The notes under the pieces: model-generated
What the model was told of the DNA's origin: nothing
Databases searched by the model: none
What the model saw: only the letters and a program-made list of their open reading frames with translations
In this document: in pieces, positions 1 to 64,000 of the stretch
Position numbering within the stretch: position 1 is the first letter of the stretch
How the letters are laid out: each line of letters opens with the position of its first letter
Translations under genes and position numbers: made by a program
Source of the DNA: Escherichia coli
GTDB taxonomy: Bacteria > Pseudomonadota > Gammaproteobacteria > Enterobacterales > Enterobacteriaceae
Strand: one strand, 5' to 3'
Assembly (NCBI RefSeq): GCF_050320075.1
Contig: NZ_CP190018.1
Length of the DNA stretch: 64,000 nucleotides

Positions 1-2
1 AT

Positions 3-155
3 AACGTTAAGGGCGTTGCAGAGGGTTCTAAGGCCATCAGAATCACAACGGACCAACTGGAACTACTCAAAGCACAGTCCGCAGTAGCAGGTTGCTCAAT
101 GATTCAGGTGTTAAGCGCAAAGGTCCATCAATTAGCGGATAGGCTGGGGGTTTAA
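3..155 (+). CDS. 3' end of an unknown ORF running in from upstream of the window (partial, about 50 codons visible)
   Basis: Open frame from position 3 with no stop until TAA at 153-155; that stop overlaps the ATG at 155 of the next ORF (TAATG). Not in the ORF track because it has no start inside the window. Confidence 0.3.
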   Translation, partial: NVKGVAEGSKAIRITTDQLELLKAQSAVAGCSMIQVLSAKVHQLADRLGV

Positions 156-580
156 TGCTATGCACATTTGATTATCATGCGTTTTATCGCCATAGAGGCC
201 ACCTTGTCCGTGAGAATAGCGGAACATGGAAAGATTTAACTCGTAATGCTGAACCCTTCACACACCAGCAATTAAAATCCCGCTTCTCCAGATGGAAGAA
301 TGCACCAGCAGATACTGGTGATTTTGAGATTATCCATACCTTCGATTATGCCTCAGAAGATGACCTTCACGATGCAATTAAGCTGATTGAAGACTTCAAT
401 ACCTCAGAAGATGTGGATGGTGACAAATATAAATCCCGTGGTAACCGCTATAACCGTGATGATATCACTCAGGCCATAAATGCTGGTCAATCTCAGCGAT
501 ACATTACAGAAAAATATGGTATTTCACGGAGACAGTATTTCTACGTTAAATCATTGATTAATAAAGACAATTCAAAATAA
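155..580 (+). CDS. hypothetical protein, 141 aa, with a C-terminal helix-turn-helix-like segment
   Basis: ORF-track ORF; ATG overlaps the upstream stop (TAATG); C-terminal stretch DDITQAINAGQSQRYITEKYGISRRQYFYV resembles a DNA-binding HTH; AT-rich codon usage like the rest of the element. Confidence 0.5.
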   Translation: MLCTFDYHAFYRHRGHLVRENSGTWKDLTRNAEPFTHQQLKSRFSRWKNAPADTGDFEIIHTFDYASEDDLHDAIKLIEDFNTSEDVDGDKYKSRGNRYNRDDITQAINAGQSQRYITEKYGISRRQYFYVKSLINKDNSK

Positions 581-717
581 CCATCTCAGTAACGGTAGAA
601 TGCACTTTACAGGCAGAGTTGCACCTTAATTTGATAAATTACCTTACCAGCCAGTGCAACTCCCTCTGTAACCCGCATGATTACTGGTCTCAGAATGGCT
701 ATTTTAAGAGGTCTGAG

Positions 718-1065
718 ATGTGTTTTGTAGGAGATTTAAAAATGAACAACTTCCCATTACAGATTTTCGTTGATAACGACACCGCTATGATGGTGCAAAG
801 CTTCAGTGATGCAGGTATTAGCATTGATTTTGACAGGCTGTTAAAGCTAATGGCTGATAATGAAGAAAACGTCTCTGACTTTATTCACTCGGTGGAGTTT
901 AACGAGCCTCGAATGATGTTACCAATTACAGACAGTAATATGAAAAGATTGGTTATTGAGCAAACGAACAAATACAGTATTTCCCCAGAGCAATTTTTGA
1001 AAGGTGCTGTGACAATCCTGTACAGCGATAATATTTTGGTTACGGATTCCGTGAGGGTTCACTAA
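718..1065 (+). CDS. hypothetical protein, about 115 aa (alternative start at 742)
   Basis: ORF-track ORF 619..1065 begins at a TTG; a better start is ATG 718 preceded by AAGAGG (706-711), or ATG 742 preceded by GGAG. No recognisable motif. Confidence 0.45.
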   Translation: MCFVGDLKMNNFPLQIFVDNDTAMMVQSFSDAGISIDFDRLLKLMADNEENVSDFIHSVEFNEPRMMLPITDSNMKRLVIEQTNKYSISPEQFLKGAVTILYSDNILVTDSVRVH

Positions 1066-1142
1066 TGGGCTTAATAATTGCTTGGACGTTGCTTGGCTTA
1101 TTTGTTGGTTGCTGGGTAGGCAGCACAGTAAATAGAAATTGA
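1065..1142 (+). CDS. candidate 25-aa hydrophobic micro-protein (MGLIIAWTLLGLFVGCWVGSTVNRN)
   Basis: ATG at 1065-1067 overlaps the TAA stop of the preceding ORF (TAATG); a single predicted transmembrane stretch followed by a polar tail; too short to appear in the ORF track. Confidence 0.3.
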   Translation: MGLIIAWTLLGLFVGCWVGSTVNRN

Positions 1143-1166
1143 TGTTACCAATCTGTTAAAAAGCTG

Positions 1167-1195
1167 TTGACAAATAACCTTAAGCATGAGATGAT
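1167..1195 (+). promoter_or_regulatory. sigma70-like promoter candidate (TTGACA, 17-bp spacer, TGn-GATGAT)
   Basis: Perfect -35 hexamer TTGACA at 1167-1172, 17-bp spacer, TG at 1187-1188 and a weak -10 GATGAT at 1190-1195; followed immediately by a short GAGAG/CTCTC hairpin and a T-run. Confidence 0.35.
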
Positions 1196-1359
1196 GGTAA
1201 TAGGGGAGAGCAACTCTCTCTTATTTTTCTTTCAAAATAATCCGATGGATGGATATTCTGAATTGGAAAGGTGCAATGCTTTTCGTCATGGCCTTTCAGT
1301 TTAGTCTGAGAGGCTATCTCAAAAAGTGCTTAATCATTCATTGAACCCTTTACAGCTTT

Positions 1360-1388
1360 GCCCTAACTCATGATTAGGGCTTTCTTTA
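1360..1388 (+). terminator. intrinsic-terminator-like hairpin (GCCCTAA / TTAGGGC) followed by TTTCTTT
   Basis: Perfect 7-bp inverted repeat at 1360-1366 and 1374-1380 with a 7-nt loop, then a U-rich tract. Confidence 0.4.
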
Positions 1389-1636
1389 AGAGTTTTTAAA
1401 CAGAGCTTTTAAAGAAAGTTTTTCCTGAAACTTCGTTAACGTTAAAGCAAACCTTCAAAGCCCTTCACAGATGAGGATGATTCCATGAATATCCGAATCA
1501 CCTATGTTTAGGGCTTTTTTCAGCTTTTAAAAAGCATACTTGGCAAACGCCTTTTAAGCCTCTTCTAAGTTCGAGGATGTCAGGTGTGCTTTTTAAAAAC
1601 TGAAACATAAATTATCTTAGAAGAGGAAAGGTATTA

Positions 1637-2341
1637 ATGGCTATCCGTGATGAAAATGAAATGATTATTGAAAACAAACCAAGTGCACTTGATATTCACG
1701 AATTAAGTTTGCGTGAATCTTTTGATAGAGCTTGGCGGGAATCACACGAAGTAAATAAAGGTCCATATATTCCACCAGAACCACTCGAGATTCCAAGAGT
1801 TGAAATTGATTTTTCTATGAACGAACGGTGTGAACTTGATTTGAAGTTGAAGCTACAACGCCGATATTTCCAAGCTATTAAAGACTCTCAAGAAGCAATG
1901 AGAAGTGTTTATGAGAAAATTCAGTCCAAGCTTGAAGACGAAATTGACGAAATGGCTATTTTGATGGAGCTTCAAACCAATCCTTATGCTTATTTCTCTC
2001 GACTAGACCGTGACGGTTGGGGGTATGACCCTGTAGAGATTGGTAAAGTGATTGCAGATTTACCAGAAGGTCAAAGGGTTATTCGTACGGAAAGGGCCAT
2101 CAGAGCGCCACATCAACTGTCTCTAATTGTTGCTGATAAATCACAAGCTGAGCTTGAAGAAATTGCCAAAGAGAAACTGATGAAAGCAAGAGAAAATGAG
2201 ATTAATTTGCTGAAATCAAGACTGGCTAAGCTGATTAGTGACCATCAAGCGCTGGCTAAGGAGTACCGTCAAGAGTTGGCACAGATTATCAGCTTCAATG
2301 ATTTTCTGAGTGTTCCACGAGAATTTAGCAAGGCTGTTTGA
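1637..2341 (+). CDS. hypothetical acidic protein, 234 aa
   Basis: Strong RBS (AGAGGAAAGG) 7 nt upstream of the ATG; glutamate- and lysine-rich with an apparently helical C-terminal half; no motif recognised. Confidence 0.6.
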   Translation: MAIRDENEMIIENKPSALDIHELSLRESFDRAWRESHEVNKGPYIPPEPLEIPRVEIDFSMNERCELDLKLKLQRRYFQAIKDSQEAMRSVYEKIQSKLEDEIDEMAILMELQTNPYAYFSRLDRDGWGYDPVEIGKVIADLPEGQRVIRTERAIRAPHQLSLIVADKSQAELEEIAKEKLMKARENEINLLKSRLAKLISDHQALAKEYRQELAQIISFNDFLSVPREFSKAV

Positions 2342-2364
2342 TTATGAATTAAAAGAGGTGATTA

Positions 2365-2583
2365 ATGTATGAAGACCGTTTGGAAACTATCAAGGCAGTT
2401 TGTGAAAAACTTAAAAACCAACCACGTAAACCAAAAACGGTAAAGAGTAAGCATCAGCCTGTCACCTCAAACAGCAAAATAAAGATTCGCAAAATTCCTT
2501 CGTGGTGCATTGACCGTATTCCGGTTGGTTCAAGAATTATTCGTGAAGATGGTGATTATCATTGGGTATCAGTTGTTGGTTAG
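2365..2583 (+). CDS. hypothetical small basic protein, 72 aa
   Basis: RBS AAAGAGGTGA upstream of the ATG; lysine/arginine-rich; followed by an intrinsic terminator. Confidence 0.5.
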   Translation: MYEDRLETIKAVCEKLKNQPRKPKTVKSKHQPVTSNSKIKIRKIPSWCIDRIPVGSRIIREDGDYHWVSVVG

Positions 2584-2598
2584 TTAGTAAAAATCTAC

Positions 2599-2638
2599 GG
2601 GAGAGATTATCGAGTGATATCGGTAGCTCTCCCTTTTT
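2599..2638 (+). terminator. rho-independent terminator
   Basis: GGGAGAG (2599-2605) pairs with CTCTCCC (2627-2633), followed by TTTTT. Confidence 0.55.
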
Positions 2639-2671
2639 CGTATATGAACACTTAAGAGGTGAAAAATATGA

Positions 2672-4804
2672 ATGAGCAAATTCACAGTTGATAGTTTTAT
2701 CGTTGAATTAAGCTTCAATGAAAACATTATTAAGGGCTTGCAAAGAGTTGAAAAGGCAGCTTTGCAGTCAGCACAAAGAATTGAAAAGAACCTAAATAAA
2801 GGTTTCAGGATTAATACAAAGCAGCTTGATAGTAATTTAACGGCTTCTTTAGGGCAGCTTGAAAGGAAGTTTAATAAGGCCTTTGACAAGATTGAACAGA
2901 GAGCAAGAAATACTAAAGCTTTCCAGTTTACCACCAGATTTAATGACACTGTTAATCCTCCAAAACAACCGAGACAGCCACGAATTAGCGGCAACAGAGC
3001 AATCACAGCAGCTTACTCAGCGAATATGAGCAAGCTAAAAGGCTTTGACCCTATTTTGCAGAAATACATCAAATCTCAGTTTTACGGGCTATCTGCTAAA
3101 GCCGGTTCAATGGATTCTTCAAAATTCAATGAGAAGTTAGCTCAGTTAAACGCTTCAGTCAGAGAAGCAATTGCTAAAGCCAGAGGTCATACATCCACCA
3201 GCATTAATGGTGACAGAGCAGCTAATAGTCTTGATAACCTGTCTTCAGCAGCAGTTAAAACAGCAGGTGCATTTATCTCAATGCAGGCTGTATTAGCCAG
3301 TTATCAGAAGATTATGGAAATTGGTTTACAGCGTGCAAGTGCTGAACGTTCAATTGATTTCGTATTTGATAAAGATGCAGGTCAAGTAAAAGAGTTCACA
3401 AAGTCATTAGCTCAAACAACGGGTTTAGATATCGCTGAACTGCAATCACAGTTTGCTGGTTTTGGTGCTTCAGCTAAAGAGTCTATGGGCATTCAAGGTT
3501 CTGAAGAACTTTTTAAAAATATGATTGGCTATGCTCGTCTGATGGGGAGAAGTGAAGAAGAGATTAAGCGAGCACTGACAGCATTATCACAGATGGCTGG
3601 TAAGGGTCAGGTTATGGCTGAAGAGCTTAAGGGGCAATTAGCTGAAGCTGTTCCTGGTATGGTTCAGGTATTCGCTAAAGCAACCGGAAGGAATGAACAA
3701 GAGCTATTTGATGCCATGAAGAAGGGGGCTTTAAAATCTGCCGATACTCTTCAGAAGGTCACTCAGGAACTGAATAAACAAATCACCGCTAAAGGTGGCT
3801 GGAAAGCTATTTCAGAAAGTACACAGGCACAACTAGGGAACCTGAAAAACTCTTGGAATACCACGCTTGATAGTATCTTCAGAGGTTCTGAAGATGGTCT
3901 GCAAGATTTTACAAGAAGCTTAACAACGCTTTTAAACGCTCTTGGTGGAAGTGGTAAAAGTCTTGGTGAATCTCTTGGTAGTCTCATGACTTCTATGTCA
4001 CATGGTGTCGATTCATTGACTGATATCAGCTACAGGGTAAGAGCATTCTTCGATGAGGTGACATTAGCTTACCGTTCACTAAATGACACTCAGAAAAAAA
4101 TTGTTGATGGTTTATCTGATGGGTTAATTGATGGTTTGAAGATGCTTGCCGTAGCTGTTACTGCTCAAAAGGCTGCAAATGTAGCTGGAGGCTTGTTAAA
4201 CCTTGCAAATGCTGTTACTTCATTCGGTGATGCTGTTAATAAAGCTAAAGCTGGCAAGGCTGGTTCTTCAGGTGGTGCGCTAAATAAAGTTGGTAGAGTT
4301 GTTCTTTATGCTGAGTTGGTGAACTTTGCTCTTGATAATTTAAACCCTGAAGCGGCTAAGAATCCGAACTTACACCAATCAGGTATTGGAACAGAGACAA
4401 ACTTCAACCCTGAATACAAAGGCGATTCATCTAAACCAAACCAAATTAATGATGGATGGGCTAAGATTGGTAGTTCTATCGCTGACTGGTTTAATGGTGC
4501 GGCTAATAAAATTGCTAACTTCCAAGACCCGATGAATAACTTTGTTAATAACACACAATCAACTCCACCAGCTATCACAGGTGACATGGTTAATAGCAAT
4601 GCTCAACTTGCTATGGCTGTATCAGAGTTAGGAAGAAAGGTAGACGCTTTAACAGTAGAAGCTAAGAAGCCTTTATCAGTTAATATCAAAGGTGAAGCAA
4701 TTGTTAGACCGGATGAACCAGCTTTCTTTACTTTCAATCAATCAGCTAATGACCAGTTCACGCAGGATATGCTCTTAAGTTCAAGCTATCCAGAGGAAGA
4801 ATGA
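2672..4804 (+). CDS. phage tail tape-measure-domain protein (TMP-like), 710 aa
   Basis: RBS AAGAGGTG upstream; helical, alanine/glycine/lysine-rich; the segment ALTALSQMAGKGQVMAEELKGQLAEAVPGMVQVFAKATGRNEQELFDAMKKGALKSADTLQKV matches, from memory, the conserved core of phage tape-measure proteins. Confidence 0.6.
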   Translation: MSKFTVDSFIVELSFNENIIKGLQRVEKAALQSAQRIEKNLNKGFRINTKQLDSNLTASLGQLERKFNKAFDKIEQRARNTKAFQFTTRFNDTVNPPKQPRQPRISGNRAITAAYSANMSKLKGFDPILQKYIKSQFYGLSAKAGSMDSSKFNEKLAQLNASVREAIAKARGHTSTSINGDRAANSLDNLSSAAVKTAGAFISMQAVLASYQKIMEIGLQRASAERSIDFVFDKDAGQVKEFTKSLAQTTGLDIAELQSQFAGFGASAKESMGIQGSEELFKNMIGYARLMGRSEEEIKRALTALSQMAGKGQVMAEELKGQLAEAVPGMVQVFAKATGRNEQELFDAMKKGALKSADTLQKVTQELNKQITAKGGWKAISESTQAQLGNLKNSWNTTLDSIFRGSEDGLQDFTRSLTTLLNALGGSGKSLGESLGSLMTSMSHGVDSLTDISYRVRAFFDEVTLAYRSLNDTQKKIVDGLSDGLIDGLKMLAVAVTAQKAANVAGGLLNLANAVTSFGDAVNKAKAGKAGSSGGALNKVGRVVLYAELVNFALDNLNPEAAKNPNLHQSGIGTETNFNPEYKGDSSKPNQINDGWAKIGSSIADWFNGAANKIANFQDPMNNFVNNTQSTPPAITGDMVNSNAQLAMAVSELGRKVDALTVEAKKPLSVNIKGEAIVRPDEPAFFTFNQSANDQFTQDMLLSSSYPEEE

Positions 4805-4967
4805 TTTCTTATATATCCGTGTGCTACGTGATTTCTTCTGAACAGATATACCCACTAAAAATTATTTTTTACGTAGCTCACGCTTAACAGAGAAAATACT
4901 TATATATCAAAGGCTTGGTTAAAAATGATTAAAATACACTAAGCCTTTGAAATCAAAGGAGAATTTA

Positions 4968-5741
4968 ATGATTTACTCTAATCAGATTCGTTACAGTGGT
5001 AAAGATGGCGTTTACTTTCATCTACAAGGCCAGCCAGATAATTTCTTGTCACTATCAGCTACTGAGAACATGGAATTTGACAGCCCTATGATGGTTACCA
5101 CTCAAAATATGCAATCAGGGCAGACTGTCACAGATAATGTAATGCGTTCACCCAGAACTATTTCAATCAGTGGTGTGGTTGTAGTTGGTGAATCCGGTAG
5201 TATCCTTATCTCAAGAGATAATAAGCTGGTGGAAAACTTCATAGACACTCTTGAAAACTGGCGTGACCAGAAGCAAATTATCTCAGTTGTCTGTAAAGAT
5301 GGTATTAAGATTGACGACTCAATTATTACAAACTTTAAAGCCTCTAAAGATGTTGGTATTGCCAATGGTCTTAGAATCCAATTAACTTTTCAGGAAATTA
5401 ACTTTAAAGCTATTGTGGGTCAGACTGATATCTCGGCTGCGACCGGAAGGACTTCTACCACAAGTGATGGTGGTGCTACCAGTAAAAAGAATACAGGGAA
5501 CACTACGACAAGCTTAGGTAACGGTATGTTGATGTGTCAGGAGCTATATAATCGCTCTACGAGTGAACTTACTAATGAGCAACTTCAAGCCCGTATCAAT
5601 TGTGGTAAAAATGTCAGAGTTAAGAACGGAAAAAGCACCTTCTCAGATGCCGCTAATGAGCAAGCTTCAAAGGTGCTTAATAATGCTGGTACAGGTAGTA
5701 CTTTGAAGAAGTATTCTGTTAATCCTAACAAGCGATACTGA
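4968..5741 (+). CDS. hypothetical protein, 257 aa; possibly a distal-tail-like protein, judged only by position after the tape-measure gene
   Basis: ORF-track ORF 4947..5741 begins at a TTG; preferred start is ATG 4968 preceded by AAGGAG. The N-terminal half looks beta-strand-rich and the C-terminal half is Ser/Thr/Gly/Asn-rich. Confidence 0.5.
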
Positions 5742-5755
5742 CGATAGAATCTCAA

Positions 5756-7279
5756 CTATATGATAACCTCATCAACATCTATTAAACCCCTCTCAGTGAC
5801 TTCAGAAAGCGACTGTATAGCCTCTGTAACGTTGTCTGAGGGGTTTTCTGTTATTGGTAAGGTGATTGCTTTACCGTTGTGAAAAGTTACTTTACAGCGA
5901 CGTTTAGCAGTATTTAAAACGACCTCTTTAACAGCACTTTTGATTATCAGTTGTGCTTCAATCCTTCCCGCCTTTGTAGTCAAGTCACAATCAGACAAAC
6001 AACCCACATCAATAGATTTAAGGCGTTGTGTCTCCTTCTCGATATCCGCATCAACTTGTGATAGCTCATTCTTTAGTTGTCTTAGTTTGCTGGTAATAGC
6101 GGACAAGTCTTCAATTTCAAGTGATAGCTGTACCAGCTTTTCAATATTGCTTGAGATGTGTTCACGGTGTAGCTTCAGTGTGTCTATGGTATTCGTCATA
6201 TCGCTATCAAATCGGTCAAGACGAGATAGCAGGGCAAGCAATGTACCATCGGTTTGCTTACGTGAAAGTCCTTTAGCACTACAACGGTTTTCATTACGAA
6301 GAGGACAACGATAAATCCCGTTTCTTGTATCGCTAAAGCCTGTGATAATCAAAGCATGACCACATTCAGAACAACGGATAACACCTTTGAAAAGATTCAC
6401 AGCCATTGGCTTATCTGAAGCAGGTTTTCTACCGTAACGAGCATATGATAGTTGTTGAACTTTGTAGAATGTTGTTTCATCTATAATTGCAGGATAATAA
6501 CCAGATATCTCCTCACAGCCTTTAGGTGTGAAGTAACCAATTACAGAGCGATTCTTCAAAAGGTCTTGCACTGAGGTTTGACCAAACTTACCTGCTTTGT
6601 ACTGGTTAAGCGTCTGGTGACCTTCAGCATTAAGAGTTCTGACAATCTCCCAGATAGACTTACCCTCTAACCGTAGCTGAAAGCACCTCTTCACAGTCTC
6701 CACTTTCTCAGGTATCACAGAGAAGCTTTTACGGTCATCATTAAGCTTAAGCCATGCAGGACAACGCCTAGAAATCTTGATACCAGCTTTAGCAGCTTCT
6801 TTCTTTGCATCCCATGCAGCTTGTATACGCTCAGCCTTACGTAATGATTCCTCATGCGCCCTTTGCATTATCAAAATGCTTTTAATCAGAGCTAACGGGT
6901 CTTTAAGAGATTCCCTTGTGTAATGTTCACCATCGGACAGGGTGACTACATCTACACCAGAGCGAAGAATGTTTCTGAGTAGCTCACTTGCTTGGTCTAC
7001 GTCCTGACGTGAGAGACGGTCTAAACTCTCGATTAGTAGTGTATCACCAGCTTTAACAAGCCCTTTCTCGATAGCGGTTAAAAAGTCACCTAAGCCACCT
7101 TTCAAGTGCTTACCAGTGAACCCGCTAACGCCTAAATCACGAAAAGTAAGGGATTCATCCAGATAGTACTCAGGATGAGCCTTAAGCCAATCAGTGACCA
7201 TCTTAGCCTGTCGTCTTAATGAGTCGCCTCTGGATTGCTTCTCAGATGAAAACCGGATGTAACTGATTGCACGTTTCAT
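5756..7279 (-). CDS. large serine recombinase (phage-type serine integrase), 507 aa
   Basis: N-terminal resolvase-type catalytic domain (ISYIRFSSEKQSRGDSL...LLIESLDRLSRQ), a central recombinase region, a cysteine-rich zinc-ribbon-like motif (CSECGHALIITG...YRCPLRNENRCSAKG) and a coiled-coil C-terminus; convergent with the cargo genes and adjacent to the host junction. Confidence 0.85.
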   Translation of the reverse strand: MKRAISYIRFSSEKQSRGDSLRRQAKMVTDWLKAHPEYYLDESLTFRDLGVSGFTGKHLKGGLGDFLTAIEKGLVKAGDTLLIESLDRLSRQDVDQASELLRNILRSGVDVVTLSDGEHYTRESLKDPLALIKSILIMQRAHEESLRKAERIQAAWDAKKEAAKAGIKISRRCPAWLKLNDDRKSFSVIPEKVETVKRCFQLRLEGKSIWEIVRTLNAEGHQTLNQYKAGKFGQTSVQDLLKNRSVIGYFTPKGCEEISGYYPAIIDETTFYKVQQLSYARYGRKPASDKPMAVNLFKGVIRCSECGHALIITGFSDTRNGIYRCPLRNENRCSAKGLSRKQTDGTLLALLSRLDRFDSDMTNTIDTLKLHREHISSNIEKLVQLSLEIEDLSAITSKLRQLKNELSQVDADIEKETQRLKSIDVGCLSDCDLTTKAGRIEAQLIIKSAVKEVVLNTAKRRCKVTFHNGKAITLPITENPSDNVTEAIQSLSEVTERGLIDVDEVII

Positions 7280-7346
7280 TGTTCACCTCACCAATAGCAG
7301 TTGGGCTTGTACCAACCCCTAGATTGTATCGCTTTAGATGGTGTAT

Positions 7347-7841
7347 TTAAACGTGTCTAATAAAAATCACCCGATTAACGCCGCGCTGATGTAAACCGCG
7401 ATTAAGCGTTTGTTCCTCTTCCCCTTTGGCGAAAAACTGTGGATGGCGGACTTCCACACCATAATTAAATTCGCCGGGAAGGGAATCGAGAAAATGCCAA
7501 AGCGCAGGCAGATCCCGTGGGCCAAATGTGGCAGGCAGTTGCAGCCAGTATTGCCCAATGCGCGGCGCTAACGGTGACATGCGGGTCAAAAATTCAGTCA
7601 CTAAATCATCGCAATGCCGTAATGCTGCCTGATGCGAAATGGTCGCCGGAAACTTAAAACAGAAGCGAAAATTATCTGTGGTCTGCTCACGCCAGCGCAG
7701 GACAACCTCGGATTTCGGCAGGGCGTAAAGCGTGGTGTTGCCCTCCACACAGTTAAAGTGGCGGGCATACTCTTCAAGGCTGGTGATCCCCAACCGCACC
7801 CATTTAGGATGCGACCATTGCGGCAGACCGATGTAAATCAT
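7347..7841 (-). pseudogene. yecE: yecE (DUF72 family), 5' portion only: reading frame interrupted by the insertion
   Basis: N-terminus [29 protein letters not shown] matches recalled YecE; the frame stops after 164 codons (intact YecE is about 272 aa from memory) exactly where GC-rich host sequence changes to the AT-rich element. Confidence 0.7.
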
Positions 7842-8404
7842 AATGCGTTGAGGATCTCTTCCACACTGCGCACACGGGCGATGCGTGGGTAGATATGGTT
7901 GATGCTGTTATTGTGCTGCTCGGCGCTGGCGGCGCTGCAGGCGTCTTCGGCAATCACCAGATTAAAACCGAGTTCCCAGGCATTGCGGGCGGTGGATTCA
8001 ACACCGATATTGGTCGAGATCCCACATAATACTATTGTATCGATACCCCGGCGGCGTAATTGCAACTCCAGATCTGTACCGTAAAACGCCCCCCACTGAC
8101 GTTTGATGATTTCGATATCACTGTCAGTTGCACCTAATGCAGCAGGATGTTGCCACCAGTTTTCGGGCAACACTTTAGCGGGGGAAGGGGCATCAACCGG
8201 CTGTTTTAATGCTTCGGCGTAATCGGCAGACCAGCCAACGCGCACCAGAAACACGGGCTGACCGCTGGCGCGAAATTTCACCGCCAGCTTCCCGGCGCGA
8301 TTAACCACCTCATCGGCAGTATGTGGACCTCCGGCAAAAGGTAAGATGCCTTCTTGTAAATCAATCACCACCAGCGCGGTGGTTTTAGCATTAAGTTCAA
8401 GCAT
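7838..8404 (-). CDS. yecD: isochorismatase-family hydrolase YecD
   Basis: [23 protein letters not shown]...; ORF-track ORF trimmed to the internal Met that gives a 188-aa product. Confidence 0.85.
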
Positions 8405-8713
8405 GATGACTCCTGACAAAACAAAATCGTGCCTCTCACCTTAATGCGATTAGCCGATGGCGGAACGACAAATTTTGTTAATTTTTATGAGTTCGGGCAA
8501 CACCTTTATAGCAAACTGGCGTAGAGTCTGATTTCAGGCCCGATATAAAGTGGTAACGAGGCGTTCCAGCGCGGGCCAGACTCTTACGGTGCGGCAGAAT
8601 TTCCAGTATAATAGCCGCCTTTTTTCATTCAGTTGTGACATACAGCTAACGCTGCGACTTGGTCACCTGCGCAGCAGGGGGCATCCGCCGGCAGCTAAGT
8701 TAAGGGATATCTC

Positions 8714-10486
8714 ATGCGTACAGAATATTGTGGACAGCTCCGTTTGTCCCACGTGGGGCAGCAGGTGACTCTGTGTGGTTGGGTCAACCGTCGTCGTGAT
8801 CTTGGTAGCCTGATCTTCATCGATATGCGCGACCGCGAAGGTATCGTGCAGGTATTTTTCGATCCGGATCGTGCGGACGCGTTAAAGCTGGCCTCTGAAC
8901 TGCGTAATGAGTTCTGCATTCAGGTCACGGGCACCGTACGTGCGCGTGACGAAAAAAATATTAACCGCGATATGGCGACTGGCGAAATCGAAGTACTGGC
9001 GTCCTCGCTGACTATCATCAACCGTGCAGATGTTCTGCCGCTTGACTCTAACCACGTCAACACCGAAGAAGCGCGTCTGAAATACCGCTACCTCGACCTG
9101 CGTCGCCCGGAAATGGCTCAGCGCCTGAAAACCCGCGCTAAAATCACCAGCCTGGTGCGCCGTTTTATGGATGACCACGGCTTCCTCGACATCGAAACTC
9201 CGATGCTGACCAAAGCCACGCCGGAAGGCGCGCGTGACTACCTGGTGCCTTCTCGTGTGCACAAAGGTAAATTCTACGCACTGCCGCAATCCCCACAGTT
9301 GTTCAAACAGCTGCTGATGATGTCCGGCTTTGACCGTTACTATCAGATCGTTAAATGCTTCCGTGACGAAGACCTGCGCGCTGATCGTCAGCCTGAATTT
9401 ACTCAGATCGATGTGGAAACTTCTTTCATGACCGCGCCGCAAGTGCGTGAAGTGATGGAAGCGCTGGTGCGTCATCTGTGGCTGGAAGTGAAGGGCGTGG
9501 ATCTGGGCGATTTCCCGATAATGACCTTTGCGGAAGCAGAACGCCGTTATGGTTCTGATAAACCGGATCTGCGTAACCCGATGGAACTGACTGACGTTGC
9601 CGATCTGCTGAAATCTGTTGAATTTGCAGTATTTGCAGGTCCGGCGAACAATCCGAAAGGGCGCGTTGCCGCTCTGCGTGTTCCGGGTGGCGCATCGCTG
9701 ACCCGTAAGCAGATCGACGAATACGGTAACTTCGTTAAAATCTACGGCGCGAAAGGTCTGGCTTACATCAAAGTTAACGAACGCGCGAAAGGTCTGGAAG
9801 GTATCAACAGCCCGGTAGCGAAGTTCCTTAATGCAGAAATCATCGAAGCCATCCTGGATCGTACTGCCGCGCAAGATGGCGATATGATTTTCTTCGGTGC
9901 CGACAACAAGAAAATTGTTGCCGACGCGATGGGCGCACTGCGCCTGAAAGTGGGTAAAGACCTTGGTCTGACCGACGAAAGCAAATGGGCACCGCTGTGG
10001 GTTATCGATTTCCCGATGTTTGAAGACGACGGTGAAGGCGGCCTGACGGCAATGCACCATCCGTTCACCTCACCGAAAGACATGACTGCTGCAGAACTGA
10101 AAGCTGCACCAGAAAATGCGGTGGCGAACGCTTACGATATGGTCATCAATGGTTACGAAGTGGGCGGTGGTTCTGTGCGTATCCATAATGGTGATATGCA
10201 GCAGACGGTGTTTGGTATTCTGGGTATCAACGAAGAGGAACAGCGCGAGAAATTCGGCTTCCTGCTCGACGCCCTGAAATACGGTACTCCGCCGCACGCA
10301 GGTCTGGCATTCGGTCTTGACCGTCTGACGATGCTGCTGACCGGCACCGACAATATCCGTGACGTTATCGCCTTCCCGAAAACCACGGCGGCGGCGTGTC
10401 TGATGACTGAAGCACCGAGCTTTGCTAACCCGACTGCACTGGCTGAGCTGAGCATTCAGGTTGTGAAGAAGGCAGAGAATAACTGA
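8714..10486 (+). CDS. aspS: aspartate--tRNA ligase
   Basis: 590-aa ORF with class II aminoacyl-tRNA synthetase motifs ([28 protein letters not shown]). Confidence 0.95.
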
Positions 10487-10603
10487 TATGACTCAAATAC
10501 ACGAAATCATTCGCGTTGCATCGAGGCGGCAACTGAGTGAACTCCCATGAGCATAGATAACTATGTGAATGGGATGAGCGAAGGCAGTCAACGAAGAGGC
10601 AGC

Positions 10604-11056
10604 GTGAAGGATAAAGTGTATAAGCGTCCCGTTTCGATCTTAGTGGTCATCTATGCGCAAGATACGAAACGGGTGCTGATGTTGCAGCGGCGTGACGATC
10701 CCGATTTCTGGCAGTCGGTAACCGGCAGCGTGGAAGAGGGTGAAACCGCGCCGCAAGCTGCCATGCGCGAAGTAAAGGAAGAGGTCACCATCGATGTTGT
10801 CGCTGAACAACTGACCTTAATTGACTGTCAGCGCACGGTAGAATTTGAAATTTTTTCACATTTACGTCATCGCTATGCGCCGGGCGTGACGCGTAATACG
10901 GAATCATGGTTCTGTCTTGCGCTCCCGCACGAACGCCAGGTCGTCTTCACTGAACATCTGGCCTACAAGTGGCTTGATGCGCCTGCTGCGGCGGCGCTCA
11001 CTAAGTCCTGGAGCAACCGGCAGGCGATTGAACAGTTTGTAATTAACGCTGCCTGA
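10604..11056 (+). CDS. nudB: dihydroneopterin triphosphate diphosphatase (Nudix hydrolase)
   Basis: Nudix box [21 protein letters not shown]; GTG start chosen to give the 150-aa product. Confidence 0.85.
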
Positions 11057-11084
11057 ACAGGCAGGGCTATCTGGAGATATTTTT

Positions 11085-11825
11085 ATGGCAGGTCATAGTA
11101 AATGGGCCAACACCAGACATCGTAAAGCTGCGCAGGATGCTAAGCGCGGTAAAATCTTCACTAAAATCATTCGTGAGCTGGTAACCGCGGCTAAGCTGGG
11201 CGGTGGTGACCCGGACGCTAACCCGCGTCTGCGTGCAGCAATTGATAAAGCATTGTCTAACAACATGACCCGTGACACTCTGAACCGCGCAATTGCACGT
11301 GGTGTGGGCGGTGATGATGATGCAAACATGGAAACCATCATCTACGAAGGTTACGGTCCTGGCGGCACGGCAATCATGATTGAATGTCTGTCTGACAACC
11401 GCAACCGTACCGTTGCTGAAGTGCGTCATGCATTCAGCAAATGTGGTGGTAACCTCGGTACTGATGGTTCCGTAGCCTATCTGTTCAGCAAAAAAGGCGT
11501 GATCTCCTTCGAGAAAGGCGATGAAGACACCATCATGGAAGCAGCTCTGGAAGCGGGTGCTGAAGACGTTGTGACCTATGATGACGGCGCGATTGACGTC
11601 TACACTGCATGGGAAGAAATGGGTAAAGTACGCGACGCTCTGGAAGCGGCAGGTCTGAAAGCAGACAGCGCGGAAGTTTCCATGATCCCGTCCACCAAAG
11701 CTGATATGGATGCTGAAACCGCACCGAAACTGATGCGTCTGATCGATATGCTGGAAGATTGCGACGACGTGCAGGAAGTCTACCATAACGGTGAAATCTC
11801 CGATGAGGTTGCAGCGACTCTCTGA
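11085..11825 (+). CDS. yebC: YebC/PmpR-family transcriptional regulator
   Basis: [27 protein letters not shown], the YebC-family signature. Confidence 0.9.
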
Positions 11826-11859
11826 TGGGGCCTGCTAAACAGCAAAACGGAGACGCGTG

Positions 11860-12381
11860 ATGGCTATTATTCTCGGCATTGACCCGGGTTCGCGCGTGAC
11901 CGGCTATGGCGTCATCCGCCAGGTAGGCAGGCAACTCTCCTACCTGGGTAGCGGATGCATACGCACCAAAGTGGATGATTTACCGTCTCGTCTGAAGCTC
12001 ATCTATGCGGGCGTGACGGAAATCATCACCCAGTTCGAGCCTGATTATTTCGCCATTGAACAAGTCTTTATGGCGAAGAACGCTGACTCAGCCCTGAAAC
12101 TGGGTCAGGCGCGCGGCGTGGCGATTGTGGCGGCGGTGAATCAGGAATTGCCGGTATTTGAATATGCGGCACGTCAGGTAAAGCAAACGGTGGTAGGTAT
12201 TGGTAGTGCTGAAAAAAGCCAGGTGCAGCATATGGTCCGCACCTTGCTGAAACTGCCCGCTAATCCACAGGCGGATGCTGCCGATGCATTAGCTATCGCG
12301 ATTACCCATTGTCACGTCAGTCAGAATGCGATGCAGATGAGCGAATCGCGGCTGAACCTGGCGAGAGGGCGACTGCGTTAA
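11860..12381 (+). CDS. ruvC: crossover junction endodeoxyribonuclease RuvC
   Basis: [18 protein letters not shown]; conserved position upstream of ruvAB. Confidence 0.9.
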
Positions 12382-12382
12382 G

Positions 12383-12985
12383 TTATACCGCCTCGGTCAG
12401 TTCCGGCTGAGGCGTTTCCACTCCCTCCGCATGAATCAACACCAAACCCGGATGATGCCACAAACTGGCTGGCGTGACGGTTTTACGCTCCCACGGAATA
12501 GAACCCAGGAACCAGAATTTCCAGAAAGTGAGTTTTGCATTCGGATTGCTATTTAACAATTCTCCAAACGTCTCTATTTCACCCACCGGAATACATAGCG
12601 CCTCTTTATAAATATCAAAAACAAATTTTGAACAGAACTGGCGCGAAGATTCGTATTTAAAACCGGTGTGGTAAAGTTTGCGTAGCCGGGAGGGAACCTG
12701 TTCAACAATTCGTTGTTTTTGTTGTTCTGTCAGCCCAGCGTCTAATCGCTTTATAGCATAGCGTTGATTAGACGAACGTTTAATAAAACGAGATAGCGTG
12801 GTGATGGTTGAAAGGGGAACCCGGCTTTCTGCAACCAGGAAGTCTTCACCGTTATGACCGATAATGATCCCGACGTGATTACTCCAGCAATTTGATGCAG
12901 CTGATATTTGACCAAATAAGGCAGCACCTATACATGTAAAGACGATATCTCCAATTTCATATTCAGCAGGGTAATTAATATTCAC
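12383..12985 (-). CDS. yebB: DUF830-family protein YebB
   Basis: ORF-track ORF trimmed to a GTG start ([16 protein letters not shown]...) that gives about 200 aa; start assignment is uncertain. Confidence 0.7.
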
Positions 12986-13259
12986 GTTGTCATTCCATTG
13001 AAATAGATACGAATATACGTAATAGCATAAAAAATTTATTTTTTCAGGAGGCGCAATGTATATTTTTATTACGCATTTCTTCACTGAATATGTAATATTA
13101 AAATATTTGCTTCCAATATAACCTGTAGAACAAATTATACTGTGCCATTTTTCAGATCATCGGGACACCTCGCAAGTTTTCTTCATCCTTCGCTGGATAT
13201 CTATCCAGCATTTTTTTATCATACAGCATTATCTTTGATTCATTACGCAGGAGCGTCAT

Positions 13260-13871
13260 GTGATAGGCAGACTCAGAGGCATCATCATTGAAAAACAACC
13301 CCCGCTGGTGTTAATTGAAGTGGGCGGCGTAGGCTATGAAGTGCATATGCCGATGACCTGTTTTTATGAACTCCCTGAAGCGGGTCAGGAAGCGATCGTT
13401 TTCACCCACTTTGTGGTGCGTGAAGACGCGCAACTGCTGTACGGTTTTAACAATAAACAAGAGCGCACATTGTTCAAAGAGTTGATCAAAACCAACGGCG
13501 TCGGCCCGAAGTTAGCGCTGGCGATCCTCTCCGGAATGTCAGCGCAGCAGTTCGTTAATGCCGTTGAGCGTGAAGAAGTGGGGGCACTGGTGAAACTGCC
13601 GGGTATTGGCAAAAAAACCGCCGAACGCTTGATTGTTGAAATGAAAGACCGATTTAAAGGTTTGCATGGCGATCTCTTTACGCCAGCCGCCGACCTGGTA
13701 CTCACGTCTCCTGCCAGCCCGGCGACCGACGATGCTGAACAAGAAGCGGTTGCCGCGCTGGTGGCGCTGGGCTATAAACCACAAGAAGCAAGCCGCATGG
13801 TGAGCAAAATCGCTCGCCCTGACGCCAGCAGTGAAACATTAATTCGCGAAGCCCTACGCGCCGCGTTATGA
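13260..13871 (+). CDS. ruvA: Holliday junction branch-migration complex subunit RuvA
   Basis: [28 protein letters not shown]. Confidence 0.95.
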
Positions 13872-13876
13872 GGTAA

Positions 13877-14890
<1,014 letters not shown>

Positions 14891-15020
14891 GTCGGATCGG
14901 TCGCTCGCGGCGCATCCGACACTGGCAGTGTTGCCTGATGCGCCGCTATTCGCGTCTTATCAGGCATATACCAGAGATAGCGAACCACAGGTCGGATAAG
15001 GCGCTCGCGCCGCATCCGAC
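14891..15020. repeat. REP/BIME cluster (three palindromic REP units)
   Basis: GTCGGATCGG...CGCATCCGAC, GCCTGATGCG...CTTATCAGGC and GTCGGATAAGG...CGCATCCGAC units between ruvB and znuB. Confidence 0.7.
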
Positions 15021-15039
15021 AAATGTGTTCAGCGAAAGA

Positions 15040-15825
15040 TTAGCTGGCCTGTTTTTTCATCATACTGAGAATAAATAACAGTGCCGCGCATAGCACCACC
15101 GACGGGCCTGCTGGTGTATCGTAAAATGCGGAAAAGGTTAAACCGCCAGTCACTGCCACCATCCCCACCAAAACAGCGACACCTGCCATCTGTTCCGGCG
15201 TGCGGGCAAAGCGACGTGCAGTAGCAGCAGGAATAATTAGCAACGAAGTAATAATCAACGCGCCGACAAATTTCATCGCTACACCAATCGTCAATGCCGT
15301 CACCAGCATCAACAACAATTTCACGCGCTGTAATTTCACACCATCAACAAACGCCAGATCCGGGCTAATCGTCATCGACAGCAAATTGCGCCATTGCCAG
15401 AACAAAATCGCCACCACGATGACCACGCCAATTGCAATAGAGATGAGATCTTCTGGCGTCACTGCCAGCAAATCACCGAACAGGTAAGCCATCAAATCAA
15501 CACGAATATTAGACATCAGACTAACGACCACCAGGCCCAGCGACAGGGCACTGTGCGCCATTATCCCTAATAACGTGTCGATCGCCAGCTGTGGACGCTT
15601 CTCCAGCCATACCAGACCGCCCGCCAGCAGCAGCGTAACTGCAATCACCGCATAGAATGGATTCACGTCCAGCAACAAACCAAACGCGACACCAAGTAAT
15701 GAGGCATGGGCCAGCGTATCACCGAAATAAGACATACGACGCCAGACCACAAACGAACCCAGCGGACCCGCGGCACAGGCGAGCATGATCCCGGCTAACC
15801 AACCGGGAAATAATAATTCAATCAT
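15040..15825 (-). CDS. znuB: zinc ABC transporter permease
   Basis: 261-aa polytopic membrane protein; conserved position in the znu locus. Confidence 0.9.
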
Positions 15826-16577
15826 GAGCGATCATTTCCCCGACGCAAAACAATTCGTCCCTGTAAATCGTGACGATGATTATGATGATGGCGATAGATA
15901 CCCAGTTGTTCAGCACCACGAGGACCAAACATAGAAATAAACTCCGGATGCAGGGAAACAACTTCCGGTGTACCGGAACAACAAATGTGGTGATTCAGGC
16001 AAAGCACTTCATCGGTTTTTGCCATTACCAGATGCAGATCGTGAGAGACCATTAAAACGCCACAATCCAGTTCGCGACGCAACTGGTCAATAAGGTCATA
16101 TAACGCCACCTGACCATTCACATCCACGCCCTGAGTGGGTTCATCCAGCACTAATAATTGCGGTCGATTTAACAATGCTCGCGCTAACAATACACGCTGT
16201 GTTTCGCCACCCGAGAGCTTTTGCATCGGTGCGTTAATCAGATGCCCGGCCTGGACACGTTTCAGTGCAGGCAAAATATCTTCTTTATGTGTGCCAGGGC
16301 GTAAGCGTAAAAAACGGTTTACGGTAAGTGGCAACGTGGTGTCGAGATACAGCTTCTGCGGTACATAGCCGATGCGCAGTTTTCCGTTGCGCTTGATAAC
16401 CCCTTCATCGGGTGTTACCAGCCCGAGCACTACCCGTACCAGTGTCGACTTACCTGCGCCATTTGGCCCAAGTAAAGTCAAAATTTTTCCAGGTTTAAGT
16501 TCCAGCGACACATCAGAGAGGACGCGGCGTTGGCCAAAAGAAACCGAGACATTTTCCAGGGAAACCAGACTTGTCAT
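15822..16577 (-). CDS. znuC: zinc ABC transporter ATP-binding protein
   Basis: Walker [13 protein letters not shown] signature LSGGETQR, His-rich C-terminus. Confidence 0.9.
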
Positions 16578-16601
16578 GTTAATTTTAGTCTTGCAGTAGT
16601 C

Positions 16602-16624
16602 ATGAAATGTTATAATATCACACT
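16602..16624. promoter_or_regulatory. Zur box in the znuC/znuA divergent promoter
   Basis: Near-palindromic GAAATGTTATAATATCACAC between the divergent znuC and znuA starts, matching the recalled Zur operator. Confidence 0.55.
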
Positions 16625-16655
16625 TCTCATATTCATTACGATGATTGGTCGCATT

Positions 16656-17588
16656 ATGTTACATAAAAAAACGCTTCTTTTCGCAGCATTATCCGCCGCT
16701 CTCTGGGGCGGTGCAACACAGGCCGCAGATGCTGCCGTTGTCGCTTCGCTTAAACCCGTTGGGTTCATCGCTTCTGCCATTGCTGATGGGGTAACAGAAA
16801 CGGAGGTTTTACTACCTGACGGCGCTTCAGAACATGATTATTCACTGCGTCCATCAGATGTAAAACGCTTACAGAACGCGGACTTAGTCGTTTGGGTTGG
16901 CCCGGAGATGGAAGCGTTCATGCAAAAACCGGTAAGTAAATTACCTGAAGCGAAACAGGTAACGATTGCGCAGCTAGAGAATGTGAAACCGCTGCTGATG
17001 AAAAGTATTCACGGCGATGATGATGATCACGACCACGCGGAAAAAAGTGACGAAGATCACCATCACGGCGATTTCAACATGCATCTTTGGCTTTCCCCAG
17101 AGATAGCGCGGGCTACAGCGGTTGCAATCCATGGAAAATTAGTGGAACTTATGCCGCAAAGTCGAGCCAAACTTGACGCCAACCTGAAGGATTTTGAGGC
17201 ACAATTAGCCTCAACCGAAAAGCAGGTTGGTAACGAGCTCGCGCCGCTCAAGGGGAAAGGTTATTTCGTTTTTCACGATGCTTACGGCTATTTCGAAAAA
17301 CAGTTCGGACTGACACCGCTTGGTCATTTTACCGTTAACCCTGAGATTCAACCTGGCGCGCAGCGTTTACATGAAATAAGAACACAGTTGGTTGAGCAAA
17401 AAGCAACCTGCGTTTTTGCTGAGCCACAGTTCAGGCCAGCGGTCGTTGAGAGCGTCGCACGAGGGACATCCGTTCGTATGGGAACGTTGGATCCCCTGGG
17501 GACGAATATCAAACTGGGTAAAACAAGCTATTCAGAATTCCTGAATCAATTAGCCAACCAGTATGCGAGCTGCCTGAAAGGAGATTAA
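16656..17588 (+). CDS. znuA: zinc ABC transporter periplasmic binding protein
   Basis: Signal peptide [23 protein letters not shown] and a His/Asp-rich loop ([21 protein letters not shown]); the ORF-track start at 16530 is an in-frame upstream artefact. Confidence 0.9.
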
Positions 17589-17603
17589 TGAGGAAGTGAT
17601 TAC

Positions 17604-18926
17604 GTGCAACAGATAGCCCGCTCTGTCGCCCTGGCGTTTAATAATTTACCGCGACCACACCGCGTTATGTTGGGGTCGCTCACCGTTCTTACTCTGGCCG
17701 TCGCTGTCTGGCGGCCCTATGTTTATCACCGCGATGCCACGCCAATTGTCAAAACCATTGAGCTGGAACAGAACGAAATTCGTTCGCTCTTACCTGAAGC
17801 CAGTGAGCCGATTGATCAAGCTGCACAAGAAGATGAAGCCATTCCCCAGGATGAACTGGATGACAAAATCGCCGGTGAAGCGGGCGTGCATGAATATGTT
17901 GTTTCCACTGGCGATACGCTAAGCAGCATTCTCAATCAGTATGGTATTGATATGGGTGATATCACCCAACTGGCTGCTGCCGACAAAGAATTGCGTAACC
18001 TGAAAATCGGTCAACAACTCTCCTGGACATTAACCGCGGACGGCGAACTGCAGCGCCTCACCTGGGAAGTGTCTCGTCGTGAAACCCGAACCTATGACCG
18101 TACTGCCGCTAACGGTTTTAAAATGACCAGCGAAATGCAGCAAGGAGAGTGGGTCAACAATCTGCTGAAAGGTACCGTCGGGGGAAGCTTTGTTGCCAGC
18201 GCCAGAAACGCCGGTTTAACCAGCGCCGAAGTGAGCGCAGTGATTAAAGCCATGCAGTGGCAAATGGATTTCCGCAAACTGAAAAAAGGCGATGAATTTG
18301 CGGTGTTAATGTCACGAGAAATGCTTGATGGTAAACGTGAGCAAAGCCAACTGCTGGGCGTACGTTTGCGTTCAGAAGGTAAAGATTATTACGCAATCCG
18401 CGCTGAAGATGGCAAATTCTATGATCGTAACGGTACTGGTCTGGCGAAAGGATTCTTGCGATTCCCGACGGCGAAACAGTTCCGTATCTCGTCTAACTTT
18501 AACCCGCGTCGTACTAATCCGGTGACTGGTCGTGTTGCGCCACACAGAGGTGTTGATTTCGCCATGCCACAGGGTACGCCGGTGCTTTCAGTGGGTGACG
18601 GTGAAGTGGTGGTTGCCAAACGCAGTGGCGCAGCAGGTTATTATGTGGCTATTCGTCATGGTCGCAGCTACACCACGCGTTATATGCACTTGCGCAAGAT
18701 TCTGGTGAAACCGGGACAGAAGGTGAAACGTGGCGACCGTATCGCGCTTTCCGGTAATACCGGACGTTCAACCGGGCCGCATCTGCACTATGAAGTATGG
18801 ATAAACCAGCAGGCCGTAAACCCGCTGACGGCAAAACTGCCGCGTACCGAAGGGCTGACCGGCTCCGATCGTCGCGAATTCCTGGCGCAGGCCAAAGAGA
18901 TTGTGCCGCAGCTACGGTTTGATTAA
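17604..18926 (+). CDS. mepM: murein DD-endopeptidase MepM (M23 peptidase with LysM domain)
   Basis: 440-aa ORF with a LysM segment and M23 motifs ([15 protein letters not shown]). Confidence 0.9.
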
Positions 18927-18943
18927 TTAACATCCATTCGCAG

Positions 18944-18974
18944 CCGGTACGCAGTCAGTACCGGCTTTTTTTAT
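18944..18974 (+). terminator. rho-independent terminator after mepM
   Basis: GCCGGTAC-GCAGTCA-GTACCGGC followed by TTTTTTT. Confidence 0.6.
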
Positions 18975-19045
18975 TTGGTGCGGGGCAAGTTGCGCCGCTA
19001 CACTATCACCAGATTGATTTTTGCCTTATCCGAAACTGGAAAAGC

Positions 19046-20017
19046 ATGGAAACGAAAAAAAATAATAGCGAATACATTCCTGAGTTTGATAAATCCTTTC
19101 GCCACCCGCGCTACTGGGGAGCATGGCTGGGCGTAGCAGCGATGGCGGGTATTGCTTTAACGCCGCCAAAGTTTCGCGACCCCATTCTGGCACGGCTGGG
19201 ACGTTTTGCCGGACGCCTGGGAAAAAGCTCACGCCGTCGTGCGTTAATCAATTTGTCGCTCTGCTTTCCAGAACGTAGTGAAGCTGAACGCGAAGCGATT
19301 GTTGATGAGATGTTTGCCACCGCGCCGCAAGCGATGGCAATGATGGCTGAGTTGGCAATACGCGGGCCGGAGAAAATTCAGCCGCGCGTTGACTGGCAAG
19401 GGCTGGAGATTATCGAAGAGATGCGACGTAATAACGAGAAAGTGATCTTTCTGGTGCCGCACGGTTGGGCCGTCGATATTCCTGCCATGCTGATGGCCTC
19501 GCAAGGGCAGAAAATGGCAGCGATGTTCCATAATCAGGGCAACCCGGTTTTTGATTATGTCTGGAACACGGTGCGTCGTCGTTTTGGCGGTCGTCTGCAT
19601 GCGAGAAATGATGGTATTAAACCATTCATCCAGTCGGTACGTCAGGGGTACTGGGGATATTATTTACCCGATCAGGATCATGGCCCAGAGCACAGCGAAT
19701 TTGTTGATTTCTTTGCCACCTATAAAGCGACGTTGCCCGCGATTGGTCGTTTGATGAAAGTGTGCCGTGCGCACGTTGTACCGCTGTTTCCGATTTATGA
19801 TGGCAAGACGCATCGCCTGACGATTCAGGTGCGCCCACCGATGGATGATCTGTTAGAGGCAGATGACCATACGATTGCGCGGCGGATGAATGAAGAAGTC
19901 GAGATTTTTGTTGGTCCGCGACCAGAACAATACACCTGGATATTAAAATTGCTGAAAACTCGCAAGCCGGGCGAAATCCAACCGTATAAGCGCAAAGATC
20001 TTTATCCCATCAAATAA
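19046..20017 (+). CDS. lpxM: lipid A myristoyltransferase LpxM
   Basis: [27 protein letters not shown], LpxL/LpxM acyltransferase family. Confidence 0.9.
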
Positions 20018-20111
20018 AAAAAGCCTCTCGCGAGGAGAGGCCTCCGCCTTGTGATAAGTTCAAGTTTGCTTCAGAAGATTCGAAATCTGTTGAACTATAA
20101 TTGAACTGTAG

Positions 20112-20141
20112 GCCGGATGAGGCGTTTTCGCCGCATCCGGC
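20112..20141. repeat. REP element
   Basis: GCCGGATGAGGCGTTTTCGCCGCATCCGGC palindrome between lpxM and pykA. Confidence 0.6.
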
Positions 20142-20148
20142 AACGTAC

Positions 20149-21591
20149 TTACTCTACCGTTAAAATACGCGTGGTATTAGTAGAACCCACGGTACTCATC
20201 ACGTCGCCCTGGGTGACAATCACCAGGTCACCAGACATCAAGTAACCTTTATCGCGCAGCAGATTAACCGCTTCGCTGGCAGCTGCTACGCCGTCATTAG
20301 CGCTATCAAAGTGCACCGGCGTAACGCCGCGATAGAGAGCAGTCAGGTTCAGCGTACGTTCATGGCGTGACATGGCGAAAATTGGCAGACCAGAGCTGAT
20401 ACGGGAGGTCATCAGCGCCGTACGACCCGATTCGGTCATGGTGATGATCGCCGTAACGCCTTTCAGGTGGTTAGCCGCGTACATTGCTGACATGGCAATA
20501 GCTTCTTCCACATTGTCGAACTGCACGTCCAGACGGTGTTTAGAAACGTTGATGCTCGGGATTTTTTCCGCACCCAGGCAAACGCGCGCCATGGCTGCAA
20601 CAGTTTCTGAAGGATACTGACCAGCAGCAGTTTCTGCAGAAAGCATCACAGCGTCAGTACCATCCAGAACGGCGTTTGCTACGTCCATGACTTCTGCACG
20701 CGTCGGCATCGGGTTAGTAATCATTGACTCCATCATCTGGGTCGCCGTGATTACTGCGCGGTTAAGCTGACGCGCACGACGGATCAACGCTTTCTGAATG
20801 CCGACCAGTTCCGGGTCGCCAATTTCCACACCGAGGTCGCCACGTGCAACCATTACCACGTCAGAGGCGAGGATGATGTCATCCATTGCATCCTGGCTGC
20901 AAACGGCTTCCGCACGTTCAACCTTGGCAACAATTTTCGCATCACAGCCTGCATCGCGTGCCAGGCGACGGGCATAGTTCAGATCTTCGCCGCAGCGTGG
21001 GAAGGAGACAGCCAGGTAATCTACGCCAATTAACGCCGCAGTCTTAATGTCTGCTTTGTCTTTTTCGGTCAGCGCTTCAGCCGACAAACCGCCGCCAAGT
21101 TTGTTGATACCTTTATTGTTGGAGAGGGGACCACCGACGGTGACTTCGGTGAACACTTTCATGCCCTGAACTTCCAGTACTTTTAACTGGACGCGACCAT
21201 CGTCCAGCAGCAGGATGTCACCAGGCACGACGTCAGCAGGCAGGCCTTTGTAGTCGATACCGACTTTTTCTTTGTCGCCTTCACCTTTACCCAGGTTGGC
21301 GTCGAGCAGGAATTTATCCCCAATATTGAGGAAAACTTTGCCTTCTTTAAAGGTGGATACACGAATTTTGGGCCCCTGGAGGTCACCCAGAATAGCCACA
21401 TGACGCCCCAGTTTTGCGGCAATTTCACGAACTTTATCCGCGCGCATTTTGTGATCTTCAGGCGAGCCGTGAGAAAAGTTCATACGTACAACGTTGGCAC
21501 CCGCTGCGATAACTTTTTCAAGATTATTATCGCGATCTGTTGCTGGGCCTAACGTGGTAACGATTTTTGTTCTGCGAAGCCTTCTGGACAT
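20149..21591 (-). CDS. pykA: pyruvate kinase II
   Basis: [19 protein letters not shown]...; ORF-track ORF trimmed to the 480-aa start. Confidence 0.9.
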
Positions 21592-21718
21592 GTAATACTC
21601 CGTTGACTGAAACAACCAGGTGTTGCTTGAACATGAAATCCGAATGAAATAACGCCGCGATGGCTATAAATTAATCTCATTCGGATGTCGTATAAGATTA
21701 GGACAGTGACAGTCGTTT

Positions 21719-22588
21719 TTAGCGATCGTCACTTAAATTAAGTAACTGCTTATCAAAACGCGATTCCTTCAGCGCTTCCTTGACCCGCTTCAAGTTATCT
21801 CTGAATTTTGCACCGCGTCGCAAAGTAAATCCTGTCGCCAGCACATCTATCACGGTCAGCTGTGCAAGTCGAGAAACCATGGGCATATAAATGTCAGTAT
21901 CTTCCGGTACGTCGAGGGTAATTGCTAGCGTGGCTTCCCGGGCGAGCGGGGTACCTGCAGAGGTGAGGGCAATCACCATGGCGTCGTTTTCGCGTGCCAG
22001 CTGCGCCAGCTCGACCAGATTTTTTGTTCTTCCCGTGTGAGAAATCAGCACCACCACGTCTCCGTCGCTACAATTCATACAACTCATGCGTTGCAGCACA
22101 ATATCATCGGAGTACACCACCGGAACATTAAAACGAAAGAACTTATTCATCGCATCGTGGGCAACAGCGGCAGAAGAGCCTAATCCGAAAAAGGCGATTT
22201 TTTTTGCCTGAGTGAGTAAGTCGACGGCGCGGTTGATGGCAGATTTATCCAATGAATGACGGACATGATCGAGCGTTGCCATTGCGGACTCAAATATTTT
22301 CCCCGTGTATGATTCAACGCTGTCATCTTCATTGACGTTGCGATTAACATAGGGAGTGCCATTCGCCAGACTTTGTGCCAGATGAAGTTTAAAATCAGGA
22401 AAACCGCGCGTGTCCATGCTGCGACAGAAACGATTCACCGTCGGTTCGCTAACATTGGCTTCCAGCGCCAGAGCAGCAATACTCGAATGGATCGCGTTAT
22501 CGGGCGAAGCCAGAATGACCTCGGCAACTTTGCGCTCTGATTTGCTCAAATGTTCCAGCTGAGACTGGATTTTTTCCAGCATATTCAT
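21719..22588 (-). CDS. hexR: RpiR/HexR-family transcriptional regulator
   Basis: N-terminal HTH and C-terminal SIS domain; divergent from zwf. Confidence 0.9.
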   Translation of the reverse strand: MNMLEKIQSQLEHLSKSERKVAEVILASPDNAIHSSIAALALEANVSEPTVNRFCRSMDTRGFPDFKLHLAQSLANGTPYVNRNVNEDDSVESYTGKIFESAMATLDHVRHSLDKSAINRAVDLLTQAKKIAFFGLGSSAAVAHDAMNKFFRFNVPVVYSDDIVLQRMSCMNCSDGDVVVLISHTGRTKNLVELAQLARENDAMVIALTSAGTPLAREATLAITLDVPEDTDIYMPMVSRLAQLTVIDVLATGFTLRRGAKFRDNLKRVKEALKESRFDKQLLNLSDDR

Positions 22589-22925
22589 GATGTAAAGAGA
22601 CTCACGGGTAATGACGATTTCCGCACTGAAAGAAATCGAAATGCAGTTTTGTCAGATATTACGCCTGTGTGCTGTGTTAATGACAAAAGCAGATAAAAAA
22701 GTTGTTATTTTTTTTCATAACATGATCAGTGTCAGATTTTTACCCAATGGAAAACGATGATTTTTTTATCAGTTTTGCCGCACTTTGCGCGCTTTTACCG
22801 TAATCGCACGGGTGGATAAGCGTTTACAGTTTTCGCAAGCTCGTAAAAGCAGTACAGTGCACCGTAAGAAAATTACAAGTATACCCTGGCTTAAGTACCG
22901 GGATAGTTAACTTAAGGAGAATGAC

Positions 22926-24401
22926 ATGGCGGTAACGCAAACAGCCCAGGCCTGTGACCTGGTCATTTTCGGCGCGAAAGGCGACCTTGCGCGTCGTAAA
23001 TTGCTGCCTTCCCTGTATCAACTGGAAAAAGCCGGTCAGCTCAACCCGGACACCCGGATTATCGGCGTAGGGCGTGCTGACTGGGATAAAGCGGCTTATA
23101 CCAAAGTTGTCCGCGAGGCGCTCGAAACTTTCATGAAAGAAACCATTGATGAAGGTTTATGGGACACCCTGAGTGCACGTCTGGATTTTTGTAATCTCGA
23201 TGTCAATGACACTGCTGCATTCAGCCGTCTCGGCGCGATGCTGGATCAAAAAAATCGTATCACCATTAACTACTTTGCCATGCCGCCCAGCACTTTTGGC
23301 GCAATTTGCAAAGGGCTTGGCGAGGCAAAACTGAATGCTAAACCGGCACGCGTAGTCATGGAGAAACCGCTGGGGACGTCGCTGGCGACCTCGCAGGAAA
23401 TCAACGATCAGGTTGGCGAATACTTCGAGGAGTGCCAGGTTTACCGTATCGACCACTATCTTGGTAAAGAAACGGTGCTGAACCTGTTGGCGCTGCGTTT
23501 TGCTAACTCTCTGTTTGTGAACAACTGGGACAATCGCACCATCGATCATGTTGAGATTACCGTGGCAGAAGAAGTGGGGATCGAAGGGCGCTGGGGCTAT
23601 TTTGATAAAGCCGGTCAGATGCGCGACATGATCCAGAACCACCTGCTGCAAATTCTTTGCATGATTGCGATGTCTCCGCCGTCTGACCTGAGTGCAGACA
23701 GCATCCGCGATGAAAAAGTGAAAGTACTGAAGTCTCTGCGCCGTATTGACCGCTCCAACGTACGCGAAAAAACCGTACGCGGGCAATATACTGCGGGCTT
23801 CGCCCAGGGCAAAAAAGTGCCGGGATATCTGGAAGAAGAGGGCGCGAACAAGAGCAGCAATACAGAAACCTTCGTGGCGATCCGCGTCGACATTGATAAC
23901 TGGCGCTGGGCCGGTGTGCCATTCTACCTGCGTACTGGTAAACGTCTGCCGACCAAATGCTCTGAAGTCGTGGTCTATTTCAAAACACCTGAACTGAATC
24001 TGTTTAAAGAGTCGTGGCAGGATCTACCGCAAAATAAACTGACTATCCGTCTGCAACCTGATGAAGGCGTGGATATCCAGGTACTGAATAAAGTTCCTGG
24101 CCTTGACCACAAACATAACCTGCAAATCACCAAGCTGGACCTGAGCTATTCAGAAACCTTTAATCAGACGCATCTGGCGGATGCCTATGAACGTCTGCTG
24201 CTGGAAACCATGCGTGGTATTCAGGCACTGTTTGTTCGTCGTGATGAAGTGGAAGAAGCCTGGAAATGGGTAGACTCCATTACTGAGGCGTGGGCGATGG
24301 ACAATGATGCGCCGAAACCGTATCAGGCCGGAACCTGGGGACCCGTTGCCTCGGTGGCAATGATTACCCGTGATGGTCGTTCCTGGAATGAGTTTGAGTA
24401 A
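22926..24401 (+). CDS. zwf: glucose-6-phosphate 1-dehydrogenase
   Basis: [20 protein letters not shown]-binding motif and RIDHYLGKE active-site motif. Confidence 0.95.
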
Positions 24402-24425
24402 TATCTGCGCTTATCCTTTATGGTT

Positions 24426-24441
24426 ATTTTACCGGTAACAT
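24426..24441. promoter_or_regulatory. GntR-type operator candidate upstream of edd
   Basis: Perfect palindrome TTACCGGTAA (24429-24438) within TTTTACCGGTAACAT, resembling the recalled GntR operator consensus. Confidence 0.4.
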
Positions 24442-24635
24442 GATCTTGCACAGATTGTAGAACAATTTTTACACTTTCAGGCCTCGTGCGGATTCACCCA
24501 CGAGGCTTTTTTTATTACACTGACTGAAACGTTTTTGCCCTATGAGCTCCGGTTACAGGCGTTTCAGTCATAAATCCTCTGAATGAAGCGCGTTGTGAAT
24601 CATCCTGCTCTGACAACTCAATTTCAGGAGCCTTT

Positions 24636-26447
24636 ATGAATCCACAATTGTTACGCGTAACAAATCGAATCATTGAACGTTCGCGCGAGACTCGCTCTGC
24701 TTACCTCGCCCGGATAGAACAAGCGAAAACTTCGACCGTTCATCGTTCGCAGTTGGCATGTGGTAACCTGGCACACGGTTTCGCTGCCTGCCAGCCAGAA
24801 GACAAAGCCTCTTTGAAAAGCATGTTGCGTAACAATATCGCCATCATCACCTCCTATAACGACATGCTCTCCGCGCACCAGCCTTATGAACACTATCCAG
24901 AAATCATTCGTAAAGCCCTGCATGAAGCAAATGCGGTTGGTCAGGTTGCGGGCGGTGTTCCGGCGATGTGTGATGGTGTCACCCAGGGGCAGGATGGAAT
25001 GGAATTGTCGCTGTTAAGCCGCGAAGTGATTGCGATGTCTGCGGCGGTGGGGTTGTCCCATAACATGTTTGATGGTGCGCTGTTCCTCGGAGTGTGCGAC
25101 AAGATTGTTCCGGGTCTGACTATGGCAGCCCTGTCGTTTGGGCATTTGCCTGCGGTGTTTGTGCCGTCTGGACCGATGGCAAGCGGTTTGCCAAATAAAG
25201 AAAAAGTGCGTATTCGCCAGCTTTATGCCGAAGGTAAAGTGGACCGCATGGCATTACTGGAGTCAGAAGCCGCGTCTTATCATGCGCCGGGAACATGTAC
25301 TTTCTACGGTACTGCCAACACCAACCAGATGGTGGTGGAGTTTATGGGGATGCAGTTGCCAGGCTCTTCTTTTGTTCATCCGGATTCTCCGCTGCGCGAT
25401 GCTTTGACCGCAGCCGCTGCGCGCCAGGTTACACGCATGACCGGTAATGGTAATGAATGGATGCCGATCGGTAAGATGATCGATGAGAAAGTGGTGGTGA
25501 ACGGTATCGTTGCACTGCTGGCGACCGGTGGTTCCACTAACCACACCATGCACCTGGTGGCGATGGCTCGCGCGGCCGGTATTCAGATTAACTGGGATGA
25601 CTTCTCTGACCTTTCTGATGTTGTACCGCTGATGGCACGTCTCTACCCGAACGGTCCGGCCGATATTAACCACTTCCAGGCGGCAGGTGGCGTACCGGTT
25701 CTGGTGCGTGAACTGCTCAAAGCAGGCCTGCTGCATGAAGATGTCAATACGGTGGCTGGTTTTGGTCTGTCTCGTTATACCCTTGAACCATGGCTGAATA
25801 ATGGTGAACTGGACTGGCGGGAAGGGGCGGAAAAATCACTCGACAGCAATGTGATCGCTTCCTTCGAACAACCTTTCTCTCATCATGGTGGGACAAAAGT
25901 GTTAAGCGGTAACCTGGGCCGTGCGGTTATGAAAACCTCTGCCGTGCCGGTTGAGAACCAGGTGATTGAAGCGCCTGCGGTTGTTTTTGAAAGCCAGCAT
26001 GACGTTATGCCGGCTTTTGAAGCGGGTTTGCTGGACCGCGATTGTGTCGTTGTTGTCCGTCATCAGGGGCCAAAAGCGAACGGAATGCCAGAATTACATA
26101 AACTCATGCCGCCACTTGGTGTATTATTGGACCGGTGTTTCAAAATTGCGTTAGTTACTGATGGACGACTCTCCGGCGCTTCAGGTAAAGTGCCGTCAGC
26201 TATCCACGTAACACCAGAAGCCTACGATGGCGGGCTGCTGGCAAAAGTGCGCGACGGGGACATCATTCGTGTGAATGGACAGACAGGCGAACTGACGCTG
26301 CTGGTAGACGAAGCGGAACTGGCTGCTCGCGAACCACACATTCCTGACCTGAGCGCGTCACGCGTGGGAACAGGACGTGAATTATTCAGCGCCTTGCGTG
26401 AAAAACTGTCCGGTGCCGAACAGGGCGCAACCTGTATCACTTTTTAA
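24636..26447 (+). CDS. edd: phosphogluconate dehydratase
   Basis: 603-aa ILVD/EDD-family dehydratase. Confidence 0.95.
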
Positions 26448-26483
26448 GACGACAAATTTGTAATCAGGCGAGAGAAAACTCTG

Positions 26484-27125
26484 ATGAAAAACTGGAAAAC
26501 AAGTGCAGAATCAATCCTGACCACCGGCCCGGTTGTACCGGTTATCGTGGTAAAAAAACTGGAACACGCGGTGCCGATGGCTAAAGCGTTGGTTGCTGGT
26601 GGGGTGCGCGTTCTGGAAGTGACTCTGCGTACCGAGTGTGCAGTTGACGCTATCCGTGCTATCGCCAAAGAAGTGCCTGAAGCGATTGTGGGTGCCGGTA
26701 CGGTGCTGAATCCACAGCAGCTGGCAGAAGTCACCGAAGCGGGTGCACAGTTCGCAATTAGCCCGGGTCTGACCGAGCCGCTGCTGAAGGCTGCTACCGA
26801 AGGGACTATTCCTCTGATTCCGGGGATCAGCACTGTTTCCGAACTGATGCTGGGTATGGACTACGGTTTGAAAGAGTTCAAATTCTTCCCGGCTGAAGCT
26901 AACGGCGGTGTGAAAGCCCTGCAGGCGATCGCGGGTCCGTTCTCCCAGGTCCGTTTCTGCCCGACGGGTGGTATTTCTCCGGCTAACTACCGTGACTACC
27001 TGGCGCTGAAAAGCGTGCTGTGCATCGGTGGTTCCTGGCTGGTTCCGGCAGATGCGCTGGAAGCGGGCGATTACGACCGCATTACTAAGCTGGCGCGTGA
27101 AGCTGTAGAAGGCGCTAAGCTGTAA
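26484..27125 (+). CDS. eda: KHG/KDPG aldolase
   Basis: 213-aa [26 protein letters not shown]. Confidence 0.95.
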
Positions 27126-27128
27126 AAG

Positions 27129-27160
27129 TCAAAATGCCCGATCCTCGATCGGGCATTTTG
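27129..27160. terminator. bidirectional intrinsic terminator between eda and purT
   Basis: AAAATGCCCGATC-CTC-GATCGGGCATTTT, a perfect hairpin flanked by A- and T-runs. Confidence 0.6.
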
Positions 27161-27179
27161 GTAGCGTTTTTCGCCGGGG

Positions 27180-28358
27180 TTAAGCTTGTACTTTTATCTG
27201 TGCTGCGGCGTGCTTTGCGCGCTCAATCGCTTCATCAACACTCTCAGCGGTCGCCAGCGCAACACCCAGACGACGGCTGCCATCAATTTCCGGCTTACCA
27301 AATAAACGAATCTGTAGGCCTGCGCCTACGGCATTCTGCACATTATCAAACGTGACATTCTCACTGGTCAGTTGTGGCAGGATAACGGCAGAAGCTGCAG
27401 GACCATACTGACGGATCCCGCCAACCGGAAGTCCGAGAAAGGCTCGCACATGCAGGGCAAACTCCGAGAGATCCTGAGAAATTAACGTCACCATCCCGGT
27501 ATCATGTGGGCGAGGGGAGACCTCACTGAAAATCACCTCATCACCACAGACAAACAGCTCGACACCAAACAGCCCATAACCGCCCAGTGCCAGCACCACT
27601 TTACGGGCAATTTCTTGCGCACGTTCCAAAGCCAGCTGGCTCATTTGCTGTGGTTGCCAGGATTCACGATAGTCGCCATCTTCCTGGCGATGACCTACCG
27701 GTGCACAGAAATGGACGCCATCCACCGCGCTGACGGTTAGCAGGGTAATTTCGAAATCAAACTTGACGACGCCTTCAACAATTACGCGGCCCGCTCCGGC
27801 GCGACCGCCTTGCTGAGCGTACTCCCATGCATGAGCAAGTTGCTCTGCAGAACGAATAAACGTCTGCCCCTTGCCGGAGGAACTCATCACCGGTTTAACA
27901 ATGCAGGGATAGCCGATTTCAGCAACCGCCTTGCGGAAAAGGTTTTCGTTATCGGCAAAACGATAAGTGGAAGTGGGCAGCTGCAGCTCTTCTGCCGCCA
28001 GGCGACGGATACCCTCGCGATTCATCGTTAATTTCGTTGCGCGCGCGCAGGGGACAACATTCAGTCCTTCCTCTTCAAGTTGGATCAGCATATCGGTGGC
28101 AATAGCTTCGATCTCCGGCACGATATAATGTGGTTTTTCCAGTTCAACCACACGGCGTAATGCATCACCATCAAGCATATTAATGACATGGGAGCGATGC
28201 GCGACATGCATAGCTGGCGCGTCGGCATAGCGATCGACGGCAATCACCTCTACGCCGAGACGCTGACACTCGATTGCCACTTCTTTACCCAGTTCACCGG
28301 AGCCTAATAACATCACGCGAGTTGCTGCCGGACGCAGCGCAGTGCCTAATAACGTCAT
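27180..28358 (-). CDS. purT: formate-dependent phosphoribosylglycinamide formyltransferase
   Basis: 392-aa ATP-grasp protein [27 protein letters not shown]. Confidence 0.95.
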
Positions 28359-28394
28359 AACGAATATCCCCTGATTAATTCCGCGCGCAGTATA

Positions 28395-28410
28395 AACGAA
28401 AACGTTTGCG
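28395..28410. promoter_or_regulatory. PurR box upstream of purT
   Basis: ACGAAAACGTTTGCGC (reads ACGCAAACGTTTTCGT on the purT strand), the canonical PurR operator palindrome. Confidence 0.55.
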
Positions 28411-28452
28411 CGTGTCTTTATTGCTGATATTGATTTTCCAACCGAAAAGAAA

Positions 28453-28472
28453 TATACTGTATAAAATCACAG
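28453..28472. promoter_or_regulatory. LexA (SOS) box upstream of yebG
   Basis: TACTGTATAAAATCACAGTT, a CTGT-N8-ACAG box about 20 bp upstream of yebG. Confidence 0.6.
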
Positions 28473-28491
28473 TTATTATGAGAGGCTGCAA

Positions 28492-28782
28492 ATGGCGGTT
28501 GAAGTTAAATACGTAGTCATTCGTGAGGGCGAAGAGAAAATGTCGTTTACCAGCAAAAAGGAAGCCGATGCTTATGACAAAATGCTTGATACGGCGGATC
28601 TGCTTGACACCTGGCTGACAAATTCTCCAGTGCAAATGGAAGACGAGCAACGTGAAGCCCTTTCGCTATGGCTGGCAGAACAAAAAGATGTGCTGAGCAC
28701 CATTCTGAAAACCGGCAAATTACCGTCCCCACAGGTCGTCGGTGCTGAATCCGAAGAGGAAGATGCCTCACACGCGGCCTGA
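28492..28782 (+). CDS. yebG: SOS-inducible protein YebG
   Basis: 96-aa ORF MAVEVKYVVIREGEEKMSF. Confidence 0.85.
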   Translation: MAVEVKYVVIREGEEKMSFTSKKEADAYDKMLDTADLLDTWLTNSPVQMEDEQREALSLWLAEQKDVLSTILKTGKLPSPQVVGAESEEEDASHAA

Positions 28783-28800
28783 AGCAACTTGCGCTCCTGA

Positions 28801-29205
<405 letters not shown>

Positions 29206-29531
29206 TGGCTTCTGATAATTCGATTGACCGTTGGCGGATGCGGCGCGAGTGCCTTATCCGCCCCACAACGCACCACAATCGTAGGCCTGAGAAGACGCAA
29301 CAGCGTCGCATCGGGCAATCAGCATCAAACAGTGCTACTCAAAACGTCAAACTACTTTCACCTAAAATACCCTTATCATCTGATATACAGTGAACACCTT
29401 ACCTGGCGGGAATTTCTTTGAATAACGGCCAACCGCCCCGCTTATTTGCGCATCTTTTGTCTCGATATACATTTTCTGACATCCTCATCCGCTATGCTAC
29501 AGGCACTAAAAATGGTTATTGAGGAGCAAAT

Positions 29532-30191
29532 ATGGCTAACTGGTTAAATCAACTGCAATCCCTGCTTGGGCAAAGCAGTTCTTCTGCCTCCTCGTCTGCG
29601 GATCAGGGATTGGGCAAACTTTTAGTGCCGGGCGCATTAGGCGGACTGGCTGGGCTGCTGGTCGCAAATAAATCAGCACGTAAACTTCTTACGAAATATG
29701 GCACCAACGCGTTGCTGGTTGGCGGCGGAGCGGTAGCGGGTACGGTGCTGTGGAATAAATACAAAGATAAAATTCGCGCGGCGCATCAGGACGAACCGCA
29801 GTTTGGCGCGCAAAGTACGCCGCTGGATGAGCGTACTGAACGTTTGATCCTTGCGCTGGTCTTTGCCGCTAAAAGTGATGGTCATATTGATGCCAAAGAA
29901 CGTGCGGCAATCGATCAGCAATTGCGTGAAGCCGGCGTGGAAGAGCAGGGGCGTGTACTCATTGAGCAGGCAATCGAACAACCGCTGGATCCACAACGCC
30001 TGGCTACCGGGGTCCGCAATGAAGAAGAGGCGCTGGAAATCTATTTCCTGAGCTGCGCGGCTATTGATATTGACCATTTTATGGAACGCAGTTACCTGAA
30101 TGCACTGGGTGACGCGCTGAAAATCCCCCAGGACGTTCGTGAAGGCATTGAACGCGATCTCGAACAACAAAAACGCACTTTGGCGGAATAA
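29532..30191 (+). CDS. yebE: DUF533-family inner-membrane protein YebE
   Basis: 219-aa [28 protein letters not shown]. Confidence 0.85.
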
Positions 30192-30354
30192 TTCCGCTCT
30201 CTGGATAGCCTGAAGTTGACTATTTCGGGCTATCCAGAACCGCACAGCCATTTGAGCAGGCTGATTTTCTCTGTCTGCATAACATTCGATATCCGCGCCA
30301 TTACCTGTCATCATGTGACTGCTCCCCGCCCTGTCGGGCGAGGCTTCCCACTTC

Positions 30355-31524
30355 TTAAGCCGCAACCGTCTGTGTGACGGATTTACGCTGGCCTCCATGG
30401 GCAGAAACGACGAGTCCCGCCGCTTGTAATTCCAGTATGCCCTTGCGTTTGATGTTGAGCGCCGCGTTGATATCGCGGTCATGTTCAACTCCACACTCTG
30501 GACACTGCCAGATGCGCTTATGTAATGGCATCTCCGACATTTTGTGACCGCAGCAGTGGCAGGTCTTCGAACTGGCGAACCATTGATCCAGTTTCACCAG
30601 ATGCACACCTTTCTCTGTTGCTTTGTATTCCAGTTTTGTGATGAATCCAGACCATCCAGCATCGCCTATCGCACGAGCCAGATGGTGATTTTTCATCATA
30701 TTTGCCATTTTCAATGTCTCGACAATTACCGCTTGGTTTTCGTCAACAATTGCGCGAGATAACTTGTGCTGGAAATCGGCACGGGCACCGGCTACCCGTT
30801 CGTGAACGGCTGCAAGTTGTATTCTGGCTTTGCGCCTGTTTGCGCTCCCTTTTTTCTTACGGGACAGTGCTTTCTGCTTCCGGCGCAGGTTGCGACTTGC
30901 ATTGATTAGGTGGCGGGGACTGGCAATTTTATTGCCGTCCGATTTGATGACAAAATGCGCCAGCCCCATATCCAGCCCTGTCACATTTGATATCAGTGCG
31001 GGCTTTGCCGGCGCTTCCATCCCGTCGTCACAGAGTAACGACGCGTAGTATTTCCCGGTTGCGCTGCGGCTCAACGTGATACTTTTCAGCATTCCCGTAA
31101 TTTCACGATGTAAACGCGCTTCAATCGGCAAGATTTTCGGTATTTTTATCGCAGCATCAAGGACTTTTATGCCAACACAATGGTAGCTCGATTGTCTGCC
31201 GTGTTTACTTTTAAAGGTAGGTTTACCTGCTTTCAGTTTCGGATTGAAAAAGTTAGAAAAAGCCACGTCGAGGTTAATTACCGCCTGCTGCAACGCAATA
31301 GAATCATATTCTTTAAGCCATCCATACCGGCGGGATTTCTTCGCCACTGCAAGCAGTGGTTTGAGGTCTTTACGCGGGTTTAAATTTACGCGGTGCCGCT
31401 GGTAAGAATGTTTCTTGATATGCAGAGCTTTGTTGTACGCAAAACGCACTGCACCGAACTGGGCGTTGATAAATTCAGCCTGTTCTGGTGTCGGGTAGAT
31501 GCGTACTTTTGTTGCTCTTAACAT
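30355..31524 (-). CDS. tnpB: IS200/IS605-family TnpB (OrfB; RuvC-like RNA-guided nuclease family)
   Basis: 389-aa ORF with an OrfB N-terminal HTH region, a RuvC-like core and a C-terminal zinc finger (CHCCGHKMSEMPLHKRIWQCPECGVEHDRDINAALNI). Confidence 0.85.
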   Translation of the reverse strand: MLRATKVRIYPTPEQAEFINAQFGAVRFAYNKALHIKKHSYQRHRVNLNPRKDLKPLLAVAKKSRRYGWLKEYDSIALQQAVINLDVAFSNFFNPKLKAGKPTFKSKHGRQSSYHCVGIKVLDAAIKIPKILPIEARLHREITGMLKSITLSRSATGKYYASLLCDDGMEAPAKPALISNVTGLDMGLAHFVIKSDGNKIASPRHLINASRNLRRKQKALSRKKKGSANRRKARIQLAAVHERVAGARADFQHKLSRAIVDENQAVIVETLKMANMMKNHHLARAIGDAGWSGFITKLEYKATEKGVHLVKLDQWFASSKTCHCCGHKMSEMPLHKRIWQCPECGVEHDRDINAALNIKRKGILELQAAGLVVSAHGGQRKSVTQTVAA

Positions 31525-31580
31525 AATCAGCGCTCATTGATATAATGCTTTTATTTTAACACTTTAGGTAAATATATCAA

Positions 31581-32006
31581 TTGAGTAATCATGATGATTT
31601 ACTGGCGGGATTTCTCCGCAAACGACACAGTGTCAGTAAGCTGGTTGTGCACCTTATTTTTACGACAAAGTATCGACGCAAACTATTCGACAGTCAGATG
31701 ATCGCTCAGTTGCGTGAGGCTTTTGGCTCCGCTGCGGCAAAGCTTGAATGCGAAATTATTGAGATGGACGGGGAGCCAGACCATGTACACCTGCTGGTTG
31801 CCTACCCGCCAAAACTGGCGGTCAGTGTGATGGTCAATAATTTAAAATCGGTATCATCACGTTTGCTACGCCAGCAGAACGCGCATTTACGCATGCAGAG
31901 TAAAACGGGGCTTTTGTGGTCGAGATCGTACTTTGTCTGTAGCACCGGAGAGGCAACGATTGAAACGCTCAGAGCCTACGTTCAGAGTCAGTCAACACCT
32001 GATTGA
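31581..32006 (+). CDS. tnpA: IS200/IS605-family TnpA (HuH Y1 transposase)
   Basis: 141-aa ORF with a TTG start; HuH motif HVHLLV and a catalytic-Tyr region WSRSYFVCSTG. Confidence 0.8.
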   Translation: MSNHDDLLAGFLRKRHSVSKLVVHLIFTTKYRRKLFDSQMIAQLREAFGSAAAKLECEIIEMDGEPDHVHLLVAYPPKLAVSVMVNNLKSVSSRLLRQQNAHLRMQSKTGLLWSRSYFVCSTGEATIETLRAYVQSQSTPD

Positions 32007-32135
32007 TCTTTAAAGCCCTGCGGGCTTTTCGCCTTATATCCCCGCCCGCATTGGGCGAGGGTTTACGGCGTTTTTCGCTAAGCAATGACTACCCTGTTTC
32101 GCTTGCATCTCCGGTGAGTTTTGCCACCCTTATAA

Positions 32136-34882
<2,747 letters not shown>

Positions 34883-34905
34883 GGCATGCTCCAGGCCGAA
34901 AAAGC

Positions 34906-35562
34906 CTAGCGTAATGGAATGATATCGCCTTGCCAACCCTGTGATGAACGCTGACCGACTAACAATAATGAACCACGATCGGCGCGAACGATGAGACGAC
35001 CATGTTCATCCCATAGTGCACTGTTACCACGGGCATTTGCCATCAGCACGGCAATTGAGTACTGATGTGAAAAAAATTGTAAGCGGCGGGTAGATGCCAG
35101 TAGGTCGGGTTCCCCCAGACATTGCCCTGTCGTAAACAGTGAACAGGTCGGATCCATATCCATACCTTCCGGTTGTTCATCGACCACCGTGATGGTTCTG
35201 GAACGACGGCCCAGACATGCACCATGACTCTGATGGTAGATCCCTGGTGTTTTTCGCCACGGTGCGAACACCGCAATTCCACGAATAAAGCGATCGTTAT
35301 ATTCAACGGGAAGGCCGGCAATGATGGTCATTCGCCAGGTCGTTGCAGCATAACAAAGCGGGTCTAACAGCGAGAGATCGGGTGGGGCAGGAAGGGCACG
35401 TCGCGAATAATCACACCCCAGTAAAGAAAGCGATGGAAAAACTAACAGCTGACATTGTTGCCTGGCGGCGGCCCTCACAAACTCCAGATGATGAGCTACC
35501 TGTTCGGTCAGTGAGGTTTTACGAGGCTCATATTGCGCTGCTGCAACTTTCCAGAACGACAT
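34906..35562 (-). CDS. yobB: carbon-nitrogen hydrolase-family protein YobB
   Basis: 218-aa ORF in the conserved position between exoX and holE. Confidence 0.8.
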   Translation of the reverse strand: MSFWKVAAAQYEPRKTSLTEQVAHHLEFVRAAARQQCQLLVFPSLSLLGCDYSRRALPAPPDLSLLDPLCYAATTWRMTIIAGLPVEYNDRFIRGIAVFAPWRKTPGIYHQSHGACLGRRSRTITVVDEQPEGMDMDPTCSLFTTGQCLGEPDLLASTRRLQFFSHQYSIAVLMANARGNSALWDEHGRLIVRADRGSLLLVGQRSSQGWQGDIIPLR

Positions 35563-35663
35563 AATGACTTCCTTTTCAAAATGACTGCAAATTATGGGTG
35601 CGGTTTAGAAAATACTCATAATTTAGCAGGCGTTATGTAAGAAAGTGTAACTCTGTATAAGTT

Positions 35664-35894
35664 TTATTTAAGTTTGGGCTCGTAAGGTAAACGTGACAGA
35701 TTGACCGAAGCCAAACGGTGGGCGATAAGCCGCTCGCGAAACCAGCTGCGCAAATGTTCAGGCTGTTCACGTTCAACCGCTTCAGCGATCACCGGCATAT
35801 TGTAGCGTTCTTTAAATGCCACCCCGGCCGCCGCCAAATCGACATTCACTTTATCCATTTCTGTTTGATCCAGTTTAGCCAGATTCTTCAGCAT
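35664..35894 (-). CDS. holE: DNA polymerase III theta subunit
   Basis: [35 protein letters not shown]; trimmed to 76 aa. Confidence 0.85.
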
Positions 35895-36032
35895 TCTTAA
35901 TCTCCTCATCATTCGCGGGCAAAAGTTACTAAGAGTGAGCCTGGATGGCAAGCCGGAATTGATGATCCTCGACTCAGACATTAGACAAGGTTATGCTCTG
36001 TAAAAAAGTTATTACAAAAAGGAATAGATAAT

Positions 36033-36407
36033 ATGGCTTCAACTGCACGCTCCCTTCGCTACGCGCTGGCAATCCTGACCACTTCGTTGGTGACACCTTC
36101 CGTCTGGGCACATGCGCATTTAACGCATCAGTATCCTGCGGCAAATGCGCAAGTGACAGCTGCCCCGCAGGCAATCACTTTAAACTTCTCGGAAGGCGTT
36201 GAAACAGGATTCAGTGGTGCAAAAATCACGGGGCCAAAAAACGAAAATATTAAAACATTACCGGCGAAGCGGAATGAGCAGGACCAAAAGCAACTGATTG
36301 TTCCACTGGCCGATTCGCTGAAACCCGGAACCTACACCGTTGACTGGCATGTTGTTTCGGTGGACGGGCATAAAACGAAAGGACACTACACCTTTAGCGT
36401 GAAATAA
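36033..36407 (+). CDS. yobA: CopC-family periplasmic copper-binding protein
   Basis: 124-aa ORF with a signal peptide and the HAHL motif directly after the cleavage site. Confidence 0.85.
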   Translation: MASTARSLRYALAILTTSLVTPSVWAHAHLTHQYPAANAQVTAAPQAITLNFSEGVETGFSGAKITGPKNENIKTLPAKRNEQDQKQLIVPLADSLKPGTYTVDWHVVSVDGHKTKGHYTFSVK

Positions 36408-36410
36408 ATC

Positions 36411-37283
36411 ATGCTGGCGTTTACCTGGATCGCGCTGCGATTTATCCATTTCACCTCGCTGATGCTGGTCTTTGGCTTCGCAATGTACGGTGCCTGGCTG
36501 GCCCCCTTAACGATTCGTCGCTTGCTGACGAAGCGTTTTCTGCGTTTACAACAGCACGCTGCCGTCTGGAGTTTGATCAGTGCCACTGCAATGCTCGCCG
36601 TTCAGGGCGGGTTGATGGGAACGGGATGGACAGATGTATTTTCGCCAAACATTTGGCAGGCTGTTTTGCAAACGCAGTTTGGTGGCGTCTGGTTATGGCA
36701 AATTGTTCTCGCCCTCGTAACGCTGATCGTCGCCCTTATGCAACCGCGGAATATGCCACGTTTGATGTTTATGCTCACTACCGCGCAATTTATTCTGCTG
36801 GCGGGAGTCGGGCATGCGACGCTGAATGAAGGGGTAACGGCGAAAATCCATCAGACTAATCACGCGATTCACCTGATCTGTGCGGCGGCGTGGTTTGGGG
36901 GATTACTGCCGGTGCTCTGGTGTATGCAACTCATCAAAGGTCGTTGGCGACACCAGGCTATTCAGGCGCTGATGCGTTTTTCCTGGTGCGGGCATTTTGC
37001 GGTGATCGGCGTACTGGCAAGCGGCGTGCTTAATGCATTGTTGATTACCGGATTTCCCCCCACGCTTACGACTTACTGGGGCCAACTCTTATTGCTCAAA
37101 GCCATCCTGGTGATGATTATGGTGGTCATCGCGCTGGCTAATCGTTATGTTCTTGTACCGCGCATGAGGCAGGATGAAGATCGTGCGGCACCCTGGTTTG
37201 TGTGGATGACTAAACTCGAATGGGCGATAGGTGCGGTAGTGCTGGTGATCATCAGCCTGCTTGCGACTCTCGAACCTTTTTGA
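36411..37283 (+). CDS. yebZ: CopD-family inner-membrane protein
   Basis: 290-aa polytopic membrane protein immediately downstream of yobA. Confidence 0.85.
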   Translation: MLAFTWIALRFIHFTSLMLVFGFAMYGAWLAPLTIRRLLTKRFLRLQQHAAVWSLISATAMLAVQGGLMGTGWTDVFSPNIWQAVLQTQFGGVWLWQIVLALVTLIVALMQPRNMPRLMFMLTTAQFILLAGVGHATLNEGVTAKIHQTNHAIHLICAAAWFGGLLPVLWCMQLIKGRWRHQAIQALMRFSWCGHFAVIGVLASGVLNALLITGFPPTLTTYWGQLLLLKAILVMIMVVIALANRYVLVPRMRQDEDRAAPWFVWMTKLEWAIGAVVLVIISLLATLEPF

Positions 37284-37295
37284 TGGATTACGAAA

Positions 37296-37637
37296 ATGAT
37301 GAAAAAAAGTATTCTGGCGTTTCTGTTACTCACCAGTTCTGCAGCGGCGCTGGCTGCACCGCAGGTGATTACCGTTAGCCGTTTTGAAGTGGGTAAAGAC
37401 AAATGGGCGTTTAATCGCGAAGAGGTGATGCTGACTTGCCGACCGGGTAATGCTTTGTATGTCATCAACCCAAGTACCCTCGTGCAGTATCCTTTAAACG
37501 ATATCGCACAAAAGGAAGTTGCCAGTGGGAAGACTAAAGCCCAACCCATTTCGGTGATTCAGATTGATGATCCTAACAATCCCGGCGAAAAAATGAGTCT
37601 GGCACCGTTTATAGAACGAGCTGAAAAACTCTGTTAA
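37296..37637 (+). CDS. yebY: DUF2511 protein YebY
   Basis: 113-aa ORF with a signal peptide. Confidence 0.85.
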
Positions 37638-37667
37638 TTACCTAAAATAGCCTTTTGATTTCCAATA

Positions 37668-37712
37668 AAAAAACCGCCTCAGTTCTTTCACCAGAACGGG
37701 CGGTTTTTAACA
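37668..37712. terminator. bidirectional intrinsic terminator after yebY
   Basis: AAAAACCGCC...GGCGGTTTTT hairpin with flanking A- and T-runs. Confidence 0.55.
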
Positions 37713-37795
37713 TTTAAGCTGATGGCCACCGCGCTTTTTATTGACCATTTTGCACGCAAACTGGAAAACCTGGCGTCGTCATCTATTCTTAAAGG

Positions 37796-37898
37796 GCAAG
37801 GCAACTAAGCCTGCATTAATGCCAACTTTTAGCGCACGGCTCTCTCCCAAGAGCCATTTCCCTGGACCGAATACAGGAATCGTGTTCGGTCTCTTTTT
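37796..37898 (+). ncRNA. sdsR: small RNA SdsR (RyeB); the antisense sRNA RyeA (SraC) is expected to overlap on the - strand
   Basis: GCAAGGCAACTAAGCCTGCATTAATGCCAACTTTTAGCGCACGGCTCTCTCCCAAGAGCC...CGAATACAGGAATCGTGTTCGGTCTCTTTTT matches the recalled SdsR sequence, including its terminator hairpin and U-tail; located between yebY and pphA as expected. Confidence 0.7.
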
Positions 37899-38032
37899 AT
37901 CTGTTAAAAGCCAGAAGCATTCCCTTCGCTGACTTTATAGTCAACCATAACACACACTCTACTGTCTGAGTCCAGCGTTTTTTAACATTCTTGTTAAGAT
38001 TATGTGATCTTTAGCGCGGGAGGAAAATATTG

Positions 38033-38689
38033 ATGAAACAGCCTGCGCCCGTTTATCAGAGAATTGCGGGTCATCAATGGCGACATATCTGGCTTTCAGG
38101 CGATATACACGGTTGTCTTGAGCAGTTGCGCCGCAAATTATGGCATTGTGGTTTTGATCCGTGGCGAGATTTACTTATCTCAGTGGGAGACGTTATCGAT
38201 CGTGGGCCGCAAAGTTTACGTTGCCTGCAGTTACTGGAACAACATTGGGTTCGTGCGGTAAGAGGCAATCATGAACAGATGGCGATGGATGCGCTGGCAT
38301 CCCAGCAGATGTCTTTATGGTTGATGAATGGCGGCGACTGGTTTATTGCGCTGGCAGATAATCAACAGAAACAAGCGAAAACGGCGCTGGAAAAATGTCA
38401 GCATTTGCCCTTTATTCTTGAAGTACACAGTCGCACCGGCAAGCATATTATTGCTCATGCCGATTATCCAGATGATGTTTATGAATGGCAAAAGGACGTC
38501 GATTTGCATCAGGTCTTGTGGAGCCGCTCGCGATTAAGTGAACGCCAAAAAGTGCAGGGAATTACAGGTGCTGATCATTTCTGGTTTGGTCATACACCGT
38601 TGCGCCATCGCGTGGATATTGGCAACCTGCATTATATTGATACAGGTGTTGTCTTTGGGGGCGAACTGACTGTTGTGCAATTGCAATAA
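38033..38689 (+). CDS. pphA: serine/threonine protein phosphatase 1
   Basis: Metallophosphatase motifs GDIHGC and GDVIDRG...GNHE. Confidence 0.9.
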   Translation: MKQPAPVYQRIAGHQWRHIWLSGDIHGCLEQLRRKLWHCGFDPWRDLLISVGDVIDRGPQSLRCLQLLEQHWVRAVRGNHEQMAMDALASQQMSLWLMNGGDWFIALADNQQKQAKTALEKCQHLPFILEVHSRTGKHIIAHADYPDDVYEWQKDVDLHQVLWSRSRLSERQKVQGITGADHFWFGHTPLRHRVDIGNLHYIDTGVVFGGELTVVQLQ

Positions 38690-38881
38690 TTAAAAATCAC
38701 CGTACTCCTGTGCAGGTCGCCAGAAACCATCTATAAAATCCTCAATCGGAAAACAACCGCCATGGCGGATCCGTTGATCGCTCATAGAATAAAGACACTG
38801 CTGTTCCGTGTTGTAGACATCCACAACAATATCTTCACAACCGCCATCCAGGTAGCAAACAAAAAGTACCAGCGCGAACAT
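38690..38881 (-). CDS. yebW: small protein YebW
   Basis: ORF-track ORF trimmed to the internal Met (MFALVLFVCYLDGG...), giving 63 aa. Confidence 0.5.
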   Translation of the reverse strand: MFALVLFVCYLDGGCEDIVVDVYNTEQQCLYSMSDQRIRHGGCFPIEDFIDGFWRPAQEYGDF

Positions 38882-38985
38882 TTCATCCCCGAAGTGTGGT
38901 GCCGTACCGTTAAGTTTAGGAGAGATTTTACAACGGGGGAATAACCAGGACAAATAACCCGCCATGCCGACGGGTTCTTTTTGGA

Positions 38986-39222
38986 TTAGGCAAGACGCAT
39001 AATCCAGGCATCAGATTGTTGATCGTAACGGGTACGGTAAAGGACAGAGTGTTCGCCATTTAGCAGGGCAGGGATACTGGTTTCAGCATCCCAGGCATCC
39101 AGTTGCATACATAAATCGGGGTCAGATTTACAAGGAATGGTTAACGTTCGATCACCCGGCGATTCGCCGTGTAATTCGCCGTCGTCGATTTCAAAAGCGC
39201 CTATGCGCACACTGGTTTTCAT
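38986..39222 (-). CDS. yebV: small protein YebV
   Basis: MKTSVRIGAFEIDDGELHGESPGDRTL..., 78 aa after trimming. Confidence 0.7.
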   Translation of the reverse strand: MKTSVRIGAFEIDDGELHGESPGDRTLTIPCKSDPDLCMQLDAWDAETSIPALLNGEHSVLYRTRYDQQSDAWIMRLA

Positions 39223-39339
39223 CTTCGTGCTCTCCATTTAGCTGCCGATTGTGGTACGACCAGTCCGATCGCACCATTTTTCAGCCTAGTTGAGGCAGCC
39301 GAATGTGCCAGTCAAAAAGTGCGCTTTTTTTGTGCGCTG

Positions 39340-40779
39340 TCAGGCGTTACCGGTAAAAAGTTTCCCATCGCGCACCAGTTCACGCGGGTAGCTGTTTTTC
39401 AGTCGCGAACCAATTCGTTTGGCTAAACCAATCGGCTGATGCTGGAAAGTAACCAATACATCATCCGCTACTGGCGCGGCTTGCGGGTAAACATCGCGCC
39501 CGCGATACCACTCCTCCGCTTCCTGCGCCGTTAGTTCAAAAGCGTTCACATTGTCGGGTGAGGCAAGGGCAATAACCGCTTCATGCTGCCAGCGATAACC
39601 TTTGTTATGCGTTTCGGCAAGTTTAATCCCCAGGCGAGAAAATCGGACTTTACCGATCAGGGCTTCAATGCCCACCGGGAACAACCACAGTTCTTTGTCA
39701 CGCTGCCAGAGGCGCAGGTTTTCATCCCAGTTTAAGCCAACACCTGCAGCCGCCTGACGAATTTGTCCAGCTTCGCGATCTTTCACCGGGCTAAACGGGA
39801 AATTGCCCACTTTGTATTTTGGGGCGGGTAAGACGGGGATCGCCTGAGTTTTACGCAGACGAGCAACGAAGAAGCCTTCGCAGTCGTAAATTTGTGGGAA
39901 AACATGCAAAAAGCCTTCTTCGGTCAGCGCCTTATTTGCACCAGGGAAGAGATCGCCAAGCGGTAAAAACTCTACTGCATCGGGGTAAGTCTCTTTAAGC
40001 CACCGGCAGACGGCTTCATTTTCTTCCTGGTTTAAGGTACAGGTCGAGTAAACCAGCGTACCGCCAGGGCGTAATGCATGAAAGGCGCTGTCGATCAGTT
40101 CCCGTTGGGTAGCTGCGATTTCCTGATTGCTTTCTGGTGACCAGTTTTTTAGCGCATCGGGATCTTTACGCACCACGCCTTCGCCGGAGCAGGGAGCGTC
40201 CAGCAAAATGGCATCGAACATTTCTGGCACTGCCGCACCAAATACACGGCCATCAAAATGCGTGAGCGCAACATTACGGATGCCACAGCGGCTGATATTG
40301 GCATGTAACACTTTTACCCGACTGGCGGAAAACTCATTGGCAAGGATAGCCCCTTCGTTATTCATCCGCGCGGCAATTTGCGTCGTTTTGGAGCCTGGCG
40401 CAGCAGCGACATCCATCACCCGCTGTGGTGCATTACCGTCAGCAAACAAGGCGGCAACGGGCAACATTGAACTGGCTTCCTGAATATAAAACAGGCCGCT
40501 TAAATGCTCGGCGGTACTACCCAATGGCAATGCATCTTCATCGTCGCGTTCAATCCAGAAACCTTCTTCACACCACGGAATTGGCGTAAGCGTCCAGCCA
40601 TAAGAGGCGGTTAATTGCAGGAAATCAGCAACGGAGATTTTCAGCGTATTAACGCGAATGCTGCGGCGCAACGGGCGCTGACAGGCGGCAAGAAAATCAT
40701 CAAAAGAGAGCGTCGAAGGCATCGCTTCGCGCATTTGCGTCAGAAAGGCGTCCGGGAAATAAACGGTGTGTTGGGCCAC
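39340..40779 (-). CDS. rsmF: 16S rRNA m5C1407 methyltransferase
   Basis: NOL1/NOP2/Sun-family SAM-dependent methyltransferase with the DAPCSGEG motif; about 479 aa with a GTG start. Confidence 0.9.
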
Positions 40780-40858
40780 GAGCATATACCACTGGCAAAA
40801 AAACAGGCGCGCAGTTTAGCATAAACGCTCCGGCGCAGGCACGCCGGAGCAGTGGGCA

Positions 40859-43492
40859 TTATTTGGGAAGCGCAGTACCCCATTCACGCCACTCTTTCGG
40901 TTCACTTTCCTGCAACAGGAAGTGCTTGCCTTCCTGGGCTTTCGGTGCCAGTGGCGTACCTGGAGGCGTGGCGAAGGCGATGCCGCCACGGATAAACTGG
41001 TTAAAGGTGCCGGTTTTCACTACGCCGCCCGTCAGACCAAAGTCCAGACTGTAACCCGATGCCAACCAGAAGACGGAATTGTTACGCACCAGGTGTTGAT
41101 AGCGTTTACTGATGCGCATCGCAATCATCACGCGATCTGACAATGTCCCCAGCGTCATTCCGGTAACCGTACCGACTTCCAGACCACGGAACAGCACAGG
41201 CGTACCGATGCCTAACGAACCGGCTTCCGGCGCTTCAACAATAATGCTTAAGCCATCCAGGTAACGCGAATCAGTTATGGTGGCCTCTTGTAATTCAAAG
41301 TCGCGGCGAGGATTGCCCCGGCCTGGTTCGACGTTGATATACGGCTGGAGGATAGTATCAAGATGCTCAACGCCAGCTGCCGAAATTTGCGGTGTGACCA
41401 CTGAGAAGCGTGTACCACCGCGAGCAAAGGTCTGAACATATTCCGGATAGAGCACCGCCTTTGCCTGTACTTCATTGCGCGCGGTAATCAGATCCAGCGT
41501 CTGGATTTGCCCGATATCAATACCGAGATAGCGAATTGGCATCCCGACCGCCAGTTTTCCGGCATCGAAAGCGTGAAGCGTAATCTGCCCGCCAACCGCA
41601 CGGGCCGCTGTTTCGGAAGCATACAGAATACGCTTGTCGCCTTTACGCTGACTGGCGCTGGCACCGCTGAGGTTATCGAAGCTAATAGCCCCCTTTAATG
41701 CTCTGGAGAGCGGGGATGCCTGTACAGTCAGACCACTACCATTCAGCTGAACTTTCGCCCCACCTTCTGCCCAGAACACGCTGTTGCTGGTCAGAAGGTT
41801 GCGATACTCCGGCTTAATATGCAGATCGATATCAAACGCGTTAGCTCGCGGACGCACGGTAATAACTTCACCAACTTCAAATTTACGGTACAGCACTACC
41901 GATCCTGCCTGCACATCCGGCAGCGTCTCTGCACTCAAACTCACGGTTGTGGTGGGTAAATCGCTAAGGCTGTTCTCCAGCGCTTTTTCCAGATTGGCAT
42001 ACAGTGGATAGCTGGCTTTCATCTCGCCTTTATCGCCTGGCAGAATACGTATCCCGCCGTTAATCCATTCTGAGGCGCTGGCACCAAGAAACTCAACGCC
42101 ATCCAGCCCCACCTTCACGTCGACACGGCTGTTGACGACAAATTTGCTATCGCCTTTTACCAGTTCGCGATGCTGAGGCTCGATAGCGACGGTAAAGGTG
42201 ACGCCTTTGCTGGTGAGTTTACGATCAATAACCTGGCCTACCTGCACGCCGTGAAGAATGAGCGGCTGACCAGCATCAATGCCGTAACTTTCTGGTGCTG
42301 TCAGGGTCAGTGTCAGAACATCCGGCTCTTGTAGCAGGGCTTTTTCACCTGGCACAACAACGAACTCTTTGCGTGGCTCGCCATCGCCGGGCACCAACTC
42401 AAAGGTTTTTCCGGTCAGCAGGGCGCTGAGATTGGCATCGCTAAGGGATAATTTCGGGTTGCGTAATTCGATGCGGGTATTTTCACGAAGCAGGGTGACG
42501 ACGCTGGGATCAACGGTCATTTCCCCAGTGACTTTACCACCAGGATTTAAATCCAGTTTAGTCAGCTGTCCGACTTCCAGCCCCTGATACATTAACGGCG
42601 TCGAGTCGGCGGTTAATCCGGCCCCACTCGGCAGTTCCAGTTTTATTATTACGCCACGCTGGCTGTGGGCGAGATCTTCATACAGACCAAAGGTATCTTC
42701 CGCCTCGGCAGGTTTCGACTCTTCTGGTGAATCGAAGGCAATCGCACCGTTAACCAGTGCCGCCAGACTTTCCAGTTTCACCTTCGCGCCACTGATACTG
42801 ACGTTGGCATCAACGCCGGAAACGTTCCAGAAACGGCTACCTTTTTTCACCAGATCGGTAAAACGCCGCTCGATCAGGACATCAATCACCACGCCTTGCT
42901 TATTGGGATTGATGGCATAGTCGTAGACTTTACCCACCGGGATCTTACGGAAATAGACCAATGAACCACTGTTCAGTGAACCGAGATCGGGGGCTTGCAG
43001 GTGGATCATCAGATCGCCATTATCCAGCCGATACTTCGGTTGGGTATCGAGTGCGACAAAGTGATCCTGCTCTTTACCTTTACCTGGCATCATGCCGATA
43101 TAGTTACCACCGACGAGGGCATCCAGCCCGGAGACACCTGCCAGCGAGGCCTTTGGCGTCACCAGCCAGAACTGTGTCTCTTCGCGCAGCGCATCTTTCA
43201 TATCAGACTTGATGCTGACCTTGACTTCAATCTTACGAAGATCGTCGCTCAGGCTGATATCCTGCACAGTTCCGACTTCAACGCCCTGATAACGAACAGG
43301 GGTGCGGCCCGGGACAATACCATCCGCCGACATAAAGTCGATGGTGACGGTATTACCCCGGTCCTGATAACTGTCCCAAATCAGCCAACCAGCAATCATT
43401 AGCGCGATGAACGGCAGCAGCCAGAAAGGTGAGATACGGCGTTTATTTTTAATCTGCGCTTCAGTCGTCGAAGCGGGCGTTTCCTGACTCAT
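40859..43492 (-). CDS. letB: lipophilic envelope-spanning tunnel protein LetB (multi-MCE-domain)
   Basis: About 877 aa with an N-terminal TM helix and repeated MCE domains; ORF trimmed to [10 protein letters not shown]. Confidence 0.9.
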
Positions 43493-44744
43493 GTGCATCC
43501 CAAAGTAAGCGGCTGTCCAGCCATTCCACAGCAAGAATAGTCAAAATTACCGCTGCGCCGAAATAAAACGCAGCCGGTCCCATAGTAAAAGCGAGGATCT
43601 GATCGCGATTAATCAGCGACATGGTTAAAGATATGACAAACAGGTCGAGCATCGACCAGCGACCAATCCAGGTCACCATCCGCAGTAACAGAATGCGTGT
43701 GCGTAAACCTTGCTGGCATTTAAAATGAATACTCAACAGTAAAGTGAACATGACGATCACTTTAGTAAACGGTACCAGAATACTGGCGATAAACACGATT
43801 CCCGCAACGGCAATGTTGCTACTTGCCAGCGACATAATTCCGGAAAGAATTGTATCTTCCTGCCGTCCTCCGTTCAGATAAATGATAGAAATAGGCAACA
43901 GGTTGGCAGGTAACAACAAAACGATTGACGCTAACAGCGCCGCCCAGCATTTTTGCAGACTATGACGGCGACGCAGGCGTAGCGGGATATGGCAACGCGG
44001 GCAGCGACCACGCTGATCAGGATAGCCGGTAAAATGGCACCCAAGACAGACACGGAGTTTCTCGTCCCTACGCGTAGCGGGGCGCTGCGGATAAAATCGC
44101 TCCCACAGTTCTTCGACATTAAGATGTGACAACGTCACCGTCGTTAAAATCACCAACGCCACAAAAGAGAACAAGCCGACACCCGCCTGGATATGGGCAT
44201 AATCCTGTACCTTTATAGAAGCAACGCCAATGCCGACCAGGTAGATATCCAGCATTACCCACTCTTTAAGTCGTTCAAGCATCAGCAGTACCGGACGTAA
44301 ATTCATTCCCAGTCGGTTACCAAACCATAAATAAGCTATGGAGGTCACCAGAATGAGGGGGGCACCGATAACGCAGAAAAAGACCATCGACCCCGTTATC
44401 GCATCGCCCTGTTTGGTCATTTGCCAGATGCCTTGCATAACGTTGGCGTCAATACGAATGCCTAACAGCCAGATATGCAACAGCGGTTCGCCCCAGGCAA
44501 ACGGCATAAGCAACAGCATGGTGAAGGCCATTGCCGCCAGGCGCGTTAGCGACCAGTCGCGCCCGTCACGAATTTTTGCCTGACAGCGCGGACAATAGGC
44601 ACTTTGATGAGAATTTATCTCGGGCAGGCTAAATAGCATGTCACATTGCGGGCAACGTTGGTAATCACCACGCGGCAGTTCCTCACCGATAGCCCTCACT
44701 GTTATCTTTTTTGTCGGCGTAATTTGTGGTGTGTTAAGAGCCAT
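43461..44744 (-). CDS. letA: PqiA-like inner-membrane protein LetA
   Basis: 427 aa with paired zinc-ribbon-like Cys motifs and multiple TM segments; overlaps the letB start. Confidence 0.9.
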
Positions 44745-44873
44745 GACGTGCCAAATGTAATAAGAATTAACATTAATCTTAACCCATGATGGGAATGATC
44801 TTGAGCATTAACGCATTTAATGCTTATTTTAATAGGCTGGCAGTTCCTGGTAAGACAACCAAGTGATTATATA

Positions 44874-45371
44874 ATGAACAAAACAGAATTTTACGCGGAT
44901 TTAAATCGCGACTTTAACGCGCTGATGGCAGGAGAAACCAGTTTTCTGGCAACGCTTGCGAACACCAGTGCGTTGTTATATGAGCGTCTCACTGACGTAA
45001 ACTGGGCAGGTTTTTATTTGCTTGAGGACGATACACTGGTGCTCGGACCATTTCAGGGCAAAATTGCCTGTGTCCGGATACCCGTCGGGCGCGGCGTGTG
45101 CGGCACTGCGGTTGCCCGCAATCAAGTGCAGCGTATCGAGGATGTTCATGCGTTTGACGGGCATATTGCCTGTGATGCGACGAGTAATTCTGAAATTGTT
45201 CTGCCGCTGGTGGTGAAAAATCAGATTATTGGTGTTCTCGACATCGACAGTACCGTCTTCGGTCGCTTTACAGACGAGGACGAGCAAGGCTTACGTCAGC
45301 TTGTGGCACAGCTTGAAAAGGTGCTTGCAACGACGGATTACAAAAAATTCTTTGCGAGCGTCGCAGGATAA
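44874..45371 (+). CDS. msrC: free methionine-(R)-sulfoxide reductase (GAF domain)
   Basis: MNKTEFYADLNRDFNALMAGETSF; trimmed to 165 aa. Confidence 0.85.
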   Translation: MNKTEFYADLNRDFNALMAGETSFLATLANTSALLYERLTDVNWAGFYLLEDDTLVLGPFQGKIACVRIPVGRGVCGTAVARNQVQRIEDVHAFDGHIACDATSNSEIVLPLVVKNQIIGVLDIDSTVFGRFTDEDEQGLRQLVAQLEKVLATTDYKKFFASVAG

Positions 45372-45467
45372 TCAACGGATAACGTAGCATTTACTGATAG
45401 CGTCATTATAATGACGCCTGTTCATGCCTGCGCTTGTTGGCTACGTCCGTTGTAATCAGGAAATTTC

Positions 45468-46166
45468 ATGGAAAATCAACCTAAGTTGAATAGCAGTAAA
45501 GAAGTAATCGCGTTTCTGGCCGAACGTTTTCCCCACTGTTTCAGTGCGGAAGGTGAAGCGCGTCCGCTGAAAATCGGTATTTTTCAGGATTTGGTCGATC
45601 GTGTTGCCGGGGAAATGAACCTGAGCAAAACGCAATTACGATCCGCTTTACGTCTCTACACTTCGAGCTGGCGTTATCTTTACGGTGTTAAACCCGGCGC
45701 AACGCGTGTCGATCTTGACGGCAACCCATGCGGTGAGCTGGACGAGCAACATGTAGAGCATGCTCGCAAGCAGCTTGAAGAAGCGAAAGCGCGTGTTCAG
45801 GCACAGCGTGCTGAACAGCAAGCGAAAAAACGCGAAGCTGCCGCAGCTGTTGGTGAGAAAGAAGACGCACCGCGACGCGAACGCAAGCCACGTCCGACCA
45901 CGCCACGCCGCAAAGAAGGCGCTGAACGTAAACCTCGTGCGCAAAAGCCGGTAGAGAAAGCGCCAAAAACAGTAAAAGCACCTCGCGAAGAACAGCACAC
46001 CCCGGTTTCTGACATTTCAGCTCTGACTGTCGGACAAGCCCTGAAGGTGAAAGCGGGTCAAAACGCGATGGATGCCACCGTATTAGAAATCACCAAAGAC
46101 GGCGTCCGCGTCCAGCTGAATTCGGGTATGTCTTTGATTGTGCGCGCAGAACACCTGGTGTTCTGA
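45468..46166 (+). CDS. proQ: RNA chaperone ProQ
   Basis: 232-aa ORF with a FinO-like N-terminal domain and a lysine/alanine-rich linker. Confidence 0.9.
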
Positions 46167-46185
46167 AACGGAGGCCGGGCCAGGC

Positions 46186-48234
46186 ATGAACATGTTTTTT
46201 AGGCTTACCGCGTTAGCTGGCCTGCTTGCAATAGCAGGCCAGACCTTCGCTGTAGAAGATATCACGCGTGCTGATCAAATTCCGGTATTAAAGGAAGAGA
46301 CGCAGCATGCGACGGTGAGTGAGCGCGTAACGTCGCGCTTCACCCGTTCTCATTATCGCCAGTTCGACCTCGATCAGGCATTTTCGGCCAAAATCTTTGA
46401 CCGCTATCTGAATCTGCTCGATTACAGCCACAACGTGCTGCTGGCAAGCGATGTTGAACAGTTCGCGAAAAAGAAAACCGAGTTAGGCGATGAACTGCGT
46501 TCAGGCAAACTCGACGTTTTCTACGATCTCTACAATCTGGCGCAAAAGCGTCGTTTTGAACGTTACCAGTACGCTTTGTCGGTACTGGAAAAGCCGATGG
46601 ATTTCACCGGTAACGACACTTATAACCTTGACCGCAGCAAAGCGCCCTGGCCGAAAAACGAGGCTGAGTTGAACGCGCTGTGGGACAGTAAAGTCAAATT
46701 CGACGAGTTAAGCCTGAAGCTGGCAGGAAAAACGGATAAAGAAATTCGTGAAACCCTGACTCGCCGCTACAAATTTGCCATTCGTCGTCTGGCGCAAACC
46801 AACAGCGAAGATGTTTTCTCGCTGGCAATGACGGCGTTTGCGCGTGAAATCGACCCGCATACCAACTATCTTTCCCCGCGTAATACCGAACAGTTCAACA
46901 CTGAAATGAGTTTGTCGCTGGAAGGTATTGGCGCAGTTCTGCAAATGGATGATGACTACACCGTTATCAATTCGATGGTGGCAGGTGGTCCGGCAGCGAA
47001 GAGTAAAGCTATCAGCGTTGGTGACAAAATTGTCGGTGTTGGTCAAACAGGCAAGCCGATGGTTGACGTGATTGGCTGGCGTCTTGATGATGTGGTTGCC
47101 TTAATTAAAGGGCCGAAGGGCAGTAAAGTTCGTCTGGAAATTTTACCTGCTGGTAAAGGGACCAAGACCCGTACTGTAACGTTGACCCGTGAACGTATTC
47201 GCCTCGAAGACCGTGCGGTTAAAATGTCGGTGAAGACCGTCGGTAAAGAGAAAGTCGGCGTTCTGGATATTCCAGGTTTCTATGTGGGTTTGACAGACGA
47301 TGTCAAAGTGCAGTTGCAGAAACTGGAAAAACAGAATGTCAGCAGTGTCATCATCGACCTGCGTAGCAATGGCGGTGGGGCGTTGACCGAAGCGGTATCG
47401 CTCTCCGGTCTGTTCATTCCATCCGGTCCGATTGTTCAGGTCCGTGATAACAACGGTAAAGTTCGTGAAGACAGCGATACCGATGGGCAGGTTTTCTATA
47501 AAGGCCCGCTGGTGGTGCTGGTTGACCGCTTCAGTGCTTCGGCTTCAGAAATCTTTGCCGCGGCAATGCAGGATTACGGTCGTGCGCTGGTTGTGGGTGA
47601 ACCGACGTTTGGTAAAGGCACCGTTCAGCAATACCGTTCATTGAACCGTATTTACGATCAGATGTTACGTCCTGAATGGCCAGCGCTGGGTTCTGTGCAG
47701 TACACGATCCAGAAATTCTATCGCGTTAACGGCGGCAGTACGCAACGTAAAGGCGTAACGCCAGACATCATCATGCCGACGGGTAATGAAGAAACGGAAA
47801 CTGGTGAGAAATTCGAAGATAACGCGCTGCCGTGGGATAGCATCGATGCCGCGACCTATGTGAAATCAGGCGATTTAACGGCCTTTGGACCGGAGCTGCT
47901 GAAGGAACATAATGCGCGTATCGCGAAAGATCCTGAGTTCCAGAACATCATGAAGGATATCGCGCGCTTCAACGCCATGAAGGACAAGCGCAATATCGTT
48001 TCTCTGAATTACGCTGTGCGTGAGAAAGAGAATAATGAAGATGATGCGACGCGTCTGGCGCGTTTGAACGAACGTTTTAAACGCGAAGGTAAACCGGAGT
48101 TGAAGAAACTGGATGATCTACCGAAAGATTACCAGGAGCCGGATCCTTATCTGGATGAGACGGTGAATATCGCACTCGATCTGGCGAAGCTTGAAAAAGC
48201 CAGACCCGCGGAACAACCCGCTCCCGTCAAGTAA
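46186..48234 (+). CDS. prc: tail-specific protease (C-terminal processing protease)
   Basis: About 682 aa with a signal peptide, a PDZ domain and an S41 peptidase domain. Confidence 0.9.
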   Translation: MNMFFRLTALAGLLAIAGQTFAVEDITRADQIPVLKEETQHATVSERVTSRFTRSHYRQFDLDQAFSAKIFDRYLNLLDYSHNVLLASDVEQFAKKKTELGDELRSGKLDVFYDLYNLAQKRRFERYQYALSVLEKPMDFTGNDTYNLDRSKAPWPKNEAELNALWDSKVKFDELSLKLAGKTDKEIRETLTRRYKFAIRRLAQTNSEDVFSLAMTAFAREIDPHTNYLSPRNTEQFNTEMSLSLEGIGAVLQMDDDYTVINSMVAGGPAAKSKAISVGDKIVGVGQTGKPMVDVIGWRLDDVVALIKGPKGSKVRLEILPAGKGTKTRTVTLTRERIRLEDRAVKMSVKTVGKEKVGVLDIPGFYVGLTDDVKVQLQKLEKQNVSSVIIDLRSNGGGALTEAVSLSGLFIPSGPIVQVRDNNGKVREDSDTDGQVFYKGPLVVLVDRFSASASEIFAAAMQDYGRALVVGEPTFGKGTVQQYRSLNRIYDQMLRPEWPALGSVQYTIQKFYRVNGGSTQRKGVTPDIIMPTGNEETETGEKFEDNALPWDSIDAATYVKSGDLTAFGPELLKEHNARIAKDPEFQNIMKDIARFNAMKDKRNIVSLNYAVREKENNEDDATRLARLNERFKREGKPELKKLDDLPKDYQEPDPYLDETVNIALDLAKLEKARPAEQPAPVK

Positions 48235-48239
48235 TATCA

Positions 48240-48275
48240 ATCAGGCACAAGAAATTGTGCCTGATTTTTTAACAG
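48240..48275 (+). terminator. rho-independent terminator after prc
   Basis: AATCAGGCACAA-GAAA-TTGTGCCTGATT followed by TTTTT. Confidence 0.6.
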
Positions 48276-48425
48276 CGGCAAGATGCCGTAAATCAGATGC
48301 TACAAAATGTAAAGTTGTGTCTTTCTGGTGACTTACGCACTATCCAGACTTGAAAATAGTCGCGTAACCCATACGATGTGGGTATCGCATATTGCGTTTT
48401 GTTAAACTGAGGTAAAAAGAAAATT

Positions 48426-49307
48426 ATGATGCGAATCGCGCTCTTCCTGCTAACGAACCTGGCCGTAATGGTCGTTTTCGGGCTGGTACTGAGCCTGACA
48501 GGGATACAGTCGAGCAGCGTTCAGGGGCTGATGATCATGGCCTTGCTGTTCGGTTTTGGTGGTTCCTTCGTTTCGCTTCTGATGTCCAAATGGATGGCAT
48601 TACGATCTGTTGGCGGGGAAGTGATCGAGCAACCGCGTAACGAAAGGGAACGTTGGCTGGTCAATACTGTAGCAACCCAGGCTCGTCAGGCGGGGATCGC
48701 TATGCCGCAAGTGGCTATCTACCATGCGCCGGACATCAACGCTTTTGCAACCGGTGCGCGCCGTGATGCCTCTCTGGTTGCTGTCAGCACCGGTTTGCTG
48801 CAGAACATGAGCCCGGATGAAGCCGAGGCGGTAATTGCTCACGAAATCAGCCACATCGCCAATGGTGATATGGTCACCATGACGCTGATTCAGGGCGTGG
48901 TGAACACCTTCGTTATCTTTATTTCCCGTATTCTGGCGCAGCTTGCCGCGGGTTTTATGGGCGGAAATCGTGATGAAGGTGAAGAGAGCAACGGCAACCC
49001 GCTGATCTACTTTGCGGTTGCAACGGTTCTGGAACTGGTGTTTGGTATTCTGGCGAGCATTATCACCATGTGGTTCTCGCGTCATCGTGAATTCCATGCT
49101 GATGCCGGTTCGGCAAAACTGGTTGGTCGCGAGAAAATGATTGCCGCGCTGCAGCGCCTGAAAACCAGCTATGAACCGCAAGAAGCAACCAGCATGATGG
49201 CTTTCTGTATTAACGGTAAGTCGAAATCGCTCAGTGAGTTGTTCATGACTCACCCGCCGCTGGATAAACGTATTGAAGCTCTGCGTACGGGTGAATACCT
49301 GAAGTAA
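48426..49307 (+). CDS. htpX: membrane zinc metalloprotease HtpX
   Basis: HEISH zinc-binding motif in a 293-aa membrane protein. Confidence 0.95.
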
Positions 49308-49320
49308 TATGAAGTAAATA

Positions 49321-49350
49321 CTAAAAAGCGCGTCCTGATCGACGCGCTTT
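49321..49350. terminator. bidirectional intrinsic terminator between htpX and yebQ
   Basis: AAAAAGCGCGTC-CTGAT-CGACGCGCTTTTTTT. Confidence 0.6.
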
Positions 49351-49352
49351 TT

Positions 49353-50726
49353 TTATGCCCTGGCTCGTGGCTGAGTGATACGTAGACCACTGACACAGGC
49401 AGCAATTACTGCCAGAATAGCCGCAGCCATCAGCGAGACGTGCGTACCATTATCACCAAACTGATTTAGCATCAGCGCCACCAGCGCCGCGCCACTACTC
49501 TGACCCAATAGACGAGCCGTCCCTAACATGCCACTGGCCCCACCGCTACGTTCGCGCGGAGCGGAGGTAATAATGGTGTGGTTATTGGGTGACTGAAATA
49601 AGCCAAATCCAGCGCCACATAAGATCATCGGCCAGATAATATTGATATCCGCAGGTGACGCGGGCAGCAGAACCAGGGAAAAAAGCCCCGCAGCCATGAT
49701 GAACAACCCTAAAGCTCCCAGCAATCCTGCATGTACGCGTTCAATCAAATAGCCTGCCAGCGGAGCCATCACCATTGTTGCTAACGGCCACGGTGTCAGA
49801 AGTAAACCTGTTTCGACTTCACTACGCCCGAGCACGGTTTGCAGGTAAAAGGGCAGGGAAACCATTGCCAGCATTTGTGCGCAGAAAGAGCAAACAGATG
49901 TGCAAATAGAAAGTGAAAACAGCGGGATACGCAGTAAATCCACCGGTAGCAGCGGTACGGGAAGAGAAAGCTGGCGGCGAATAAAGAAAATACCAACGAC
50001 AACCATTACCACCAGTTCCGCGCCAATCAACGTCAGCGATTGCCCCTGAGCGAAACCACTCAATGCAGTAATAAGCAGGCCGAAGGTTAACGCGTTCATC
50101 ACGGCGCTGGGCAGGTCGAAACGGGGTTTACTGGCACGAGAGCCATTGGGTGGCAGAAAACGCATCGCCAGAAGCAGGGCGATAATACCCAACGGTACGT
50201 TGATTAAAAATAACCATTTCCAGGATGCGATGGAGAGGATTGCTGCAGCAATTGTCGGACCGGCAGCAGAAGATACGGCAACAATAAACGAGTTTATGCC
50301 CATCCCTCTACCCAGAAAACGTTGTGGATAGATCAGGCGGATAAGTGCGGTATTAACGCTCATCAACGCTGCACCGCCGAAACCTTGTATGACACGCGCA
50401 AGGGTGAGCATTTGCAGCGAATCAGAAAGGGCGCAGAACAGTGAAGACAACAGAAAAACGACCAGACCGCATTTATAAATACGTCGATAGCCAAACATAT
50501 CGCCCAGAAACGAAAACGAGAGCAGGGAGATGACAATGGCGATTTGATAGGCGTTCACTACCCAGATGGAACTGGCTGGCGTGGCATGAAGGTCCGTGGC
50601 GATTGTTGGCAGGGCGACGTTGGCGATTGCGCCGTCAAGGACAGCCATCGAAATACCAATCACAATGGTTAATATCGCACCGTATCGCTGGGGCAATGGC
50701 AGGCCGTCGGCCTGAACTTTTGGCAT
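49353..50726 (-). CDS. yebQ: MFS transporter YebQ
   Basis: Polytopic MFS protein; ORF-track ORF trimmed to MPKVQADGLPLPQRYG, about 457 aa. Confidence 0.85.
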   Translation of the reverse strand: MPKVQADGLPLPQRYGAILTIVIGISMAVLDGAIANVALPTIATDLHATPASSIWVVNAYQIAIVISLLSFSFLGDMFGYRRIYKCGLVVFLLSSLFCALSDSLQMLTLARVIQGFGGAALMSVNTALIRLIYPQRFLGRGMGINSFIVAVSSAAGPTIAAAILSIASWKWLFLINVPLGIIALLLAMRFLPPNGSRASKPRFDLPSAVMNALTFGLLITALSGFAQGQSLTLIGAELVVMVVVGIFFIRRQLSLPVPLLPVDLLRIPLFSLSICTSVCSFCAQMLAMVSLPFYLQTVLGRSEVETGLLLTPWPLATMVMAPLAGYLIERVHAGLLGALGLFIMAAGLFSLVLLPASPADINIIWPMILCGAGFGLFQSPNNHTIITSAPRERSGGASGMLGTARLLGQSSGAALVALMLNQFGDNGTHVSLMAAAILAVIAACVSGLRITQPRARA

Positions 50727-50902
50727 AGGAATTTTATATCTTTGGTGAATAATCAACAGGGGTATGATTCTAGCACTGATATTCACGGTGGATGTCGCAG
50801 AATTGTAACTAACCGACAAAAGATGGATTGCGACCACCCTGGCGCGAAATTATAATAAAAAACAGTTCTGATTTTTATAAAACACTCGCAATGAGGTGAT
50901 AA

Positions 50903-51694
50903 ATGGCTAACGCAGATCTGGATAAACAGCCTGATTCTGTATCTTCCGTGCTGAAAGTTTTTGGCATTTTGCAGGCGCTGGGTGAAGAGCGCGAAATAGG
51001 GATAACCGAGCTGTCGCAGCGCGTCATGATGTCAAAAAGCACCGTTTATCGCTTTTTACAGACCATGAAAACCTTAGGTTATGTGGCGCAGGAAGGGGAG
51101 TCGGAGAAATATTCCCTGACCCTGAAATTGTTTGAACTGGGCGCTCGCGCGTTACAAAACGTCGATTTAATTCGTAGCGCAGATATCCAGATGCGTGAGA
51201 TCTCCCGCCTGACCAAAGAAACTATCCACCTCGGCGCACTGGACGAAGACAGTATTGTTTACATTCACAAAATTGACTCTATGTACAATTTGCGCATGTA
51301 TTCACGGATTGGGCGTCGTAATCCGCTGTACAGCACCGCGATTGGTAAGGTACTGCTGGCATGGCGCGATCGCGATGAAGTGAAGCAAATTCTTGAGGGC
51401 GTGGAGTATAAACGCAGTACCGAGCGGACCATCACCAGTACAGAAGCGTTATTACCCGTTCTGGACCAGGTGCGTGAGCAGGGGTATGGCGAAGATAACG
51501 AAGAGCAGGAAGAAGGGCTGCGATGCATTGCGGTTCCGGTATTTGATCGCTTTGGCGTGGTCATTGCCGGTCTTAGCATCTCCTTCCCGACGTTGCGTTT
51601 CTCTGAAGAGCGTTTACAGGAATATGTCGCAATGTTGCATACCGCGGCGCGCAAAATTTCTGCCCAAATGGGTTATCACGACTATCCGTTCTGA
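50903..51694 (+). CDS. kdgR: IclR-family transcriptional regulator KdgR
   Basis: 263-aa ORF with an N-terminal HTH and an IclR effector domain. Confidence 0.9.
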   Translation: MANADLDKQPDSVSSVLKVFGILQALGEEREIGITELSQRVMMSKSTVYRFLQTMKTLGYVAQEGESEKYSLTLKLFELGARALQNVDLIRSADIQMREISRLTKETIHLGALDEDSIVYIHKIDSMYNLRMYSRIGRRNPLYSTAIGKVLLAWRDRDEVKQILEGVEYKRSTERTITSTEALLPVLDQVREQGYGEDNEEQEEGLRCIAVPVFDRFGVVIAGLSISFPTLRFSEERLQEYVAMLHTAARKISAQMGYHDYPF

Positions 51695-51837
51695 TGAGAG
51701 TAAGAACCTGTCTGAATATCAAACAGACAGGTTCTTTATTTAGCATGAGAAAAATAAAGTTGAAGGTGGCGTTATATTAAACGCACTTGCGATAAGAATA
51801 TTTTACTCATGAGTGAGAATCTGGTTATTTATTACCC

Positions 51838-52077
51838 TTAACCATTATCGACCACAATATTGCTTTTACGTAACAACGGGCAATCTGTTATCCCCAGAAA
51901 ACCACTTTTAGTGTGCAGGTATTGTACCGTGCTGGTGCCTCTGGCGGTCAGATAGGTACATTGCAAACCTAATCCCGCGGCATTCTCTTTGCTTCCAATC
52001 AAAACGCCATATCCGCTGAGTAATAATCCTATCCATACCAGTGCTATCAGCATAACTGTGCGAATGATGAATCGCAT
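51838..52077 (-). CDS. yobH: small membrane protein YobH
   Basis: 79-aa ORF with an N-terminal hydrophobic helix. Confidence 0.7.
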   Translation of the reverse strand: MRFIIRTVMLIALVWIGLLLSGYGVLIGSKENAAGLGLQCTYLTARGTSTVQYLHTKSGFLGITDCPLLRKSNIVVDNG

Positions 52078-52234
52078 TACAACCTCTTCTCTTTTTATGT
52101 TCGCTTAATCGTAGCGGCAATATGCGCTGAAGCAAGCGACTCATTCTGAAAAAGCACGAATATCGACATAGTTAGGCGCTGTTTAACTAACGCATGCTAG
52201 TTTAATGACATAAGGTAGGTGAAACGGAGATTGG

Positions 52235-52378
52235 AGTGAAAAAGTTTCGATGGGTCGTTCTGGTTGTCGTGGTGTTGGCTTGCTTGCTGCTTTGGGCGCA
52301 GGTATTCAACATGATGTGCGATCAGGATGTACAATTTTTCAGCGGAATTTGTGCCATTAACCAGTTTATCCCGTGGTG
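52235..52378 (+). CDS. mgrB: PhoQ-inhibiting small membrane protein MgrB (47 aa)
   Basis: GTG start; translation [47 protein letters not shown] matches recalled MgrB; too short for the ORF track. Confidence 0.8.
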
Positions 52379-52453
52379 ATATCATTTTTTCAGCACTAGA
52401 TTTTCTTCCTCTCCAGCAGTGGTAGAATAGCGCCTCTACTCAGAGGTGGTGAA

Positions 52454-52741
52454 ATGAACGAAGTTGTAAATTCAGGCGTGATGAACATTGCGTCTTTGGT
52501 TGTATCGGTGGTGGTTCTTTTTATCGGGCTTATCTTGTGGTTTTTTATCAATCGTGCCAGTTCACGGACTAACGAACAGATTGAACTGCTTGAGGCGTTG
52601 CTGGATCAGCAAAAACGTCAAAATGCTCTGTTACGTCGTTTGTGCGAAGCAAACGAACCTGAGAAAGCAGATAAAAAGACCGTTGAGAGTCAAAAATCGG
52701 TTGAAGACGAAGATATTATTCGTCTGGTCGCCGAACGATAA
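52454..52741 (+). CDS. yebO: small membrane protein YebO
   Basis: 95-aa ORF MNEVVNSGVMNIASLVVSVVVLFIGLILWFF. Confidence 0.8.
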   Translation: MNEVVNSGVMNIASLVVSVVVLFIGLILWFFINRASSRTNEQIELLEALLDQQKRQNALLRRLCEANEPEKADKKTVESQKSVEDEDIIRLVAER

Positions 52742-53410
52742 TCCTTCCTCAATCTTGAGTAACCCCGTCGTTGAAGGGTTACTCAATTCATCCTGATTAT
52801 ACGCACTGTCATGGTGCAACTGCTTCAAATTAAAACTCTGGTCTGACTTCAAATAATTATCATATTATTTATTTGCGTAACGGGATATCAGAAAAAGATA
52901 TTTAGCCCATTAATTTATTAGGATGTTTACATCGGATTTGTGATTAAGCGTGGTATTATTTATTAGCGAAACGTTTCTCTCTTGATTTTTTTGCGCATTC
53001 ATCAATTTTTCTTATTTTAAATTTACAATACCTTTGGCGATTGACTTCTCTTTGGGGTGATCGATAGCCGTTAACTGACTGTTTTATGAGAAAAATTGAT
53101 ATAACTTTTTATTCATTGCATAGCAGAAAATGTGATATTGCACGCACTATGTAATAACTTCTCCCACTGGCCTGGAACAACTGAACTTATTGAACTATGT
53201 TAGAAAATACGTCAGTTTAAGTATCTGCCTGAACTGGCAAGGTTAAGCACAATGATATATCGGCGCGTATTCCGTTGCATAAGTGTGCAAAAAAAGTGGA
53301 AGACGTATCGAGATTTGTGCGTCTGATCGAGACATGTTTAAAAATGGCTTGCCATAATTAACGTTGTATGTGATAACAGATTTCGGGTTAAACGAGGTAC
53401 AGTTCTGTTT

Positions 53411-53554
53411 ATGTGTGGCATTTTCAGTAAAGAAGTCCTGAGTAAACACGTTGACGTTGAATACCGCTTCTCTGCCGAGCCTTATATTGGTGCCTCATGC
53501 AGTAATGTGTCAGTTTTATCTATGTTATGCCTGCGGGCGAAGAAAACAATCTAA
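53411..53554 (+). CDS. yobF: small protein YobF (47 aa)
   Basis: [47 protein letters not shown], 13 bp upstream of cspC; too short for the ORF track. Confidence 0.75.
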
Positions 53555-53566
53555 GGAATTTTTCAA

Positions 53567-53776
53567 ATGGCAAAGATTAAAGGTCAGGTTAAGTGGTTCA
53601 ACGAGTCTAAAGGTTTTGGCTTCATTACTCCGGCTGATGGCAGCAAAGACGTGTTCGTACACTTCTCTGCAATCCAGGGTAATGGTTTCAAAACTCTGGC
53701 TGAAGGTCAGAACGTTGAGTTCGAAATTCAGGACGGTCAGAAAGGTCCGGCAGCTGTTAACGTAACAGCTATCTGA
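53567..53776 (+). CDS. cspC: cold-shock-family protein CspC
   Basis: [37 protein letters not shown]. Confidence 0.95.
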
Positions 53777-53822
53777 TCGAATCCACTGATCTGAAGTGTG
53801 AATACGCTTCAATCTCGCTATA

Positions 53823-53850
53823 AAGCCTCGTCGAATGCGAGGCTTTTTAC
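53823..53850 (+). terminator. rho-independent terminator after cspC
   Basis: AAAGCCTCG-TCGAATG-CGAGGCTTTTT. Confidence 0.6.
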
Positions 53851-53941
53851 TTTGCTTTATCTTCGCTCCAGTCGTTCGGATATTTGCCCGCCGCGTGATT
53901 CGCGTTACACTTGCGGCCTTTAGTATCCTGCCGGAGTTGTC

Positions 53942-54751
53942 ATGTCGTTTTCCTGTCCACTTTGCCATCAGCCTCTTTCGCGTGAAAAAAACAGCTATAT
54001 CTGTCCCCAGCGACATCAGTTTGATATGGCGAAAGAAGGGTATGTCAATCTGCTGCCCGTTCAGCATAAACGGTCTCGTGATCCGGGCGACAGCGCGGAA
54101 ATGATGCAAGCACGCCGCGCATTCTTAGATGCCGGACATTATCAGCCGCTGCGTGATGCAATTGTCGCTCAACTGCGGGAACGGCTTGATGAAAAGGCCA
54201 CAGCGGTGCTGGATATTGGCTGTGGTGAAGGGTATTACACACACGCATTTGCCGATGCGTTGCCCGAAATCACCACGTTTGGCCTGGATGTCTCGAAGGT
54301 AGCGATAAAAGCGGCGGCGAAACGATATCCGCAGGTCACTTTTTGTGTTGCTTCCAGCCACCGTTTGCCGTTTTCCGATACCAGTATGGACGCCATAATA
54401 CGTATTTACGCGCCGTGTAAAGCAGAAGAATTAGCGCGAGTAGTGAAGCCTGGCGGTTGGGTCATTACTGCCACGCCGGGACCGCGACATTTGATGGAGC
54501 TGAAGGGGCTGATTTACAATGAAGTACATCTTCATGCACCTCATGCAGAACAACTGGAAGGTTTTACATTACAGCAGAGTGCTGAGTTGTGTTATCCGAT
54601 GCGTCTTCGCGGTGATGAAGCCGTCGCATTATTGCAGATGACGCCGTTTGCCTGGCGTGCGAAGCCAGAAGTCTGGCAAACACTGGCAGCAAAAGAAGTG
54701 TTCGACTGCCAGACGGACTTTAATATTCACCTCTGGCAGCGTTCTTATTAA
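53942..54751 (+). CDS. rlmA: 23S rRNA m1G745 methyltransferase
   Basis: N-terminal zinc-binding Cys motif (CPLCHQPL...YICPQRH) and SAM-binding motif [11 protein letters not shown]. Confidence 0.9.
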
Positions 54752-55314
54752 CCGTGGAAGTGCGTCCAGAGGATCTGGACGCCGATGCCGATCAGCACCA
54801 GCCCGCCGAGAATTTCCGCTTTTTTCCCAATAATTGAGCCGATAAAGCGACCAACCATCATCCCTAATGTCGACATAATCAAGGTTGCACAACCAATGGC
54901 CAATGCGGTCGCGATAATGTTGACCTGAAGGAAAGCAAGACCAACACCCACAGCCATGGCATCCAGGCTGGTGGCAATCGCGGTGGTTACCAGTAGCCAG
55001 AAACCGTGTCGACGGCGCGGCTCTTCATCTTCATCATCTGCGCCACGAAAACCCTCAATAATCATTCGCCCGCCGAGGAATATCAGCAGCACAAACGCAA
55101 TCCAGTGGTTCCATTCAAGAACAAACCGGCTGGCTAACATGCCCATTCCCCAGCCGATCAGCGGCGTCAGGGTTTCGACGGCACCAAAAATAAGGCCGGT
55201 TCGCAACGCTTCAGAAAATTTCGGTTTATGGAGGGTGGCACCTTTACCGATTGATGCAGCAAATGCATCCATCGACATACCAAACGCAAGAAGAACAGTA
55301 GCAGTGATATTCAT
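54748..55314 (-). CDS. mntP: manganese efflux pump MntP
   Basis: [25 protein letters not shown]; 188 aa after trimming. Confidence 0.9.
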
Positions 55315-55329
55315 GACAACGTCCTGACC

Positions 55330-55550
55330 GGGGTATCCATAAAACACATCATCGCCCCCAGCAAACATGCATACATGAACAACAAGCCGCGATGGTTTTC
55401 GCGTTCATGCAGGCATAGCGATTGATGTGCATATGGTCTCGCCTGACTGAAAGTGTTCAGTCCGTACGTGCCACGTTTTGCAACGAGTATGTTGACACGT
55501 ACATTTCCGGAATCTGGAAATCGGCTACTCCCCAAATGAGGGCGCAACCT
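55330..55550 (-). ncRNA. yybP-ykoY-type manganese riboswitch in the mntP leader; boundaries approximate
   Basis: The long mntP 5' leader contains the conserved GGGGAGUAG element (plus-strand CTACTCCCC at 55525-55533). Confidence 0.5.
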
Positions 55551-55685
55551 TAACATATTTTGAGAATATAAAACAACTGTTGGAATATATTATTTCATTG
55601 CTTTATTGATAACGATTTTCATTTAGATTTATATATCAATGAAACGTTAAAATAAATAACAAATAAGGGAAGAGGTAATATAGCC

Positions 55686-55737
55686 TTAGCTATGTCTGAT
55701 TATTAAAAATACACTAAACATAGCTTTGGCTAAATTC
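55686..55737. promoter_or_regulatory. MntR-box-like inverted repeat upstream of mntP
   Basis: AGCTATGT (55688-55695) and ACATAGCT (55718-55725) form an inverted repeat; the AAACATAGC half-site resembles the recalled MntR operator. Confidence 0.4.
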
Positions 55738-55742
55738 ATAAC

Positions 55743-56201
55743 TTATTGAGTTGAAACGAGAAGCTTATAAATTTTTTCCAGATCGTCGATATTTCGAACG
55801 CGGATTAACAGCCGACGCTGTTCTAATTGCATCACCAACACGCCATCTTCCGACAAGTTCATCGCTTTGATTCGGCTATATTCAATCCAGACATTGGCGA
55901 AGAAAAAACCTTTTTGTTTAAAGATGATCTTCGGAACGCGGATCCAGAATATATAAAAACCCATCAGAGCCAGTGCACTTAATAACCATGTTGTTATTAG
56001 CGCGCCATGATTCGTGACGTTGTTATAGATAAGAATGACAATCAATCCGACGAAGATAACGCTATCGATGCGACCACGCCGGAGCAAAGGAATTGCCAGC
56101 AGAGTGGGGCCGTTACGGCGGGGCATGATGAACTGATCGTAGATCGCGAAGGCCAGGAGTGCGGCGATGAAAAGAATCAGTACCAGGTCCGTGATTGTCA
56201 T
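55743..56201 (-). CDS. yobD: inner-membrane protein YobD
   Basis: ORF-track ORF trimmed to [18 protein letters not shown], giving 152 aa. Confidence 0.75.
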
Positions 56202-56256
56202 TAATCCTCCAGATAAAAAAAACGGGGCCAAAAGGCCCCGGTAGTGTACAACAGTC

Positions 56257-57117
56257 TTACAGTCCCAGCAGGCCGCAAGCGTAACCAGCGATACCGATGA
56301 CGAAGAAGCCAACGATGATCCACAGCGGGTTAACTTTTTTGCGCAGTAGCCACATACAAGCAAAGGTCAGCAGCAGTGGTACCAGGCCTGGCATTAACTG
56401 GTCCAGAATAGTCTGGACAGTGGTAACGTGCTCTTTGCCCGTCTGGTCAGTAATGCGAGAGACAACCAGCGGGATGTTGACATGCGTCCACTTGTTAACT
56501 AATGCCCCCATGACAAACAGGCCGAGGATAGACGCCCCTTCCGTCAGTTTTTGCAGGAAACCACCACCCATATCTTTAACGATATCGATACCTTTGGAGT
56601 AACCATACGCTACGCCGTAGTAACGGGTTGCCAGACGCACCAGGTTAAACAAGATGAAGAACAGCAGCGGACCTAACAGGCTGCCGCTCATTGCGATACC
56701 GGCACCCAGCGCTGCAAATACCGGACGTACGGTTCCCCAGAAGATCGGATCGCCTACACCAGCCAGCGGCCCCATCAAACCGACTTTGATACCGTTGATA
56801 GCACCGTCATCGATCTCTGCGCCATTAGCACGCTGTTCTTCCAGCGCCAGGGTTACGCCGAGAATCGGCGCAGCCACGAACGGCTGGGTGTTAAAGAACT
56901 CCAGGTGACGGCGAATAGCTTGTTTACGAGCTTCGTTGTTCTCAGGGTAGAGGCGACGAATTGCCGGTACCATAGAGAAGCAGAAACCCAGTGCCTGCAT
57001 ACGTTCGAAGTTCCATGAACCCTGGAAGAGGTTAGAACGCAGGAAGACGCCACGAATATCACTTTGAGTGAGTTTTTTCTCGGTGGTAGTTTGAGTTGTA
57101 TCAACCATTTCGCTCAC
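56257..57117 (-). CDS. manZ: mannose PTS enzyme IID
   Basis: 286-aa [31 protein letters not shown]. Confidence 0.95.
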
Positions 57118-57120
57118 CTG

Positions 57121-57921
57121 TTAGTCCAGTTCGTTATCGAGATCGTTGTTACCAGCTGCCTGAGCAGGCGCACCGGCTACGCGGTTGTATTTCGGGCTAA
57201 GTTGGATGTAGAGCACTGCCATAACAGTACCAATCACACCCAGAGCAACCAGGTTAAAGTTGGTGAATGCTGCGGTTACGAAGCCGAGGTAGAAGAACGG
57301 CATCAGGTAGCCAGCACGCATCATGTTGATAACCATCGCATAGCCAACCACCACGATCATGCCACCGGCGATATTCAGACCATTGGTCACCACTTCCGGA
57401 ATCGCGTTCAGCATGTTCTGTACTTCGCTGGTACCAACAGACAGCGCAACGATGACGGCCGGAATAGCCACACGCATTGCTTGCAGGAACAGAGAAGAAA
57501 CGTGGATCCAGGAAATCGCTGTCAGGTTGCCGTTATCAGCAGCCTTATCCGCAGCGTGCTGGAAAGCAACGGTAATAGTACGAACGATGATGGTCAGTAC
57601 CTGGCCCGCAGCGGCCAGAGGGATTGCCAGTGCAATACCTGCACCAATGCTCTGATGACCTGCGATAACCAGAATAGTAGAAATGATGGAAGCCAGAGCG
57701 GCGTCAGGCGCAACTGCAGCACCGATGTTCATCCAGCCCAGCGCGATCATTTCCAGCGTACCACCGATAATAATACCGGTTTTCATATCGCCAAGAACGA
57801 TACCCACCAGGGTACACGCGATTAGCGGACGGTGAAACTGAAATTCATCGAGGATTGATCCCATACCTGCGATACAGGCTACGATAAATACCAGCACAAT
57901 TTGAAGAGTGGTAATCTCCAT
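57121..57921 (-). CDS. manY: mannose PTS enzyme IIC
   Basis: 266-aa polytopic membrane protein MEITTLQIVLVFIVACIAG. Confidence 0.95.
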   Translation of the reverse strand: MEITTLQIVLVFIVACIAGMGSILDEFQFHRPLIACTLVGIVLGDMKTGIIIGGTLEMIALGWMNIGAAVAPDAALASIISTILVIAGHQSIGAGIALAIPLAAAGQVLTIIVRTITVAFQHAADKAADNGNLTAISWIHVSSLFLQAMRVAIPAVIVALSVGTSEVQNMLNAIPEVVTNGLNIAGGMIVVVGYAMVINMMRAGYLMPFFYLGFVTAAFTNFNLVALGVIGTVMAVLYIQLSPKYNRVAGAPAQAAGNNDLDNELD

Positions 57922-57983
57922 TGTACTTCTCCTGTTTACGTAAGACTTAAGTGTGAAAACTGAGTGATAATCAACACAATACG

Positions 57984-58955
57984 TTACTTATCGATTTTGC
58001 TGATCAGATCCATCATTTTCAGTTTCGGATCGGTGGAAACCTTACGGACTTCCAGCTCAATACCGCGCGCATTCAGTTTCTTGAACGCCTCGATATCTTT
58101 TTCATCAACCGAAACCGCGTTATTCACCTGGGTTTTACCCTGACGGAATGCCATACCACCGACGTTAACAGAGGTGATTTTCACGCCGCCTTCAACGAGA
58201 CGCTCTACATCTGTTGGGTTGGTAAATAACAGCATTACGCGTTCGCCAGCATATTTCGGGTTGTTGTAGACGCGAATCATTTTGGCAACATCAACTACGT
58301 GTGCTGTTACGCCCGGAGGTGCAACCTGGGTGAGCAGTGTCTTACGAACGGTATCCGCAGCCACTTCATCACTAACAACAATAATACGGGAGACATTGGT
58401 TTCTTTGGTCCAGCGGGTGGCGACCTGACCGTGAATCAGACGGTCGTCGATACGCGCAAGGCCAATAACCATGTAGTCGTTTGGTCCCATTGGTTTTGCC
58501 GGAGTTGGAGCCGCTTTTGGTGCTGCGGCAGCGGGTGCTGGCGCGGCTTTTTCAACCGGTTTGGCTTTCAGTGCTTTCACGCCTTCACGGCCTGTTTCTA
58601 CTGCCAGCGCCACCAGTTCATCAAAGCTTGGGTCATCATCACGGGCCATTAACGTTTCCACGAGCATTGGAATGTTAACGCCTGCAATGACTTCATAATG
58701 CTCTTTGTCGACGACAATGCGGCTGGCAGCATTGAACGGGCTGCCTCCCCATGTATCAACGAGAAACAGCACGCCTTTAGTGGTGTCGAGTTTTGCCAAC
58801 TGAGCGTTGTACTTTTCAATCAGCGTTTCGGCATTTTCACCTGGAACGAAATCGATCCAGCCGACGTTTTCCTGCTCGCCTAACAGCATTTCTGCCGTTT
58901 TAAGCAACTGCTCTGCAGCCCAACCATGTGTGCCTATAACAATAGCAATGGTCAC
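57984..58955 (-). CDS. manX: mannose PTS enzyme IIAB
   Basis: 323-aa ORF MTIAIVIGTHGWAAEQLL with an alanine/proline linker between the IIA and IIB domains. Confidence 0.95.
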   Translation of the reverse strand: MTIAIVIGTHGWAAEQLLKTAEMLLGEQENVGWIDFVPGENAETLIEKYNAQLAKLDTTKGVLFLVDTWGGSPFNAASRIVVDKEHYEVIAGVNIPMLVETLMARDDDPSFDELVALAVETGREGVKALKAKPVEKAAPAPAAAAPKAAPTPAKPMGPNDYMVIGLARIDDRLIHGQVATRWTKETNVSRIIVVSDEVAADTVRKTLLTQVAPPGVTAHVVDVAKMIRVYNNPKYAGERVMLLFTNPTDVERLVEGGVKITSVNVGGMAFRQGKTQVNNAVSVDEKDIEAFKKLNARGIELEVRKVSTDPKLKMMDLISKIDK

Positions 58956-59417
58956 TTGCTACCTCCTTTATTATCGTTAACACCTCAACGTGCCAGATGT
59001 ATTTTTGAATCGTCGTCCACAATCGAATCGATTCAGATAAGGGCTACAACCAAAAACCCCTGCGTTTCGCGATTTATTTTAGATATCGAAAAAATTATTT
59101 TATGTGATGAAGATCCGTAATTTAACTTTCGATTAGCAGAAATTTCGAAAGGTAAAATATCCTTGTCACATTCGTTTGCAAAGGAAGGTAAATCTTTGCC
59201 AAATCAGAGGCGTCTCTGATATGTTTAACTCCCGTTTAACAACCATGGAGTATAGGGCAGTAGCCCGCAGTATGGATCGTCACCGACGTCATTTCAGCAT
59301 CAGGCCTTTTAACGCCTGCCTTTCTGGCACTCTATGCCGCACCTTTCGTTTGCATTTTGTCGTTACGCCTGCATTATTTCTGGCGTCGAATAGCTATTCC
59401 TTAAGCAGGAGCTTGTC

Positions 59418-60974
59418 ATGGAATTCTTAATGGACCCCTCAATTTGGGCGGGGCTACTCACGCTTGTTGTTCTCGAAATTGTGCTGGGTATCGATAACCT
59501 GGTCTTCATCGCCATTCTTGCTGACAAACTGCCGCCAAAACAACGCGATAAAGCGCGTTTGCTGGGATTATCACTGGCGCTGATTATGCGTCTGGGGCTG
59601 CTGTCGCTGATTTCATGGATGGTCACGCTGACCAAACCGCTATTTACCGTTATGGATTTTTCCTTCTCCGGACGCGACCTGATTATGTTGTTCGGGGGGA
59701 TATTCTTGCTGTTCAAAGCAACAACCGAACTGCATGAACGGCTGGAAAACCGCGATCATGATTCCGGCCACGGTAAAGGCTACGCCAGTTTCTGGGTGGT
59801 CGTCACACAGATCGTCATCCTTGACGCCGTCTTCTCGTTGGATGCGGTAATTACGGCAGTAGGGATGGTTAACCATCTGCCGGTGATGATGGCGGCGGTA
59901 GTGATTGCGATGGCGGTTATGCTGCTGGCATCGAAACCGCTGACGCGATTTGTTAACCAGCATCCAACGGTGGTGGTGCTCTGTCTGAGCTTCCTGTTAA
60001 TGATAGGTCTGAGTCTGGTGGCAGAAGGTTTCGGTTTCCACATTCCGAAAGGTTACCTGTATGCCGCGATTGGCTTCTCGATCATCATCGAAGTGTTTAA
60101 CCAGATTGCGCGTCGCAACTTTATTCGTCACCAGTCGACTTTGCCGCTGCGTGCGCGTACTGCCGATGCCATCCTGCGTTTGATGGGCGGGAAACGTCAG
60201 GCCAATGTTCAGCACGATGCCGATAACCCGATGCCGATGCCGATCCCGGAAGGTGCGTTTGCCGAAGAAGAACGTTACATGATTAACGGCGTATTGACGC
60301 TGGCGTCGCGTTCTCTGCGCGGGATCATGACGCCGCGCGGTGAAATAAGCTGGGTTGACGCTAATCTCGGGGTCGATGAAATCCGCGAGCAGCTGCTCTC
60401 CTCACCGCACAGTCTGTTCCCGGTATGTCGCGGTGAACTGGATGAAATCATCGGTATCGTACGTGCTAAAGAACTGCTGGTGGCGCTGGAAGAGGGCGTT
60501 GATGTGGCGGCGATAGCTTCGGCGTCTCCGGCAATTATCGTTCCGGAAACCCTTGACCCGATCAACCTGCTGGGCGTGCTGCGTCGTGCTCGCGGGAGCT
60601 TTGTTATCGTGACCAACGAGTTTGGTGTGGTACAAGGTCTGGTCACGCCGCTGGATGTGCTGGAAGCCATTGCGGGTGAATTCCCGGACGCAGACGAAAC
60701 GCCGGAAATCATTACCGATGGTGACGGCTGGCTGGTAAAAGGCGGTACAGATTTGCATGCCTTGCAGCAGGCGCTTGATGTTGAGCACCTTGCCGATGAC
60801 GATGATATCGCGACGGTCGCGGGCCTCGTGATCTCGGCAAATGGTCACATTCCCCGTGTGGGCGATGTGATTGATGTAGGGCCACTGCATATCACCATCA
60901 TTGAAGCCAATGATTATCGTGTTGATCTGGTTCGCATTGTTAAAGAGCAACCGGCGCACGATGAAGATGAGTAA
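59418..60974 (+). CDS. yoaE: TerC-family membrane protein with CBS pair and CorC/HlyC domain
   Basis: 518-aa ORF with an N-terminal TerC-like membrane domain and C-terminal CBS/transporter-associated domains. Confidence 0.9.
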
Positions 60975-60977
60975 GCG

Positions 60978-62576
60978 TTAACGTAACGGCATAATGGGCG
61001 TGATATGTCCATTATGCCGGGCGGGCGGCGGTTGGCTGCCCGCCAGCCATTTGGGAAAATCACGTAGCGGCATCGGCTGTGCGTACAAATACCCTTGCAA
61101 AATATGCACGCCATGACGGCGCAAATACTTCGCCTGTTCTTGCGTTTCCACGCCCTCCGCCACCAGTTCAATATTCAGTCTTTGCCCCAGCGCGATGATG
61201 ATATCGGTCACCGTCGAGTTAACCGCGTCAGAACCTATAGCTGCGGTAAATGACTTATCAATTTTCAGCACGTCAGGACGTAATGTTTCAAGCCAGGAAA
61301 ATGAACTATTGCCTGTGCCGAAGTCATCAATCGCCAGTTTGACGTTTTTACGATGCAGCTCGCGGGCAATCCGATAATCAACATCCAGTAAGGCATCGCG
61401 TTCGGTGATTTCGAGGATCAGTTGCTGAATCGGGTGAGCGCTAAACCAGTACTGATTGAGATCTTTTATCAGCACACCACGGCGAAAATGACTGGGTGCG
61501 ACGTTAATGCCAACATGAAACTGACTACTCATTGGGAAAACATGCCGCTGACGGATGGTTTCTGCCATCACATAGCGGGTCAGTGGCACAATTAAATGAT
61601 GTTCTTCCGCGATAGGAATAAACACATCCGGTGAAATCCAGCCCTGACGTGGATTGTTCCAGCGCAGCAAAATCTCTACAACAATACATTGCTGGCTGCG
61701 CGCATTAAGCAAAGGCTGGCAGAACAATTCGAACTCATGTTGCGCCAGGCCCAGATTGATTTCGCGGGAAAAACTCATCCGGTAAGCGGTCGCCAGCCAG
61801 GCGATATAGCCCACCAGTAAACTTAGCAGCACCGCCAGCGGTAATTGTGTTGGAAGATAGTGCCATGCCAGCGCCGTAGCCCCCGGACCATTAACGTTAA
61901 TGGTAAAAGGAAAGCGTTGCGAAGAAACCTGATAGTTTTCATTGTCTTCAGGTTGCGGAAGGGAATCTACCAGCCCATTACCATAGAGCAAATGCCGTTT
62001 GTCCACCGTCAGGCTGGCGCTACTGATTTGCGGCAGTTGTGGCTCAAGGAGCATTGCCGTCAGTAAGTCGATGTTAATCATCTCCATGACCCCAGCATTG
62101 CTACTGCCCGCTGCAGGTGTCCATTGAATCAAAACCGGACTGCCTTTAATCAGGGCACGGTCGATCGTCAGGCGTAAAAGTGGTTGCGGTGCAGGAAGTT
62201 CAGCCAGAATGTCCACGACGGGCACATTGCGATAACCAAAAATGCTGGAGCAATAAAGTGTGCCGTCTTGCACCAGGCCAATGGATCGCACAGTTTGGAG
62301 TTTTGCCGCCTGTTTACGTAATGGCAAATGGGCGACAGAGCAGGGCAGACCAATCAGCGGAAGCAAGACTTCGCTACCTGCCTGTAGGGGAAGCAGTACT
62401 TTATCTAATTCCTCTACAGCGTGATTGGCGAATTGTACTACCCGTTGTTGATTTAAGTTACGCTGTGAAATAAATCGCACGCTCAGGGTCGAAGCGAGCG
62501 TAACGAGTGCGCAAATCGTACAAACAATCATTCGATTACGGCGATAGGTTTTAATGATCCGTTGTGCTTTTTGCAT
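60978..62576 (-). CDS. pdeD: EAL-domain c-di-GMP phosphodiesterase
   Basis: N-terminal membrane/periplasmic sensor and C-terminal EAL domain (EITE...DDFGTG); trimmed to MQKAQRIIKTYRRNRM. Confidence 0.85.
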   Translation of the reverse strand: MQKAQRIIKTYRRNRMIVCTICALVTLASTLSVRFISQRNLNQQRVVQFANHAVEELDKVLLPLQAGSEVLLPLIGLPCSVAHLPLRKQAAKLQTVRSIGLVQDGTLYCSSIFGYRNVPVVDILAELPAPQPLLRLTIDRALIKGSPVLIQWTPAAGSSNAGVMEMINIDLLTAMLLEPQLPQISSASLTVDKRHLLYGNGLVDSLPQPEDNENYQVSSQRFPFTINVNGPGATALAWHYLPTQLPLAVLLSLLVGYIAWLATAYRMSFSREINLGLAQHEFELFCQPLLNARSQQCIVVEILLRWNNPRQGWISPDVFIPIAEEHHLIVPLTRYVMAETIRQRHVFPMSSQFHVGINVAPSHFRRGVLIKDLNQYWFSAHPIQQLILEITERDALLDVDYRIARELHRKNVKLAIDDFGTGNSSFSWLETLRPDVLKIDKSFTAAIGSDAVNSTVTDIIIALGQRLNIELVAEGVETQEQAKYLRRHGVHILQGYLYAQPMPLRDFPKWLAGSQPPPARHNGHITPIMPLR

Positions 62577-62706
62577 GCGGGCCACCCTGTAAGCGTATGG
62601 CGACAAACGCCTGACGCAACAGTGGAAGTGTAGTGGGGAATATTACAGCAGACGAGAAACCGGGGATAAATTCGCCCATCCGTTGCAGATGGGCGAGTAA
62701 GAAGTA

Positions 62707-64000
62707 TTAGTCACACTGGACTTTGATTGCCAGACCACCGCGTGAGGTTTCGCGGTATTTAGCGTTCATGTCCTTACCGGTTTCATACATCGTTTCGATG
62801 ACCTTATCCAGCGAGACGCGCGGTGCACTGGTGCGACGCAGGGCCATCCGCGCGGCGTTAATCGCCTTGACTGACGCAATGGCATTACGCTCAATGCACG
62901 GCACCTGAACTTGCCCTGCAACAGGGTCACAGGTCAAACCGAGGTTGTGCTCCATGCCAATTTCCGCCGCCACACAAACCTGTTCCGGGCTACCGCCCAA
63001 CAGCTCGGCAAGGCCCGCAGCAGCCATTGAACAGGCAACACCCACTTCGCCCTGGCAACCGACTTCCGCACCGGAAATAGACGCGTTCATTTTATACAGT
63101 GCACCAATCGCGCCCGCTGCCATAAAGTAACGGGTATAGATGTCCGGGCTAACCGATTCAATAAAGTGGTCATAATAAGCCAGCACTGCCGGAACAATGC
63201 CACAAGCACCGTTGGTTGGCGCAGTTACCACACGACCACCGGCGGCGTTTTCTTCGTTAACTGCCAGCGCAAACATGTTTACCCAGTCAATGACATTCAT
63301 CGGATCGTTAGACAGTTTATCGCTGGAAACTAACATCCGGCGCAGGGCCGACGCACGACGCGGCACGCGCAGCGGGCCTGGCAGTACGCCTTCGGTGTTC
63401 ATCCCGCGATCGATACATGCCTGCATGGTTTGCCAGACATGAGCGAAATACTCGTCGATCTCTTTCTTGCTGTGCAGCGCCAGTTCGTTCTGCATAGCGA
63501 GACCAGACAGCGAATAGCCGGTTTCATTGCAGTACGCCAGCAGTTCGGTGGCAGATTTGAACGGATACGGCACGCTCACTTCGTTGGCGGCATCCTGACC
63601 AAAGTGTTCTTCATCGACGATAAAACCGCCGCCGATGGAATAATAAGTTTTGCTGTAGACGACTTCATCGCCGTTATAGGCGTGGATTTGCATACCGTTT
63701 TCATGCAGCGGCAGGTTGCCGTTATGAAAACGCATCCCGTTGTCGCGCGGGAAATCCACTTCATGCCGTCCCTGTGCCAGCAGCAGACGTTCGCGCTCTT
63801 CTACGTCGCGAATAAAACCGGGAATACTGTCGATATCCACGGTGGCAGGTTCGTTACCTGCAAGACCCATAATAATGGCGATATCGGTGTGGTGGCCTTT
63901 ACCCGTCAGCGACAGTGAACCATAAACGTCCACGGCAACGCGAGTAACGCTATCCAGTAAGCCTTTTTCGACCAGATCATCGACGAACTGTTTACCCGCC
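62707..64000 (-). CDS. sdaA: L-serine dehydratase 1 (partial: N-terminus lies beyond the window end)
   Basis: C-terminus ...[15 protein letters not shown] and Fe-S serine dehydratase family sequence; the ORF runs off the 3' edge of the window. Confidence 0.9.

What the first reader, a model, noticed from the sequence alone, without database searches (positions are those of the whole stretch)
2672..4804. Tape-measure-domain protein bracketed by terminator and hairpins, with no tail-tip module after it
The 710-aa protein carries what I recognise as the conserved tape-measure core. In tailed phages this gene is normally embedded in a long tail operon followed by several kb of tail-tip and receptor-binding genes. 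Here it follows a terminator and is followed by a structured spacer, one 257-aa gene and then the integrase. Either the tail module has been deleted (a remnant), or the element is compact or satellite-like, or the tape-measure-like protein has been repurposed.
Basis: partly seen in the sequence, partly recalled or inferred. Interest (0 to 1): 0.55.

Follow-up and report, generated by a model that had tools for sequence, protein, structure and literature searches.

The report
Satellite-like island copying Felix-O1 phage tail
The tape-measure gene is real, but it sits in a compact 12-kb mobile island, found in about 9% of complete E. coli genomes, that carries only two tail genes and short DNA signals copied from virulent Felix O1-like phages; it most likely parasitises those phages the way Vibrio cholerae PLE elements parasitise phage ICP1.

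Summary
Window 2672-4804 encodes an intact 710-aa tape measure protein (TMP). A terminator hairpin precedes it. A structured spacer, a 257-aa gene and a large serine recombinase follow it.

The context is not a truncated prophage. It is a cleanly bounded 12,232-bp island in yecE with a 7-bp att core. It has no capsid, terminase, sheath, tube or fibre genes.

The 257-aa gene is the tube initiator (TI), the gene that directly follows the TMP in virulent Felixounavirus myophages. The TI is 68-70% identical to the phage protein. The island TMP matches the phage TMP at its first 30 residues, in a central core and in its last 12 residues.

The same right arm recurs at three E. coli integration sites, in at least 478 of 5,426 complete genomes. 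All ORFs are intact in the seven copies examined (dN/dS 0.05-0.4).

All seven islands also carry a ~165-nt noncoding segment collinear with the phage's terminal-repeat boundary. A metagenome contig shows the excised circular form.

Best reading (confidence 0.6): a PLE-like satellite or parasite of Felix O1-like phages that builds chimeric tails. I found no description of it in the searchable literature.

The parts
1..7362 (.). Right 7.36 kb of a 12,232-bp low-GC (~0.39-0.42) integrative island. The left 4.87 kb lies outside the window (L001 15131-20000). It holds a 306-aa ORF on the minus strand, a Dam-like methyltransferase, a 322-aa replication-initiator-like protein, two small ORFs (98 and 115 aa; PGAP calls the second at 96 aa), and a 1.1-kb noncoding region that contains the phage-like segments.
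   Evidence: Composition; 100% match to E. coli YZLc1-3; exact boundaries from comparison with an empty yecE site; left-arm gene annotation.
155..580 (+). 141-aa ORF of unknown function in a variable part of the island.
   Evidence: no PHROG, NCBIfam or PADLOC hit.
742..1065 (+). 107-aa ORF conserved in all seven islands compared (63-89% aa identity, dN/dS 0.16-0.5). Function unknown.
1066..1636 (+). Highly conserved noncoding region (79% mean column identity across islands whose flanking o234 genes are only ~25% identical). It holds a sigma-70-like promoter, TTGACA-17-GATGAT at 1167-1195, and two terminator-like hairpins at 1199-1225 and 1360-1380. A third conserved hairpin followed by a T-run lies at about 1457-1510. 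Candidate small RNA(s) or a cis-acting DNA site. An inverted repeat at 1559-1626 overlaps the o234 ribosome-binding site.
   Evidence: No covariation is available because the pairs are invariant. No Rfam match.
1637..2341 (+). 234-aa ORF conserved immediately upstream of the TMP module in every island. There are two subfamilies, ~25% identical to each other. The predicted structure is mostly long helices plus a small beta unit. Function unknown.
   Evidence: No fold match in PDB or BFVD. No similarity to the phage tail assembly chaperones.
2365..2583 (+). 72-aa basic ORF conserved in all islands (invariant W-C-x-D...P motif). Function unknown.
2599..2639 (+). Intrinsic-terminator-like hairpin with a U-run between the 72-aa ORF and the TMP gene.
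   Evidence: -21.1 kcal/mol, z -3.1.
2672..4804 (+). Tape measure protein, 710 aa. The N-terminal ~30 aa are ~70% identical to the Felixounavirus TMP, alignment columns 361-420 are ~55% identical, and the last 12 aa (DMLLSSSYPEEE) are 92% identical. Most of the remainder is below 35% identical, and below 20% in the N-terminal third and the C-terminal ~270 columns.
4805..4967 (+). Conserved structured spacer between the TMP and TI genes; in the phage these two genes abut. It holds an invariant inverted repeat, CTACGTG...CACGTAG, plus a second hairpin at about 4906-4950, which is absent from one of the seven islands.
4968..5741 (+). Tube initiator (TI; Dit-like), 257 aa. The tube-like N-terminal ~185 aa are mostly 53-97% identical to wV8 gp74 in this island (dipping to ~0.5-0.6 at the N-terminus and in columns 61-90) and up to 100% in other islands. 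The C-terminal ~75-aa extension has diverged (17-56% identity).
   Evidence: PDB 9ndy_A 'Tube initiator protein (gp018)' 6e-114; Pfam Dit_like 3.7e-19; PHROG 3721 5.5e-128.
5756..7279 (-). Large serine recombinase, 507 aa (Resolvase + Recombinase + Zn_ribbon_recom domains). It is the island's integrase.
   Evidence: PHROG 95 'integrase' 1.9e-79; Pfam domains recorded for a homologue (an identical-length 507-aa recombinase from a yecE-type island).
7363..7369 (.). Right copy of the 7-bp att core AAAATCA. The left copy is at L001 15124-15130, outside the window. The 5' fragment of yecE continues on the minus strand from here to 7841.

Best explanation
The TMP gene belongs to a 12.2-kb integrative island. 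The island is a member of a widespread E. coli, Shigella and Salmonella family that is specialised on virulent Felix O1-like myophages (Felixounavirus).

Proposed mechanism:
1. The island sits in yecE, or in sister elements next to tonB or wrbA, through its large serine recombinase.
2. When a Felixounavirus infects, the island is switched on through promoter or operator sequences copied from the phage. It excises and replicates using its own initiator-like protein.
3. It expresses its own TMP and tube initiator. These keep the surfaces that dock onto phage parts: the TMP N-terminus, the TMP C-terminal tip that contacts the hub and puncturing apparatus, and the tube-like core of the TI. Everything else has diverged. 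Tails are therefore built from phage sheath, tube, hub and fibres around island TMP and TI. These are chimeric tails of the kind shown experimentally for V. cholerae PLE and phage ICP1.
4. A ~165-nt segment that mimics the inner boundary of the phage's direct terminal repeat lets phage enzymes, most likely terminase, act on island DNA, so that the island is packaged and transduced at the phage's expense.

Shown here: homology, anatomy, family-wide conservation, purifying selection, site-specific insertion, and the existence of the excised circle.

Inferred: induction by the phage, chimeric tail assembly, packaging, and interference with the phage.
For: 1. Only two island genes have phage homologues, and they are the adjacent TMP and TI genes of Felixounavirus, in the same order.
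2. TMP identity to the phage concentrates at the first 30 aa (70%), the core (~55%) and the last 12 aa (92%; the last 30 nt are 97-100% identical). The Bas63 structure places the C-terminal 25 TMP residues against the hub and puncturing apparatus, and the TI hexamer on the hub (PMC12609058).
3. The TI core is up to 100% aa and 92% nt identical to phage wV8 in some islands, while its C-terminal extension is island-specific. This indicates recent exchange with the phage.
4. The island is compact, with a large serine recombinase, a replication-initiator-like protein (weak PHROG hits), and no head, terminase, sheath or tube genes.
5. The family occupies three att sites with a conserved right arm, is present in at least 478 of 5,426 genomes, has all ORFs intact, shows dN/dS of 0.18-0.40 for the TMP and 0.05-0.25 for the TI, and has modules shuffled between att types.
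6. The noncoding segment L001 16934-17096 is collinear with Pr103Blw 531-694. It is present in all seven islands and in 533 genomes. Among phages it matches essentially only Felixounavirus records (254 matching records). An invariant G-TAC--A-C-G motif straddles the annotated DTR end at 581|582.
7. A 58-nt copy of a phage intergenic operator-like palindrome lies upstream of the island's long rightward gene set.
8. An attP junction lies inside an 11,473-bp metagenome contig that is a full circular permutation of such an island with no chromosomal flank.
9. Precedent: all PLEs encode their own TMP and TAC (some also a baseplate hub protein), 19-41% identical to the ICP1 proteins. These are incorporated into chimeric tails and are needed for transduction (PMC11838301).
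Against: - No experiment links these islands to any phage.
- No tail assembly chaperone, capsid-size remodelling gene or small terminase was recognised. o234, o72 and o107 remain unassigned.
- Only the right boundary of the DTR is mimicked, not the left. The segment could therefore be an origin or a regulatory site rather than a packaging site.
- A 12-kb genome in an ~88-kb head needs either small capsids or multimer packaging, and neither is shown.
- The excised circle comes from one sample of unknown type and proves excision only, not packaging.
- The promoter-mimicry reading rests on sequence similarity alone.
- Replication-initiator assignment is weak (PHROG E 1e-7 to 1e-3).
Confidence: 0.6

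Rival explanations
1. Defence-only island. The island TMP and TI act as dominant-negative decoys. They enter the phage's hub and tube-initiation complex and poison tail assembly. This protects the clonal population by abortive interference, and the island itself is never packaged.
For: The docking termini of the TMP and the TI core are conserved while the rest has diverged, which would suit poisoning as well as chimeric assembly. Tail-assembly interference is a documented defence strategy: Tai systems (PMC11364771) and PLE11 Rta (PMC11838301). No packaging or capsid genes were recognised.
Against: TMP length is held at 679-722 aa, close to the phage's 742 aa, across 43-93% sequence divergence and under purifying selection along the whole protein. 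A decoy would not need this. The conserved mimic of the DTR terminus in every island has no role in a pure decoy model. The element is mobile: three att sites, shuffled modules and an excised circle. PADLOC finds no known defence gene apart from an orphan methyltransferase.
Confidence: 0.2
2. Decaying remnant of a prophage whose head and most tail genes were deleted, leaving the TMP, one baseplate gene and the integrase.
For: Superficially the gene order TMP - baseplate gene - integrase at a classical prophage integration site (yecE) resembles a prophage end. Some copies in other genomes are disrupted by IS elements.
Against: The insertion is a precise 12,232 bp with a 7-bp core. The same ~11.5-12.2-kb architecture occurs at three att sites with three different recombinases (29-38% identical). 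All six conserved ORFs are intact in seven copies, with dN/dS well below 1. The only phage relatives are strictly virulent Felixounaviruses, and no phage record carries an island-type TMP (all phage hits below 60% identity; best places listed 29-32%). An excised circular form exists.
Confidence: 0.03
3. An integrative, possibly mobilisable element that keeps phage-derived TMP and TI for a purpose unrelated to parasitising the phage particle. Examples would be superinfection exclusion at the DNA-entry step, or a helper-independent function of a membrane-active TMP.
For: TMPs are ejected into the envelope and form the DNA conduit, so an envelope-located TMP could plausibly block entry (general knowledge; Cumby et al. 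2015, as listed in the reference list of PMC12609058). Most island genes have no assigned function.
Against: This does not explain why the TI, a purely structural ring between hub and tube, is always co-inherited. It does not explain why the TMP ends that contact virion partners are the conserved parts. It does not explain the conserved copy of the phage terminus region.
Confidence: 0.1

Closest known systems
[quoted passage not shown]
   Same: Both are chromosomal islands integrated by a large serine recombinase, and the related phage in both cases is a virulent myovirus. Both carry their own strongly diverged TMP plus one baseplate-proximal protein, while sheath, tube and fibres are left to the phage. 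PLE TMP, TAC and BhuB are 19-41% identical to the ICP1 proteins and build chimeric tails (PMC11838301). Both have a large noncoding region and a replication initiator.
   Different: The host and helper lineage differ (E. coli and Felixounavirus). The island is smaller (11.5-12.2 kb). The second tail gene is the tube initiator rather than the baseplate hub BhuB. No TAC, TcaP-like capsid scaffold or other PLE gene was recognised. Sequence homology to PLE genes was not tested. No experimental data exist for this island.
Felixounavirus tail module (wV8 gp73-gp74; Bas63 gp17 TMP and gp18 tube initiator; PDB 9ndy)
   Same: The island TMP and TI are homologues of these two adjacent genes, in the same order. 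The TMP termini and the TI tube-like domain are retained.
   Different: In the phage the two genes abut inside a ~20-kb head-tail operon, preceded by TAC genes and followed by hub, spike, wedge and fibre genes. In the island they are separated by a conserved ~160-nt structured spacer, lack all those neighbours, and most of the TMP is below 35% identical (below 20% in the N-terminal third and the C-terminal ~270 columns).
P4-like satellites, PICIs and capsid-forming PICIs of Enterobacteria
   Same: All are small integrated elements of roughly 10-15 kb that depend on a helper phage's virion. P4 carries a copy of the helper's packaging site (general knowledge), which parallels the DTR-boundary mimic found here.
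   Different: Those families use tyrosine integrases and temperate helpers. They carry hallmark genes (P4: psu, sid, delta, alpha; PICI: alpA, pri-rep, ppi or terS; cf-PICI: capsid, portal, protease, terS). None of these was found in PHROG or NCBIfam scans. [quoted passage not shown]
Tail-assembly-inhibition defences (Tai systems; PLE11 Rta)
   Same: The target process is the same: phage tail assembly around the TMP.
   Different: Those are small inhibitors with no homology to structural proteins. Here the island encodes full-length structural homologues.

Membership tests
Phage tape measure protein (Pfam TMP_3 PF20155 / TIGR02675) | Significant match to the TMP core profile | tested here: met
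   PF20155 i-E 1.1e-18; TIGR02675 46.6 bits against a cut-off of 21.35; PHROG 4036 1e-79.
Phage tape measure protein (Pfam TMP_3 PF20155 / TIGR02675) | Homology to a TMP seen in a solved virion | tested here: met
   PDB 9ndy_F, Bas63 gp017, 4.1e-65, with the N-terminal 51 aa and residues 181-564 aligned.
Phage tape measure protein (Pfam TMP_3 PF20155 / TIGR02675) | Located in a tail operon between chaperone genes and baseplate or tail-tip genes | tested here: not met
   No TAC, tube, sheath, hub, wedge or fibre genes are present in the 12.2-kb island. Only the TI follows the TMP.
Phage tape measure protein (Pfam TMP_3 PF20155 / TIGR02675) | Sets tail length and is present in particles | not testable with these tools
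   Needs TEM and mass spectrometry of particles.
Myophage tube initiator (Dit-like, PF21821) | Profile match and homology to a structurally defined TI | tested here: met
   PF21821 3.7e-19; PDB 9ndy_A 'Tube initiator protein (gp018)' 6.1e-114.
PLE-type phage satellite | Compact chromosomal island integrated by a large serine recombinase, with precise att sites | tested here: met
   12,232 bp, 7-bp core AAAATCA, intact attB elsewhere. The recombinase is a large serine recombinase.
PLE-type phage satellite | Encodes its own diverged TMP, plus another tail-assembly protein, homologous to those of a virulent myophage | tested here: met
   TMP 27-32% and TI 68-70% identical to Felixounavirus proteins. 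PLE precedent in PMC11838301.
PLE-type phage satellite | Encodes its own tail assembly chaperone | tested here: not met
   No match of any island ORF to TAC families. hhalign of o234 and o72 against wV8 gp71/72 was negative. A non-homologous chaperone cannot be excluded.
PLE-type phage satellite | Own replication initiator and origin | tested here: inconclusive
   The 322-aa protein gives weak hits to replication-initiator PHROGs (E 1.7e-7 to 3e-3). No clear iterons were found.
PLE-type phage satellite | Excision to a circular form | tested here: met
   An attP junction lies inside an 11,473-bp circularly permuted contig without chromosomal flanks. A second assembly, 100% identical, is probably from the same sample.
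PLE-type phage satellite | Induction by the helper phage, packaging in helper-derived particles, transduction, and interference with the helper | not testable with these tools
   Only indirect evidence: a mimic of the DTR boundary and of a phage intergenic palindrome.
PLE-type phage satellite | Sequence homology to V. cholerae PLE genes (RepA, TcaP, etc.) | not tested
PHROG and NCBIfam gave no such names.
P4-like / PICI / cf-PICI satellites | Tyrosine integrase plus hallmark genes (psu/sid/delta/alpha; alpA, pri-rep, ppi or terS; or capsid, portal and protease) | tested here: not met
   The integrase is a serine recombinase. No hallmark family was hit in PHROGs or NCBIfam.
Defective prophage remnant | Pseudogenes or truncated modules, idiosyncratic content, relatives that are complete temperate phages | tested here: not met
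   ORFs are intact and under purifying selection in seven copies at three sites. No phage record has a close TMP.

The most novel reading that the evidence does not exclude
These islands are a previously undescribed family of phage satellites in E. coli, Shigella and Salmonella that parasitise strictly virulent Felix O1-like myophages. They carry no head genes. They carry only a TMP and a tube initiator with helper-compatible docking surfaces, plus a copy of the helper's terminal-repeat boundary. They therefore spread in helper capsids on chimeric tails and reduce phage yield. This would be the first PLE-style system outside Vibrio, and it would sit in the best-studied bacterium.
Probability: 0.5. 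Interest if true: 0.85.

Novelty: new variant of a known kind. Interest (0 to 1): 0.72.

Why it matters
Felix O1-like phages are classical typing phages and are widely proposed for Salmonella and E. coli biocontrol and therapy. An island carried by roughly one in eleven complete E. coli genomes that hijacks or sabotages their tail assembly would be an unrecognised determinant of phage host range and therapeutic failure.

It would also show that building chimeric tails with a satellite-encoded tape measure, so far demonstrated only for V. cholerae PLE and ICP1, is a general strategy against virulent myophages.

The system would be experimentally tractable: E. coli K-12 genetics, BASEL phages Bas61-63, and a solved Bas63 virion structure. 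It could address why a satellite needs its own tape measure, and which TMP and TI surfaces decide partner choice.

The conserved mimic of the DTR boundary would also mark the still undefined packaging or terminus recognition site of Felixounaviruses.

Tried and rejected
- PADLOC scan of ten island proteins found only an orphan methyltransferase model, so no known defence system was recognised.
- Rfam on the whole island gave no match at E <= 0.1.
- o234: Pfam gave only a marginal DUF7384 hit and coiled-coil noise. A PDB profile search gave nothing. The AlphaFold2 model (pLDDT 73) had no significant Foldseek match in PDB or BFVD. Function remains unknown.
- hhalign of o234 and o72 against the phage tail assembly chaperones gp71 and gp72 was negative, so I could not name a TAC.
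- RNAalifold on the conserved o107-o234 intergenic region predicted strong structure but zero covarying pairs, because the sequences are nearly invariant. The small-RNA idea is untested.
- A short-word antisense search of that region against wV8 gave only chance-level 10-15-mers. The 14-mer near the phage TMP start is better explained as one arm of a cis hairpin over the o234 ribosome-binding site.
- A search for a second copy of the terminus motif, or a mimic of the DTR left boundary, in the island found none.
- IMG/VR relatives of the TMP (4 loci) are 7-26-kb contigs that were not examined further, and the attP 33-mer is absent from IMG/VR.
- Literature searches pairing satellite with yecE, Felix O1, Ounavirinae or Felixounavirus, and searches for the sample accessions, found nothing relevant. 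The library is incomplete, so prior description cannot be excluded.
- The low-GC patch at window 52-56 kb is ordinary E. coli core sequence with small genes.
Full report

Yes. Window 2672-4804 (+) is an uninterrupted 710-aa ORF. It matches every tape-measure profile tried:
- Pfam TMP_3, i-E 1.1e-18.
- PHROG 4036 'tail length tape measure protein', 1e-79.
- The TMP chain of the solved Bas63 virion, PDB 9ndy_F, 4e-65.

The bracketing structures are also there:
- A GGGAGAG...CUCUCCC hairpin followed by UUUUU at 2599-2639 (-21.1 kcal/mol, z -3.1). The simple terminator scan skipped it because of its long loop.
- A 146-nt spacer after the stop codon that folds at -37.2 kcal/mol (z -6.6).

Downstream come one 257-aa gene (ATG at 4968), a 507-aa large serine recombinase on the minus strand, and the broken yecE gene.

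**2. What is the whole element?**

The window is E. coli chromosome and is 100% identical to strain YZLc1-3. The window cuts the element, so I fetched that record (L001; window position = L001 position minus 20,000).

Comparison with an empty yecE site defines a precise 12,232-bp insertion, L001 15131-27362. A 7-bp core, AAAATCA, is repeated at both junctions. yecE is uninterrupted in 5,139 of 5,426 complete genomes.

The island has low GC (about 0.39-0.42, against about 0.51 in the flanks). Its contents, from left to right, are:
- a 306-aa ORF on the minus strand;
- 1.1 kb of noncoding DNA;
- a Dam-like methyltransferase;
- a 322-aa protein with weak replication-initiator PHROG hits;
- five small ORFs;
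- a 570-bp noncoding region;
- a 234-aa ORF and a 72-aa ORF;
- the TMP, the 257-aa gene and the recombinase.

There is no capsid, portal, terminase, sheath, tube, hub, wedge or fibre gene.

**3. Where do the two tail genes come from?**

A tblastn search against 50,697 phage records gave the following.
- The 257-aa protein is about 70% identical over its full length to the gene that immediately follows the TMP in Felix O1, wV8 and some 250 other Felixounavirus records.
- The TMP's best phage hits are the TMPs of the same phages, at about 30% identity. No phage record exceeds 60%.

In wV8 the order is TAC (gp71/72), TMP (gp73), gp74, a small protein, hub, spike, wedge and fibres.

gp74 is the tube initiator (TI). 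The island protein hits PDB 9ndy_A 'Tube initiator protein (gp018)' at 6e-114 and Pfam Dit_like. The Bas63 cryo-EM paper describes TI hexamers seated on the hub, adapting its C3 symmetry to the C6 tube. It also places the last 25 TMP residues in contact with the hub and the puncturing apparatus (PMC12609058).

A local BLAST of all twelve island proteins against the complete wV8 genome found no other homologue.

**4. The pattern of conservation points to retained docking surfaces.**

I aligned seven island TMPs with the wV8 TMP. Identity to the phage is:
- 70% over the first 30 residues;
- about 55% in a central block (alignment columns 361-420);
- 74-92% over the last 12 residues (D-x-LLSSSYPEEE);
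- below 35% in most other windows, and below 20% in the N-terminal third and the C-terminal ~270 columns.

At the DNA level, the last 30 nt are 97-100% identical to wV8 in three of the islands.

For the TI, the tube-like N-terminal ~185 residues are mostly 60-100% identical to the phage. Two islands reach 92% nt identity over 510 nt, which implies recent exchange with phages. The C-terminal ~75-residue extension, which in Bas63 runs out through the baseplate, is only 17-56% identical and is island-specific.

**5. It is a family, not an accident.**

- The TMP-TI cassette occurs in at least 478 of 5,426 complete E. coli genomes, always on chromosomes, at 72-100% nt identity.
- A protein search shows more than 100 distinct 90%-identity clusters above 91% identity. 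Most are from E. coli, and a few are labelled Shigella or Salmonella.
- I examined copies at three integration sites: within yecE, between yciI and tonB, and between ymdF and wrbA.
- All copies share the same right arm: a 107-aa ORF, the conserved 570-bp noncoding region, a 234-236-aa ORF, a 67-72-aa ORF, the TMP (679-722 aa), a ~160-nt spacer, the TI and the recombinase. The recombinases of the three site types are only 29-38% identical to each other.
- Left arms vary and include a small serine recombinase, a methyltransferase, an HNH endonuclease and rep-like genes.
- In seven copies all six conserved ORFs are intact. TMP alleles are 43-93% identical, with dN/dS of 0.18-0.40. TI dN/dS is 0.05-0.25.
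- Modules are shuffled between att types. For example, the yecE-type TMP of this window is 84% identical to a tonB-type TMP although the recombinases are only 36% identical.

A decaying remnant would not look like this.

**6. Noncoding DNA copied from the phage.**

BLASTN of the island against wV8 found two noncoding matches in the 1.1-kb region upstream of the methyltransferase gene.

First match:
- L001 16934-17096 matches essentially only Felixounavirus genomes among phages (254 matching records).
- Phage Pr103Blw has PhageTerm-defined 581-bp direct terminal repeats, which are annotated in its record (PMC8303462).
- The island segment is collinear with Pr103Blw 531-694, so it spans the inner boundary of the left terminal repeat.
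- A homologue of this segment is present in all seven islands regardless of left-arm gene content, and in 533 of 5,426 genomes.
- In the nine-sequence alignment, an invariant G-TAC--A-C-G motif straddles exactly the annotated terminus at 581|582. It is flanked by invariant GATATTT...TGCAAAG, AGATATTTT and TTTTATAAAAATTTT blocks.
- The motif occurs once per island. The left boundary of the repeat is not mimicked.
- In the phage this region lies where leftward and rightward gene sets converge, so a promoter role is unlikely. A terminus or packaging recognition site is the most economical reading, and an origin-type site is the alternative.

Second match:
- L001 17132-17189 is 86% identical to an intergenic segment upstream of the leftward wV8 genes 45-41, a group that includes tail proteins and the endolysin.
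- It contains an AGATATC-N6-GATATCT palindrome and, further on, a shared ACCTTGTCAAG motif.
- It lies about 60 nt upstream of the first gene of the island's rightward gene set.
- Other islands instead carry copies of the repeated intergenic sequences of wV8 at 59.3-60.8 kb.
- I read these as regulatory sites borrowed from the phage. That reading is inference.

**7. The element excises.**

The predicted attP (right end + AAAATCA + left end) is identical in the two yecE-type islands I had. An exact 33-mer across it is absent from IMG/VR. It is present in one metagenome contig, ERZ1090866 NODE_760, 11,473 bp.

- That contig is a complete circular permutation of a yecE-type island and carries no yecE sequence.
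- Its two ends meet inside the rep-like gene, separated only by a sequencing-adapter remnant.
- It carries the TMP, the TI, the recombinase and both phage-like noncoding segments.
- A Logan contig from run ERR3453553 is 100% identical across attP. It is probably from the same sample, so I count this as one observation made by two assemblers.

This shows that the circular or concatemeric form exists in nature. It does not show packaging.

**8. Mechanism proposed and precedent.**

Mathur et al. (PMC11838301) showed the following for V. cholerae PLEs, which are islands integrated by a large serine recombinase that parasitise the virulent myophage ICP1:
- all PLEs encode their own TMP and TAC, and some also encode a baseplate hub protein;
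- these proteins are 19-41% identical to the ICP1 proteins;
- PLE TMP and hub replace the phage proteins in the particles, giving chimeric tails;
- deleting the PLE tmp gene cuts transduction by 96-99.9%.

The E. coli island has the same logic with a different helper lineage and a different second gene (TI instead of hub).

I therefore propose the following chain: phage-triggered expression, excision by the serine recombinase, replication, assembly of phage tails around island TMP and TI through the conserved termini and core, and use of the terminus-like segment by phage enzymes to package island DNA.

- Steps shown: anatomy, homology, conservation, site-specific insertion and the excised form.
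- Steps inferred: induction, chimeric assembly, packaging and interference.

Unknowns that weaken the case:
- No TAC, capsid-remodelling gene or small terminase was recognised. The conserved 234-aa and 72-aa ORFs next to the TMP remain unassigned despite Pfam, PDB, structure-prediction and fold searches.
- It is unclear how a 12-kb genome fits an ~88-kb head. Seven copies of 12.2 kb would come to about 86 kb, but that is arithmetic and not evidence.

**9. Rivals.**

- A defence-only decoy model explains the retained docking surfaces. It does not explain the preserved TMP length under selection, the terminus mimic or the mobility (0.2).
- A remnant is essentially excluded (0.03).
- A phage-independent use of the TMP does not explain the obligatory TI or which parts are conserved (0.1).
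- Satellite and defence roles are not exclusive. PLE has both.

**10. Novelty and verdict.**

Full-text searches pairing satellites with yecE, Felix O1, Ounavirinae or Felixounavirus found nothing relevant. The PLE paper notes predicted tmp genes in some other putative satellites but does not describe this system.

Within the limits of an incomplete library, this looks like an undescribed satellite-like family. It is a new variant of the PLE-type strategy, carried by about 9% of complete E. coli genomes and aimed at a phage genus used for typing, biocontrol and therapy.

Noticed in passing
window 1066-1636 (L001 21066-21636): The intergenic region between the 107-aa and 234-aa ORFs is far more conserved across islands than the flanking genes, with long invariant runs and 79% mean column identity. 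It contains a near-consensus sigma-70 promoter (TTGACA-17-GATGAT here, CATAAT in most other islands) followed by three terminator-like hairpins. This suggests one or two constitutively made small RNAs, or a cis-acting DNA site. In some islands one hairpin loop is the exact reverse complement of the loop in others.
   Followed up: partly
window 4805-4967: The TMP-TI spacer, which is absent in the phage where the two genes abut, is conserved in all seven islands. It has an invariant inverted repeat CTACGTG ... CACGTAGC about 44 nt apart and, in six of seven islands, a second 13-bp hairpin just before the TI ribosome-binding site. It is better conserved than the adjacent TMP coding sequence. It may be an internal promoter or operator, or an RNA element that uncouples TI expression from TMP expression.
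   Followed up: partly
L007 4717-5265, L008 4899-5450, L009 3701-4249, L011 3918-4493 (-), L013 4942-5484 (-): Most sister islands carry a second, small (182-191 aa) serine recombinase of resolvase/invertase size near the left end. Its orientation relative to the rest of the island differs between copies, which hints at an invertible segment. The island in this window lacks it and has a 306-aa ORF of unknown function there instead.
   Followed up: no
L008 5690-5773, L009 4486-4562, L013 5892-5973: Islands with the other type of left arm carry ~77-82-nt copies (76-86% identity) of a sequence repeated in two wV8 intergenic regions (59.3-59.5 kb and 60.7-60.8 kb, next to the annotated DR_4 repeats) upstream of leftward DNA-metabolism genes. 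Different islands therefore seem to borrow different phage intergenic sequences.
   Followed up: partly
L012 (E. coli Res13-Lact-PEA14-20), and hits H117, H121-H124: A sizeable minority of islands are disrupted by IS elements (IS2, IS3, IS5, IS21) inserted in the TMP, TI or recombinase genes, so some copies are being inactivated.
   Followed up: no
L022 (Logan SRR30759968 contig, 11,550 bp): This contig holds an integrated island and ends only 17-30 nt beyond attL and attR. That is what an assembly graph produces when occupied and empty or excised sites coexist in one sample.
   Followed up: no
window 1559-1569 and 1616-1626: A perfect 11-nt inverted repeat, CCTCTTCTAAG / CTTAGAAGAGG. Its downstream arm is the ribosome-binding region of the 234-aa ORF. 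The same CTTAGAAGAGG-type sequence precedes the TMP gene in phage wV8. It may act as a translational control hairpin.
   Followed up: partly

Follow-up and report, generated by a model that had tools for sequence, protein, structure and literature searches.

Introduction

Among described elements, the promoter-early stem-loop (PeSL) cassettes of T4-type phages (Arbiol et al., 2010, PMC2839356; Comeau et al., 2014, PMC4122927) come closest to the locus analysed here. PeSLs carry strong sigma-70 promoters with −35 and −10 elements and G/C-rich terminating stem-loops. The late promoters of phage P2 and its satellite P4 are activated by Ogr/Delta via a dyad element, TGT-N12-ACA, near −55. REP/BIME elements of Escherichia coli are intercistronic imperfect palindromes of ~35 nt without U-tracts, which occupy hundreds of chromosomal sites and can stabilise upstream mRNA segments. 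Anti-SD/anti-anti-SD translational switches are also known, for example the hairpin in the early transcript of phage T4 gene e, which masks the ribosome-binding site (RBS).

The locus belongs to a 64,000-nucleotide stretch of an E. coli chromosome (the window), which covers the right part of a ~12 kb integrative island in yecE. A non-coding linker with two inverted repeats, IR1 and IR2, separates the tape-measure protein (TMP) gene of the island from the gene of a Dit-like baseplate protein. This linker is a family-specific mobile intergenic cassette. Like PeSLs, IR1 is a conserved composite intergenic motif of about 80–100 bp that is repeated within one genome family; it places a stem-loop directly 5' of a Shine-Dalgarno (SD) sequence and start codon, flanks variable genes, and recombination between its copies shuffles the genes they bracket. 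The repeated motif was found as an 81-bp cassette, which in each island precedes two or three genes and has the SD 2–6 nt after its terminal box CACGCTTAA, and shuffling was evident from breakpoints at or in the cassette, from the occurrence of all block combinations of its interior, and from the bracketing of TMP in 30 of 69 loci. A strong sigma-70-like promoter was not detected in IR1 by a consensus scan or a position weight matrix (PWM), and because this promoter is a defining feature of PeSLs, IR1 is not a member of that family. Compared with PeSLs, IR1 has only a TAnnnT hexamer without a conserved −35, scores below chance as a sigma-70 promoter and has no U-tract. Its arms bracket the putative promoter region, whereas the PeSL stem-loop lies within or beside it. 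The two elements share no sequence similarity, and the host of IR1 is a chromosomal island rather than a T4-type phage.

With the P2/P4 late promoters IR1 may share its association with structural genes of satellites and helpers, a weak or missing −35, dependence on a factor, and a dyad at fixed distance from the −10. It differs in sequence and geometry, the −10-like element being enclosed by 8-bp boxes at a distance of 37 bp from each other, and its activator is putative. Both IR1 and IR2 resemble REP/BIME as repeated, imperfect intercistronic palindromes without U-tracts; however, they are unrelated to them in sequence and are restricted to one island family instead of being dispersed. The layout of the IR2 region, in which three segments could pair in mutually exclusive ways, is that of an anti-SD switch, but its default full-length predicted fold leaves the SD open, and a putative trigger would have to release the anti-SD.

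Genomic setting of the linker

In a record 100% identical to the window, the island is ~12.2 kb long and splits yecE; its chromosomal neighbours are flhA...yecN at one end and yecD, aspS, and ruvABC at the opposite end. Related islands share a common gene order, namely a variable left end, an HTH/replication-like gene, small ORFs, ORFs of 234 and 72 aa, TMP, Dit, and the recombinase, and within the family they are inserted in yecE, adjoining tonB, or adjoining wrbA. BLAST matches were obtained in 402–466 of 5,426 complete E. coli genomes, and the frequency of the island family is roughly 7–9%. When ORF6 was searched against one genome per species (GTDB), E. albertii was the only match outside E. 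coli; hence, no deep homologues are available for a covariation test.

The genes flanking the linker are those named in a first-pass annotation of the window. The TMP gene (2672–4804, + strand; 710 aa) belongs to PF20155 and PHROG 4036, and ORF6 (4968–5741, + strand; 257 aa) encodes the Dit-like baseplate protein (PF21821), with its SD, AAGGAG, at 4956–4961 and its start codon, ATG, at 4968–4970. A gene for a large serine recombinase (5756–7279, − strand) forms the right end of the island, and split yecE (7365–7841) lies beyond it. Dit has 72% amino acid identity to gp063 of Felixounavirus VSe11, and the TMP (35–64%) and Dit are the only island proteins resembling those of this Felix-O1-type phage. 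The last codons of the TMP gene, CCA GAG GAA GAA, are the same as at the end of Felixounavirus TMP, and nucleotide similarity to Felixounavirus begins at 4992, within ORF6.

No published description of such an island element was found in the literature. We infer that the island is satellite-like and that it would depend on a helper phage. As context for the island, rather than for the hairpins, it can be compared with the PLE satellites of Vibrio cholerae phage ICP1, which are likewise small chromosomal islands with a large serine recombinase and an apparent tie to a virulent myovirus. In contrast to PLE, the present island carries phage-like TMP and Dit; the two are likened by layout and not by protein similarity, and helper dependence is here entirely inferred. 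The 234-aa protein is annotated as a “transposase,” an assignment without support in Pfam, NCBIfam, or PHROG. Matches of at least 99% to Stx-converting phages were traced to 38 bp of the yecE flank and not to the recombinase. Metagenome contigs of ~12 kb that were checked for circularity had chromosomal flanks and no terminal repeats.

Insertion of the linker at the TMP–Dit junction

In the Felix-O1-type phage, TMP and the Dit homologue overlap by one base, TAATG (GAAGAATAATG). In the island, they are separated by a 163-nt spacer flanked by duplicated Dit-start sequence, and the window contains the Dit start three times, at 4801, at 4828, and at 4968, the last being the true one. On the left side of the spacer, the duplicated copy ATGATTTCTT (4801–4810, + strand) has an ATG that overlaps the TMP stop codon (ATGA) at the position of the phage Dit start (TAATG), and ATGATTT is present at both 4801 and 4968. 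Another relic, GTGATTTCTTCTGAACAGATA (4828–4848, + strand), lies inside IR1 and is identical, in register, to Dit codons 2–7 at 13 of 18 nt, a match reached by 0.04% of the 18-mers of the island.

In islands with the type-2 Dit allele, the spacer is 173 nt long and lies between copies of AGGAATAA(C)ACAATGTT, a duplication of 15–17 nt, and one type-2 relative (contig L139) has the uninterrupted junction GAGGAATAAACAATGTTTGAC. The duplicated Dit-start flanks, together with the intact junctions in the phage and in L139, indicate that the linker is the derived state. Judging from these flanks, it entered with a duplication of the Dit initiation region. When a synthetic empty-junction query for the type-1 TMP–Dit site was run against the 5,426 E. 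coli genomes, the best 25 matches were all in two pieces, i.e., the site was filled. When 50,697 phage records were searched with the spacer by BLAST, the matches were A+T-rich and due to chance only.

Geometry and predicted folding of the inverted repeats

The arms of both repeats, as first annotated, can be read directly from the sequence. In IR1, CGTGTGCTACGT (4818–4829) and ACGTAGCTCACG (4871–4882) are complementary at 11 of 12 positions, with a single T-T mismatch, and enclose a 41-nt A+T-rich interior. In IR2, CAAAGGCTT (4908–4916) pairs with AAGCCTTTG (4941–4949), and the stem is longer than first noted, with 13 pairs, including one G-U (4907–4919 with 4938–4950), and an 18-nt loop. The repeats had been described as nested, which is incorrect: IR1 (4818–4882) and IR2 (4907–4950) are in tandem and do not overlap. 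A 10-nt direct repeat, CTTATATATC, which had been missed, stands directly 5' of IR1 (4808–4817, + strand) and directly 5' of IR2 (4899–4908, + strand). The likeness between the arms of IR1 and IR2 (GCTACGT/GCTTGGT) was judged not significant.

RNA folding, proposed in the first-pass annotation as a check, gave −43.6 kcal/mol for the + strand of 4795–4990 (z = −4.3; 0 of 200 shuffles), the fold of the − strand being less exceptional (z = −2.2). Each hairpin exceeds chance when folded alone, IR1 at −16.7 (z = −2.9; 2 of 200 shuffles) and IR2 at −17.4 (z = −4.75; 0 of 200 shuffles). The earlier statement that neither repeat is a canonical terminator, given the missing U-tract, agrees with a scan of the + strand from 4000 to 6000, which returned no terminator-like call. 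Neither the sequences that follow IR1 and IR2 (CUUAACAGAG and AAAUCAAAGG, respectively) nor the lengths of the enclosed segments (41 and 18 nt) conform to an intrinsic terminator. Rfam covariance models gave no match up to E = 10 on either strand of 2300–5300.

The compensatory changes that the first-pass annotation expected in homologues were absent from both stems, which formally speaks against its proposal, although in IR2 the variation is too small for power. In the 14-pair stem of IR1, 84% of cells pair, and the covariation score is 0.057 against a shuffle mean of 0.058. The outer pairs are unpaired in 20–70% of variants, and a two-sided change occurs in only one pair, in two cells. With so much variation and no covariation, selection of the IR1 stem as RNA is less likely. 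Two polymorphisms of IR1, G-U/G-C and C-G/U-G (columns 16–56 and 4–68) are compatible with RNA pairing on the + strand and, thus, with an RNA role of this repeat.

Anatomy, distribution, and conservation of the IR1 cassette

The anatomy and distribution of the linker, its conservation, and its recombination were observed directly in the collected loci. IR1 is the core of an 81-bp portable module (4815–4895, + strand), of which 56 distinct variants, all of 81 nt, were compared. The invariant elements are CTACGTGA, an A-tract, TAnnnT, ACGTA, and CACGCTTA(A) (core 4879–4886). In the window, CTACGTGA at 4824–4831 is the family-invariant core associated with the left arm, and T(T/C)ACGTAG at 4869–4876 is that of the right arm. 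The TAnnnT hexamer, here TATTTT (4863–4868, + strand), has the invariant A-tract on its 5' side and ends 2 nt before the right arm, and the cassette closes with the invariant box CACGCTTAA (4879–4887, + strand), which elsewhere is followed by the SD at the distance given above. The interior is variable and is composed of three or four block types, every combination of which was seen. In addition, a +1-nt variant was found in at least five loci, and a 27-nt insertion variant was also seen.

In a BLAST search of the spacer against the E. coli genomes, some matches consisted of the ~70-nt IR1 unit alone, and many began or ended inside IR1. All matches inspected were within this island family, at no more than six places per genome. 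Enrichment of CTACGT/ACGTAG in the island was not significant. A profile search of the collected loci gave one to three copies of IR1 per locus, and a copy was present in every TMP–Dit junction examined. Upstream of TMP, IR1 was seen in one related locus (L003), preceded by an intrinsic terminator and followed by the SD of TMP; among the 69 loci with enough sequence to judge both sides of TMP, 30 (43%) had a copy on each side, 2.1–2.3 kb apart. As these copies bracket TMP, they would let whole TMP alleles be exchanged as units. Many loci have no IR1 upstream of TMP, so that TMP can be expressed without it. In the window, an intrinsic terminator with GGGAGAG...CTCTCCC and TTTTT follows the 72-aa ORF (2599–2638, + strand), and GTATATGAACACTTAA at 2640–2655 is the “empty” form of the TMP-upstream site that IR1 fills in the 30 loci. 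The order upstream of TMP is terminator, IR1, and SD, with the terminator called by the tool. The type-2 TMP–Dit spacer has the same order, and its hairpin, TTGCCA-CGCA-TGGCAA, was spotted by eye and not called by the scan. A third version of IR1 with a long interior of ~110 nt, CCTACGTGAAAG ... TTTCACGTAGAACACGCTTAA, occurs in the control region, a non-coding stretch in the left part of the islands, and keeps the boxes. The orientation of IR1 and its position relative to the SD are constant at three different places.

The whole genome of VSe11 was searched for IR1, its boxes, and CTTATATATC, and none was found; its late intergenic regions contained no related motif. With this negative search, the idea that IR1 is a copy of a helper late promoter was dropped as unsupported. 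The Felix O1 genome paper states that no phage-specific promoter motif is known.

Comparison of 62 distinct loci showed that 4868–4957 is better conserved than either flanking gene. Mean pairwise identity was 0.94–0.98 in this stretch, 0.51–0.79 at the 3' end of TMP, and 0.65–0.92 in Dit, where the metagenome loci had been collected with 4946–4970 as the search anchor, so that 4868–4945 lies outside it. A homology breakpoint coincides with the cassette in another locus (L008), whose similarity starts exactly at 4822. The high conservation of the linker might stem from frequent recombination and not from selection, and some features of IR1 may be a historical accident, part of IR1 being a relic of coding sequence.

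IR2 and the Dit ribosome-binding site

The IR2 hairpin (4907–4950, + strand; loop 4920–4937) occurs in a single copy per island and is confined to the region upstream of type-1 Dit alleles; its stem ends 5 nt before the Dit SD. No other stretch of the region is as well conserved. Among 31 variants, column identity was 97%, 97.8% of cells were paired, and no two-sided changes were found, a covariation test on 3% variation having low power. The frequent variants C4944T (10 of 31), C4914T, G4917A, and A4938G retain pairing through G-U on the + strand only, and variants that break pairs are rare singletons. This pattern lends weak but directional support to an RNA stem. The loop is conserved as much as the stem.

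Three mutually exclusive partners lie in or near IR2: ATCAAAGG in the left arm, CCUUUGA in the right arm, and AUCAAAGG in the SD region. Since the 8-mer of the left arm is the same as that of the SD region, the right arm can pair with either. In the resulting alternative, a small hairpin at 4944–4959 (+ strand), the anti-SD CCUUUG (4944–4949) pairs with CAAAGG (4954–4959), and this structure forms only when the left arm of IR2 is absent or occupied. For an RNA begun at 4940, the predicted fold was indeed CCUUUG on CAAAGG; in the predicted fold of the full transcript, IR2 prevails over this alternative and leaves the SD essentially unpaired. In the minimum free energy structure, contact with the SD is limited to three weak outer pairs at AAG, which are absent from the centroid of a longer fold.

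According to the first-pass annotation, the second stem could occlude or regulate translation initiation of ORF6. A role in expression fits the position of IR2, which abuts the RBS, and its very strong conservation; occlusion by the stem as such does not, because the stem does not include the SD, which stays free in the predicted fold. Modelling indicates that the SD could still be occluded through the alternative CCUUUG/CAAAGG pairing, which formation of IR2 would prevent. An SD-occluding hairpin or RNA thermometer was rejected, as the stem ends at 4950 and the SD at 4956–4961 is outside it. A mini-ORF in the loop, MIKIH (4925–4942), was also rejected, its ATG being lost in several variants.

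Possible functions of the linker

The sigma-70 consensus scan found no promoter on the + strand of the spacer or in the other IR1 variants, and with the PWM the best score in the spacer was 6.4, below the mean best score of shuffled sequences (7.8, sd 1.3). IR1 shows no conservation in its −35 region, and of the hexamers only TAnnnT is invariant. In the absence of a sigma-70 promoter, any promoter activity of IR1 would need a further factor. The fixed length of the cassette, its invariant boxes, and the lack of covariation argue for recognition of sequence and spacing, i.e., of DNA, rather than for a selected RNA stem.

The reading that we prefer, tentatively and without regarding it as established, is that the repeats are structured cores of a conserved non-coding linker, which was inserted into the TMP/Dit junction that overlaps in phages, and which now serves as a portable expression-and-exchange module. 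The linker would thereby have interrupted a junction that in phages is both overlapping and, probably, translationally coupled. IR1 would act on double-stranded DNA, as a gene-start cassette in which two sequence-specific boxes, always equally spaced, enclose a −10-like element that lacks a −35. Promoter or operator activity of IR1 and a translational role of IR2 are suggested by sequence features: IR1 may be a factor-dependent internal promoter or operator at which transcription is restarted or gated for the tail gene that follows, and IR2 in the mRNA would fold first and sequester the anti-SD CCUUUG, so that the Dit SD stays open. Possibly, IR2 also protects the transcript end. IR1 would further be a site of TMP/Dit allele swapping via homologous recombination; as the sole conserved patch between divergent alleles, it is the place where such exchange can be expected. 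A bolder version, to which we give rather little credit, is that IR1 is a novel factor-dependent gene-start cassette, with two 8-bp boxes at fixed spacing bracketing a −35-less promoter. The islands would then be E. coli satellites of a family not described so far, equipped with tape-measure and baseplate-hub genes of Felix-O1 type, and these genes would be turned on only once the factor is provided by a helper phage or by a regulator of the island; TMP alleles would be exchanged as units.

As hairpins, both repeats are modest, and their interest rests on the setting. A non-coding stretch of 90 nt exceeds the neighbouring tail genes in conservation across dozens of mosaic islands, and one module recurs at several gene starts. 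If the linker is a regulated expression cassette, it would give an experimental handle on the timing of tail-gene expression in this island family and would help to explain the interplay with virulent phages of Felix-O1 type, for which an understanding of the transcriptional programme is lacking (PMC3185647). The linker would also be a second, independent “mobile regulatory cassette” for the shuffling of phage genes, which so far has been documented for T4-type phages.

Several other explanations were weighed, of which the leading one, itself doubtful, is that both repeats are RNA stem-loops only, within a polycistronic TMP–Dit transcript, where they would protect the upstream TMP segment from 3' exonucleases, form a processing site, or insulate Dit translation from structure that lies 5' of it, with no promoter or DNA-binding role. 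The better fold of the + strand than of the − strand, the excess of each hairpin by itself over shuffles, the one-sided changes in both stems that are G-U compatible on the + strand alone, the rarity of pair-breaking variants in IR2, and the missing promoter consensus are what such a role predicts. Against it, IR1 shows zero covariation amid much variation and its outer pairs often fail; moreover, its loop is fixed in length while its sequence is replaced block-wise, which would be needless for an RNA hairpin with a 37-nt loop. The copy of IR1 upstream of TMP sits 3' of a tool-called terminator, where few read-through transcripts are expected, the type-2 spacer repeats this order behind a terminator-like hairpin (not called by the scan), and the control-region copy retains the boxes despite its ~110-nt interior. 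The persistence of invariant boxes within an otherwise variable interior also speaks against the unlikely proposal that the spacer is a functionless recombination scar, in which the Dit start underwent repeated recombination, illegitimate or through short homologies, so that duplicated fragments remained which form palindromes by chance, and conservation reflects recent spread and gene conversion. The duplicated Dit-start fragments at 4801, 4828, and 4968, the flanking duplication of the type-2 spacer beside the intact L139 junction, the deletion-like appearance of the “empty” forms upstream of TMP, and the mosaic breakpoints at the cassette, with freely recombining interior blocks, would all be expected of a scar. 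However, a scar would hardly surpass both flanking genes in conservation over 4868–4957 in 62 distinct loci with divergent alleles, nor would it be present at all TMP–Dit junctions examined, where the best matches from the 5,426 genomes included no empty type-1 site, or keep its orientation and its position relative to the SD at three places.

More improbable still is that IR1 carries a translated small ORF which relays ribosomes from TMP to Dit, the hairpin masking its start codon. A frame of 19 codons plus TAA (GTG 4828 to TAA 4885; 4828–4887, + strand) is open in all 56 same-length variants, and in the window it extends to the ATG at 4801, giving 28 codons and an overlap with the TMP stop (ATGA); in a second type of left flank, an in-frame ATG stands just before the TMP stop, as found by reading. 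The 11 distinct stop triplets are confined to the two remaining frames (p about 0.012), the closing stop persists as TAA or TAG, the 27-nt insertion variant remains in frame, and a few nt separate the end of the frame from the SD of TMP or type-2 Dit. On the other hand, the GTG has no preceding SD, the substitutions are mostly non-synonymous by eye and look neutral, the invariant columns have no three-base periodicity, the +1 variant shifts the frame in at least five loci, and the control-region copy stops after five codons; the open frame is also explained in part by descent from the 5' coding end of Dit. We consider it least likely of all, and scarcely credible, that IR1 is a MITE-like element with terminal inverted repeats of ~17 bp (TTAAGCGTGnGCTACGT ... 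ACGTAGCnCACGCTTAA), inserted in the window with CTTATATATC as target duplication. Control-region copies do have a longer left arm, TTAAGCGTGTTCTACGT, the 10-nt direct repeat stands on both sides of IR1 in loci of the window type, and the element is polymorphic for presence upstream of TMP and has several copies per island. Yet the flanking direct repeat belongs to just one of several left-flank types, the copies occupy three fixed positions only, always in gene orientation, in this island family and nowhere else in E. coli chromosomes, and the “empty” sites retain the outer ends of the cassette, resembling an internal deletion. No transposase was identified either, the 234-aa protein with that annotation having no family support.

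An invertible element was also considered for IR1 and rejected. By eye, ATACCCAC and the A-tract have the same orientation in all 56 variants, and no interior is inverted relative to another. In addition, the island has no small invertase, and an interior of 37 bp is very short for inversion.

Organization and insertion sites of the island

The integrative island, which splits yecE, is ~12.2 kb long; it occupies positions 1–7364 of the window and continues in L002 (10533–15401), which supplies the sequence to the left of the window. Members of the island family were present in ~7–9% of complete E. coli genomes, and further insertion places adjoined tonB and wrbA. Its genes include an HTH/replication-like gene and one for a large serine recombinase, together with the tape-measure gene (TMP) and the Dit-like baseplate gene (Dit). 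The latter two are the sole phage-like genes of the island, with relatives in Felix-O1-type virulent phages. A published description of such an island was not found in our literature search; the element appears to be satellite-like and so far undescribed.

Sixteen records of Stx-converting phages matched window positions 7363–7400 at ≥99%. The match extended over 38 bp only and represented the yecE flank carried at the ends of those records. Thus, the island and the Stx prophages share the yecE locus but not the integrase. Some island copies are decaying, since in the L006 island IS2 lies within TMP and ISEc12 within the recombinase gene (7908–9136 and 11136–13439).

Apparent exchange of hairpins and genes

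The bases between the intrinsic terminator and the Shine-Dalgarno sequence of TMP (window 2639–2660) form a hot spot, where different small hairpins were observed at the equivalent spot of L005, L015, L016, L020, and L022: the 81-bp cassette IR1, GATAGTCTTCTATC, and GGATAGCCTTCTATCC. In L005, GTATATGAGG / GTCTATGAGG was duplicated around the hairpin upstream of TMP. In addition, a 27-nt mini-hairpin (TGATTCGGATAAGAATTATCCTCA) was inserted directly 3′ of CTACGTGA in one TMP-upstream IR1 copy and one control-region copy (L016, ~4560–4600; L046, ~9840–9870). Its presence in both suggests that the cassette copies exchange sequence with one another.

The spacers of the second Dit allele type (type-2) contained an 18-codon hydrophobic ORF (MLELLIFIATHGNLLIFI), which begins at a relic Dit ATG (L003, 8152–8208) and spans the hairpin TTGCCA-CGCA-TGGCAA, which resembles a terminator and precedes IR1. 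On L139 (1592–3722), a different, G+C-richer prophage-like contig, the type-2 TMP was reduced to its last ~280 nt and fused behind another long ORF, and Dit was represented by its first 173 codons. These partial genes show that the TMP–Dit junction moves from one element to another.

Putative regulatory and replication sites

Three tandem 23-bp repeats (ACCCAACCAAAAATTGGTTACCT) were located within the 322-aa HTH gene left of the window (L002, 14048–14116), an arrangement matching that of iteron origins that lie inside an initiator gene. The non-coding control region of L002 harbored a cluster of CTATATA-type repeats (11780–12010), including the perfect palindrome CACTATATATAGTG, adjoining the long-interior IR1-like copy. 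These repeats look like operator sites, and CTTATATATC, which adjoins IR1 and the single-copy hairpin IR2 preceding Dit, may be related to them.

The 571-nt non-coding gap (window 1066–1636) contained a good sigma-70-like site (TTGACA-17-GATGAT with TG, 1167–1195), directly followed by a terminator-like hairpin (1199–1225), and a second terminator-like site (1360–1380). This arrangement could represent a small RNA or an attenuator.

Remainder of the window

Positions 7842–64000 represented ordinary E. coli core chromosome, with genes, assigned by identity with NZ_CP123240, including yecD, aspS, nudB, yebC, ruvCAB, znuABC, mepM, lpxM, pyk, hexR, zwf, and edd.

Follow-up and report, generated by a model that had tools for sequence, protein, structure and literature searches.

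The window analysed here is a stretch of 64,000 nucleotides from the Escherichia coli contig NZ_CP190018.1 (assembly GCF_050320075.1). Its first 7.4 kb belong to an integrated element, and the last gene of this element before its convergent serine recombinase encodes a homologue of phage tube initiators (TI in the following). The coordinates of all features are collected in Table 1. The TI reading frame runs from an ATG start codon to a TGA stop codon, and RefSeq annotates exactly the same coordinates as a 'phage baseplate protein' (WP_054628062.1). A scan for promoters and terminators around the gene returned no more sites than the same scan in shuffled sequence. Its place as the last gene before the integrase had been noticed in the initial annotation, and the position of the recombinase on the opposite strand bears this out.

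Table 1. Features of the tube initiator gene and of the element around it, in window coordinates.
Feature	Position	Strand	Basis or remark
Right-hand 7.4 kb of the 12.2-kb element	1..7362	.	left 4.9 kb outside the window
p234, conserved core gene	1637..2341	+	in every element, about 26% identity, 29 invariant columns
p72, small core gene directly upstream of TMP	2365..2583	+	in every element
Tape measure protein (TMP), partner of TI	2672..4804	+	710 aa; TMP_3, phrog_4036
Two hairpins in the 163-nt TMP-TI gap	4805-4829/4871-4895 and 4899-4919/4938-4958 (overall 4805..4958)	+	
Shine-Dalgarno sequence AAGGAG of the TI gene	4956..4961	+	6 nt upstream of the ATG; read from the sequence
TI gene (tube initiator, Dit-like)	4968..5741	+	257 aa; homology to PF21821, 9NDY_A and Felix O1 ORF68
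TI N-terminal tube-like domain, aa 1-147	4968..5408	+	confident AF2 model, Foldseek matches
TI S/T/G/N-rich linker, aa 148-187	5409..5528	+	composition, pLDDT below 50
TI element-specific C-terminal domain, aa 188-257	5529..5738	+	divergence from phages
Large serine recombinase (integrase)	5756..7279	-	507 aa; Resolvase, Recombinase, Zn_ribbon_recom; phrog_95, E=2e-79
attR core AAAATCA inside yecE, right junction	7363..7369	.	comparison with intact K-12 yecE

The Pfam profile Dit_like (PF21821) matches residues 30-146 of TI with 69.7 bits (cut-off 24.2, E=3e-19). A PHROG profile search matches phrog_3721 over the full length of the protein (E=5e-128). The 'Tube initiator protein (gp018)' of phage Bas63 (PDB 9NDY_A) aligns with residues 5-256 (E=6e-114). 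With scores this high for all three matches, TI is not a chance ORF. No NCBIfam model matches the protein. Its identity to ORF68 of phage Felix O1 (NP_944906) is 73%, and a tblastn search brings up 299 phage records with a homologue. The majority are from Escherichia, Salmonella, Shigella and Citrobacter phages or carry the name 'Felixounavirus', and the more distant ones are from Erwinia and Pectobacterium phages.

In the element and in Felix O1 alike, TI lies directly downstream of the tape measure gene. In Felix O1 the genes for the spacer, the hub, the spike and the wedge follow after TI; no spacer, hub or spike gene follows it in the element. We are virtually certain that the gene is a full-length homologue of the Felixounavirus tube-initiator protein. 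Hence 'tail tube initiator' is a fitting annotation, instead of 'baseplate protein' or 'hypothetical'. TI itself is a further member of the known tube initiator/Dit_like family; what is unexpected is its context, a 12-kb chromosomal element instead of a phage genome.

The position of the initiator in the virion has been solved for gp18 of Bas63, a Felixounavirus myophage also named Escherichia phage JohannRWettstein (PDB 9NDY; PMC12609058). In the Bas63 baseplate, the tube-like N-domains of six gp18 copies form a hexamer atop the trimeric hub. The initiator thereby converts the 3-fold symmetry of the hub into the 6-fold symmetry of the tube and starts tube polymerisation around the tape measure. 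A C-terminal arm of about 100 residues passes outward through the baseplate alongside the spacer protein, and the tape measure is modelled with its final 25 residues in contact with the hub and the spike (PMC12609058).

The AlphaFold model of TI has a mean pLDDT of 64 and is confident over residues 14-143. In this N-terminal domain, strands at residues 14-76 and 105-143 surround a single helix at residues 84-100, so the beta-rich N-terminus that had been read from the letters is real. Residues 148-187 form a linker that is predicted to be disordered (AF2 pLDDT below 50) and in which K173, G177 and T181 are conserved. The remaining residues (188-257) are predicted to fold into a small domain that is mostly helical and in which two cysteines, C190 and C212, are conserved. 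Serine, threonine, glycine and asparagine make up 31% of the N-terminal domain, 62.5% of the linker and 37% of the C-terminal domain. The initial annotation had assigned the enrichment in these residues to the C-terminus as a whole; the enrichment exists, but it is concentrated in the linker and falls to 37% beyond.

Structure prediction followed by a Foldseek search had been recommended as a check, and the best match of the model is the Bas63 tube initiator (9ndy_A, E=3e-20). Next come the tube initiators of XM1, Pam3, diffocin, phiCD508, Mu and E217, then those of PhiTE, phi812, Pa193, pyocin R2 and A-1(L), and then tube proteins. Neither the Pfam nor the Foldseek matches include a fibre or receptor-binding fold or family. 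The guess that size and position fit a distal-tail-like protein was a good one, given the Dit_like match, the identity to a tube initiator and the location after the tape measure gene. TI shares the fold superfamily of its N-domain, the position between tube and tail tip and the gene order after TMP with the Dit proteins of siphophages (SPP1, TP901-1, 80alpha). It differs from them in three ways: siphophage Dit chains match the model weakly (E about 5e-4 to 7.5e-4), TI has no galectin-type C-domain, and its close homologues all come from contractile tails (the homologous phages have a sheath).

Similarity to the phage proteins changes along the length of TI. The N-domain is 82% identical to Felix O1 in the window copy and 95-96% identical in two sister elements, and the linker is 84-90% identical. 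The last 70 residues or so are only 27-46% identical to Felix O1, although the arm of the element protein has the same length as the phage arm. Among most elements the same residues are 65-99% identical, and between Felix O1 and Bas63 the C-domains are almost identical. In a tblastn search of 50,697 phage records with the C-terminal 74 residues, the best match reaches 44% identity. The reverse holds for chromosomes: each of the best 120 chromosomal homologue clusters (120/120) carries the element-type C-domain, which is at most 50% identical to the phage version. Three types of this domain exist among the elements.

Among elements, dN/dS is 0.08-0.11 for the N-domain, 0.09-0.26 for the linker and 0.14-0.19 for the C-domain. 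Hence all three parts of TI are maintained by selection. The N-domain of one element has a synonymous divergence from Felix O1 of only 0.29, which points to ongoing exchange with phages. Across six elements, the type of the C-domain does not co-vary with the type of TMP, p72 or integrase, and only mosaicism is seen. The elements are mosaics, and their N-domains are probably traded with those of phages. Judged from its sequence, TI is an intact and selected orthologue of the tube initiator, and a chimeric one: a phage-like N-domain is joined to an element-specific arm.

The element that carries TI is 12,232 bp long. It is inserted precisely in yecE, and the same 7 bp are found at both junctions. 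Its GC content of about 39% equals that of Felix O1. At its left end a protein of 306 amino acids without an assigned family is encoded on the opposite strand. It is followed, from left to right, by a Dam-like methyltransferase with a helix-turn-helix domain and by a winged-helix protein of 322 amino acids that weakly resembles replication initiators (phrog_270, E=2e-7) and whose gene contains three tandem 23-bp iterons. After this rep-like gene come several small proteins and then p234, p72, TMP, TI and the recombinase. A PADLOC search for defence systems matched only the methyltransferase, as an orphan.

Pfam and PHROG scans found no capsid, portal, terminase, sheath, tube, hub, fibre or lysis genes in the element. 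A capsid-remodelling or small-terminase gene was not found either. When all ORFs of the element are compared to the whole Felix O1 genome (tblastn), only TMP and TI match. In some sister elements HNH endonucleases match as well; the other genes of the element have no phage homologues. The core proteins p234 and p72 show no similarity in sequence, family or fold to tail chaperones, including those of Felix O1, and the AF2 model of p234 (pLDDT 65) has no Foldseek match below E=0.6; p234 also matches no known protein family. Of all virion genes, this integrative element of 11-12 kb carries TMP and TI alone. The element is not a prophage but a satellite-like element of about 12 kb.

The second virion gene, TMP, matches the Pfam family TMP_3 (E=1e-18) and phrog_4036 (E=1e-79). 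In BLASTP, the window copy is 25% identical to the tape measure of Felix O1, and it keeps a phage-like stretch of about 45 residues at its start and the sequence LLSSSYPEEE at its C-terminus. The same pattern holds across elements. Overall identity to the phage protein is 25-33%, and the first 45 or so residues and the motif (L/I)SS(S/A)(Y/F)PE(E/D) are kept. This motif falls within the 25 C-terminal residues that are modelled at the hub and spike in Bas63. With 691-732 residues, the element tape measures are all shorter than that of the phage (742 residues). Nearly all elements encode a full-length TMP, and in one sister element the gene is frameshifted.

Elements of this kind are common. Among 5,426 complete E. 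coli genomes, 473 (about 9%) carry TI homologues, at 67-100% nucleotide identity; a single genome has them in up to four places, in every case on the chromosome. Salmonella, Shigella and E. albertii contribute protein clusters as well. All 15 elements that we inspected share the same gene order: a protein of about 236 amino acids, a protein of about 70, TMP, TI (256-262 amino acids) and the convergent serine recombinase. They are inserted in yecE, between yciI and tonB or between ymdF and wrbA, and the family uses three or more sites. Compared to the window copies, p234 is about 26% identical, p72 44-97%, TMP 43-93% and TI 70-91%. The recombinase is 36-99.8% identical and tracks the insertion site. 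The variable genes lie at the end opposite TI, where there is the 306-aa protein, a resolvase-type protein of about 190 amino acids, or nothing.

This distribution bears on two earlier suggestions, that TI is a cargo gene and that it is a moron beside the integrase. A comparison of its presence and absence among related elements had been proposed, and TI turns out to be present in 15 of 15. TI belongs to the conserved core of the element, and so the moron idea fails; it is the opposite end that varies. The initial annotation had itself named a clear structural match to a canonical Dit, in the gene order of intact phages, as the finding that would speak against an accessory gene. The Dit_like match, here to the myophage form of the protein, and the TMP-TI synteny amount to this finding and count against the accessory reading.

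The element also leaves the chromosome. From the two element ends we predicted the attP junction of the excised form (33 nt; AACGTGTCTAATAAAAATCATCAAGGTCTAAAT), which occurs once in public metagenome contigs. The contig that bears it (ERZ1090866 NODE-760, 11,473 bp, coverage 6) is a circular permutation of a whole element and has no chromosomal flank. Its ends are adjacent in element coordinates, and its first 43 nt are a Nextera adapter. Read from this assembly, a joined form exists in nature, circular or concatemeric; what the contig shows is joined ends, not encapsidation.

Two short non-coding segments of the element are homologous to unique Felix O1 sequence. Both lie upstream of the methyltransferase gene, outside the window. 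Segment A (L001 26205-26367) matches Felix O1 13289-13452. We placed the direct terminal repeat (DTR) of Felixounaviruses at about 12770-13340 of Felix O1, based on the annotated DTR of UAB_69, the identical 581-bp ends of I14.1 and the starts and ends of many GenBank records. Segment A therefore straddles the right DTR boundary. Seven elements and both phages agree in every letter of a 25-nt core of the segment (GATATTTTAAAATTCTGCAAAGGGG), which in the phages is located 27-51 bp inside the right end of the terminal repeat. A mimic of the left DTR boundary was not found in the element. Segment B (L001 26403-26460) is 58 nt long and matches the divergent promoter region of Felix O1 gene 40/41 at 86%. 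Its palindrome GATATCC-N6-GGATATC is single-copy in the phage and in the element. Felixounavirus is the only group with which the element shares sequence, both coding and non-coding. We infer that the two segments are candidates for packaging and regulatory mimicry.

Because the element has no capsid-remodelling or small-terminase gene, its packaging rests on this one candidate cis site. Compared to phage records, the whole element matches only in the TI gene and in the 5' end of the TMP gene; hence none of the deposited 'phages' represents the element in packaged form. IMG/VR holds no contig with the element as packaged DNA, and the attP junction is absent from it. The relatives of the element TMP in IMG/VR are prophage-type calls from isolate genomes and are uninformative on packaging. 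A head sized for the helper genome (about 86 kb) might be filled by 7-8 complete copies of an element of 10.8-12.2 kb, but units this small make the calculation uninformative.

Several features of the element are generic to satellites: an integrase, precise ends, an excised junction and an incomplete set of virion genes. The hallmarks of PICIs, cf-PICIs and P4 (a tyrosine integrase with alpA and a primase; capsid genes; sid/psu/delta, respectively) are absent from it in Pfam and PHROG scans. The closest parallels are found among satellites of virulent phages in Vibrio. PLE, a satellite of the virulent myophage ICP1 in V. cholerae, encodes its own shorter tape measure, a chaperone and a baseplate hub protein, which leads to chimeric tails, and its transduction requires its tmp gene (PMC11838301, PMC12987554). 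Like PLE, our element is a small island with a large serine recombinase, its own shorter tape measure and one protein of the baseplate core. By prediction, the two may also share a virulent myophage as helper (putative in our case) and chimeric tails, which for our element are predicted. The systems differ in host and helper (V. cholerae and ICP1) and in the baseplate gene: PLE encodes the hub protein BhuB, whereas the element encodes a tube initiator. PLE also has a chaperone beside its tape measure gene, and no chaperone is recognisable in the element. Pfam and PHROG scans, as distinct from a sequence comparison with PLE, revealed nothing suggestive of the PLE core genes RepA and TcaP.

The second parallel is PICMI, a group of minimalist satellites of virulent vibriophages (PMC10803314). 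PICMI and our element are both small, lack capsid-remodelling genes and depend on a virulent helper, which is putative for our element. Packaging of our element, should it occur, would probably resemble that of PICMI, with multimers in full-size heads. PICMI elements are located next to fis, carry AlpA and three core genes, and have no tail genes (PMC10803314). In contrast, our element uses a serine recombinase and encodes TMP and TI. Searches of open-access papers and bioRxiv preprints found no description of this element or of any Felixounavirus satellite, although absence from these sources is not proof.

We consider it quite probable that the element is a satellite that depends on Felixounaviruses. 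The best reading of its gene content, and one that we judge moderately likely, is that of a PLE-like satellite of a virulent Felixounavirus that builds chimeric tails. When a Felixounavirus infects the cell, the element would excise and replicate. It would then be packaged via its copy of the phage terminal-repeat boundary. Its own TMP and TI would slot into the hubs of the helper and nucleate the helper's tube and sheath. The fit to the helper would be provided by the phage-like N-terminus and the hub- and spike-docking C-terminus of TMP, and by the phage-like N-domain of TI. The outcome would be chimeric tails, made of helper parts otherwise and, from the lengths of the tape measures, probably 1.5-8 nm shorter than the tails of the helper. 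For this tail mechanism, which has its experimental precedent in PLE, we see an even chance or slightly better.

The element-specific arm of TI is the likely point of discrimination or interference in the assembly of the helper baseplate. It would be placed where the phage arm meets the spacer and the wedge, and there it may mark the tails of the satellite or disturb those of the helper. Hence the divergent arm could equally mean sabotage instead of productive assembly.

Sabotage on its own is the main rival explanation. TI, with or without TMP, may enter helper baseplates through its N-domain as a decoy, and the altered arm would then block the attachment of wedge or spacer or the growth of the tube. 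Such a dominant-negative defence would protect the bacterial population and would have no role in transfer. We think that this is unlikely to be the whole explanation, but it deserves to be taken seriously. In favour of a decoy, the C-domain of the elements is unlike that of all 249 phage homologues while phage C-domains are nearly identical to each other, and the element has neither a recognisable chaperone nor capsid genes. Interference with tail assembly is moreover an established strategy of defence, known from PLE11 (Rta) and from the Tai systems (PMC11364771). A decoy, however, would not need an intact tape measure of 691-732 residues with both phage-like ends, which nearly all elements have. 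A copied terminal-repeat boundary and an excised circle suggest that a helper mobilises the element, and this needs working tails. In PLE, genes of the same kind are required for transduction. The two roles are compatible, and an element that builds chimeric tails may also act as a decoy.

The helper may also be an unsampled relative of the Felixounaviruses, whose initiator carries the element-type C-domain. In this case the apparently element-specific arm would just reflect the arm of that helper. The mosaic elements, one of which carries an N-domain as close to Felix O1 as the synonymous divergence given above, and the three C-domain types are in line with such a helper. Yet not one of the 299 phage records with a homologue (0/299) has such a C-domain, and the 25-nt motif of the terminal repeat is identical to that of sequenced Felixounaviruses. 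We regard this explanation as improbable.

Very little speaks for a decaying prophage remnant, in which the two tail genes are functionless leftovers. Just two virion genes are left and the tape measure gene of one sister element is frameshifted, but the same compact architecture of 11-12 kb recurs in hundreds of genomes and at three insertion sites, every part of the TI gene is under purifying selection, the ends are precise, an excised circular form exists, and the relatives are virulent phages without an integrase. Even less credible is the earlier proposal of an adhesin, fibre or host-range moron whose C-terminal half binds the cell surface: the linker is indeed rich in S/T/G/N and one PHROG relative is labelled 'tail fiber protein', but that match spans residues 27-181 and thus the tube-like domain, the corresponding arm of the solved Bas63 homologue lies inside the baseplate (PMC12609058), no fibre or receptor-binding fold was matched, and the C-domain is under purifying instead of diversifying selection.

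Felix O1-type phages are the classic typing phages of Salmonella and are frequent components of biocontrol and therapy cocktails. If the element parasitises or blocks these phages, it will affect both their host range and the outcome of treatments. In Vibrio, virulent phages have known satellites (PLE and PICMI). Tape measures encoded by satellites, and chimeric tails, have to our knowledge been demonstrated for PLE alone, and not before 2025-26. With a chance that we put slightly below even, the elements described here form the first satellite family of a virulent lineage of coliphages and Salmonella phages. Such a family, which is common and carries no head genes, would exploit its helper by means of the copied terminal-repeat boundary, and would rebuild the tail core with its own TMP and a chimeric TI, whose private arm reprograms or sabotages baseplate assembly. 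It would represent a second, independent origin of a chimeric-tail strategy so far known only from the PLE of Vibrio. It would also provide a genetically tractable counterpart in E. coli and Salmonella, for which the baseplate of the helper is solved (Bas63). In such a system the insertion of satellite parts into the helper tail, the role of the TI arm and the hijacking of terminal-repeat packaging are all testable.

The region between the two tail genes is a further difference between element and phage. In the phages the TMP and TI genes overlap, whereas in the element they are separated by a structured gap of 163 nt. Rfam has no match in positions 1-7500 of the window. The RNA fold of the gap has a z-score of -4.7, and the core GCTACGTGA/TCACGTAGC is kept in all five aligned elements (5/5).

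A complete element of this family is found in a metagenome contig (ERZ1090866 NODE-760; 11,473 bp; L020 in the table), where it is circularly permuted. The predicted attP junction is internal to the contig, and the chromosomal flank is absent. The first 43 nt are Nextera adapter, and the break of the contig falls near a region of iteron repeats. These iterons, three in tandem and 23 bp each, lie within the replication-initiator-like gene. Because elements carrying different initiator variants do not share the same iteron sequence, the repeats fit an origin that would be embedded in the initiator gene.

Two non-coding parts of the element resemble Felixounavirus, the putative virulent helper. 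The first, 2.9 kb to the left of where the window begins, is homologous to a Felix O1 segment that spans the right-hand boundary of the direct terminal repeat. Seven elements and the phages I14.1 and UAB_69 share a 25-nt core of this segment without a mismatch. The segment is a candidate packaging-site mimic.

The second is a 58-nt match (86%) to the divergent promoter region of Felix O1 genes 40/41, about 60 nt upstream of the element methyltransferase gene. The match includes a palindrome, GATATCC-N6-GGATATC, that occurs once in the phage and once in the element. The palindrome could possibly be a binding site for a phage regulator.

Felixounavirus sequence is also present in records titled 'Staphylococcus phage SA1' and 'Campylobacter phage A132', and PP892526.1 has a Felixounavirus sequence under a Tequintavirus taxonomy line. 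The records with such mismatches between label and sequence (GU169904.1, MG065664.1 and PP892526.1) are probably contamination or labelling errors.

Between the tape measure and tube-initiator genes the elements have a gap of 150-235 nt, whereas the corresponding phage genes overlap. Within the gap lie two hairpins, with an RNA fold z-score of -4.7. Every aligned element shares a conserved 9-bp core in the first hairpin; the second reaches to the tube-initiator ribosome-binding site and ends there. One sister element has a frameshifted tape measure gene and an intact tube-initiator gene.

The variable end of the element is the one far from the integrase. Some elements carry a 306-aa protein there, others a resolvase-type recombinase of about 190 aa, and others nothing. 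The 306-aa protein has no match to families, defence systems or PHROG. Cargo or defence genes would best be sought at the variable end. Small HNH endonuclease genes, present in some elements, are weakly similar to the HNH genes of Felix O1 (29-48% over about 60 aa).

Insertion cuts the host gene yecE (DUF72) into two pseudogene fragments. In some strains yecE is doubly occupied: directly adjoining the integrase end of the element is a lambdoid prophage whose integrase is of the tyrosine type.

Coordinates of features in the window, the source-chromosome locus (L001), loci with related elements and Felix O1
Feature	Window or L001	Other sequences
Iterons	L001 27918-27986	L007 6625-6715
Terminal-repeat-like segment	L001 26205-26367	Felix O1 13289-13452; L004 6235-6399; L007 4932-5094; L008 4718-4873; L020 1780-1804
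Gene 40/41 promoter-region match	L001 26403-26460	L004, L007, L021, L023-L025, L028
Gap hairpins	window 4805-4958	
Frameshifted tape measure gene		L004 11932-13997
Variable end	L001 24490-25410 (-)	L003 5712-6287; L004 5470-6039
HNH genes		L003 9155-9427; L006 8366-8653; L008 8316-8603
yecE fragments	window 7347-7841; L001 24055-24402	
Double occupation of yecE		L007 15380-17103; L022 and L027 about 10800-12100

Follow-up and report, generated by a model that had tools for sequence, protein, structure and literature searches.

An integrase-proximal junction in yecE of Escherichia coli and a 12.2-kb element that is probably a satellite of, or a defence island against, Felix O1-type phages

Gene content of the yecE locus

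The window, which is the whole stretch of 64,000 nucleotides of Escherichia coli DNA that was analysed, opened inside a mobile element and ran through a serine recombinase gene into the host gene yecE (Table 1). GC content was about 0.37-0.42 across positions 1-7000 and about 0.50-0.54 on the host side, in keeping with an earlier note, made from the letters of the window, that the DNA turns AT-rich at the junction. The far end of the element lies outside the window and was taken from the near-identical genome of strain YZLc1-3. Bases 1-9230 of the window were identical in that genome, and over the next 50,000 two bases differed (2 in 59,230 in total). Coordinates were transferred from the near-identical locus (L002) as the L002 position minus 40271.

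The element was 12.2 kb long and carried 12 genes, and all 12 ORFs were intact in the near-identical genome. Capsid, terminase, portal, sheath, tube and lysis genes had no match among them in PHROG and NCBIfam scans, and a tape measure and a tube initiator were the only virion genes. A directionality factor, a packaging signal or a capsid-remodelling gene was not recognised in the element either. The Rep-like protein weakly matched the replication-initiator PHROGs 270, 428 and 678 (1e-6 to 1e-7) and also had weak HTH matches. No phage-encoded proteins with its Rep-like domain, an Odn-type anti-satellite signature, were found. Scanned with PADLOC and NCBIfam, the cargo yielded the orphan Dam-like methyltransferase only, and a variable cargo slot adjoined the far junction.

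The genes g7, g8 and g9 kept their order in all sister loci and had no PHROG, NCBIfam or PADLOC family match. An AlphaFold model of the g8 product (pLDDT 71) was a coiled coil with no significant fold match in PDB or BFVD. The possibility that g8 and g9 are tail-assembly chaperones was rejected, since neither resembled the phage chaperones, or indeed any phage ORF, in sequence.

Table 1. Features of the yecE locus, in window positions unless another locus is named
Feature	Position	Strand	Remark
Variable 306-aa gene, Dam-like methyltransferase, 322-aa Rep-like HTH protein, g4, other junction	left of the window, 4,870 bp		off-window, transferred from L002
91-nt phage-like motif	L002 37380-37470		off-window
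g5 3′ end	1-155	+	right-hand part of early/accessory region
g6, 141 aa	155-580	+	right-hand part of early/accessory region
g7, 107 aa	742-1065	+	family-specific core gene
Non-coding gap, 570 bp	1066-1636		between g7 and g8
g8, 234 aa, coiled coil	1637-2341	+	family-specific core gene
g9, 72 aa	2365-2583	+	family-specific core gene
Tape measure protein (TMP_3), 710 aa	2672-4804	+	PHROG 4036, 1e-79
Tail-tube initiator homologue (Dit_like PF21821), 257 aa	4968-5741	+	PHROG 3721, 5e-128
Large serine recombinase (integrase), 507 aa	5756-7279	-	Pfam, PHROG and structure matches
Element-derived attP arm	7280-7362		between recombinase start codon and core
Crossover core AAAATCA	7363-7369		shared by attB and reconstructed attP, duplicated at both junctions
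Truncated yecE (DUF72) 5′ fragment, 164 aa in total	7347-7841	-	159 native codons, 5 element-encoded codons (FIRHV) and stop (7347-7349)
Unoccupied second att site of φP27-type prophages (tyrosine integrase)	about 7745-7770		homology to lysogens ends at 7756; not part of the element

The split of yecE

Uninterrupted wild-type YecE has 272 aa. Base-by-base extension against the empty site ended the homology exactly at position 7363, and the same break was seen against more than 5,000 empty yecE sites. This falls inside the range of about 7360-7372 in which the earlier note had placed the transition. The note had also read yecE as normal for 164 codons before a few foreign ones. The truncation and the FIRHV tail stand, but 164 aa is the total length of the ORF, in which residues 1-159 were identical to wild-type YecE and residues 160-164 were encoded by the element. 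The 5′ fragment is annotated as a pseudogene with a missing C-terminus in YZLc1-3.

The yecE 3′ end was absent from the window because the window begins 4,870 bp inside the element. The note had expected these codons at the other end of the insertion, and in YZLc1-3 the remaining 113 codons were indeed recovered 12.2 kb to the left, directly adjoining yecN. Neither condition that the note had set for its own refutation was thus borne out, as the uninterrupted allele has 272 aa rather than 164 and the 3′ codons stand at the far end. The same junction base was found in 13 further loci (at least 12 of them independent), whose recombinases were 92-100% identical. Since the two halves of yecE abut perfectly save for a 7-bp duplication, and since the base is shared with those loci, the junction is not a chance feature. 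The junction was present in 265 of 5,426 complete E. coli genomes (about 5%). The insertion of a serine-integrase element that splits yecE, as first proposed, is thus mapped with both gene halves and both junctions, and window positions 7280-7369 very probably represent the integrase-proximal recombinant junction of a 12.2-kb circular element.

The recombinase and its attachment sites

The recombinase ORF begins at the position given in the earlier note. Its product matched the Pfam domains Resolvase (PF00239, residues 4-164, 3.9e-19, from model position 1), Recombinase (PF07508, 3e-15) and Zn_ribbon_recom (PF13408, 7e-07), as well as the PHROG 95 integrase (1.9e-79). Residues 240-454 aligned to the A118 serine integrase (4kis/6dnw), including the coiled-coil region, and the N-terminal YIRFSSEKQ (residues 7-15), read from the sequence, has the expected nucleophilic serine. 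With all three domains, catalytic and C-terminal, the protein is predicted to be a large serine recombinase, like the integrases of A118, Bxb1, φC31 and TP901-1 and the Int of the Vibrio cholerae PLE. The note had suggested comparing it with yecE-integrating phages; at the DNA level, megablast found no match to the gene among 50,697 phage records. The nearest phage-borne relatives were the YbcK-like recombinases of lambdoid phages, at about 36% identity. MT836130, a 12.7-kb virome record named "Bacteriophage sp." with a terminal serine recombinase, was dismissed as a relative: it shared a 30%-identical recombinase only and none of the cargo.

Extension from the empty site and from both L002 junctions left the seven bases AAAATCA as the only sequence common to attB and the reconstructed attP, so that the 2-bp exchange site must sit within them. 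About 50 bp centred on this core read GGTGTATTTAAACGTGTCTAATAAAAATCATCAAGGTCTAAATGCACTAC in attP and CCGGGCGGCTGTCTAAAATCACCCGATTAACGCCGCG in attB. The core lay 84 bp from the recombinase start codon. The attP arm between them, conserved in all yecE-type elements save for a few substitutions, contained GTGTATTTAAAC, which forms an imperfect inverted repeat with GGTCTAAATGCAC in the far arm, outside the window. A weak, imperfect dyad (13/21) in attP had its axis on the first AA of the core, and the attB axis was 2 bp off. As in phage large serine integrases, the gene lies beside attP, the stretch that attP and attB have in common is very short (7 bp) and the target is within a coding sequence. 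By the first two of these features, too, the system is assigned to the large serine recombinases.

We suggest that dimers of the recombinase would bind a short attP immediately upstream of the recombinase gene and an attB in yecE codons 159/160. They would then cut both strands with a 2-bp stagger at the central dinucleotide within the core, and subunit rotation and religation would give two hybrid junctions, leaving yecE in a 159-codon 5′ part and a 113-codon 3′ part. These steps of the attP × attB exchange follow standard large-serine-recombinase chemistry. Excision would require a directionality factor.

A second integration site in yecE

The gene yecE is a documented integration site of prophages and Stx2 phages (PMC3603311, PMC8456039), and the earlier note had named Shiga-toxin-converting phages among those that use it. 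This holds for the gene but not for the site: phages of the φP27 type integrate with a tyrosine integrase at a position about 390 bp from the serine-integrase site, near the yecE 5′ end at about codon 25-30. The tyrosine integrase adjoining that site was 95.8% identical to the φP27 integrase, and in FDAARGOS_1252 both yecE sites were occupied at once. The φP27-type (Stx2e) prophages disrupt the same host gene as the element. However, they are phages of about 40 kb with a tyrosine integrase, whereas the 12.2-kb element is inserted at codon 159/160 by a serine integrase. The element was not assigned to the φP27-type yecE phages, as its integrase is not a tyrosine integrase and their site was empty in the window. 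Two unrelated integration systems therefore share the label "yecE-integrated", a point of importance for stx-phage site typing by PCR across yecE.

Relatives of the element and of its tail genes

The element belonged to a family whose members span 11-13 kb and keep a conserved gene order, in which tape measure, tube initiator and recombinase come last. Sister elements with the same order and with recombinases of different specificity occupied yecE, mdtG and tonB. The tonB type was represented by two independent metagenome contigs, 99% identical and circularly permuted. One with a 55-bp terminal overlap joined the two chromosomal ends at attP, and is an excised circle; its recombinase was 33% identical to that of the window. 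For the yecE type, an exact attP-spanning 32-mer had 0 matches in the IMG/VR and JGI metagenome contigs. Most matches to g8 in IMG/VR were proviruses called in isolate genomes and give no evidence of packaging. The tape measure varied (40-79% identity) between otherwise similar elements. The exact 12.2-kb version was rare, being found at full length in only 1-2 complete genomes. In the copy of strain 20-20 the recombinase was truncated by ISEc12, and an IS421 was inserted in the VTB97585v copy.

The tape measure and tube initiator are homologous to two Felixounavirus genes that stand side by side in matching order, and resembled the genes of this strictly virulent group, not those of temperate phages. 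The tube initiator homologue was 72% identical to gp112 of Felixounavirus VpaE1 and matched the Bas63 gp018 "tube initiator" (PDB 9ndy, E 6e-114). More than 1,000 variants of it were present in E. coli, Salmonella, Shigella and E. albertii, which is the host range of Felixounavirus phages. The tape measure, with 710 residues against 742 in the phage version, was 27% identical to that of VpaE1 over its full length. Its N-terminal approximately 50 residues and the C-terminal LLSSSYPEEE were conserved relative to the phage, and the middle was diverged. In Bas63 the C-terminal segment of the tape measure contacts the hub and the puncture apparatus (PMC12609058).

A non-coding match of 68-91 nt to Felix O1-type phages was located upstream of the methyltransferase/Rep operon. 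Among the phages this sequence is conserved, lying between genes in 253 Ounavirinae records. When the motif was scanned for sigma-70 promoters, nothing rose above background.

Nature of the element

From its genes, the element is probably a satellite of, or a defence island against, virulent Felix O1-type phages. We favour this reading because the element is without nearly all virion genes and yet has its own proteins for nucleating and measuring a tail tube. Having a recombinase, weak Rep-like matches and no head or lysis genes, it is also satellite-like in the general sense of its predicted content. The circular sister element in metagenomes, the tail genes of phage origin and the phage-derived intergenic motif are circumstantial signs that it may depend on a helper. 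An att junction together with a helper-dependent satellite or a defence island against Felixounavirus is, in our estimate, the best explanation of the whole, with a probability of about 0.88. Phage infection may switch the element on via the copied intergenic sequence before the methyltransferase/replication operon, and its own tape measure and tube initiator would then build tails for satellite particles or sabotage those of the helper. That the element leads a true satellite lifestyle we would put at slightly below even odds. A little more tentative is the fuller proposal of an undescribed satellite family of Felix O1-type phages, with interchangeable recombinases, a copied control sequence, and a tape measure and tube initiator of its own that replace those of the helper.

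It is unlikely, though worth weighing, that the element is instead a defence island that integrates, is at no point packaged and moves by other means, its tape measure and tube initiator serving as dominant-negative decoys against Felixounavirus tails. A tape-measure terminus of the hub-contacting kind and so similar a tube initiator would permit incorporation in phage baseplates; the strong variation of the tape measure is as expected in an arms race, and the variable cargo slot beside the far junction would fit a defence function. Interference with phage assembly by mobile elements is an established anti-phage strategy (PMC11364771, PMC10884400). However, PADLOC recovered no defence family besides the orphan methyltransferase, and the replication-initiator-like gene and the excised circular sister copies suggest amplification, which is typical of satellites. 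Defence and satellite lifestyles can coexist, as in the Vibrio PLEs.

We consider it improbable that the element is a decayed and now immobile remnant of a larger prophage or island, with the tail genes as leftovers. The rarity of the exact version, the insertion sequences in the 20-20 and VTB97585v copies and the want of a recognisable directionality factor all point in that direction. Against this, every ORF was intact, a sister element had been precisely excised as a circle in two metagenomes, and the termini of the tape measure were selectively conserved while its middle diversified. The 11-13 kb size and the gene order were moreover kept across three recombinase specificities and three loci, a pattern that random decay would not leave. 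Least credible, and very improbable, is a complete temperate prophage, possibly Stx-converting, of which the window would hold the integrase end only. The published use of yecE by prophages and the tail-gene homologues next to the integrase could suggest one. Yet the yecE halves lie only 12.2 kb and 12 genes apart in YZLc1-3, with no head, terminase, sheath, tube or lysis gene between them; the φP27-type phages integrate at their separate site with a tyrosine integrase, the recombinase gene matched no phage record, and the tail genes are of the strictly virulent type. For the near-identical genome a temperate prophage is refuted, the insert being a non-autonomous element that does not have the complete complement of genes for head, packaging, tail and lysis.

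As biology the att site is unremarkable, but its position is now known to within 7 bp, and with it come a natural attP/attB pair and a large serine integrase native to E. coli, which are candidate tools for genome engineering. Were the element a satellite or an island that poisons the tails of Felixounavirus, it would alter how well the Felix O1-type phages applied to Salmonella and E. coli for typing, biocontrol and therapy perform, and which hosts they reach. On the fuller proposal of a satellite family, its members would at once parasitise this classic group of typing and therapy phages and defend bacterial populations against it. The question is open to direct test, as carriers are common (about 5% of complete E. 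coli genomes at the yecE site) and Felix O1 and Bas63 (BASEL collection) are available.

Comparison with known satellites

The element resembles the Vibrio PLEs in being a compact island with a large serine recombinase and its own putative replication initiator, a likeness of general layout. PLEs parasitise a virulent myovirus and are activated by infection, behaviours that the element may share by analogy. In PLEs the helper phage supplies the directionality factor. They differ from the element in size (about 18 kb against 12.2 kb), in host, which for the element is E. coli, and in having ICP1 as helper. We know of no report of a tape measure and tube initiator encoded by the PLEs themselves.

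PICI, cfPICI and P4-like satellites were rejected as a classification, as alpA, pri-rep, a terS/capsid module and psu-delta-sid had no PHROG or NCBIfam match in the element. Tail genes are forbidden components in the SatelliteFinder models for PICI and cfPICI (PMC10085698).

The closest precedent that we found was the computationally predicted, putative E. coli satellites of Barth, Nguyen & Seed 2023 (NAR Genom Bioinform lqad076; PMC10448857), which have the same layout without sequence homology. Membership of that family, as marked by at least 10 kb of BLASTn homology, RepA_N and capsid/decoration genes, was rejected: BLAST detected no homology, in protein or DNA, between the element and the O104:H4 representative, with which it was compared. 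The capsid and decoration proteins and RepA_N initiators reported for those satellites were not detected in the element. Small resolvases common to both families were generic relatives at 30-46% identity. The Barth satellites are mostly integrated at tRNA-Thr via tyrosine integrases, whereas the element is in yecE via a serine integrase, and they are tied to Justusliebigvirus phages (PMC10448857), whereas the tail genes of the element are of the Felixounavirus type. Both are nevertheless of similar length (about 13 kb for the Barth satellites, 12.2 kb for the element) and run from an end integrase through a baseplate gene and a tape measure to small ORFs and a predicted replication initiator. 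Both are without most virion genes and linked to virulent myoviruses, and a subset of the Barth satellites, represented by CP057957, also has serine recombinases. If the satellite reading of the element is true, it would be a second, independent case of satellites with a tape measure and baseplate-proximal genes.

The insertion in yecE and its crossover core

The junction finding is real, and the earlier note's reading of it, as the integrase-side att junction of a serine integrase splitting yecE, is supported by a mapped core, the far end of yecE and a recurring junction. The serine recombinase gene begins at 7279, as claimed, and the turn to AT-rich sequence past the yecE break was borne out, with a GC content of 0.37-0.42 in window 1-7000 and 0.50-0.54 past 7000. 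The undisrupted gene of strain Nord122 is 819 nt long and encodes 272 aa. Aligned to this uninterrupted allele, as the note had proposed, the window YecE was native to residue 159 and then read FIRHV-stop, with the break at 7363. A yecE start followed by a foreign tail was thus correctly described, but it comprises 159 native codons and 5 foreign ones, not 164 and a few more. A 701-bp junction probe spanning the boundary was run against 5,426 complete E. coli genomes and matched in 5,425 of them, the match starting at query base 164 (window 7363) in nearly all. The full-length match, recombinase-proximal DNA included, was found in 265 of the 5,426.

Window 1-9230 was 100% identical to E. coli YZLc1-3 (NZ_CP123240.1), and the following 50,000 bases showed two differences, at 13439 and 19773, the sole ones over 59,230 compared bases; the window thus derives from YZLc1-3 itself or from a strain very closely related to it. 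The remaining yecE codons, which were to be sought at the far end of the element, were found in this near-identical genome: the 3′ part of yecE adjoins yecN, 12.2 kb left of the junction and, by the YZLc1-3 coordinates, 4,870 bp to the left of the window start. For core mapping, identity was extended from both flanks of the empty site into both junctions. Identity at the left junction ended at, and identity at the right junction began from, the same 7 bases. The attP dyad, whose axis falls on the core's first AA, was imperfect (13 of 21 positions), and the attB dyad was as weak, with its axis 2 bp further left. Since both dyads are weak and their axes lie 2 bp apart, the crossover was placed to 7 bp, coarser than a dinucleotide. 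Thirteen more loci from genomes, metagenomes and IMG/VR possess recombinases 92-100% identical to that of the window, and the junction base was the same in all.

A decayed copy occupies the same yecE junction in strain 20-20 (L003 1-2977), its serine recombinase cut by an insertion of ISEc12 (IS21-family). Elsewhere in the window, an ISEc46 copy (IS200/IS605 family) was located from the annotation of the near-identical genome, and GC drops to 0.41-0.42 in two stretches where all genes are annotated as ordinary core genes.

Features of the element, its att sites and other parts of the window (window coordinates unless a locus is named)
Feature	Position	Strand	Size	Description
Variable protein			306 aa	
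Orphan methyltransferase				Dam-like
HTH protein			322 aa	weak matches to replication-initiator PHROGs
Small or unknown proteins				six
Tape measure	2672-4804		710 aa	
'Baseplate' protein			257 aa	
Recombinase	5756-7279	minus	507 aa	from ORF listing and raw sequence
Truncated yecE	7347-7841	minus	164 aa	ends ...NRVIFIRHV-stop; from ORF listing and raw sequence
Crossover core	7363-7369		7 bp	AAAATCA
attB				...GGCTGTCT AAAATCA CCCGATTAAC...; empty yecE site
attP, reconstructed				...AACGTGTCTAATA AAAATCA TCAAGGTCTAAATGC...; from both junctions
φP27-type att site	7745-7770			unoccupied in the window
Segment shared with phages	L002 (YZLc1-3 locus) 37380-37470		91 nt	outside the window, about 2.8 kb to the left of its first base
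tonB-type insertion	L007 17727-17760 and 4761-4790; L014 6290-6320			exactly over the tonB start codon; core about 13 bp, CAATGACCNTTGA
ISEc46 copy	30355-32006			between yebE and ptrB; tnpA and TnpB/InsQ RNA-guided endonuclease
GC dip	52000-54000			yobH-mgrB-yebO-yobF-cspE
GC dip	55000-56000			near yobD

A second att site in yecE

The earlier note had named yecE as an integration site of some E. coli prophages, Shiga-toxin-converting ones among them. The gene is documented as disrupted by prophages (PMC3603311), 45-kb Stx2a phages among those inserting there (PMC8456039), but the φP27-type site lies about 390 bp away and belongs to a tyrosine integrase. In genomes whose yecE match breaks at window 7756, a tyrosine integrase 95.8% identical to that of the Stx2e phage φP27 sits at the break; yecE is therefore host to two att sites that are independent of each other and separated by about 390 bp. 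Both are filled in strain FDAARGOS_1252.

The recombinase and the gene content of the element

Judged by its sequence, the 507-aa protein is a genuine large serine recombinase, predicted to be active. The Pfam domains Resolvase (3.9e-19), Recombinase (3e-15) and Zn_ribbon_recom (7e-07) were found in canonical order, PHROG 95 'integrase' matched at 1.9e-79, and residues 240-454 aligned with the A118 serine integrase over the C-terminal part whose structure is solved. The start codon lies 84 bp from the core. The closest protein matches were YbcK-like recombinases of lambdoid phages (36% identity), and at the DNA level the gene was absent from every phage record searched.

The element is 12.2 kb long and encodes 12 proteins, none of them from head, terminase, portal, sheath, tube or lysis genes. 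A prophage reading was therefore ruled out.

Sequences shared with Felix O1-type phages

In the phage collection, the gene pair encoding the tape measure and the 257-aa protein matched only Felixounavirus-type virulent myoviruses, with a nucleotide identity of about 80% across the gene for the 257-aa protein. The VpaE1 homologues adjoin each other and keep the element's gene order; gp113, the tape measure, shares 27% amino-acid identity with its counterpart, and gp112 shares 72% with the 257-aa protein. The latter also matched the solved 'tube initiator' gp018 of Bas63 (PDB 9ndy, E 6e-114), which as a hexamer forms the adaptor between the trimeric hub and the six-fold tube in Bas63; the last 25 residues of the Bas63 tape measure touch the hub and puncture apparatus (PMC12609058). 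The tape measures of the elements retain the N-terminal ~50 residues of the phage protein as well as an invariant C-terminal LLSSSYPEEE, with a strongly divergent middle, and are only 40-79% identical among elements with recombinases over 92% identical. Across the window and the sister loci L005-L007, L014 and L017-L028, no other core gene varied nearly as much.

Non-coding DNA is shared as well. Comparing the element with the whole phage by short-word BLAST revealed a 25/25 match that grows to 68 nt at 82% identity. On the element side it lies in gene-free DNA, with the methyltransferase/Rep operon about 90 nt downstream, and on the phage side it is intergenic, upstream of a leftward operon starting at gp043. 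Two more motifs follow the order of the phage's 1.75-kb gene-free region. The 91-nt segment matched unannotated intergenic DNA of 253 phage records, all from Felixounavirus-like phages of Escherichia, Salmonella, Shigella and Citrobacter. A GATATCC/GGATATC palindrome lies within the segment, and a search of it for a sigma-70 promoter gave none convincing. We infer that the segment is a putative phage-responsive control element.

Sister elements and mobility

Sister elements span 11-13 kb and share a constant order: the family-specific core genes g7, g8 and g9, then tape measure, 257-aa protein and recombinase. Recombinase specificity differs among them, enzymes 93%, 67% and 33% identical to that of the window being found at yecE, mdtG and the tonB start codon, respectively. 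The tonB-type element end regenerates ATGACCCTTGA, so the tonB coding sequence is kept and its upstream region becomes element DNA.

Two metagenome contigs from separate assemblies (12,565 and 12,000 bp) proved to be copies of the tonB-type sister, circularly permuted relative to each other at 99% identity. The ends of one of them overlap by 55 bp, and it brings together the sequences found on either side of the two chromosomal junctions in strain VTB97585v. This sister therefore exists in an excised form, circular or concatemeric. For the yecE type, the exact attP 32-mer was absent from IMG/VR and JGI metagenome contigs.

A metagenome scaffold (HAYD20-1...scaffold_724, L015 1-1227) carries a yecE-type element with a recombinase 100% identical to that of the window; its far end bears the gene of another large serine recombinase (514 aa) along with a small resolvase, possibly cargo or part of a tandem element. 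The human faecal 'Bacteriophage sp.' contig MT836130.1 (12,681 bp), which matches the element in size, has a terminal large serine recombinase 30% identical to that of the window and no other gene shared with the element; this virome record is possibly a small integrative element of unrelated origin.

Relationship to known systems

The junction mechanism matches that of phage large serine integrases, and the att site itself is of a well-known kind. Of greater interest is the inserted island, which is compact, widespread and apparently mobile and has its own tape measure and tube initiator of a virulent-phage type, along with a putative control sequence copied from such phages. Its most likely role would be that of a satellite or of an assembly-interfering defence element. 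Felixounavirus-linked satellites were not found described in the literature, of which our coverage was not exhaustive. The nearest element-level precedent comes from Barth, Nguyen & Seed (PMC10448857), who predicted 224 putative E. coli satellites of about 13 kb. These combine an integrase and a RepA_N initiator with a baseplate and a tape measure gene, are tied to Justusliebigvirus phages and include a subset with serine recombinases. Their O104:H4 representative has the same layout but no detectable homology to the element, which we therefore treat as a parallel family and not as a member. The closest functional analogue is the Vibrio PLEs, serine-integrase islands that parasitise a virulent myovirus.

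Follow-up and report, generated by a model that had tools for sequence, protein, structure and literature searches.

The 64-kb stretch of DNA that we analyzed (here called the window) is part of the E. coli chromosome and carries the zinc-acquisition genes znuB and znuC on the minus strand, followed by znuA and mepM on the plus strand, with ruvA and ruvB on one side of this group and lpxM on the other (Table 1). NCBIfam equivalog models for ZnuA, ZnuC, ZnuB, and MepM all scored well above their curated cut-offs. The start codon of znuC lies at 16577 (minus strand) and the ATG of znuA at 16656 (plus strand), so that the gap between them (16578 to 16655) is exactly 78 bp, the length that an earlier note made from the letters of this DNA had given for its divergent promoter region. 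A longer open reading frame of 352 amino acids, running from a TTG at 16530, was rejected as znuA; the annotated ATG is that at 16656. Zur is the zinc uptake regulator of the Fur family; its gene lies outside the 64-kb window, and E. coli is known to possess it (b4046 in K-12). From ruvA to lpxM the DNA is 97.96% identical to that of K-12. Of 5426 complete E. coli genomes, 5425 contain the region from 16400 to 16860, several of them with 100% identity and only 1176 with at least 99% identity over its 461 bp. For each of two queries (16400 to 16860 and 55000 to 56400), one of about 5400 matching places belonged to a record labeled as a plasmid; the replicon may be mislabeled, or a large piece of the chromosome may reside on a plasmid.

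Table 1. Genes, operator elements, promoter elements, and RNAs located in the window
Feature	Position	Strand	Basis or remark
ruvA	13260-13871	+	ORF map and RefSeq annotation of K-12 and an identical strain
ruvB	13880-14890	+	ORF map and RefSeq annotation
znuB	15040-15825	-	NCBIfam ZnuB, 534.7 bits, above curated cut-off; 260/261 residues identical to K-12
znuC (ATPase)	15822-16577	-	NCBIfam ZnuC, 535.6 bits, above curated cut-off; 251/251 residues identical to K-12
znuA (periplasmic zinc-binding protein)	16656-17588	+	NCBIfam ZnuA, 525.6 bits; 306/310 residues identical to K-12
mepM	17604-18926	+	NCBIfam MepM, 891.6 bits
lpxM	19046-20017	+	ORF map and RefSeq annotation
TTGCAG, likely znuA -35 hexamer	16591-16596	+	-34 to -29 of the znuA start; 16-bp spacer to TAATAT
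Published E. coli Zur-protected region, AAGTGTGATATTATAACATTTCATGACTA, 29 nt	16597-16625	-	Exact match to the region as quoted in PMC2490734
20-bp two-dimer recognition element, TGAAATGTTATAATATCACA	16603-16622		Exact match to the pattern of Gilston et al. (2014)
23-bp Zur box, gamma-proteobacterial type, GAAATGTTATAATATCACACTTC	16604-16626		Dyad center 16615
18-bp skeleton within the recognition element, RNNNYRNNRYNNYRNNNY	16604-16621		Dyad between 16612 and 16613
znuCB start	16606	-	K-12 1942633, forward; operon of b1858 and b1859; 29-nt leader
znuA -10 region, TG-T-TATAAT, extended -10	16608-16618 (hexamer 16611-16616)	+	Direct reading
znuCB -10 region, TG-T-GATATT or TG-A-TATTAT, extended -10 type	16612-16622	-	Direct reading
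znuA and znuA-mepM start	16625 (alternative 16627)	+	K-12 1942614, reverse (also 1942612); 41 reads; 31-nt leader
SraC/RyeA small RNA	37758-37902 region	-	Rfam gathering level, 175 bits
SdsR/RyeB small RNA, overlapping antisense to SraC/RyeA	37758-37902 region	+	Rfam gathering level, 114 bits
cspA-type thermoregulator leader	53391-53851		Rfam gathering level, 138 bits

The gap between znuC and znuA contains a 23-bp Zur box that overlaps the core promoter of the zinc-acquisition genes. Nine of the 11 arm pairs of the full 23-mer are complementary about 16615, and a second, weaker dyad (7 of 11 arm pairs) is found about 16612.5. The earlier note had placed a near-palindromic Zur operator, centered between the divergent genes, at 16594 to 16660. 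The operator is indeed there, and both of the checks that the note had proposed bore it out, but the span was drawn loosely: it contains the box, cuts through TTGCAG on its left, and enters the znuA start codon on its right. The description of the site as near-palindromic holds for the 23-mer but not for the 20-mer that had been quoted, GAAATGTTATAATATCACAC (16604 to 16623), which is asymmetric about its own center because the right arm was quoted without its final TTC. "Centered" is roughly right, in that the box center (16615) and the structural dyad (16612.5) lie within 1.5 to 4 bp of the intergenic midpoint at 16616.5.

Formal scoring identified the box by three routes. Against the 23-bp gamma-proteobacterial consensus GAAATGTTATANTATAACATTTC, also written GAAATGTTATA-N-TATAACATTTC, the site has 2 mismatches at 22 specified bases and is the sole match in 64 kb with three or fewer mismatches; a chance palindrome was rejected, since none of 100 shuffled sequences yielded a match. 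The structure-derived pattern TGWNAYRWTATAWYRTNWCA, which describes two overlapping RNNNYxxxRNNNY dimer sites with a central TATA, is matched exactly at 16603 to 16622; the bare purine/pyrimidine skeleton is unspecific and occurs 242 times in the window. For the weight-matrix scan that had been proposed as a check, the matrix was built from the K-12 zinT, ykgM, and pliG operators only, the znu site being left out to avoid circularity. With this znu-free matrix the znu site scored 22.5 bits and ranked first in the window, against a null maximum over simulated 64-kb sequences that averaged 13.4 bits (standard deviation, 1.9; largest value, 19.4). The Zur-box motif is thus far beyond chance. The second-best matrix match (17.0 bits, inside the null range) is an inverted repeat, TGTTAT-N8-ATAACA, at 22703 to 22722 in the divergent zwf/hexR intergenic region; it is without the central TATA and is not a credible Zur site, and it may be the operator of another regulator.

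The site is the textbook znu Zur operator, and as such it is already known and holds no new biology. The znuA/znuCB operator of K-12 was reportedly described by Patzer and Hantke in 2000 and by Outten and O'Halloran in 2001. The intergenic region of the window differs from that of K-12 MG1655 at a single position, 16643 (G/T), which lies outside the box. Binding of Zur to the K-12 operator has been established by footprinting, gel shift, mutagenesis, and a crystal structure (PMC4219657), and structures of Zur-operator complexes were solved by Gilston et al. in 2014 (PDB 4MTD/4MTE). The protected region, as quoted from the primary footprinting papers in PMC2490734, is found in the window without a mismatch, which bears out the comparison with the characterized operator that the earlier note had suggested.

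In the (Zur2)2-DNA structure (PDB 4MTD), Arg65 and Tyr45 hydrogen-bond G7, A11', A12, A15, A16', G19', A20, and G24' (Gilston et al.), and these fit the sequence of the window in a single register, in which position p corresponds to 16628 - p on the minus strand and which assigns the eight contacts to 16621, 16617, 16616, 16613, 16612, 16609, 16608, and 16604, respectively. The register was derived from the published list of contacted bases, and the mapping was verified base by base; the 31-mer of the crystal would span approximately 16597 to 16627, in agreement with the footprint. Mutation of contacted purines weakens Zur binding, and the central A/T pairs matter most (Gilston et al.). Zinc-loaded Zur binds the znu operator as a cooperative dimer of dimers, with a Kd-app of 8.2e-18 M^2, and in vivo repression at znuC is 6.6-fold; znuC is among the weaker Zur operators (Gilston et al.), despite the high matrix score obtained here. 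Operator function in this strain is predicted from a sequence identical to that of the K-12 operator, for which zinc-dependent Zur binding and derepression in a zur mutant are documented in the literature.

Published transcription start sites place both promoters on the box. They were taken from SMRT-Cappable-seq of MG1655 (PMC6131387, Supplementary Data 1 and 2) and converted by subtracting the K-12 coordinate from 1959239, a conversion verified on both start codons. The znuA and znuCB starts lie back to back, 19 bp apart and both within the box, which extends from -21 to +2 of the former and from -20 to +3 of the latter; both mapped starts coincide with T residues, and an error of one or two bases is possible. 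Together with a literature that describes the znu promoter as bidirectional, active in both directions in vivo, and subject to competition between Zur and RNA polymerase, the starts at 16625 and 16606 (PMC6131387) support the claim that both transcription units are repressed. The right-hand unit is znuA-mepM, a refinement of the earlier reading: the znuA start gives rise to operon variants comprising b1857 alone and b1857 with b1856, and read-through znuA-mepM transcripts were observed (PMC6131387); co-transcription and zinc-dependent regulation of mepM have also been reported in the literature. Published starts for mepM-lpxM and mepM lie inside znuA at 17158 and 17213, respectively, on the plus strand (K-12 1942081 and 1942026), so mepM has promoters of its own besides read-through from znuA, and these are presumably Zur independent. 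Further znuC/znuCB starts are recorded upstream of the operator, at 16650 and 16682 on the minus strand (K-12 1942589 and 1942557; PMC6131387), one of them inside the znuA coding sequence; transcripts from these positions would be antisense to the 5' end of znuA and would cross the Zur-bound operator.

The registers of the -10 and -35 elements at both promoters are assigned here by inspection and should be taken as probable. The earlier note had seen a TATAAT-like element overlapping the palindrome, and TATAAT is present in the box, at -14 to -9 of the mapped znuA start, but the working register may differ: the overlapping TAATAT (16613 to 16618) occupies the canonical -12 to -7 of the start at 16625, so that it is uncertain whether TATAAT is the working hexamer, and both are possible. 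The -10 elements of the two promoters share base pairs at approximately 16611 to 16619 on opposite strands. TTGCAG appears to serve as a -35 hexamer. Its TTGC is invariant, and the next A nearly so, in an alignment of 34 species; in Vibrio, the distance from TTGCA to the Zur box is 3 bp shorter, whereas that to the znuC start codon is still about 13 nt. It is probably the znuA -35 element; given the Vibrio spacing, a role in the znuC leader is an alternative or additional possibility. A simple sigma-70 scan of 16450 to 16800, which required four of six matches per hexamer, found no promoter because TTGCAG matches at three of six positions only. Cappable-seq data (PMC4782308) contained no corresponding entries, and Rfam gave no family match in 16400 to 16800 at E values up to 1, so a structured leader RNA is unsupported there.

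Conservation was assessed on a set of loci chosen independently of the operator. One genome per species was searched with a DNA pattern for the peptide FHDAYGYF, which yielded 120 ZnuA loci, and tblastn with the ZnuA and ZnuC proteins of the window was used to retain those in which znuC and znuA are divergent neighbors separated by no more than 160 bp. The 56 loci kept belong to the Enterobacterales, Vibrionales, and Orbales, and all 56 have a GTTATA-type core (GTGATA in one Vibrio), the center of which lies 32 to 41 bp from the znuC start codon in most and up to 71 bp away in loci with a longer gap. When 34 of these species, from about 20 genera, were aligned with MAFFT, the sole conserved intergenic columns were TTGC(A) at 16591 to 16595 and a block at 16606 to 16622, the remainder being essentially unconstrained. 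The columns from 16608 to 16618 are invariant or nearly so, and the central TATA is invariant. The alignment has an information content of 1.4 bits or more at seven of the eight contact positions, the outermost, 16604, being variable; at 16617 the only change is from A to G, which keeps the purine. Within E. coli, 5124 of 5426 complete genomes carry the 45-bp core from 16588 to 16632 without any difference. Since the promoter elements and the Zur contacts are superimposed, the conservation of the core could partly reflect promoter function rather than contacts with Zur.

Some loci of the wider set are organized differently. In the Pasteurellales, znuA is found without an adjacent znuC (e.g., loci L010, L018, L034, L040, and L066), so not all gamma-proteobacteria have the divergent layout with one operator. 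Rhodobacterales loci show an apparent znuC-znuA gap of 530 to 600 bp that probably contains a gene. The one such locus inspected, L014 from Paracoccus versutus, has a Fur-family gene in the gap (7160 to 7734), with the NCBIfam Zur model as its sole match (105 bits, below the 167-bit cut-off), and a Zur-type box in the approximately 80-bp gap adjoining znuA; there the regulator gene would head the divergent operon.

We conclude that the site is almost certainly the Zur operator in the bidirectional znuA/znuCB promoter of E. coli. At sufficient levels of cytoplasmic zinc, a pair of zinc-loaded Zur dimers would bind cooperatively to opposite faces of the DNA at approximately 16597 to 16627, each monomer reading one R-N-N-N-Y element through Arg65 and Tyr45, with the central TATA setting the site apart from a Fur box. 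A single Zur complex would cover both -10 elements and both start sites and would keep RNA polymerase off the znuA-mepM and znuCB promoters, so that one operator could repress both units; a drop in zinc would cause Zur to depart and allow both to be transcribed. The zinc dependence of binding, the two-dimer stoichiometry, and repression are taken from the literature, and the start positions are from published data; the identity to the characterized operator, the significance of the motif, and the cross-species conservation were computed here. Nothing that we found contradicts this explanation, and formal scoring, cross-species conservation, and the published start sites all concur on it. Through this operator the cell controls high-affinity zinc import, a factor in survival when the host withholds zinc, and the znu operator is the reference for the way in which Fur-family repressors read DNA. 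Its value in this analysis is that of a positive control: a reading of the bare letters correctly named a real 23-bp operator.

Beyond repression, the arrangement of the core suggests a tentative extension, which we hold to be possible rather than probable. The core of the box may act as two face-to-face extended -10 promoters built on the same base pairs, at which one RNA polymerase could open the DNA at a time. The two promoters would then exclude each other, and competition between znuA-mepM and znuCB might set their output ratio; Zur and polymerase on both strands would together constrain the box, and the invariant TTGCA and the extra znuCB starts at 16650 and 16682 might tune the balance.

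Among alternative or additional explanations, the one that survives best, although we regard it as rather unlikely, is that the element also contains a functional partial ZntR site through which ZntR speeds the release of Zur ("through-DNA" cross-talk), making it a two-regulator element. Partial recognition sequences overlapping Zur boxes have been reported, and apo-ZntR enhances Zur unbinding in cells as well as from a 31-bp DNA of the znuCB promoter (PMC11618457), whereas ZntR is inferred in the same study not to bind these sequences alone. When the 22-mer ZntR dyad of zntA, ACTCTGGAGTCGACTCCAGAGT, was matched as a whole against the intergenic region, the best score was 9 of 22, which 98.5% of random 78-bp windows equaled or exceeded, so the sequence signal here is indistinguishable from chance. 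The functional evidence is independent of this dyad test, and a ZntR site would in any case add to the Zur operator and not replace it.

It is highly improbable that the palindrome consists only of face-to-face extended -10 elements kept for RNA polymerase, with its likeness to a Zur box being incidental. The core (TGTTATAAT on one strand and TGTGATATTAT on the other) does present TGn and a -10 hexamer on both strands, the conserved block from 16608 to 16622 coincides with the -10 elements, and the starts at 16625 and 16606 fit them. Against this, the motif is also found at the unidirectional Zur targets zinT, ykgM, and pliG, and a matrix made from these picks out the znu site; each of the eight crystallographic contacts can be located in the sequence, mutation of contacted purines weakens binding (Gilston et al.), and the published footprint matches exactly. 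As the sole explanation, promoter function is refuted by the published zinc-dependent binding of Zur to an identical sequence; the promoter role is real and is additional to Zur binding, not an alternative to it. Still more remote is a Fur (iron) box, or a site shared with another Fur-family regulator and not specific to Zur: both kinds of box are AT-rich inverted repeats, and weak Zur-like matches also occur in the metal-regulated mntP promoter in the same window, but nowhere does the intergenic region match the 19-bp Fur consensus GATAATGATAATCATTATC with fewer than 7 mismatches, and the central TATA, which discriminates Zur from Fur sites according to Gilston et al., is present and invariant.

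The operator compares with related systems as follows. With that of K-12 znuA/znuCB it shares the locus, the 29-mer footprint, the box, the 78-bp gap, and the flanking genes, and the differences are allelic only (the base at 16643, 4 of 310 ZnuA residues, and the divergence between ruvA and lpxM given above). The zinT, ykgM-ykgO (L31p/L36p), and pliG operators have the same 20-bp two-dimer motif with central TATA, zinT matching TGWNAYRWTATAWYRTNWCA exactly and ykgM and pliG with 1 mismatch each, and all of these E. coli operators bind a dimer of dimers (Gilston et al. 2014). Each of the other three serves one promoter, whereas the znu site serves two divergent ones. The reported affinity for znuC is approximately 150 to 300 times weaker than that for zinT or L31p, and the 6.6-fold repression of znuC compares with 560- to 984-fold at those two. 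In Yersinia pestis and Erwinia amylovora, znuA and znuCB are likewise divergent, across gaps of 73 and 78 bp, with a Zur box over the -10 elements; footprints and start sites in Y. pestis are equivalent, and in Erwinia znuA is co-transcribed with a mepM homologue. Y. pestis differs in having a second protected region without a Zur box, and Erwinia in having additional c-di-GMP-dependent control. A Fur box resembles the site in belonging to the same regulator family, in being an AT-rich inverted repeat over a promoter, and in repressing by exclusion of RNA polymerase; it differs in that the znu site departs from the Fur 19-mer at 7 or more positions and carries the Zur-specific central TATA that is read by Tyr45.

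Elsewhere in the window, the region from 55445 to 55747 comprises the mntP promoter and leader. A match to the manganese (yybP-ykoY) riboswitch on the minus strand at 55445 to 55541 scored 41.9 bits, just below the Rfam gathering score of 45; upstream are MntR-like repeats (AAACATAGC...GCTATG, approximately 55681 to 55730) and two weak Zur/Fur-like matches (55578 to 55597 and 55640 to 55659) with chance-level scores. About 50 bp upstream of ruvA, at 13193 to 13208, is the sequence CTGGATATCTATCCAG, which we take to have the form of a LexA (SOS) box.

Follow-up and report, generated by a model that had tools for sequence, protein, structure and literature searches.

What regulatory signals are carried by the short spacer between zwf and edd of Escherichia coli, and how might they act on the two neighbouring transcripts? 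The 64,000-nucleotide stretch of DNA analysed here (hereafter, the window) comprises the E. coli zwf-edd-eda locus. The zwf CDS (glucose-6-phosphate dehydrogenase; 22926..24401, + strand), taken from the list of open reading frames, is 100% identical to E. coli DNA annotated as zwf and ends with a stop codon at 24399-24401. It is followed on the + strand by edd (phosphogluconate dehydratase; 24636..26447, with the ATG at 24636) and eda (26484-27125). A ribosome-binding site, AGGAG (24626..24630, + strand), conserved as (A/G)GGAG, precedes the edd ATG by 6 nt. The intervening 234-bp spacer differs from that of K-12 MG1655 by two SNPs and was found in 5,425 of 5,426 complete E. coli genomes (window position w equals minus-strand position 1959240 - w of MG1655).

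For comparison, 80 Edd-encoding loci were taken from species-representative genomes. In 60 of these, all from Enterobacteriaceae, zwf is located 218-380 bp upstream of edd, and these loci together with that of the window yielded 61 aligned zwf-edd junctions. Of the remaining 20 loci, from Enterobacterales, 19 lack zwf in the vicinity of edd, and one (L071) has it 760 bp upstream.

The junction is real and conserved, ordinary and already known. Control of the edd-eda promoter P1 by GntR, the P1 hexamers, the Cra site and the zwf terminator are established knowledge for the model locus, and the window represents that locus, with no difference in kind. P1 and its control by GntR and Cra have reportedly been described for E. 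coli, and both are entered in EcoCyc and RegulonDB. Within 240 bp, the junction accommodates a terminator, a promoter and three repressor sites. Working from the sequence alone, the initial annotation recovered two genuine elements of this textbook locus, a palindrome and a hairpin, and missed the stronger of two operators (O2, 24648-24663), a promoter nested in the terminator and a Cra box.

The predicted zwf terminator and the promoter P1

The hairpin followed by a T-run that had been noted between zwf and edd, and that was thought possibly to terminate zwf transcription, stands up to closer analysis. Its arms, GCCTCGTG (24481-24488) and CACGAGGC (24499-24506), are followed by seven T (24507-24513), so that the core of the structure spans 24481-24513 within a predicted terminator at 24479..24513 (+ strand). 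In the predicted fold, 24480-24491 pairs with 24497-24507, with C24489 bulged and a loop of AUUCA; the T-run is present on the + strand only, with none on the opposite strand. The fold has a free energy of -18.9 kcal/mol (z = -6.7), and none of 200 shuffled sequences folded as well. Across 48 distinct sequences, 90.4% of the cells are paired, compared to 43-66% when the partner is slid, and compensatory changes were found in six of the ten pairs, with the observed covariation reached by none of 500 shuffles. These compensatory changes show that the hairpin is a genuine RNA structure. Given the anatomy of an intrinsic terminator, namely, a G+C-rich stem, a U-tract, a position 80-112 nt downstream of the zwf stop codon and pairing retained in evolution, the hairpin is most likely the intrinsic terminator of zwf.

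With canonical Rho-independent terminators, the zwf hairpin shares a G+C-rich stem of 10-12 bp, a short loop, the U7 tract and compensatory evolution of the stem. Unlike in canonical terminators, however, its loop is as conserved as the stem is variable, apparently because the loop doubles as the -35 element of the next promoter. A promoter and terminator scan of the window flagged neither the hairpin nor P1. The terminator scan was limited to loops of 3-8 nt and allowed no bulges, whereas the hairpin has a 10-nt gap between its arms and a bulged inner extension of 2 bp; the loop-size rule is the most likely reason why it was missed. Neither gene is listed in the curated Term-seq tables from Adams et al. 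(2021) or in the TERMITe supplements, and an Rfam search at the hairpin returned only a chance hit (E = 0.59).

The -35 element of edd-eda P1, TTCACC (24493..24498, + strand), lies within the terminator loop and inner stem, and the -10 element, TACACT (24516..24521, + strand), follows after 17 bp, directly behind the T-run. The loop GGATTCACC is nearly invariant across the junctions, which is unusual for a terminator loop. TACACT is likewise invariant, except for replacement by TATACT or TAAACT, both nearer to the consensus, and the distance between the two hexamers is fixed at 17-18 bp. The same TTCACC-17-TACACT is printed as the edd-eda promoter at an RpoD-holoenzyme SELEX peak in the zwf-edd spacer (Shimada et al. 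2014, PMC3946193); the polymerase binds in this spacer, and the string represents the best promoter there. Because its match to the consensus is 4/6 + 4/6, that is, 8/12, P1 fell under the threshold of 9/12 used in our scan. From the position of the -10 element, transcription would start at about 24528 (24526..24530, + strand), so that the 5' UTR would measure about 108 nt. Thus positioned, the edd mRNA should begin approximately 15 nt downstream of the hairpin and lack it. With the -35 in the loop and the -10 behind the T-run, both conserved, the hairpin would lie upstream of the edd transcript, and the suggestion that it might act as a leader structure for edd is not supported.

The only edd starts listed by Kim et al. 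(2012) for glucose-grown cells are weak ones inside zwf, as is expected of a repressed promoter. These starts (3-6 reads; NC_000913.2 positions 1933223, 1933034 and 1932979) correspond to window positions of about 24041, 24230 and 24285 on the + strand, in the 3' part of zwf.

It is very unlikely that the hairpin is an edd 5' leader or attenuator, with P1 upstream and transcription reading through the hairpin to edd; the promoters that this would require, namely, one formed by the TAACAT half of O1 (the upstream operator described below) or TTGCAC-17-TACACT at 24447-24475, are no more probable. TAACAT does have a -10-like TAnnnT core, TTGCAC-17-TACACT is present upstream of the hairpin in E. 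coli, and at gntT, where GntR sites were found by our consensus scan, one such site reportedly overlaps the promoter region. However, no conserved -35 precedes TAACAT, and the stretch between the zwf stop codon and O1 is unalignable and varies in length. The TTGCAC/TACACT pair is not conserved either: Citrobacter has TAACAC/TGCACT, and the sequences of other genera are unrelated. Sequence conservation is poor over all of 24447-24478, which separates O1 from the hairpin, indicating that there is no conserved promoter upstream of the hairpin. Furthermore, a U7 terminator of this stability would abort most transcripts, no alternative antiterminator structure is evident and no Rfam family matches, whereas the invariant loop and the hexamer behind the T-run are the promoter listed for edd-eda.

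A Cra (FruR)-type box, ACTGAAACGTTTTTGC, is predicted at 24523..24538, where it covers the likely start site and matches the Cra motif gcTGAAtCGaTTCAgc (PMC5888115) at 11 of 16 positions. A review (PMC4393010) places the Cra site of edd-eda over or behind the RNA polymerase site, and the box is located at or after that site. Its conservation is partial: the pattern (A/G)CTGAA(A/G)CGATTTTG is kept in many but not all genera, and is degenerate in Klebsiella and Enterobacter. The edd leader further contains an 11-nt perfect inverted repeat (TGACTGAAACG at 24521-24531 and CGTTTCAGTCA at 24560-24570), the second arm of which, the inverted copy of TGACTGAAACG with an inverted second CTGAAACG, reads as a second Cra-type half-site. 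The repeat is perfect only in E. coli, with CG(T/A)TTCAG at the same offset in some genera. We rejected it as an RNA hairpin, given that it displays no covariation and decays outside E. coli; it probably represents two inverted Cra-type half-sites rather than an RNA stem.

Two GntR-type operators flanking P1

The perfect 10-bp palindrome between the zwf stop codon and the edd ATG, TTACCGGTAA, is present at 24429-24438, inside TTTTACCGGTAACAT (24427-24441). Palindromy of this length is by itself at chance level and carries no statistical weight: the window contains 61 perfect 10-bp palindromes, compared to 62.7 +/- 7.2 in shuffled sequences. The particular 10-mer is expected 0.05 times in the window and was observed twice. 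The second copy (39347-39356), which falls at the 3' end of an ORF of 481 aa on the minus strand (39340-40785), was rejected as a GntR site, as its flanks do not fit the motif (11.9 bits) and it looks like a chance occurrence; there is no other copy in the window.

The resemblance of the palindrome to a GntR operator, which had been proposed from inspection, is borne out by the motif scan. The GntR consensus ATGTTA-N4-TAACAT was checked on independent MG1655 DNA. When up to two mismatches were allowed, a search of 23 kb covering gntT, gntRKU and idnK returned only five gluconate-regulon sites, two upstream of gntT, an overlapping pair ahead of gntK and a single site between idnK and idnD. The gntT, gntK and idnK promoters have been found experimentally to respond to GntR (PMC13386637). 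We built a matrix from these five MG1655 sites and scanned the approximately 64,000 positions of the window. The 16-bp site containing the palindrome, ATTTTACCGGTAACAT (O1; 24426..24441, centre 24433.5), has one mismatch to the consensus and ranks second with 17.6 bits, and first place is taken by a site inside edd, TTGTTACGCGTAACAA (O2; 24648..24663), with 21.3 bits and two mismatches to the consensus; the next unrelated site scores 12.0. O1 lies in the zwf 3' UTR, 24 bp past the stop codon and at about -94.5 relative to the presumed P1 start. Of the 60 other junctions, 59 have O1 at -197 to -220 relative to the edd ATG, and the last one has a variant with three mismatches. Both O1 and O2 match the motif, flank the edd-eda promoter and are conserved as DNA across species bearing the regulon, and the assignment of TTACCGGTAA as the core of a GntR-type operator is thus supported at the sequence level. 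Repression of edd and eda by GntR is documented, as their expression rises 11.2- and 5.1-fold, respectively, in a gntR loss-of-function strain (PMC9648032). When papers and LacI-regulon supplements were searched literally for the operator, only a primer was returned.

The left half of O1 (24426-24431) is ATTTTA rather than ATGTTA, and this imperfect form is conserved in approximately 50 of the 61 genera, which suggests an affinity tuned below the maximum rather than decay. Abutting O1 is the block ATGATCT (24440..24446), which contains GATC and is invariant in 61 of 61 junctions. The GntR motif does not explain this block: a second, overlapping GntR site such as that at gntK was rejected with a matrix score of -4. 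A CRP site in the block is weak (4.4 bits in E. coli, with a rough matrix) and was retained as a lead only. The 8-mer ACATGATC is also found in the yebK-zwf spacer (22720-22727), about 205 bp upstream of zwf, in the context TTTTTTTTCAT(T/A)ACATGATC, and is conserved across genera. The copies at 24440-24446 and 22720-22727 may represent a shared site for some factor.

O2 is a perfect 16-bp palindrome that occupies edd codons 5-10. Its centre (24655.5) corresponds to about +128 relative to P1 and is separated from that of O1 by 222 bp. Four perfect 16-bp palindromes, including O2, were observed in the window, compared to about one expected by chance; the other three are TGGGTGATATCACCCA (17953-17968), CGTCATTATAATGACG (45401-45416) and CCATTAACGTTAATGG (61888-61903). 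Among the 60 other zwf-edd junctions, O2 is present at +12 in every case, and scans of the RegPrecise type would probably list a site at this position. Across the 61 junctions, the codons covered by the operator are frozen at Leu6 (TTA, 61/61), Val8 (GTA, 61/61) and Thr9 (ACA, 59/61), codon 5 is TTG, ATG or GTG, and Arg7, which corresponds to the free N4 centre of O2, alternates between CGC and CGG. Just downstream, Arg11, Ile12 and Arg15 are each encoded by three or four different codons. By contrast, O2 is absent from edd in all 20 Enterobacterales loci outside this set, in which residue 6 is not Leu and the Val and Thr codons vary. The freezing of synonymous sites at O2, set against the variable codons of the loci that lack it, argues that O2 has been selected as DNA and has shaped the N-terminus of Edd.

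That O2 is no operator, its conservation resulting from the protein sequence and from the usual bias towards rare, A/T-rich codons at the beginning of genes, is scarcely credible. The site does sit in coding sequence, and the first ten or so codons of bacterial genes are commonly A/T-rich. Yet the positions that are frozen coincide exactly with the 12 that the operator motif specifies, whereas the free centre (CGC/CGG) and the flanking codons vary; residue 5 changes from Leu to Met (TTG to ATG), that is, towards the operator consensus; other Enterobacterales edd genes differ here in both residues and codons; and the site combines the best GntR-matrix match in 64 kb with a perfect 16-bp palindrome. 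O2 provides an example of an intragenic operator that would constrain both codon choice and amino-acid identity. For edd promoter replacement or 5' recoding, both O1, located upstream of the zwf terminator, and O2, within codons 5-10, should be kept in mind; in a published promoter swap, both sites were retained in the homology arms (PMC4172795).

Several taxa outside the 60-junction set carry promoter-proximal GntR sites upstream of edd, either single or as overlapping tandems, at -85 to -160. These include Proteus, Rahnella, Serratia sp. Ag1, Xenorhabdus and Erwinia (L068, L078, L080, L081 and others), in which the site often consists of two overlapping copies 14-15 bp apart, with a CRP-like ATTGA-N6-TCACA approximately 60-70 bp upstream. 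Elsewhere in Serratia and Rahnella, edd comes after a permease or kinase gene and has no GntR site of its own.

Operator spacing and the possible mode of repression

Taken together, we consider it probable that the junction operates as a compact regulatory unit shared by zwf and edd-eda. Transcripts of zwf would end at the hairpin (24480-24507) and its U7 tract, acting as a strong intrinsic terminator. A sigma-70 promoter, P1, would be nested in this terminator, such that the loop provides the -35 element and the 3' arm plus the T-run form the 17-bp spacer, followed by the -10 element. The gluconate repressor GntR, a member of the LacI family, would bind O1 and O2, flanking P1 at a distance; as the most likely mechanism, cooperative binding would loop out the 222 bp that hold P1, and binding of gluconate would release the repressor. 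Finally, Cra bound to the box over the start site would add control by carbon flux. Within this scheme, we infer the exact 3' and 5' ends, the GntR occupancy of O1 and O2, and the looping.

A loop is suggested by the geometry of the two operators. O1 (-94.5) and O2 (about +128) bracket P1, both lying clear of the core promoter. O1 and the -10 element are separated by 82.5 +/- 1 bp (SD 0.44 bp across 61 sequences), although the intervening sequence diverges, compared to an SD of 32 bp for the distance from the zwf stop codon to O1. The latter variation includes an insertion of approximately 145 bp between the zwf stop codon and O1 in Buttiauxella (L040, L043 and L044), which does not alter the relative positions of O1, terminator, promoter and O2; the inserted sequence (...CTCACCCCAGTCACTTACTTGTGTAAGCTCCTGGGGATTC...) resembles an ERIC element. 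The centre-to-centre distance between O1 and O2 is 222 bp in E. coli and falls into discrete clusters across the 61 sequences, 218-223 bp (n = 48), 209-214 bp (n = 12) and 232 bp (n = 1), with none at 215-217 or 224-231 bp. The single 232-bp spacing results from a clean 10-bp insertion relative to the sister sequence. Operators flanking P1 together with clustered spacings suggest a gal/lac-type loop with helical phasing. The periodicity itself is unspecific and dominated by shared ancestry, with a resultant length of 0.63-0.72 over periods of 9-14 bp, and the comparison set contains only about 6-8 independent large indels. Furthermore, GntR is not known to possess the C-terminal tetramerisation helix of LacI; if it lacks this helix, looping would need another dimer-dimer contact. 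On balance, we judge the chances that GntR represses P1 by looping between O1 and O2 to be about even.

A less probable alternative dispenses with the loop. In this case, the two operators would act separately: O2 would act as a GntR roadblock to polymerase arriving from P1 or by read-through from zwf, and GntR at O1 would block an upstream activator or UP-element contact, for instance, at a weak CRP-like site near -82. O2 is indeed inside the transcribed region (+128), and the invariant block beside O1 (ATGATCT..CACAG) is not a GntR site. With a rough CRP matrix, the block ranks within the top 0.18%, and its distance is class-I-like; in some genera, the score reaches up to 12.9 bits. The strict spacing between O1 and the promoter (SD 0.44 bp) would suit an activator facing the polymerase equally well, and the phasing of O1 and O2 is no more than suggestive. 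However, the CRP-like score, which was obtained with this rough matrix, is only 4.4 bits in E. coli and drops to as low as -5.4 in other genera. A single LacI-family dimer is usually a leaky roadblock. Moreover, the missing O1-O2 spacings of 215-217 and 224-231 bp would go unexplained if the two sites were independent.

If GntR does act through a loop, the operator would have dictated Edd residues 5-6 and frozen codons 5-9 across the Enterobacteriaceae. In a literature search, the original mapping papers aside, we found no mention of an intragenic O2 or of a loop architecture. Taken together, it seems rather unlikely that edd-eda is controlled through a family-wide 222-bp GntR loop, extending from the zwf 3' UTR to edd and looping out a promoter embedded in a terminator, and that the intragenic operator, the loop and the nesting of the promoter have all escaped explicit description or testing.

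Likeness to gntT, gal and lac, and neighbouring sites

The closest counterpart of the edd arrangement is the gntT region, which involves the same repressor and the same 16-bp motif, with two MG1655 sites 141 bp apart. GntR is reported to control gntT through two separated operators, and looping is said to have been proposed there as well. The downstream gntT site is positioned in the leader just before the start codon, resembling O2 of edd at about +128. The upstream gntT site is reportedly promoter-proximal, whereas at edd neither site lies on the core promoter and the downstream one is intragenic.

Similar parallels can be drawn with the operators of two other LacI-family repressors, namely, gal OE/OI (GalR) and lac O1/O2/O3 (LacI). 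In both cases, two operators bracket the promoter, one of them upstream and the other in the first structural gene (galE OI and lacZ O2), and the operators need not overlap the polymerase site, as is the case at edd. The systems differ in loop size, which would be 222 bp at edd, compared to 114 bp in gal and 92 or 401 bp in lac, and the phasing at edd is only suggestive.

A HexR/YebK site at P1 was considered and rejected, the resemblance being limited to a half-site (ATTACA), which is not conserved and reads ATTTACA in half of the genera. The divergently oriented neighbour of zwf, yebK, encodes a HexR homologue. Approximately 50-60 bp upstream of the zwf ATG is the sequence CGTAAGAAAATTACA (22863-22877), which resembles, at 12 of 15 positions, the HexR-type palindrome TGTAATTAAATTACA.
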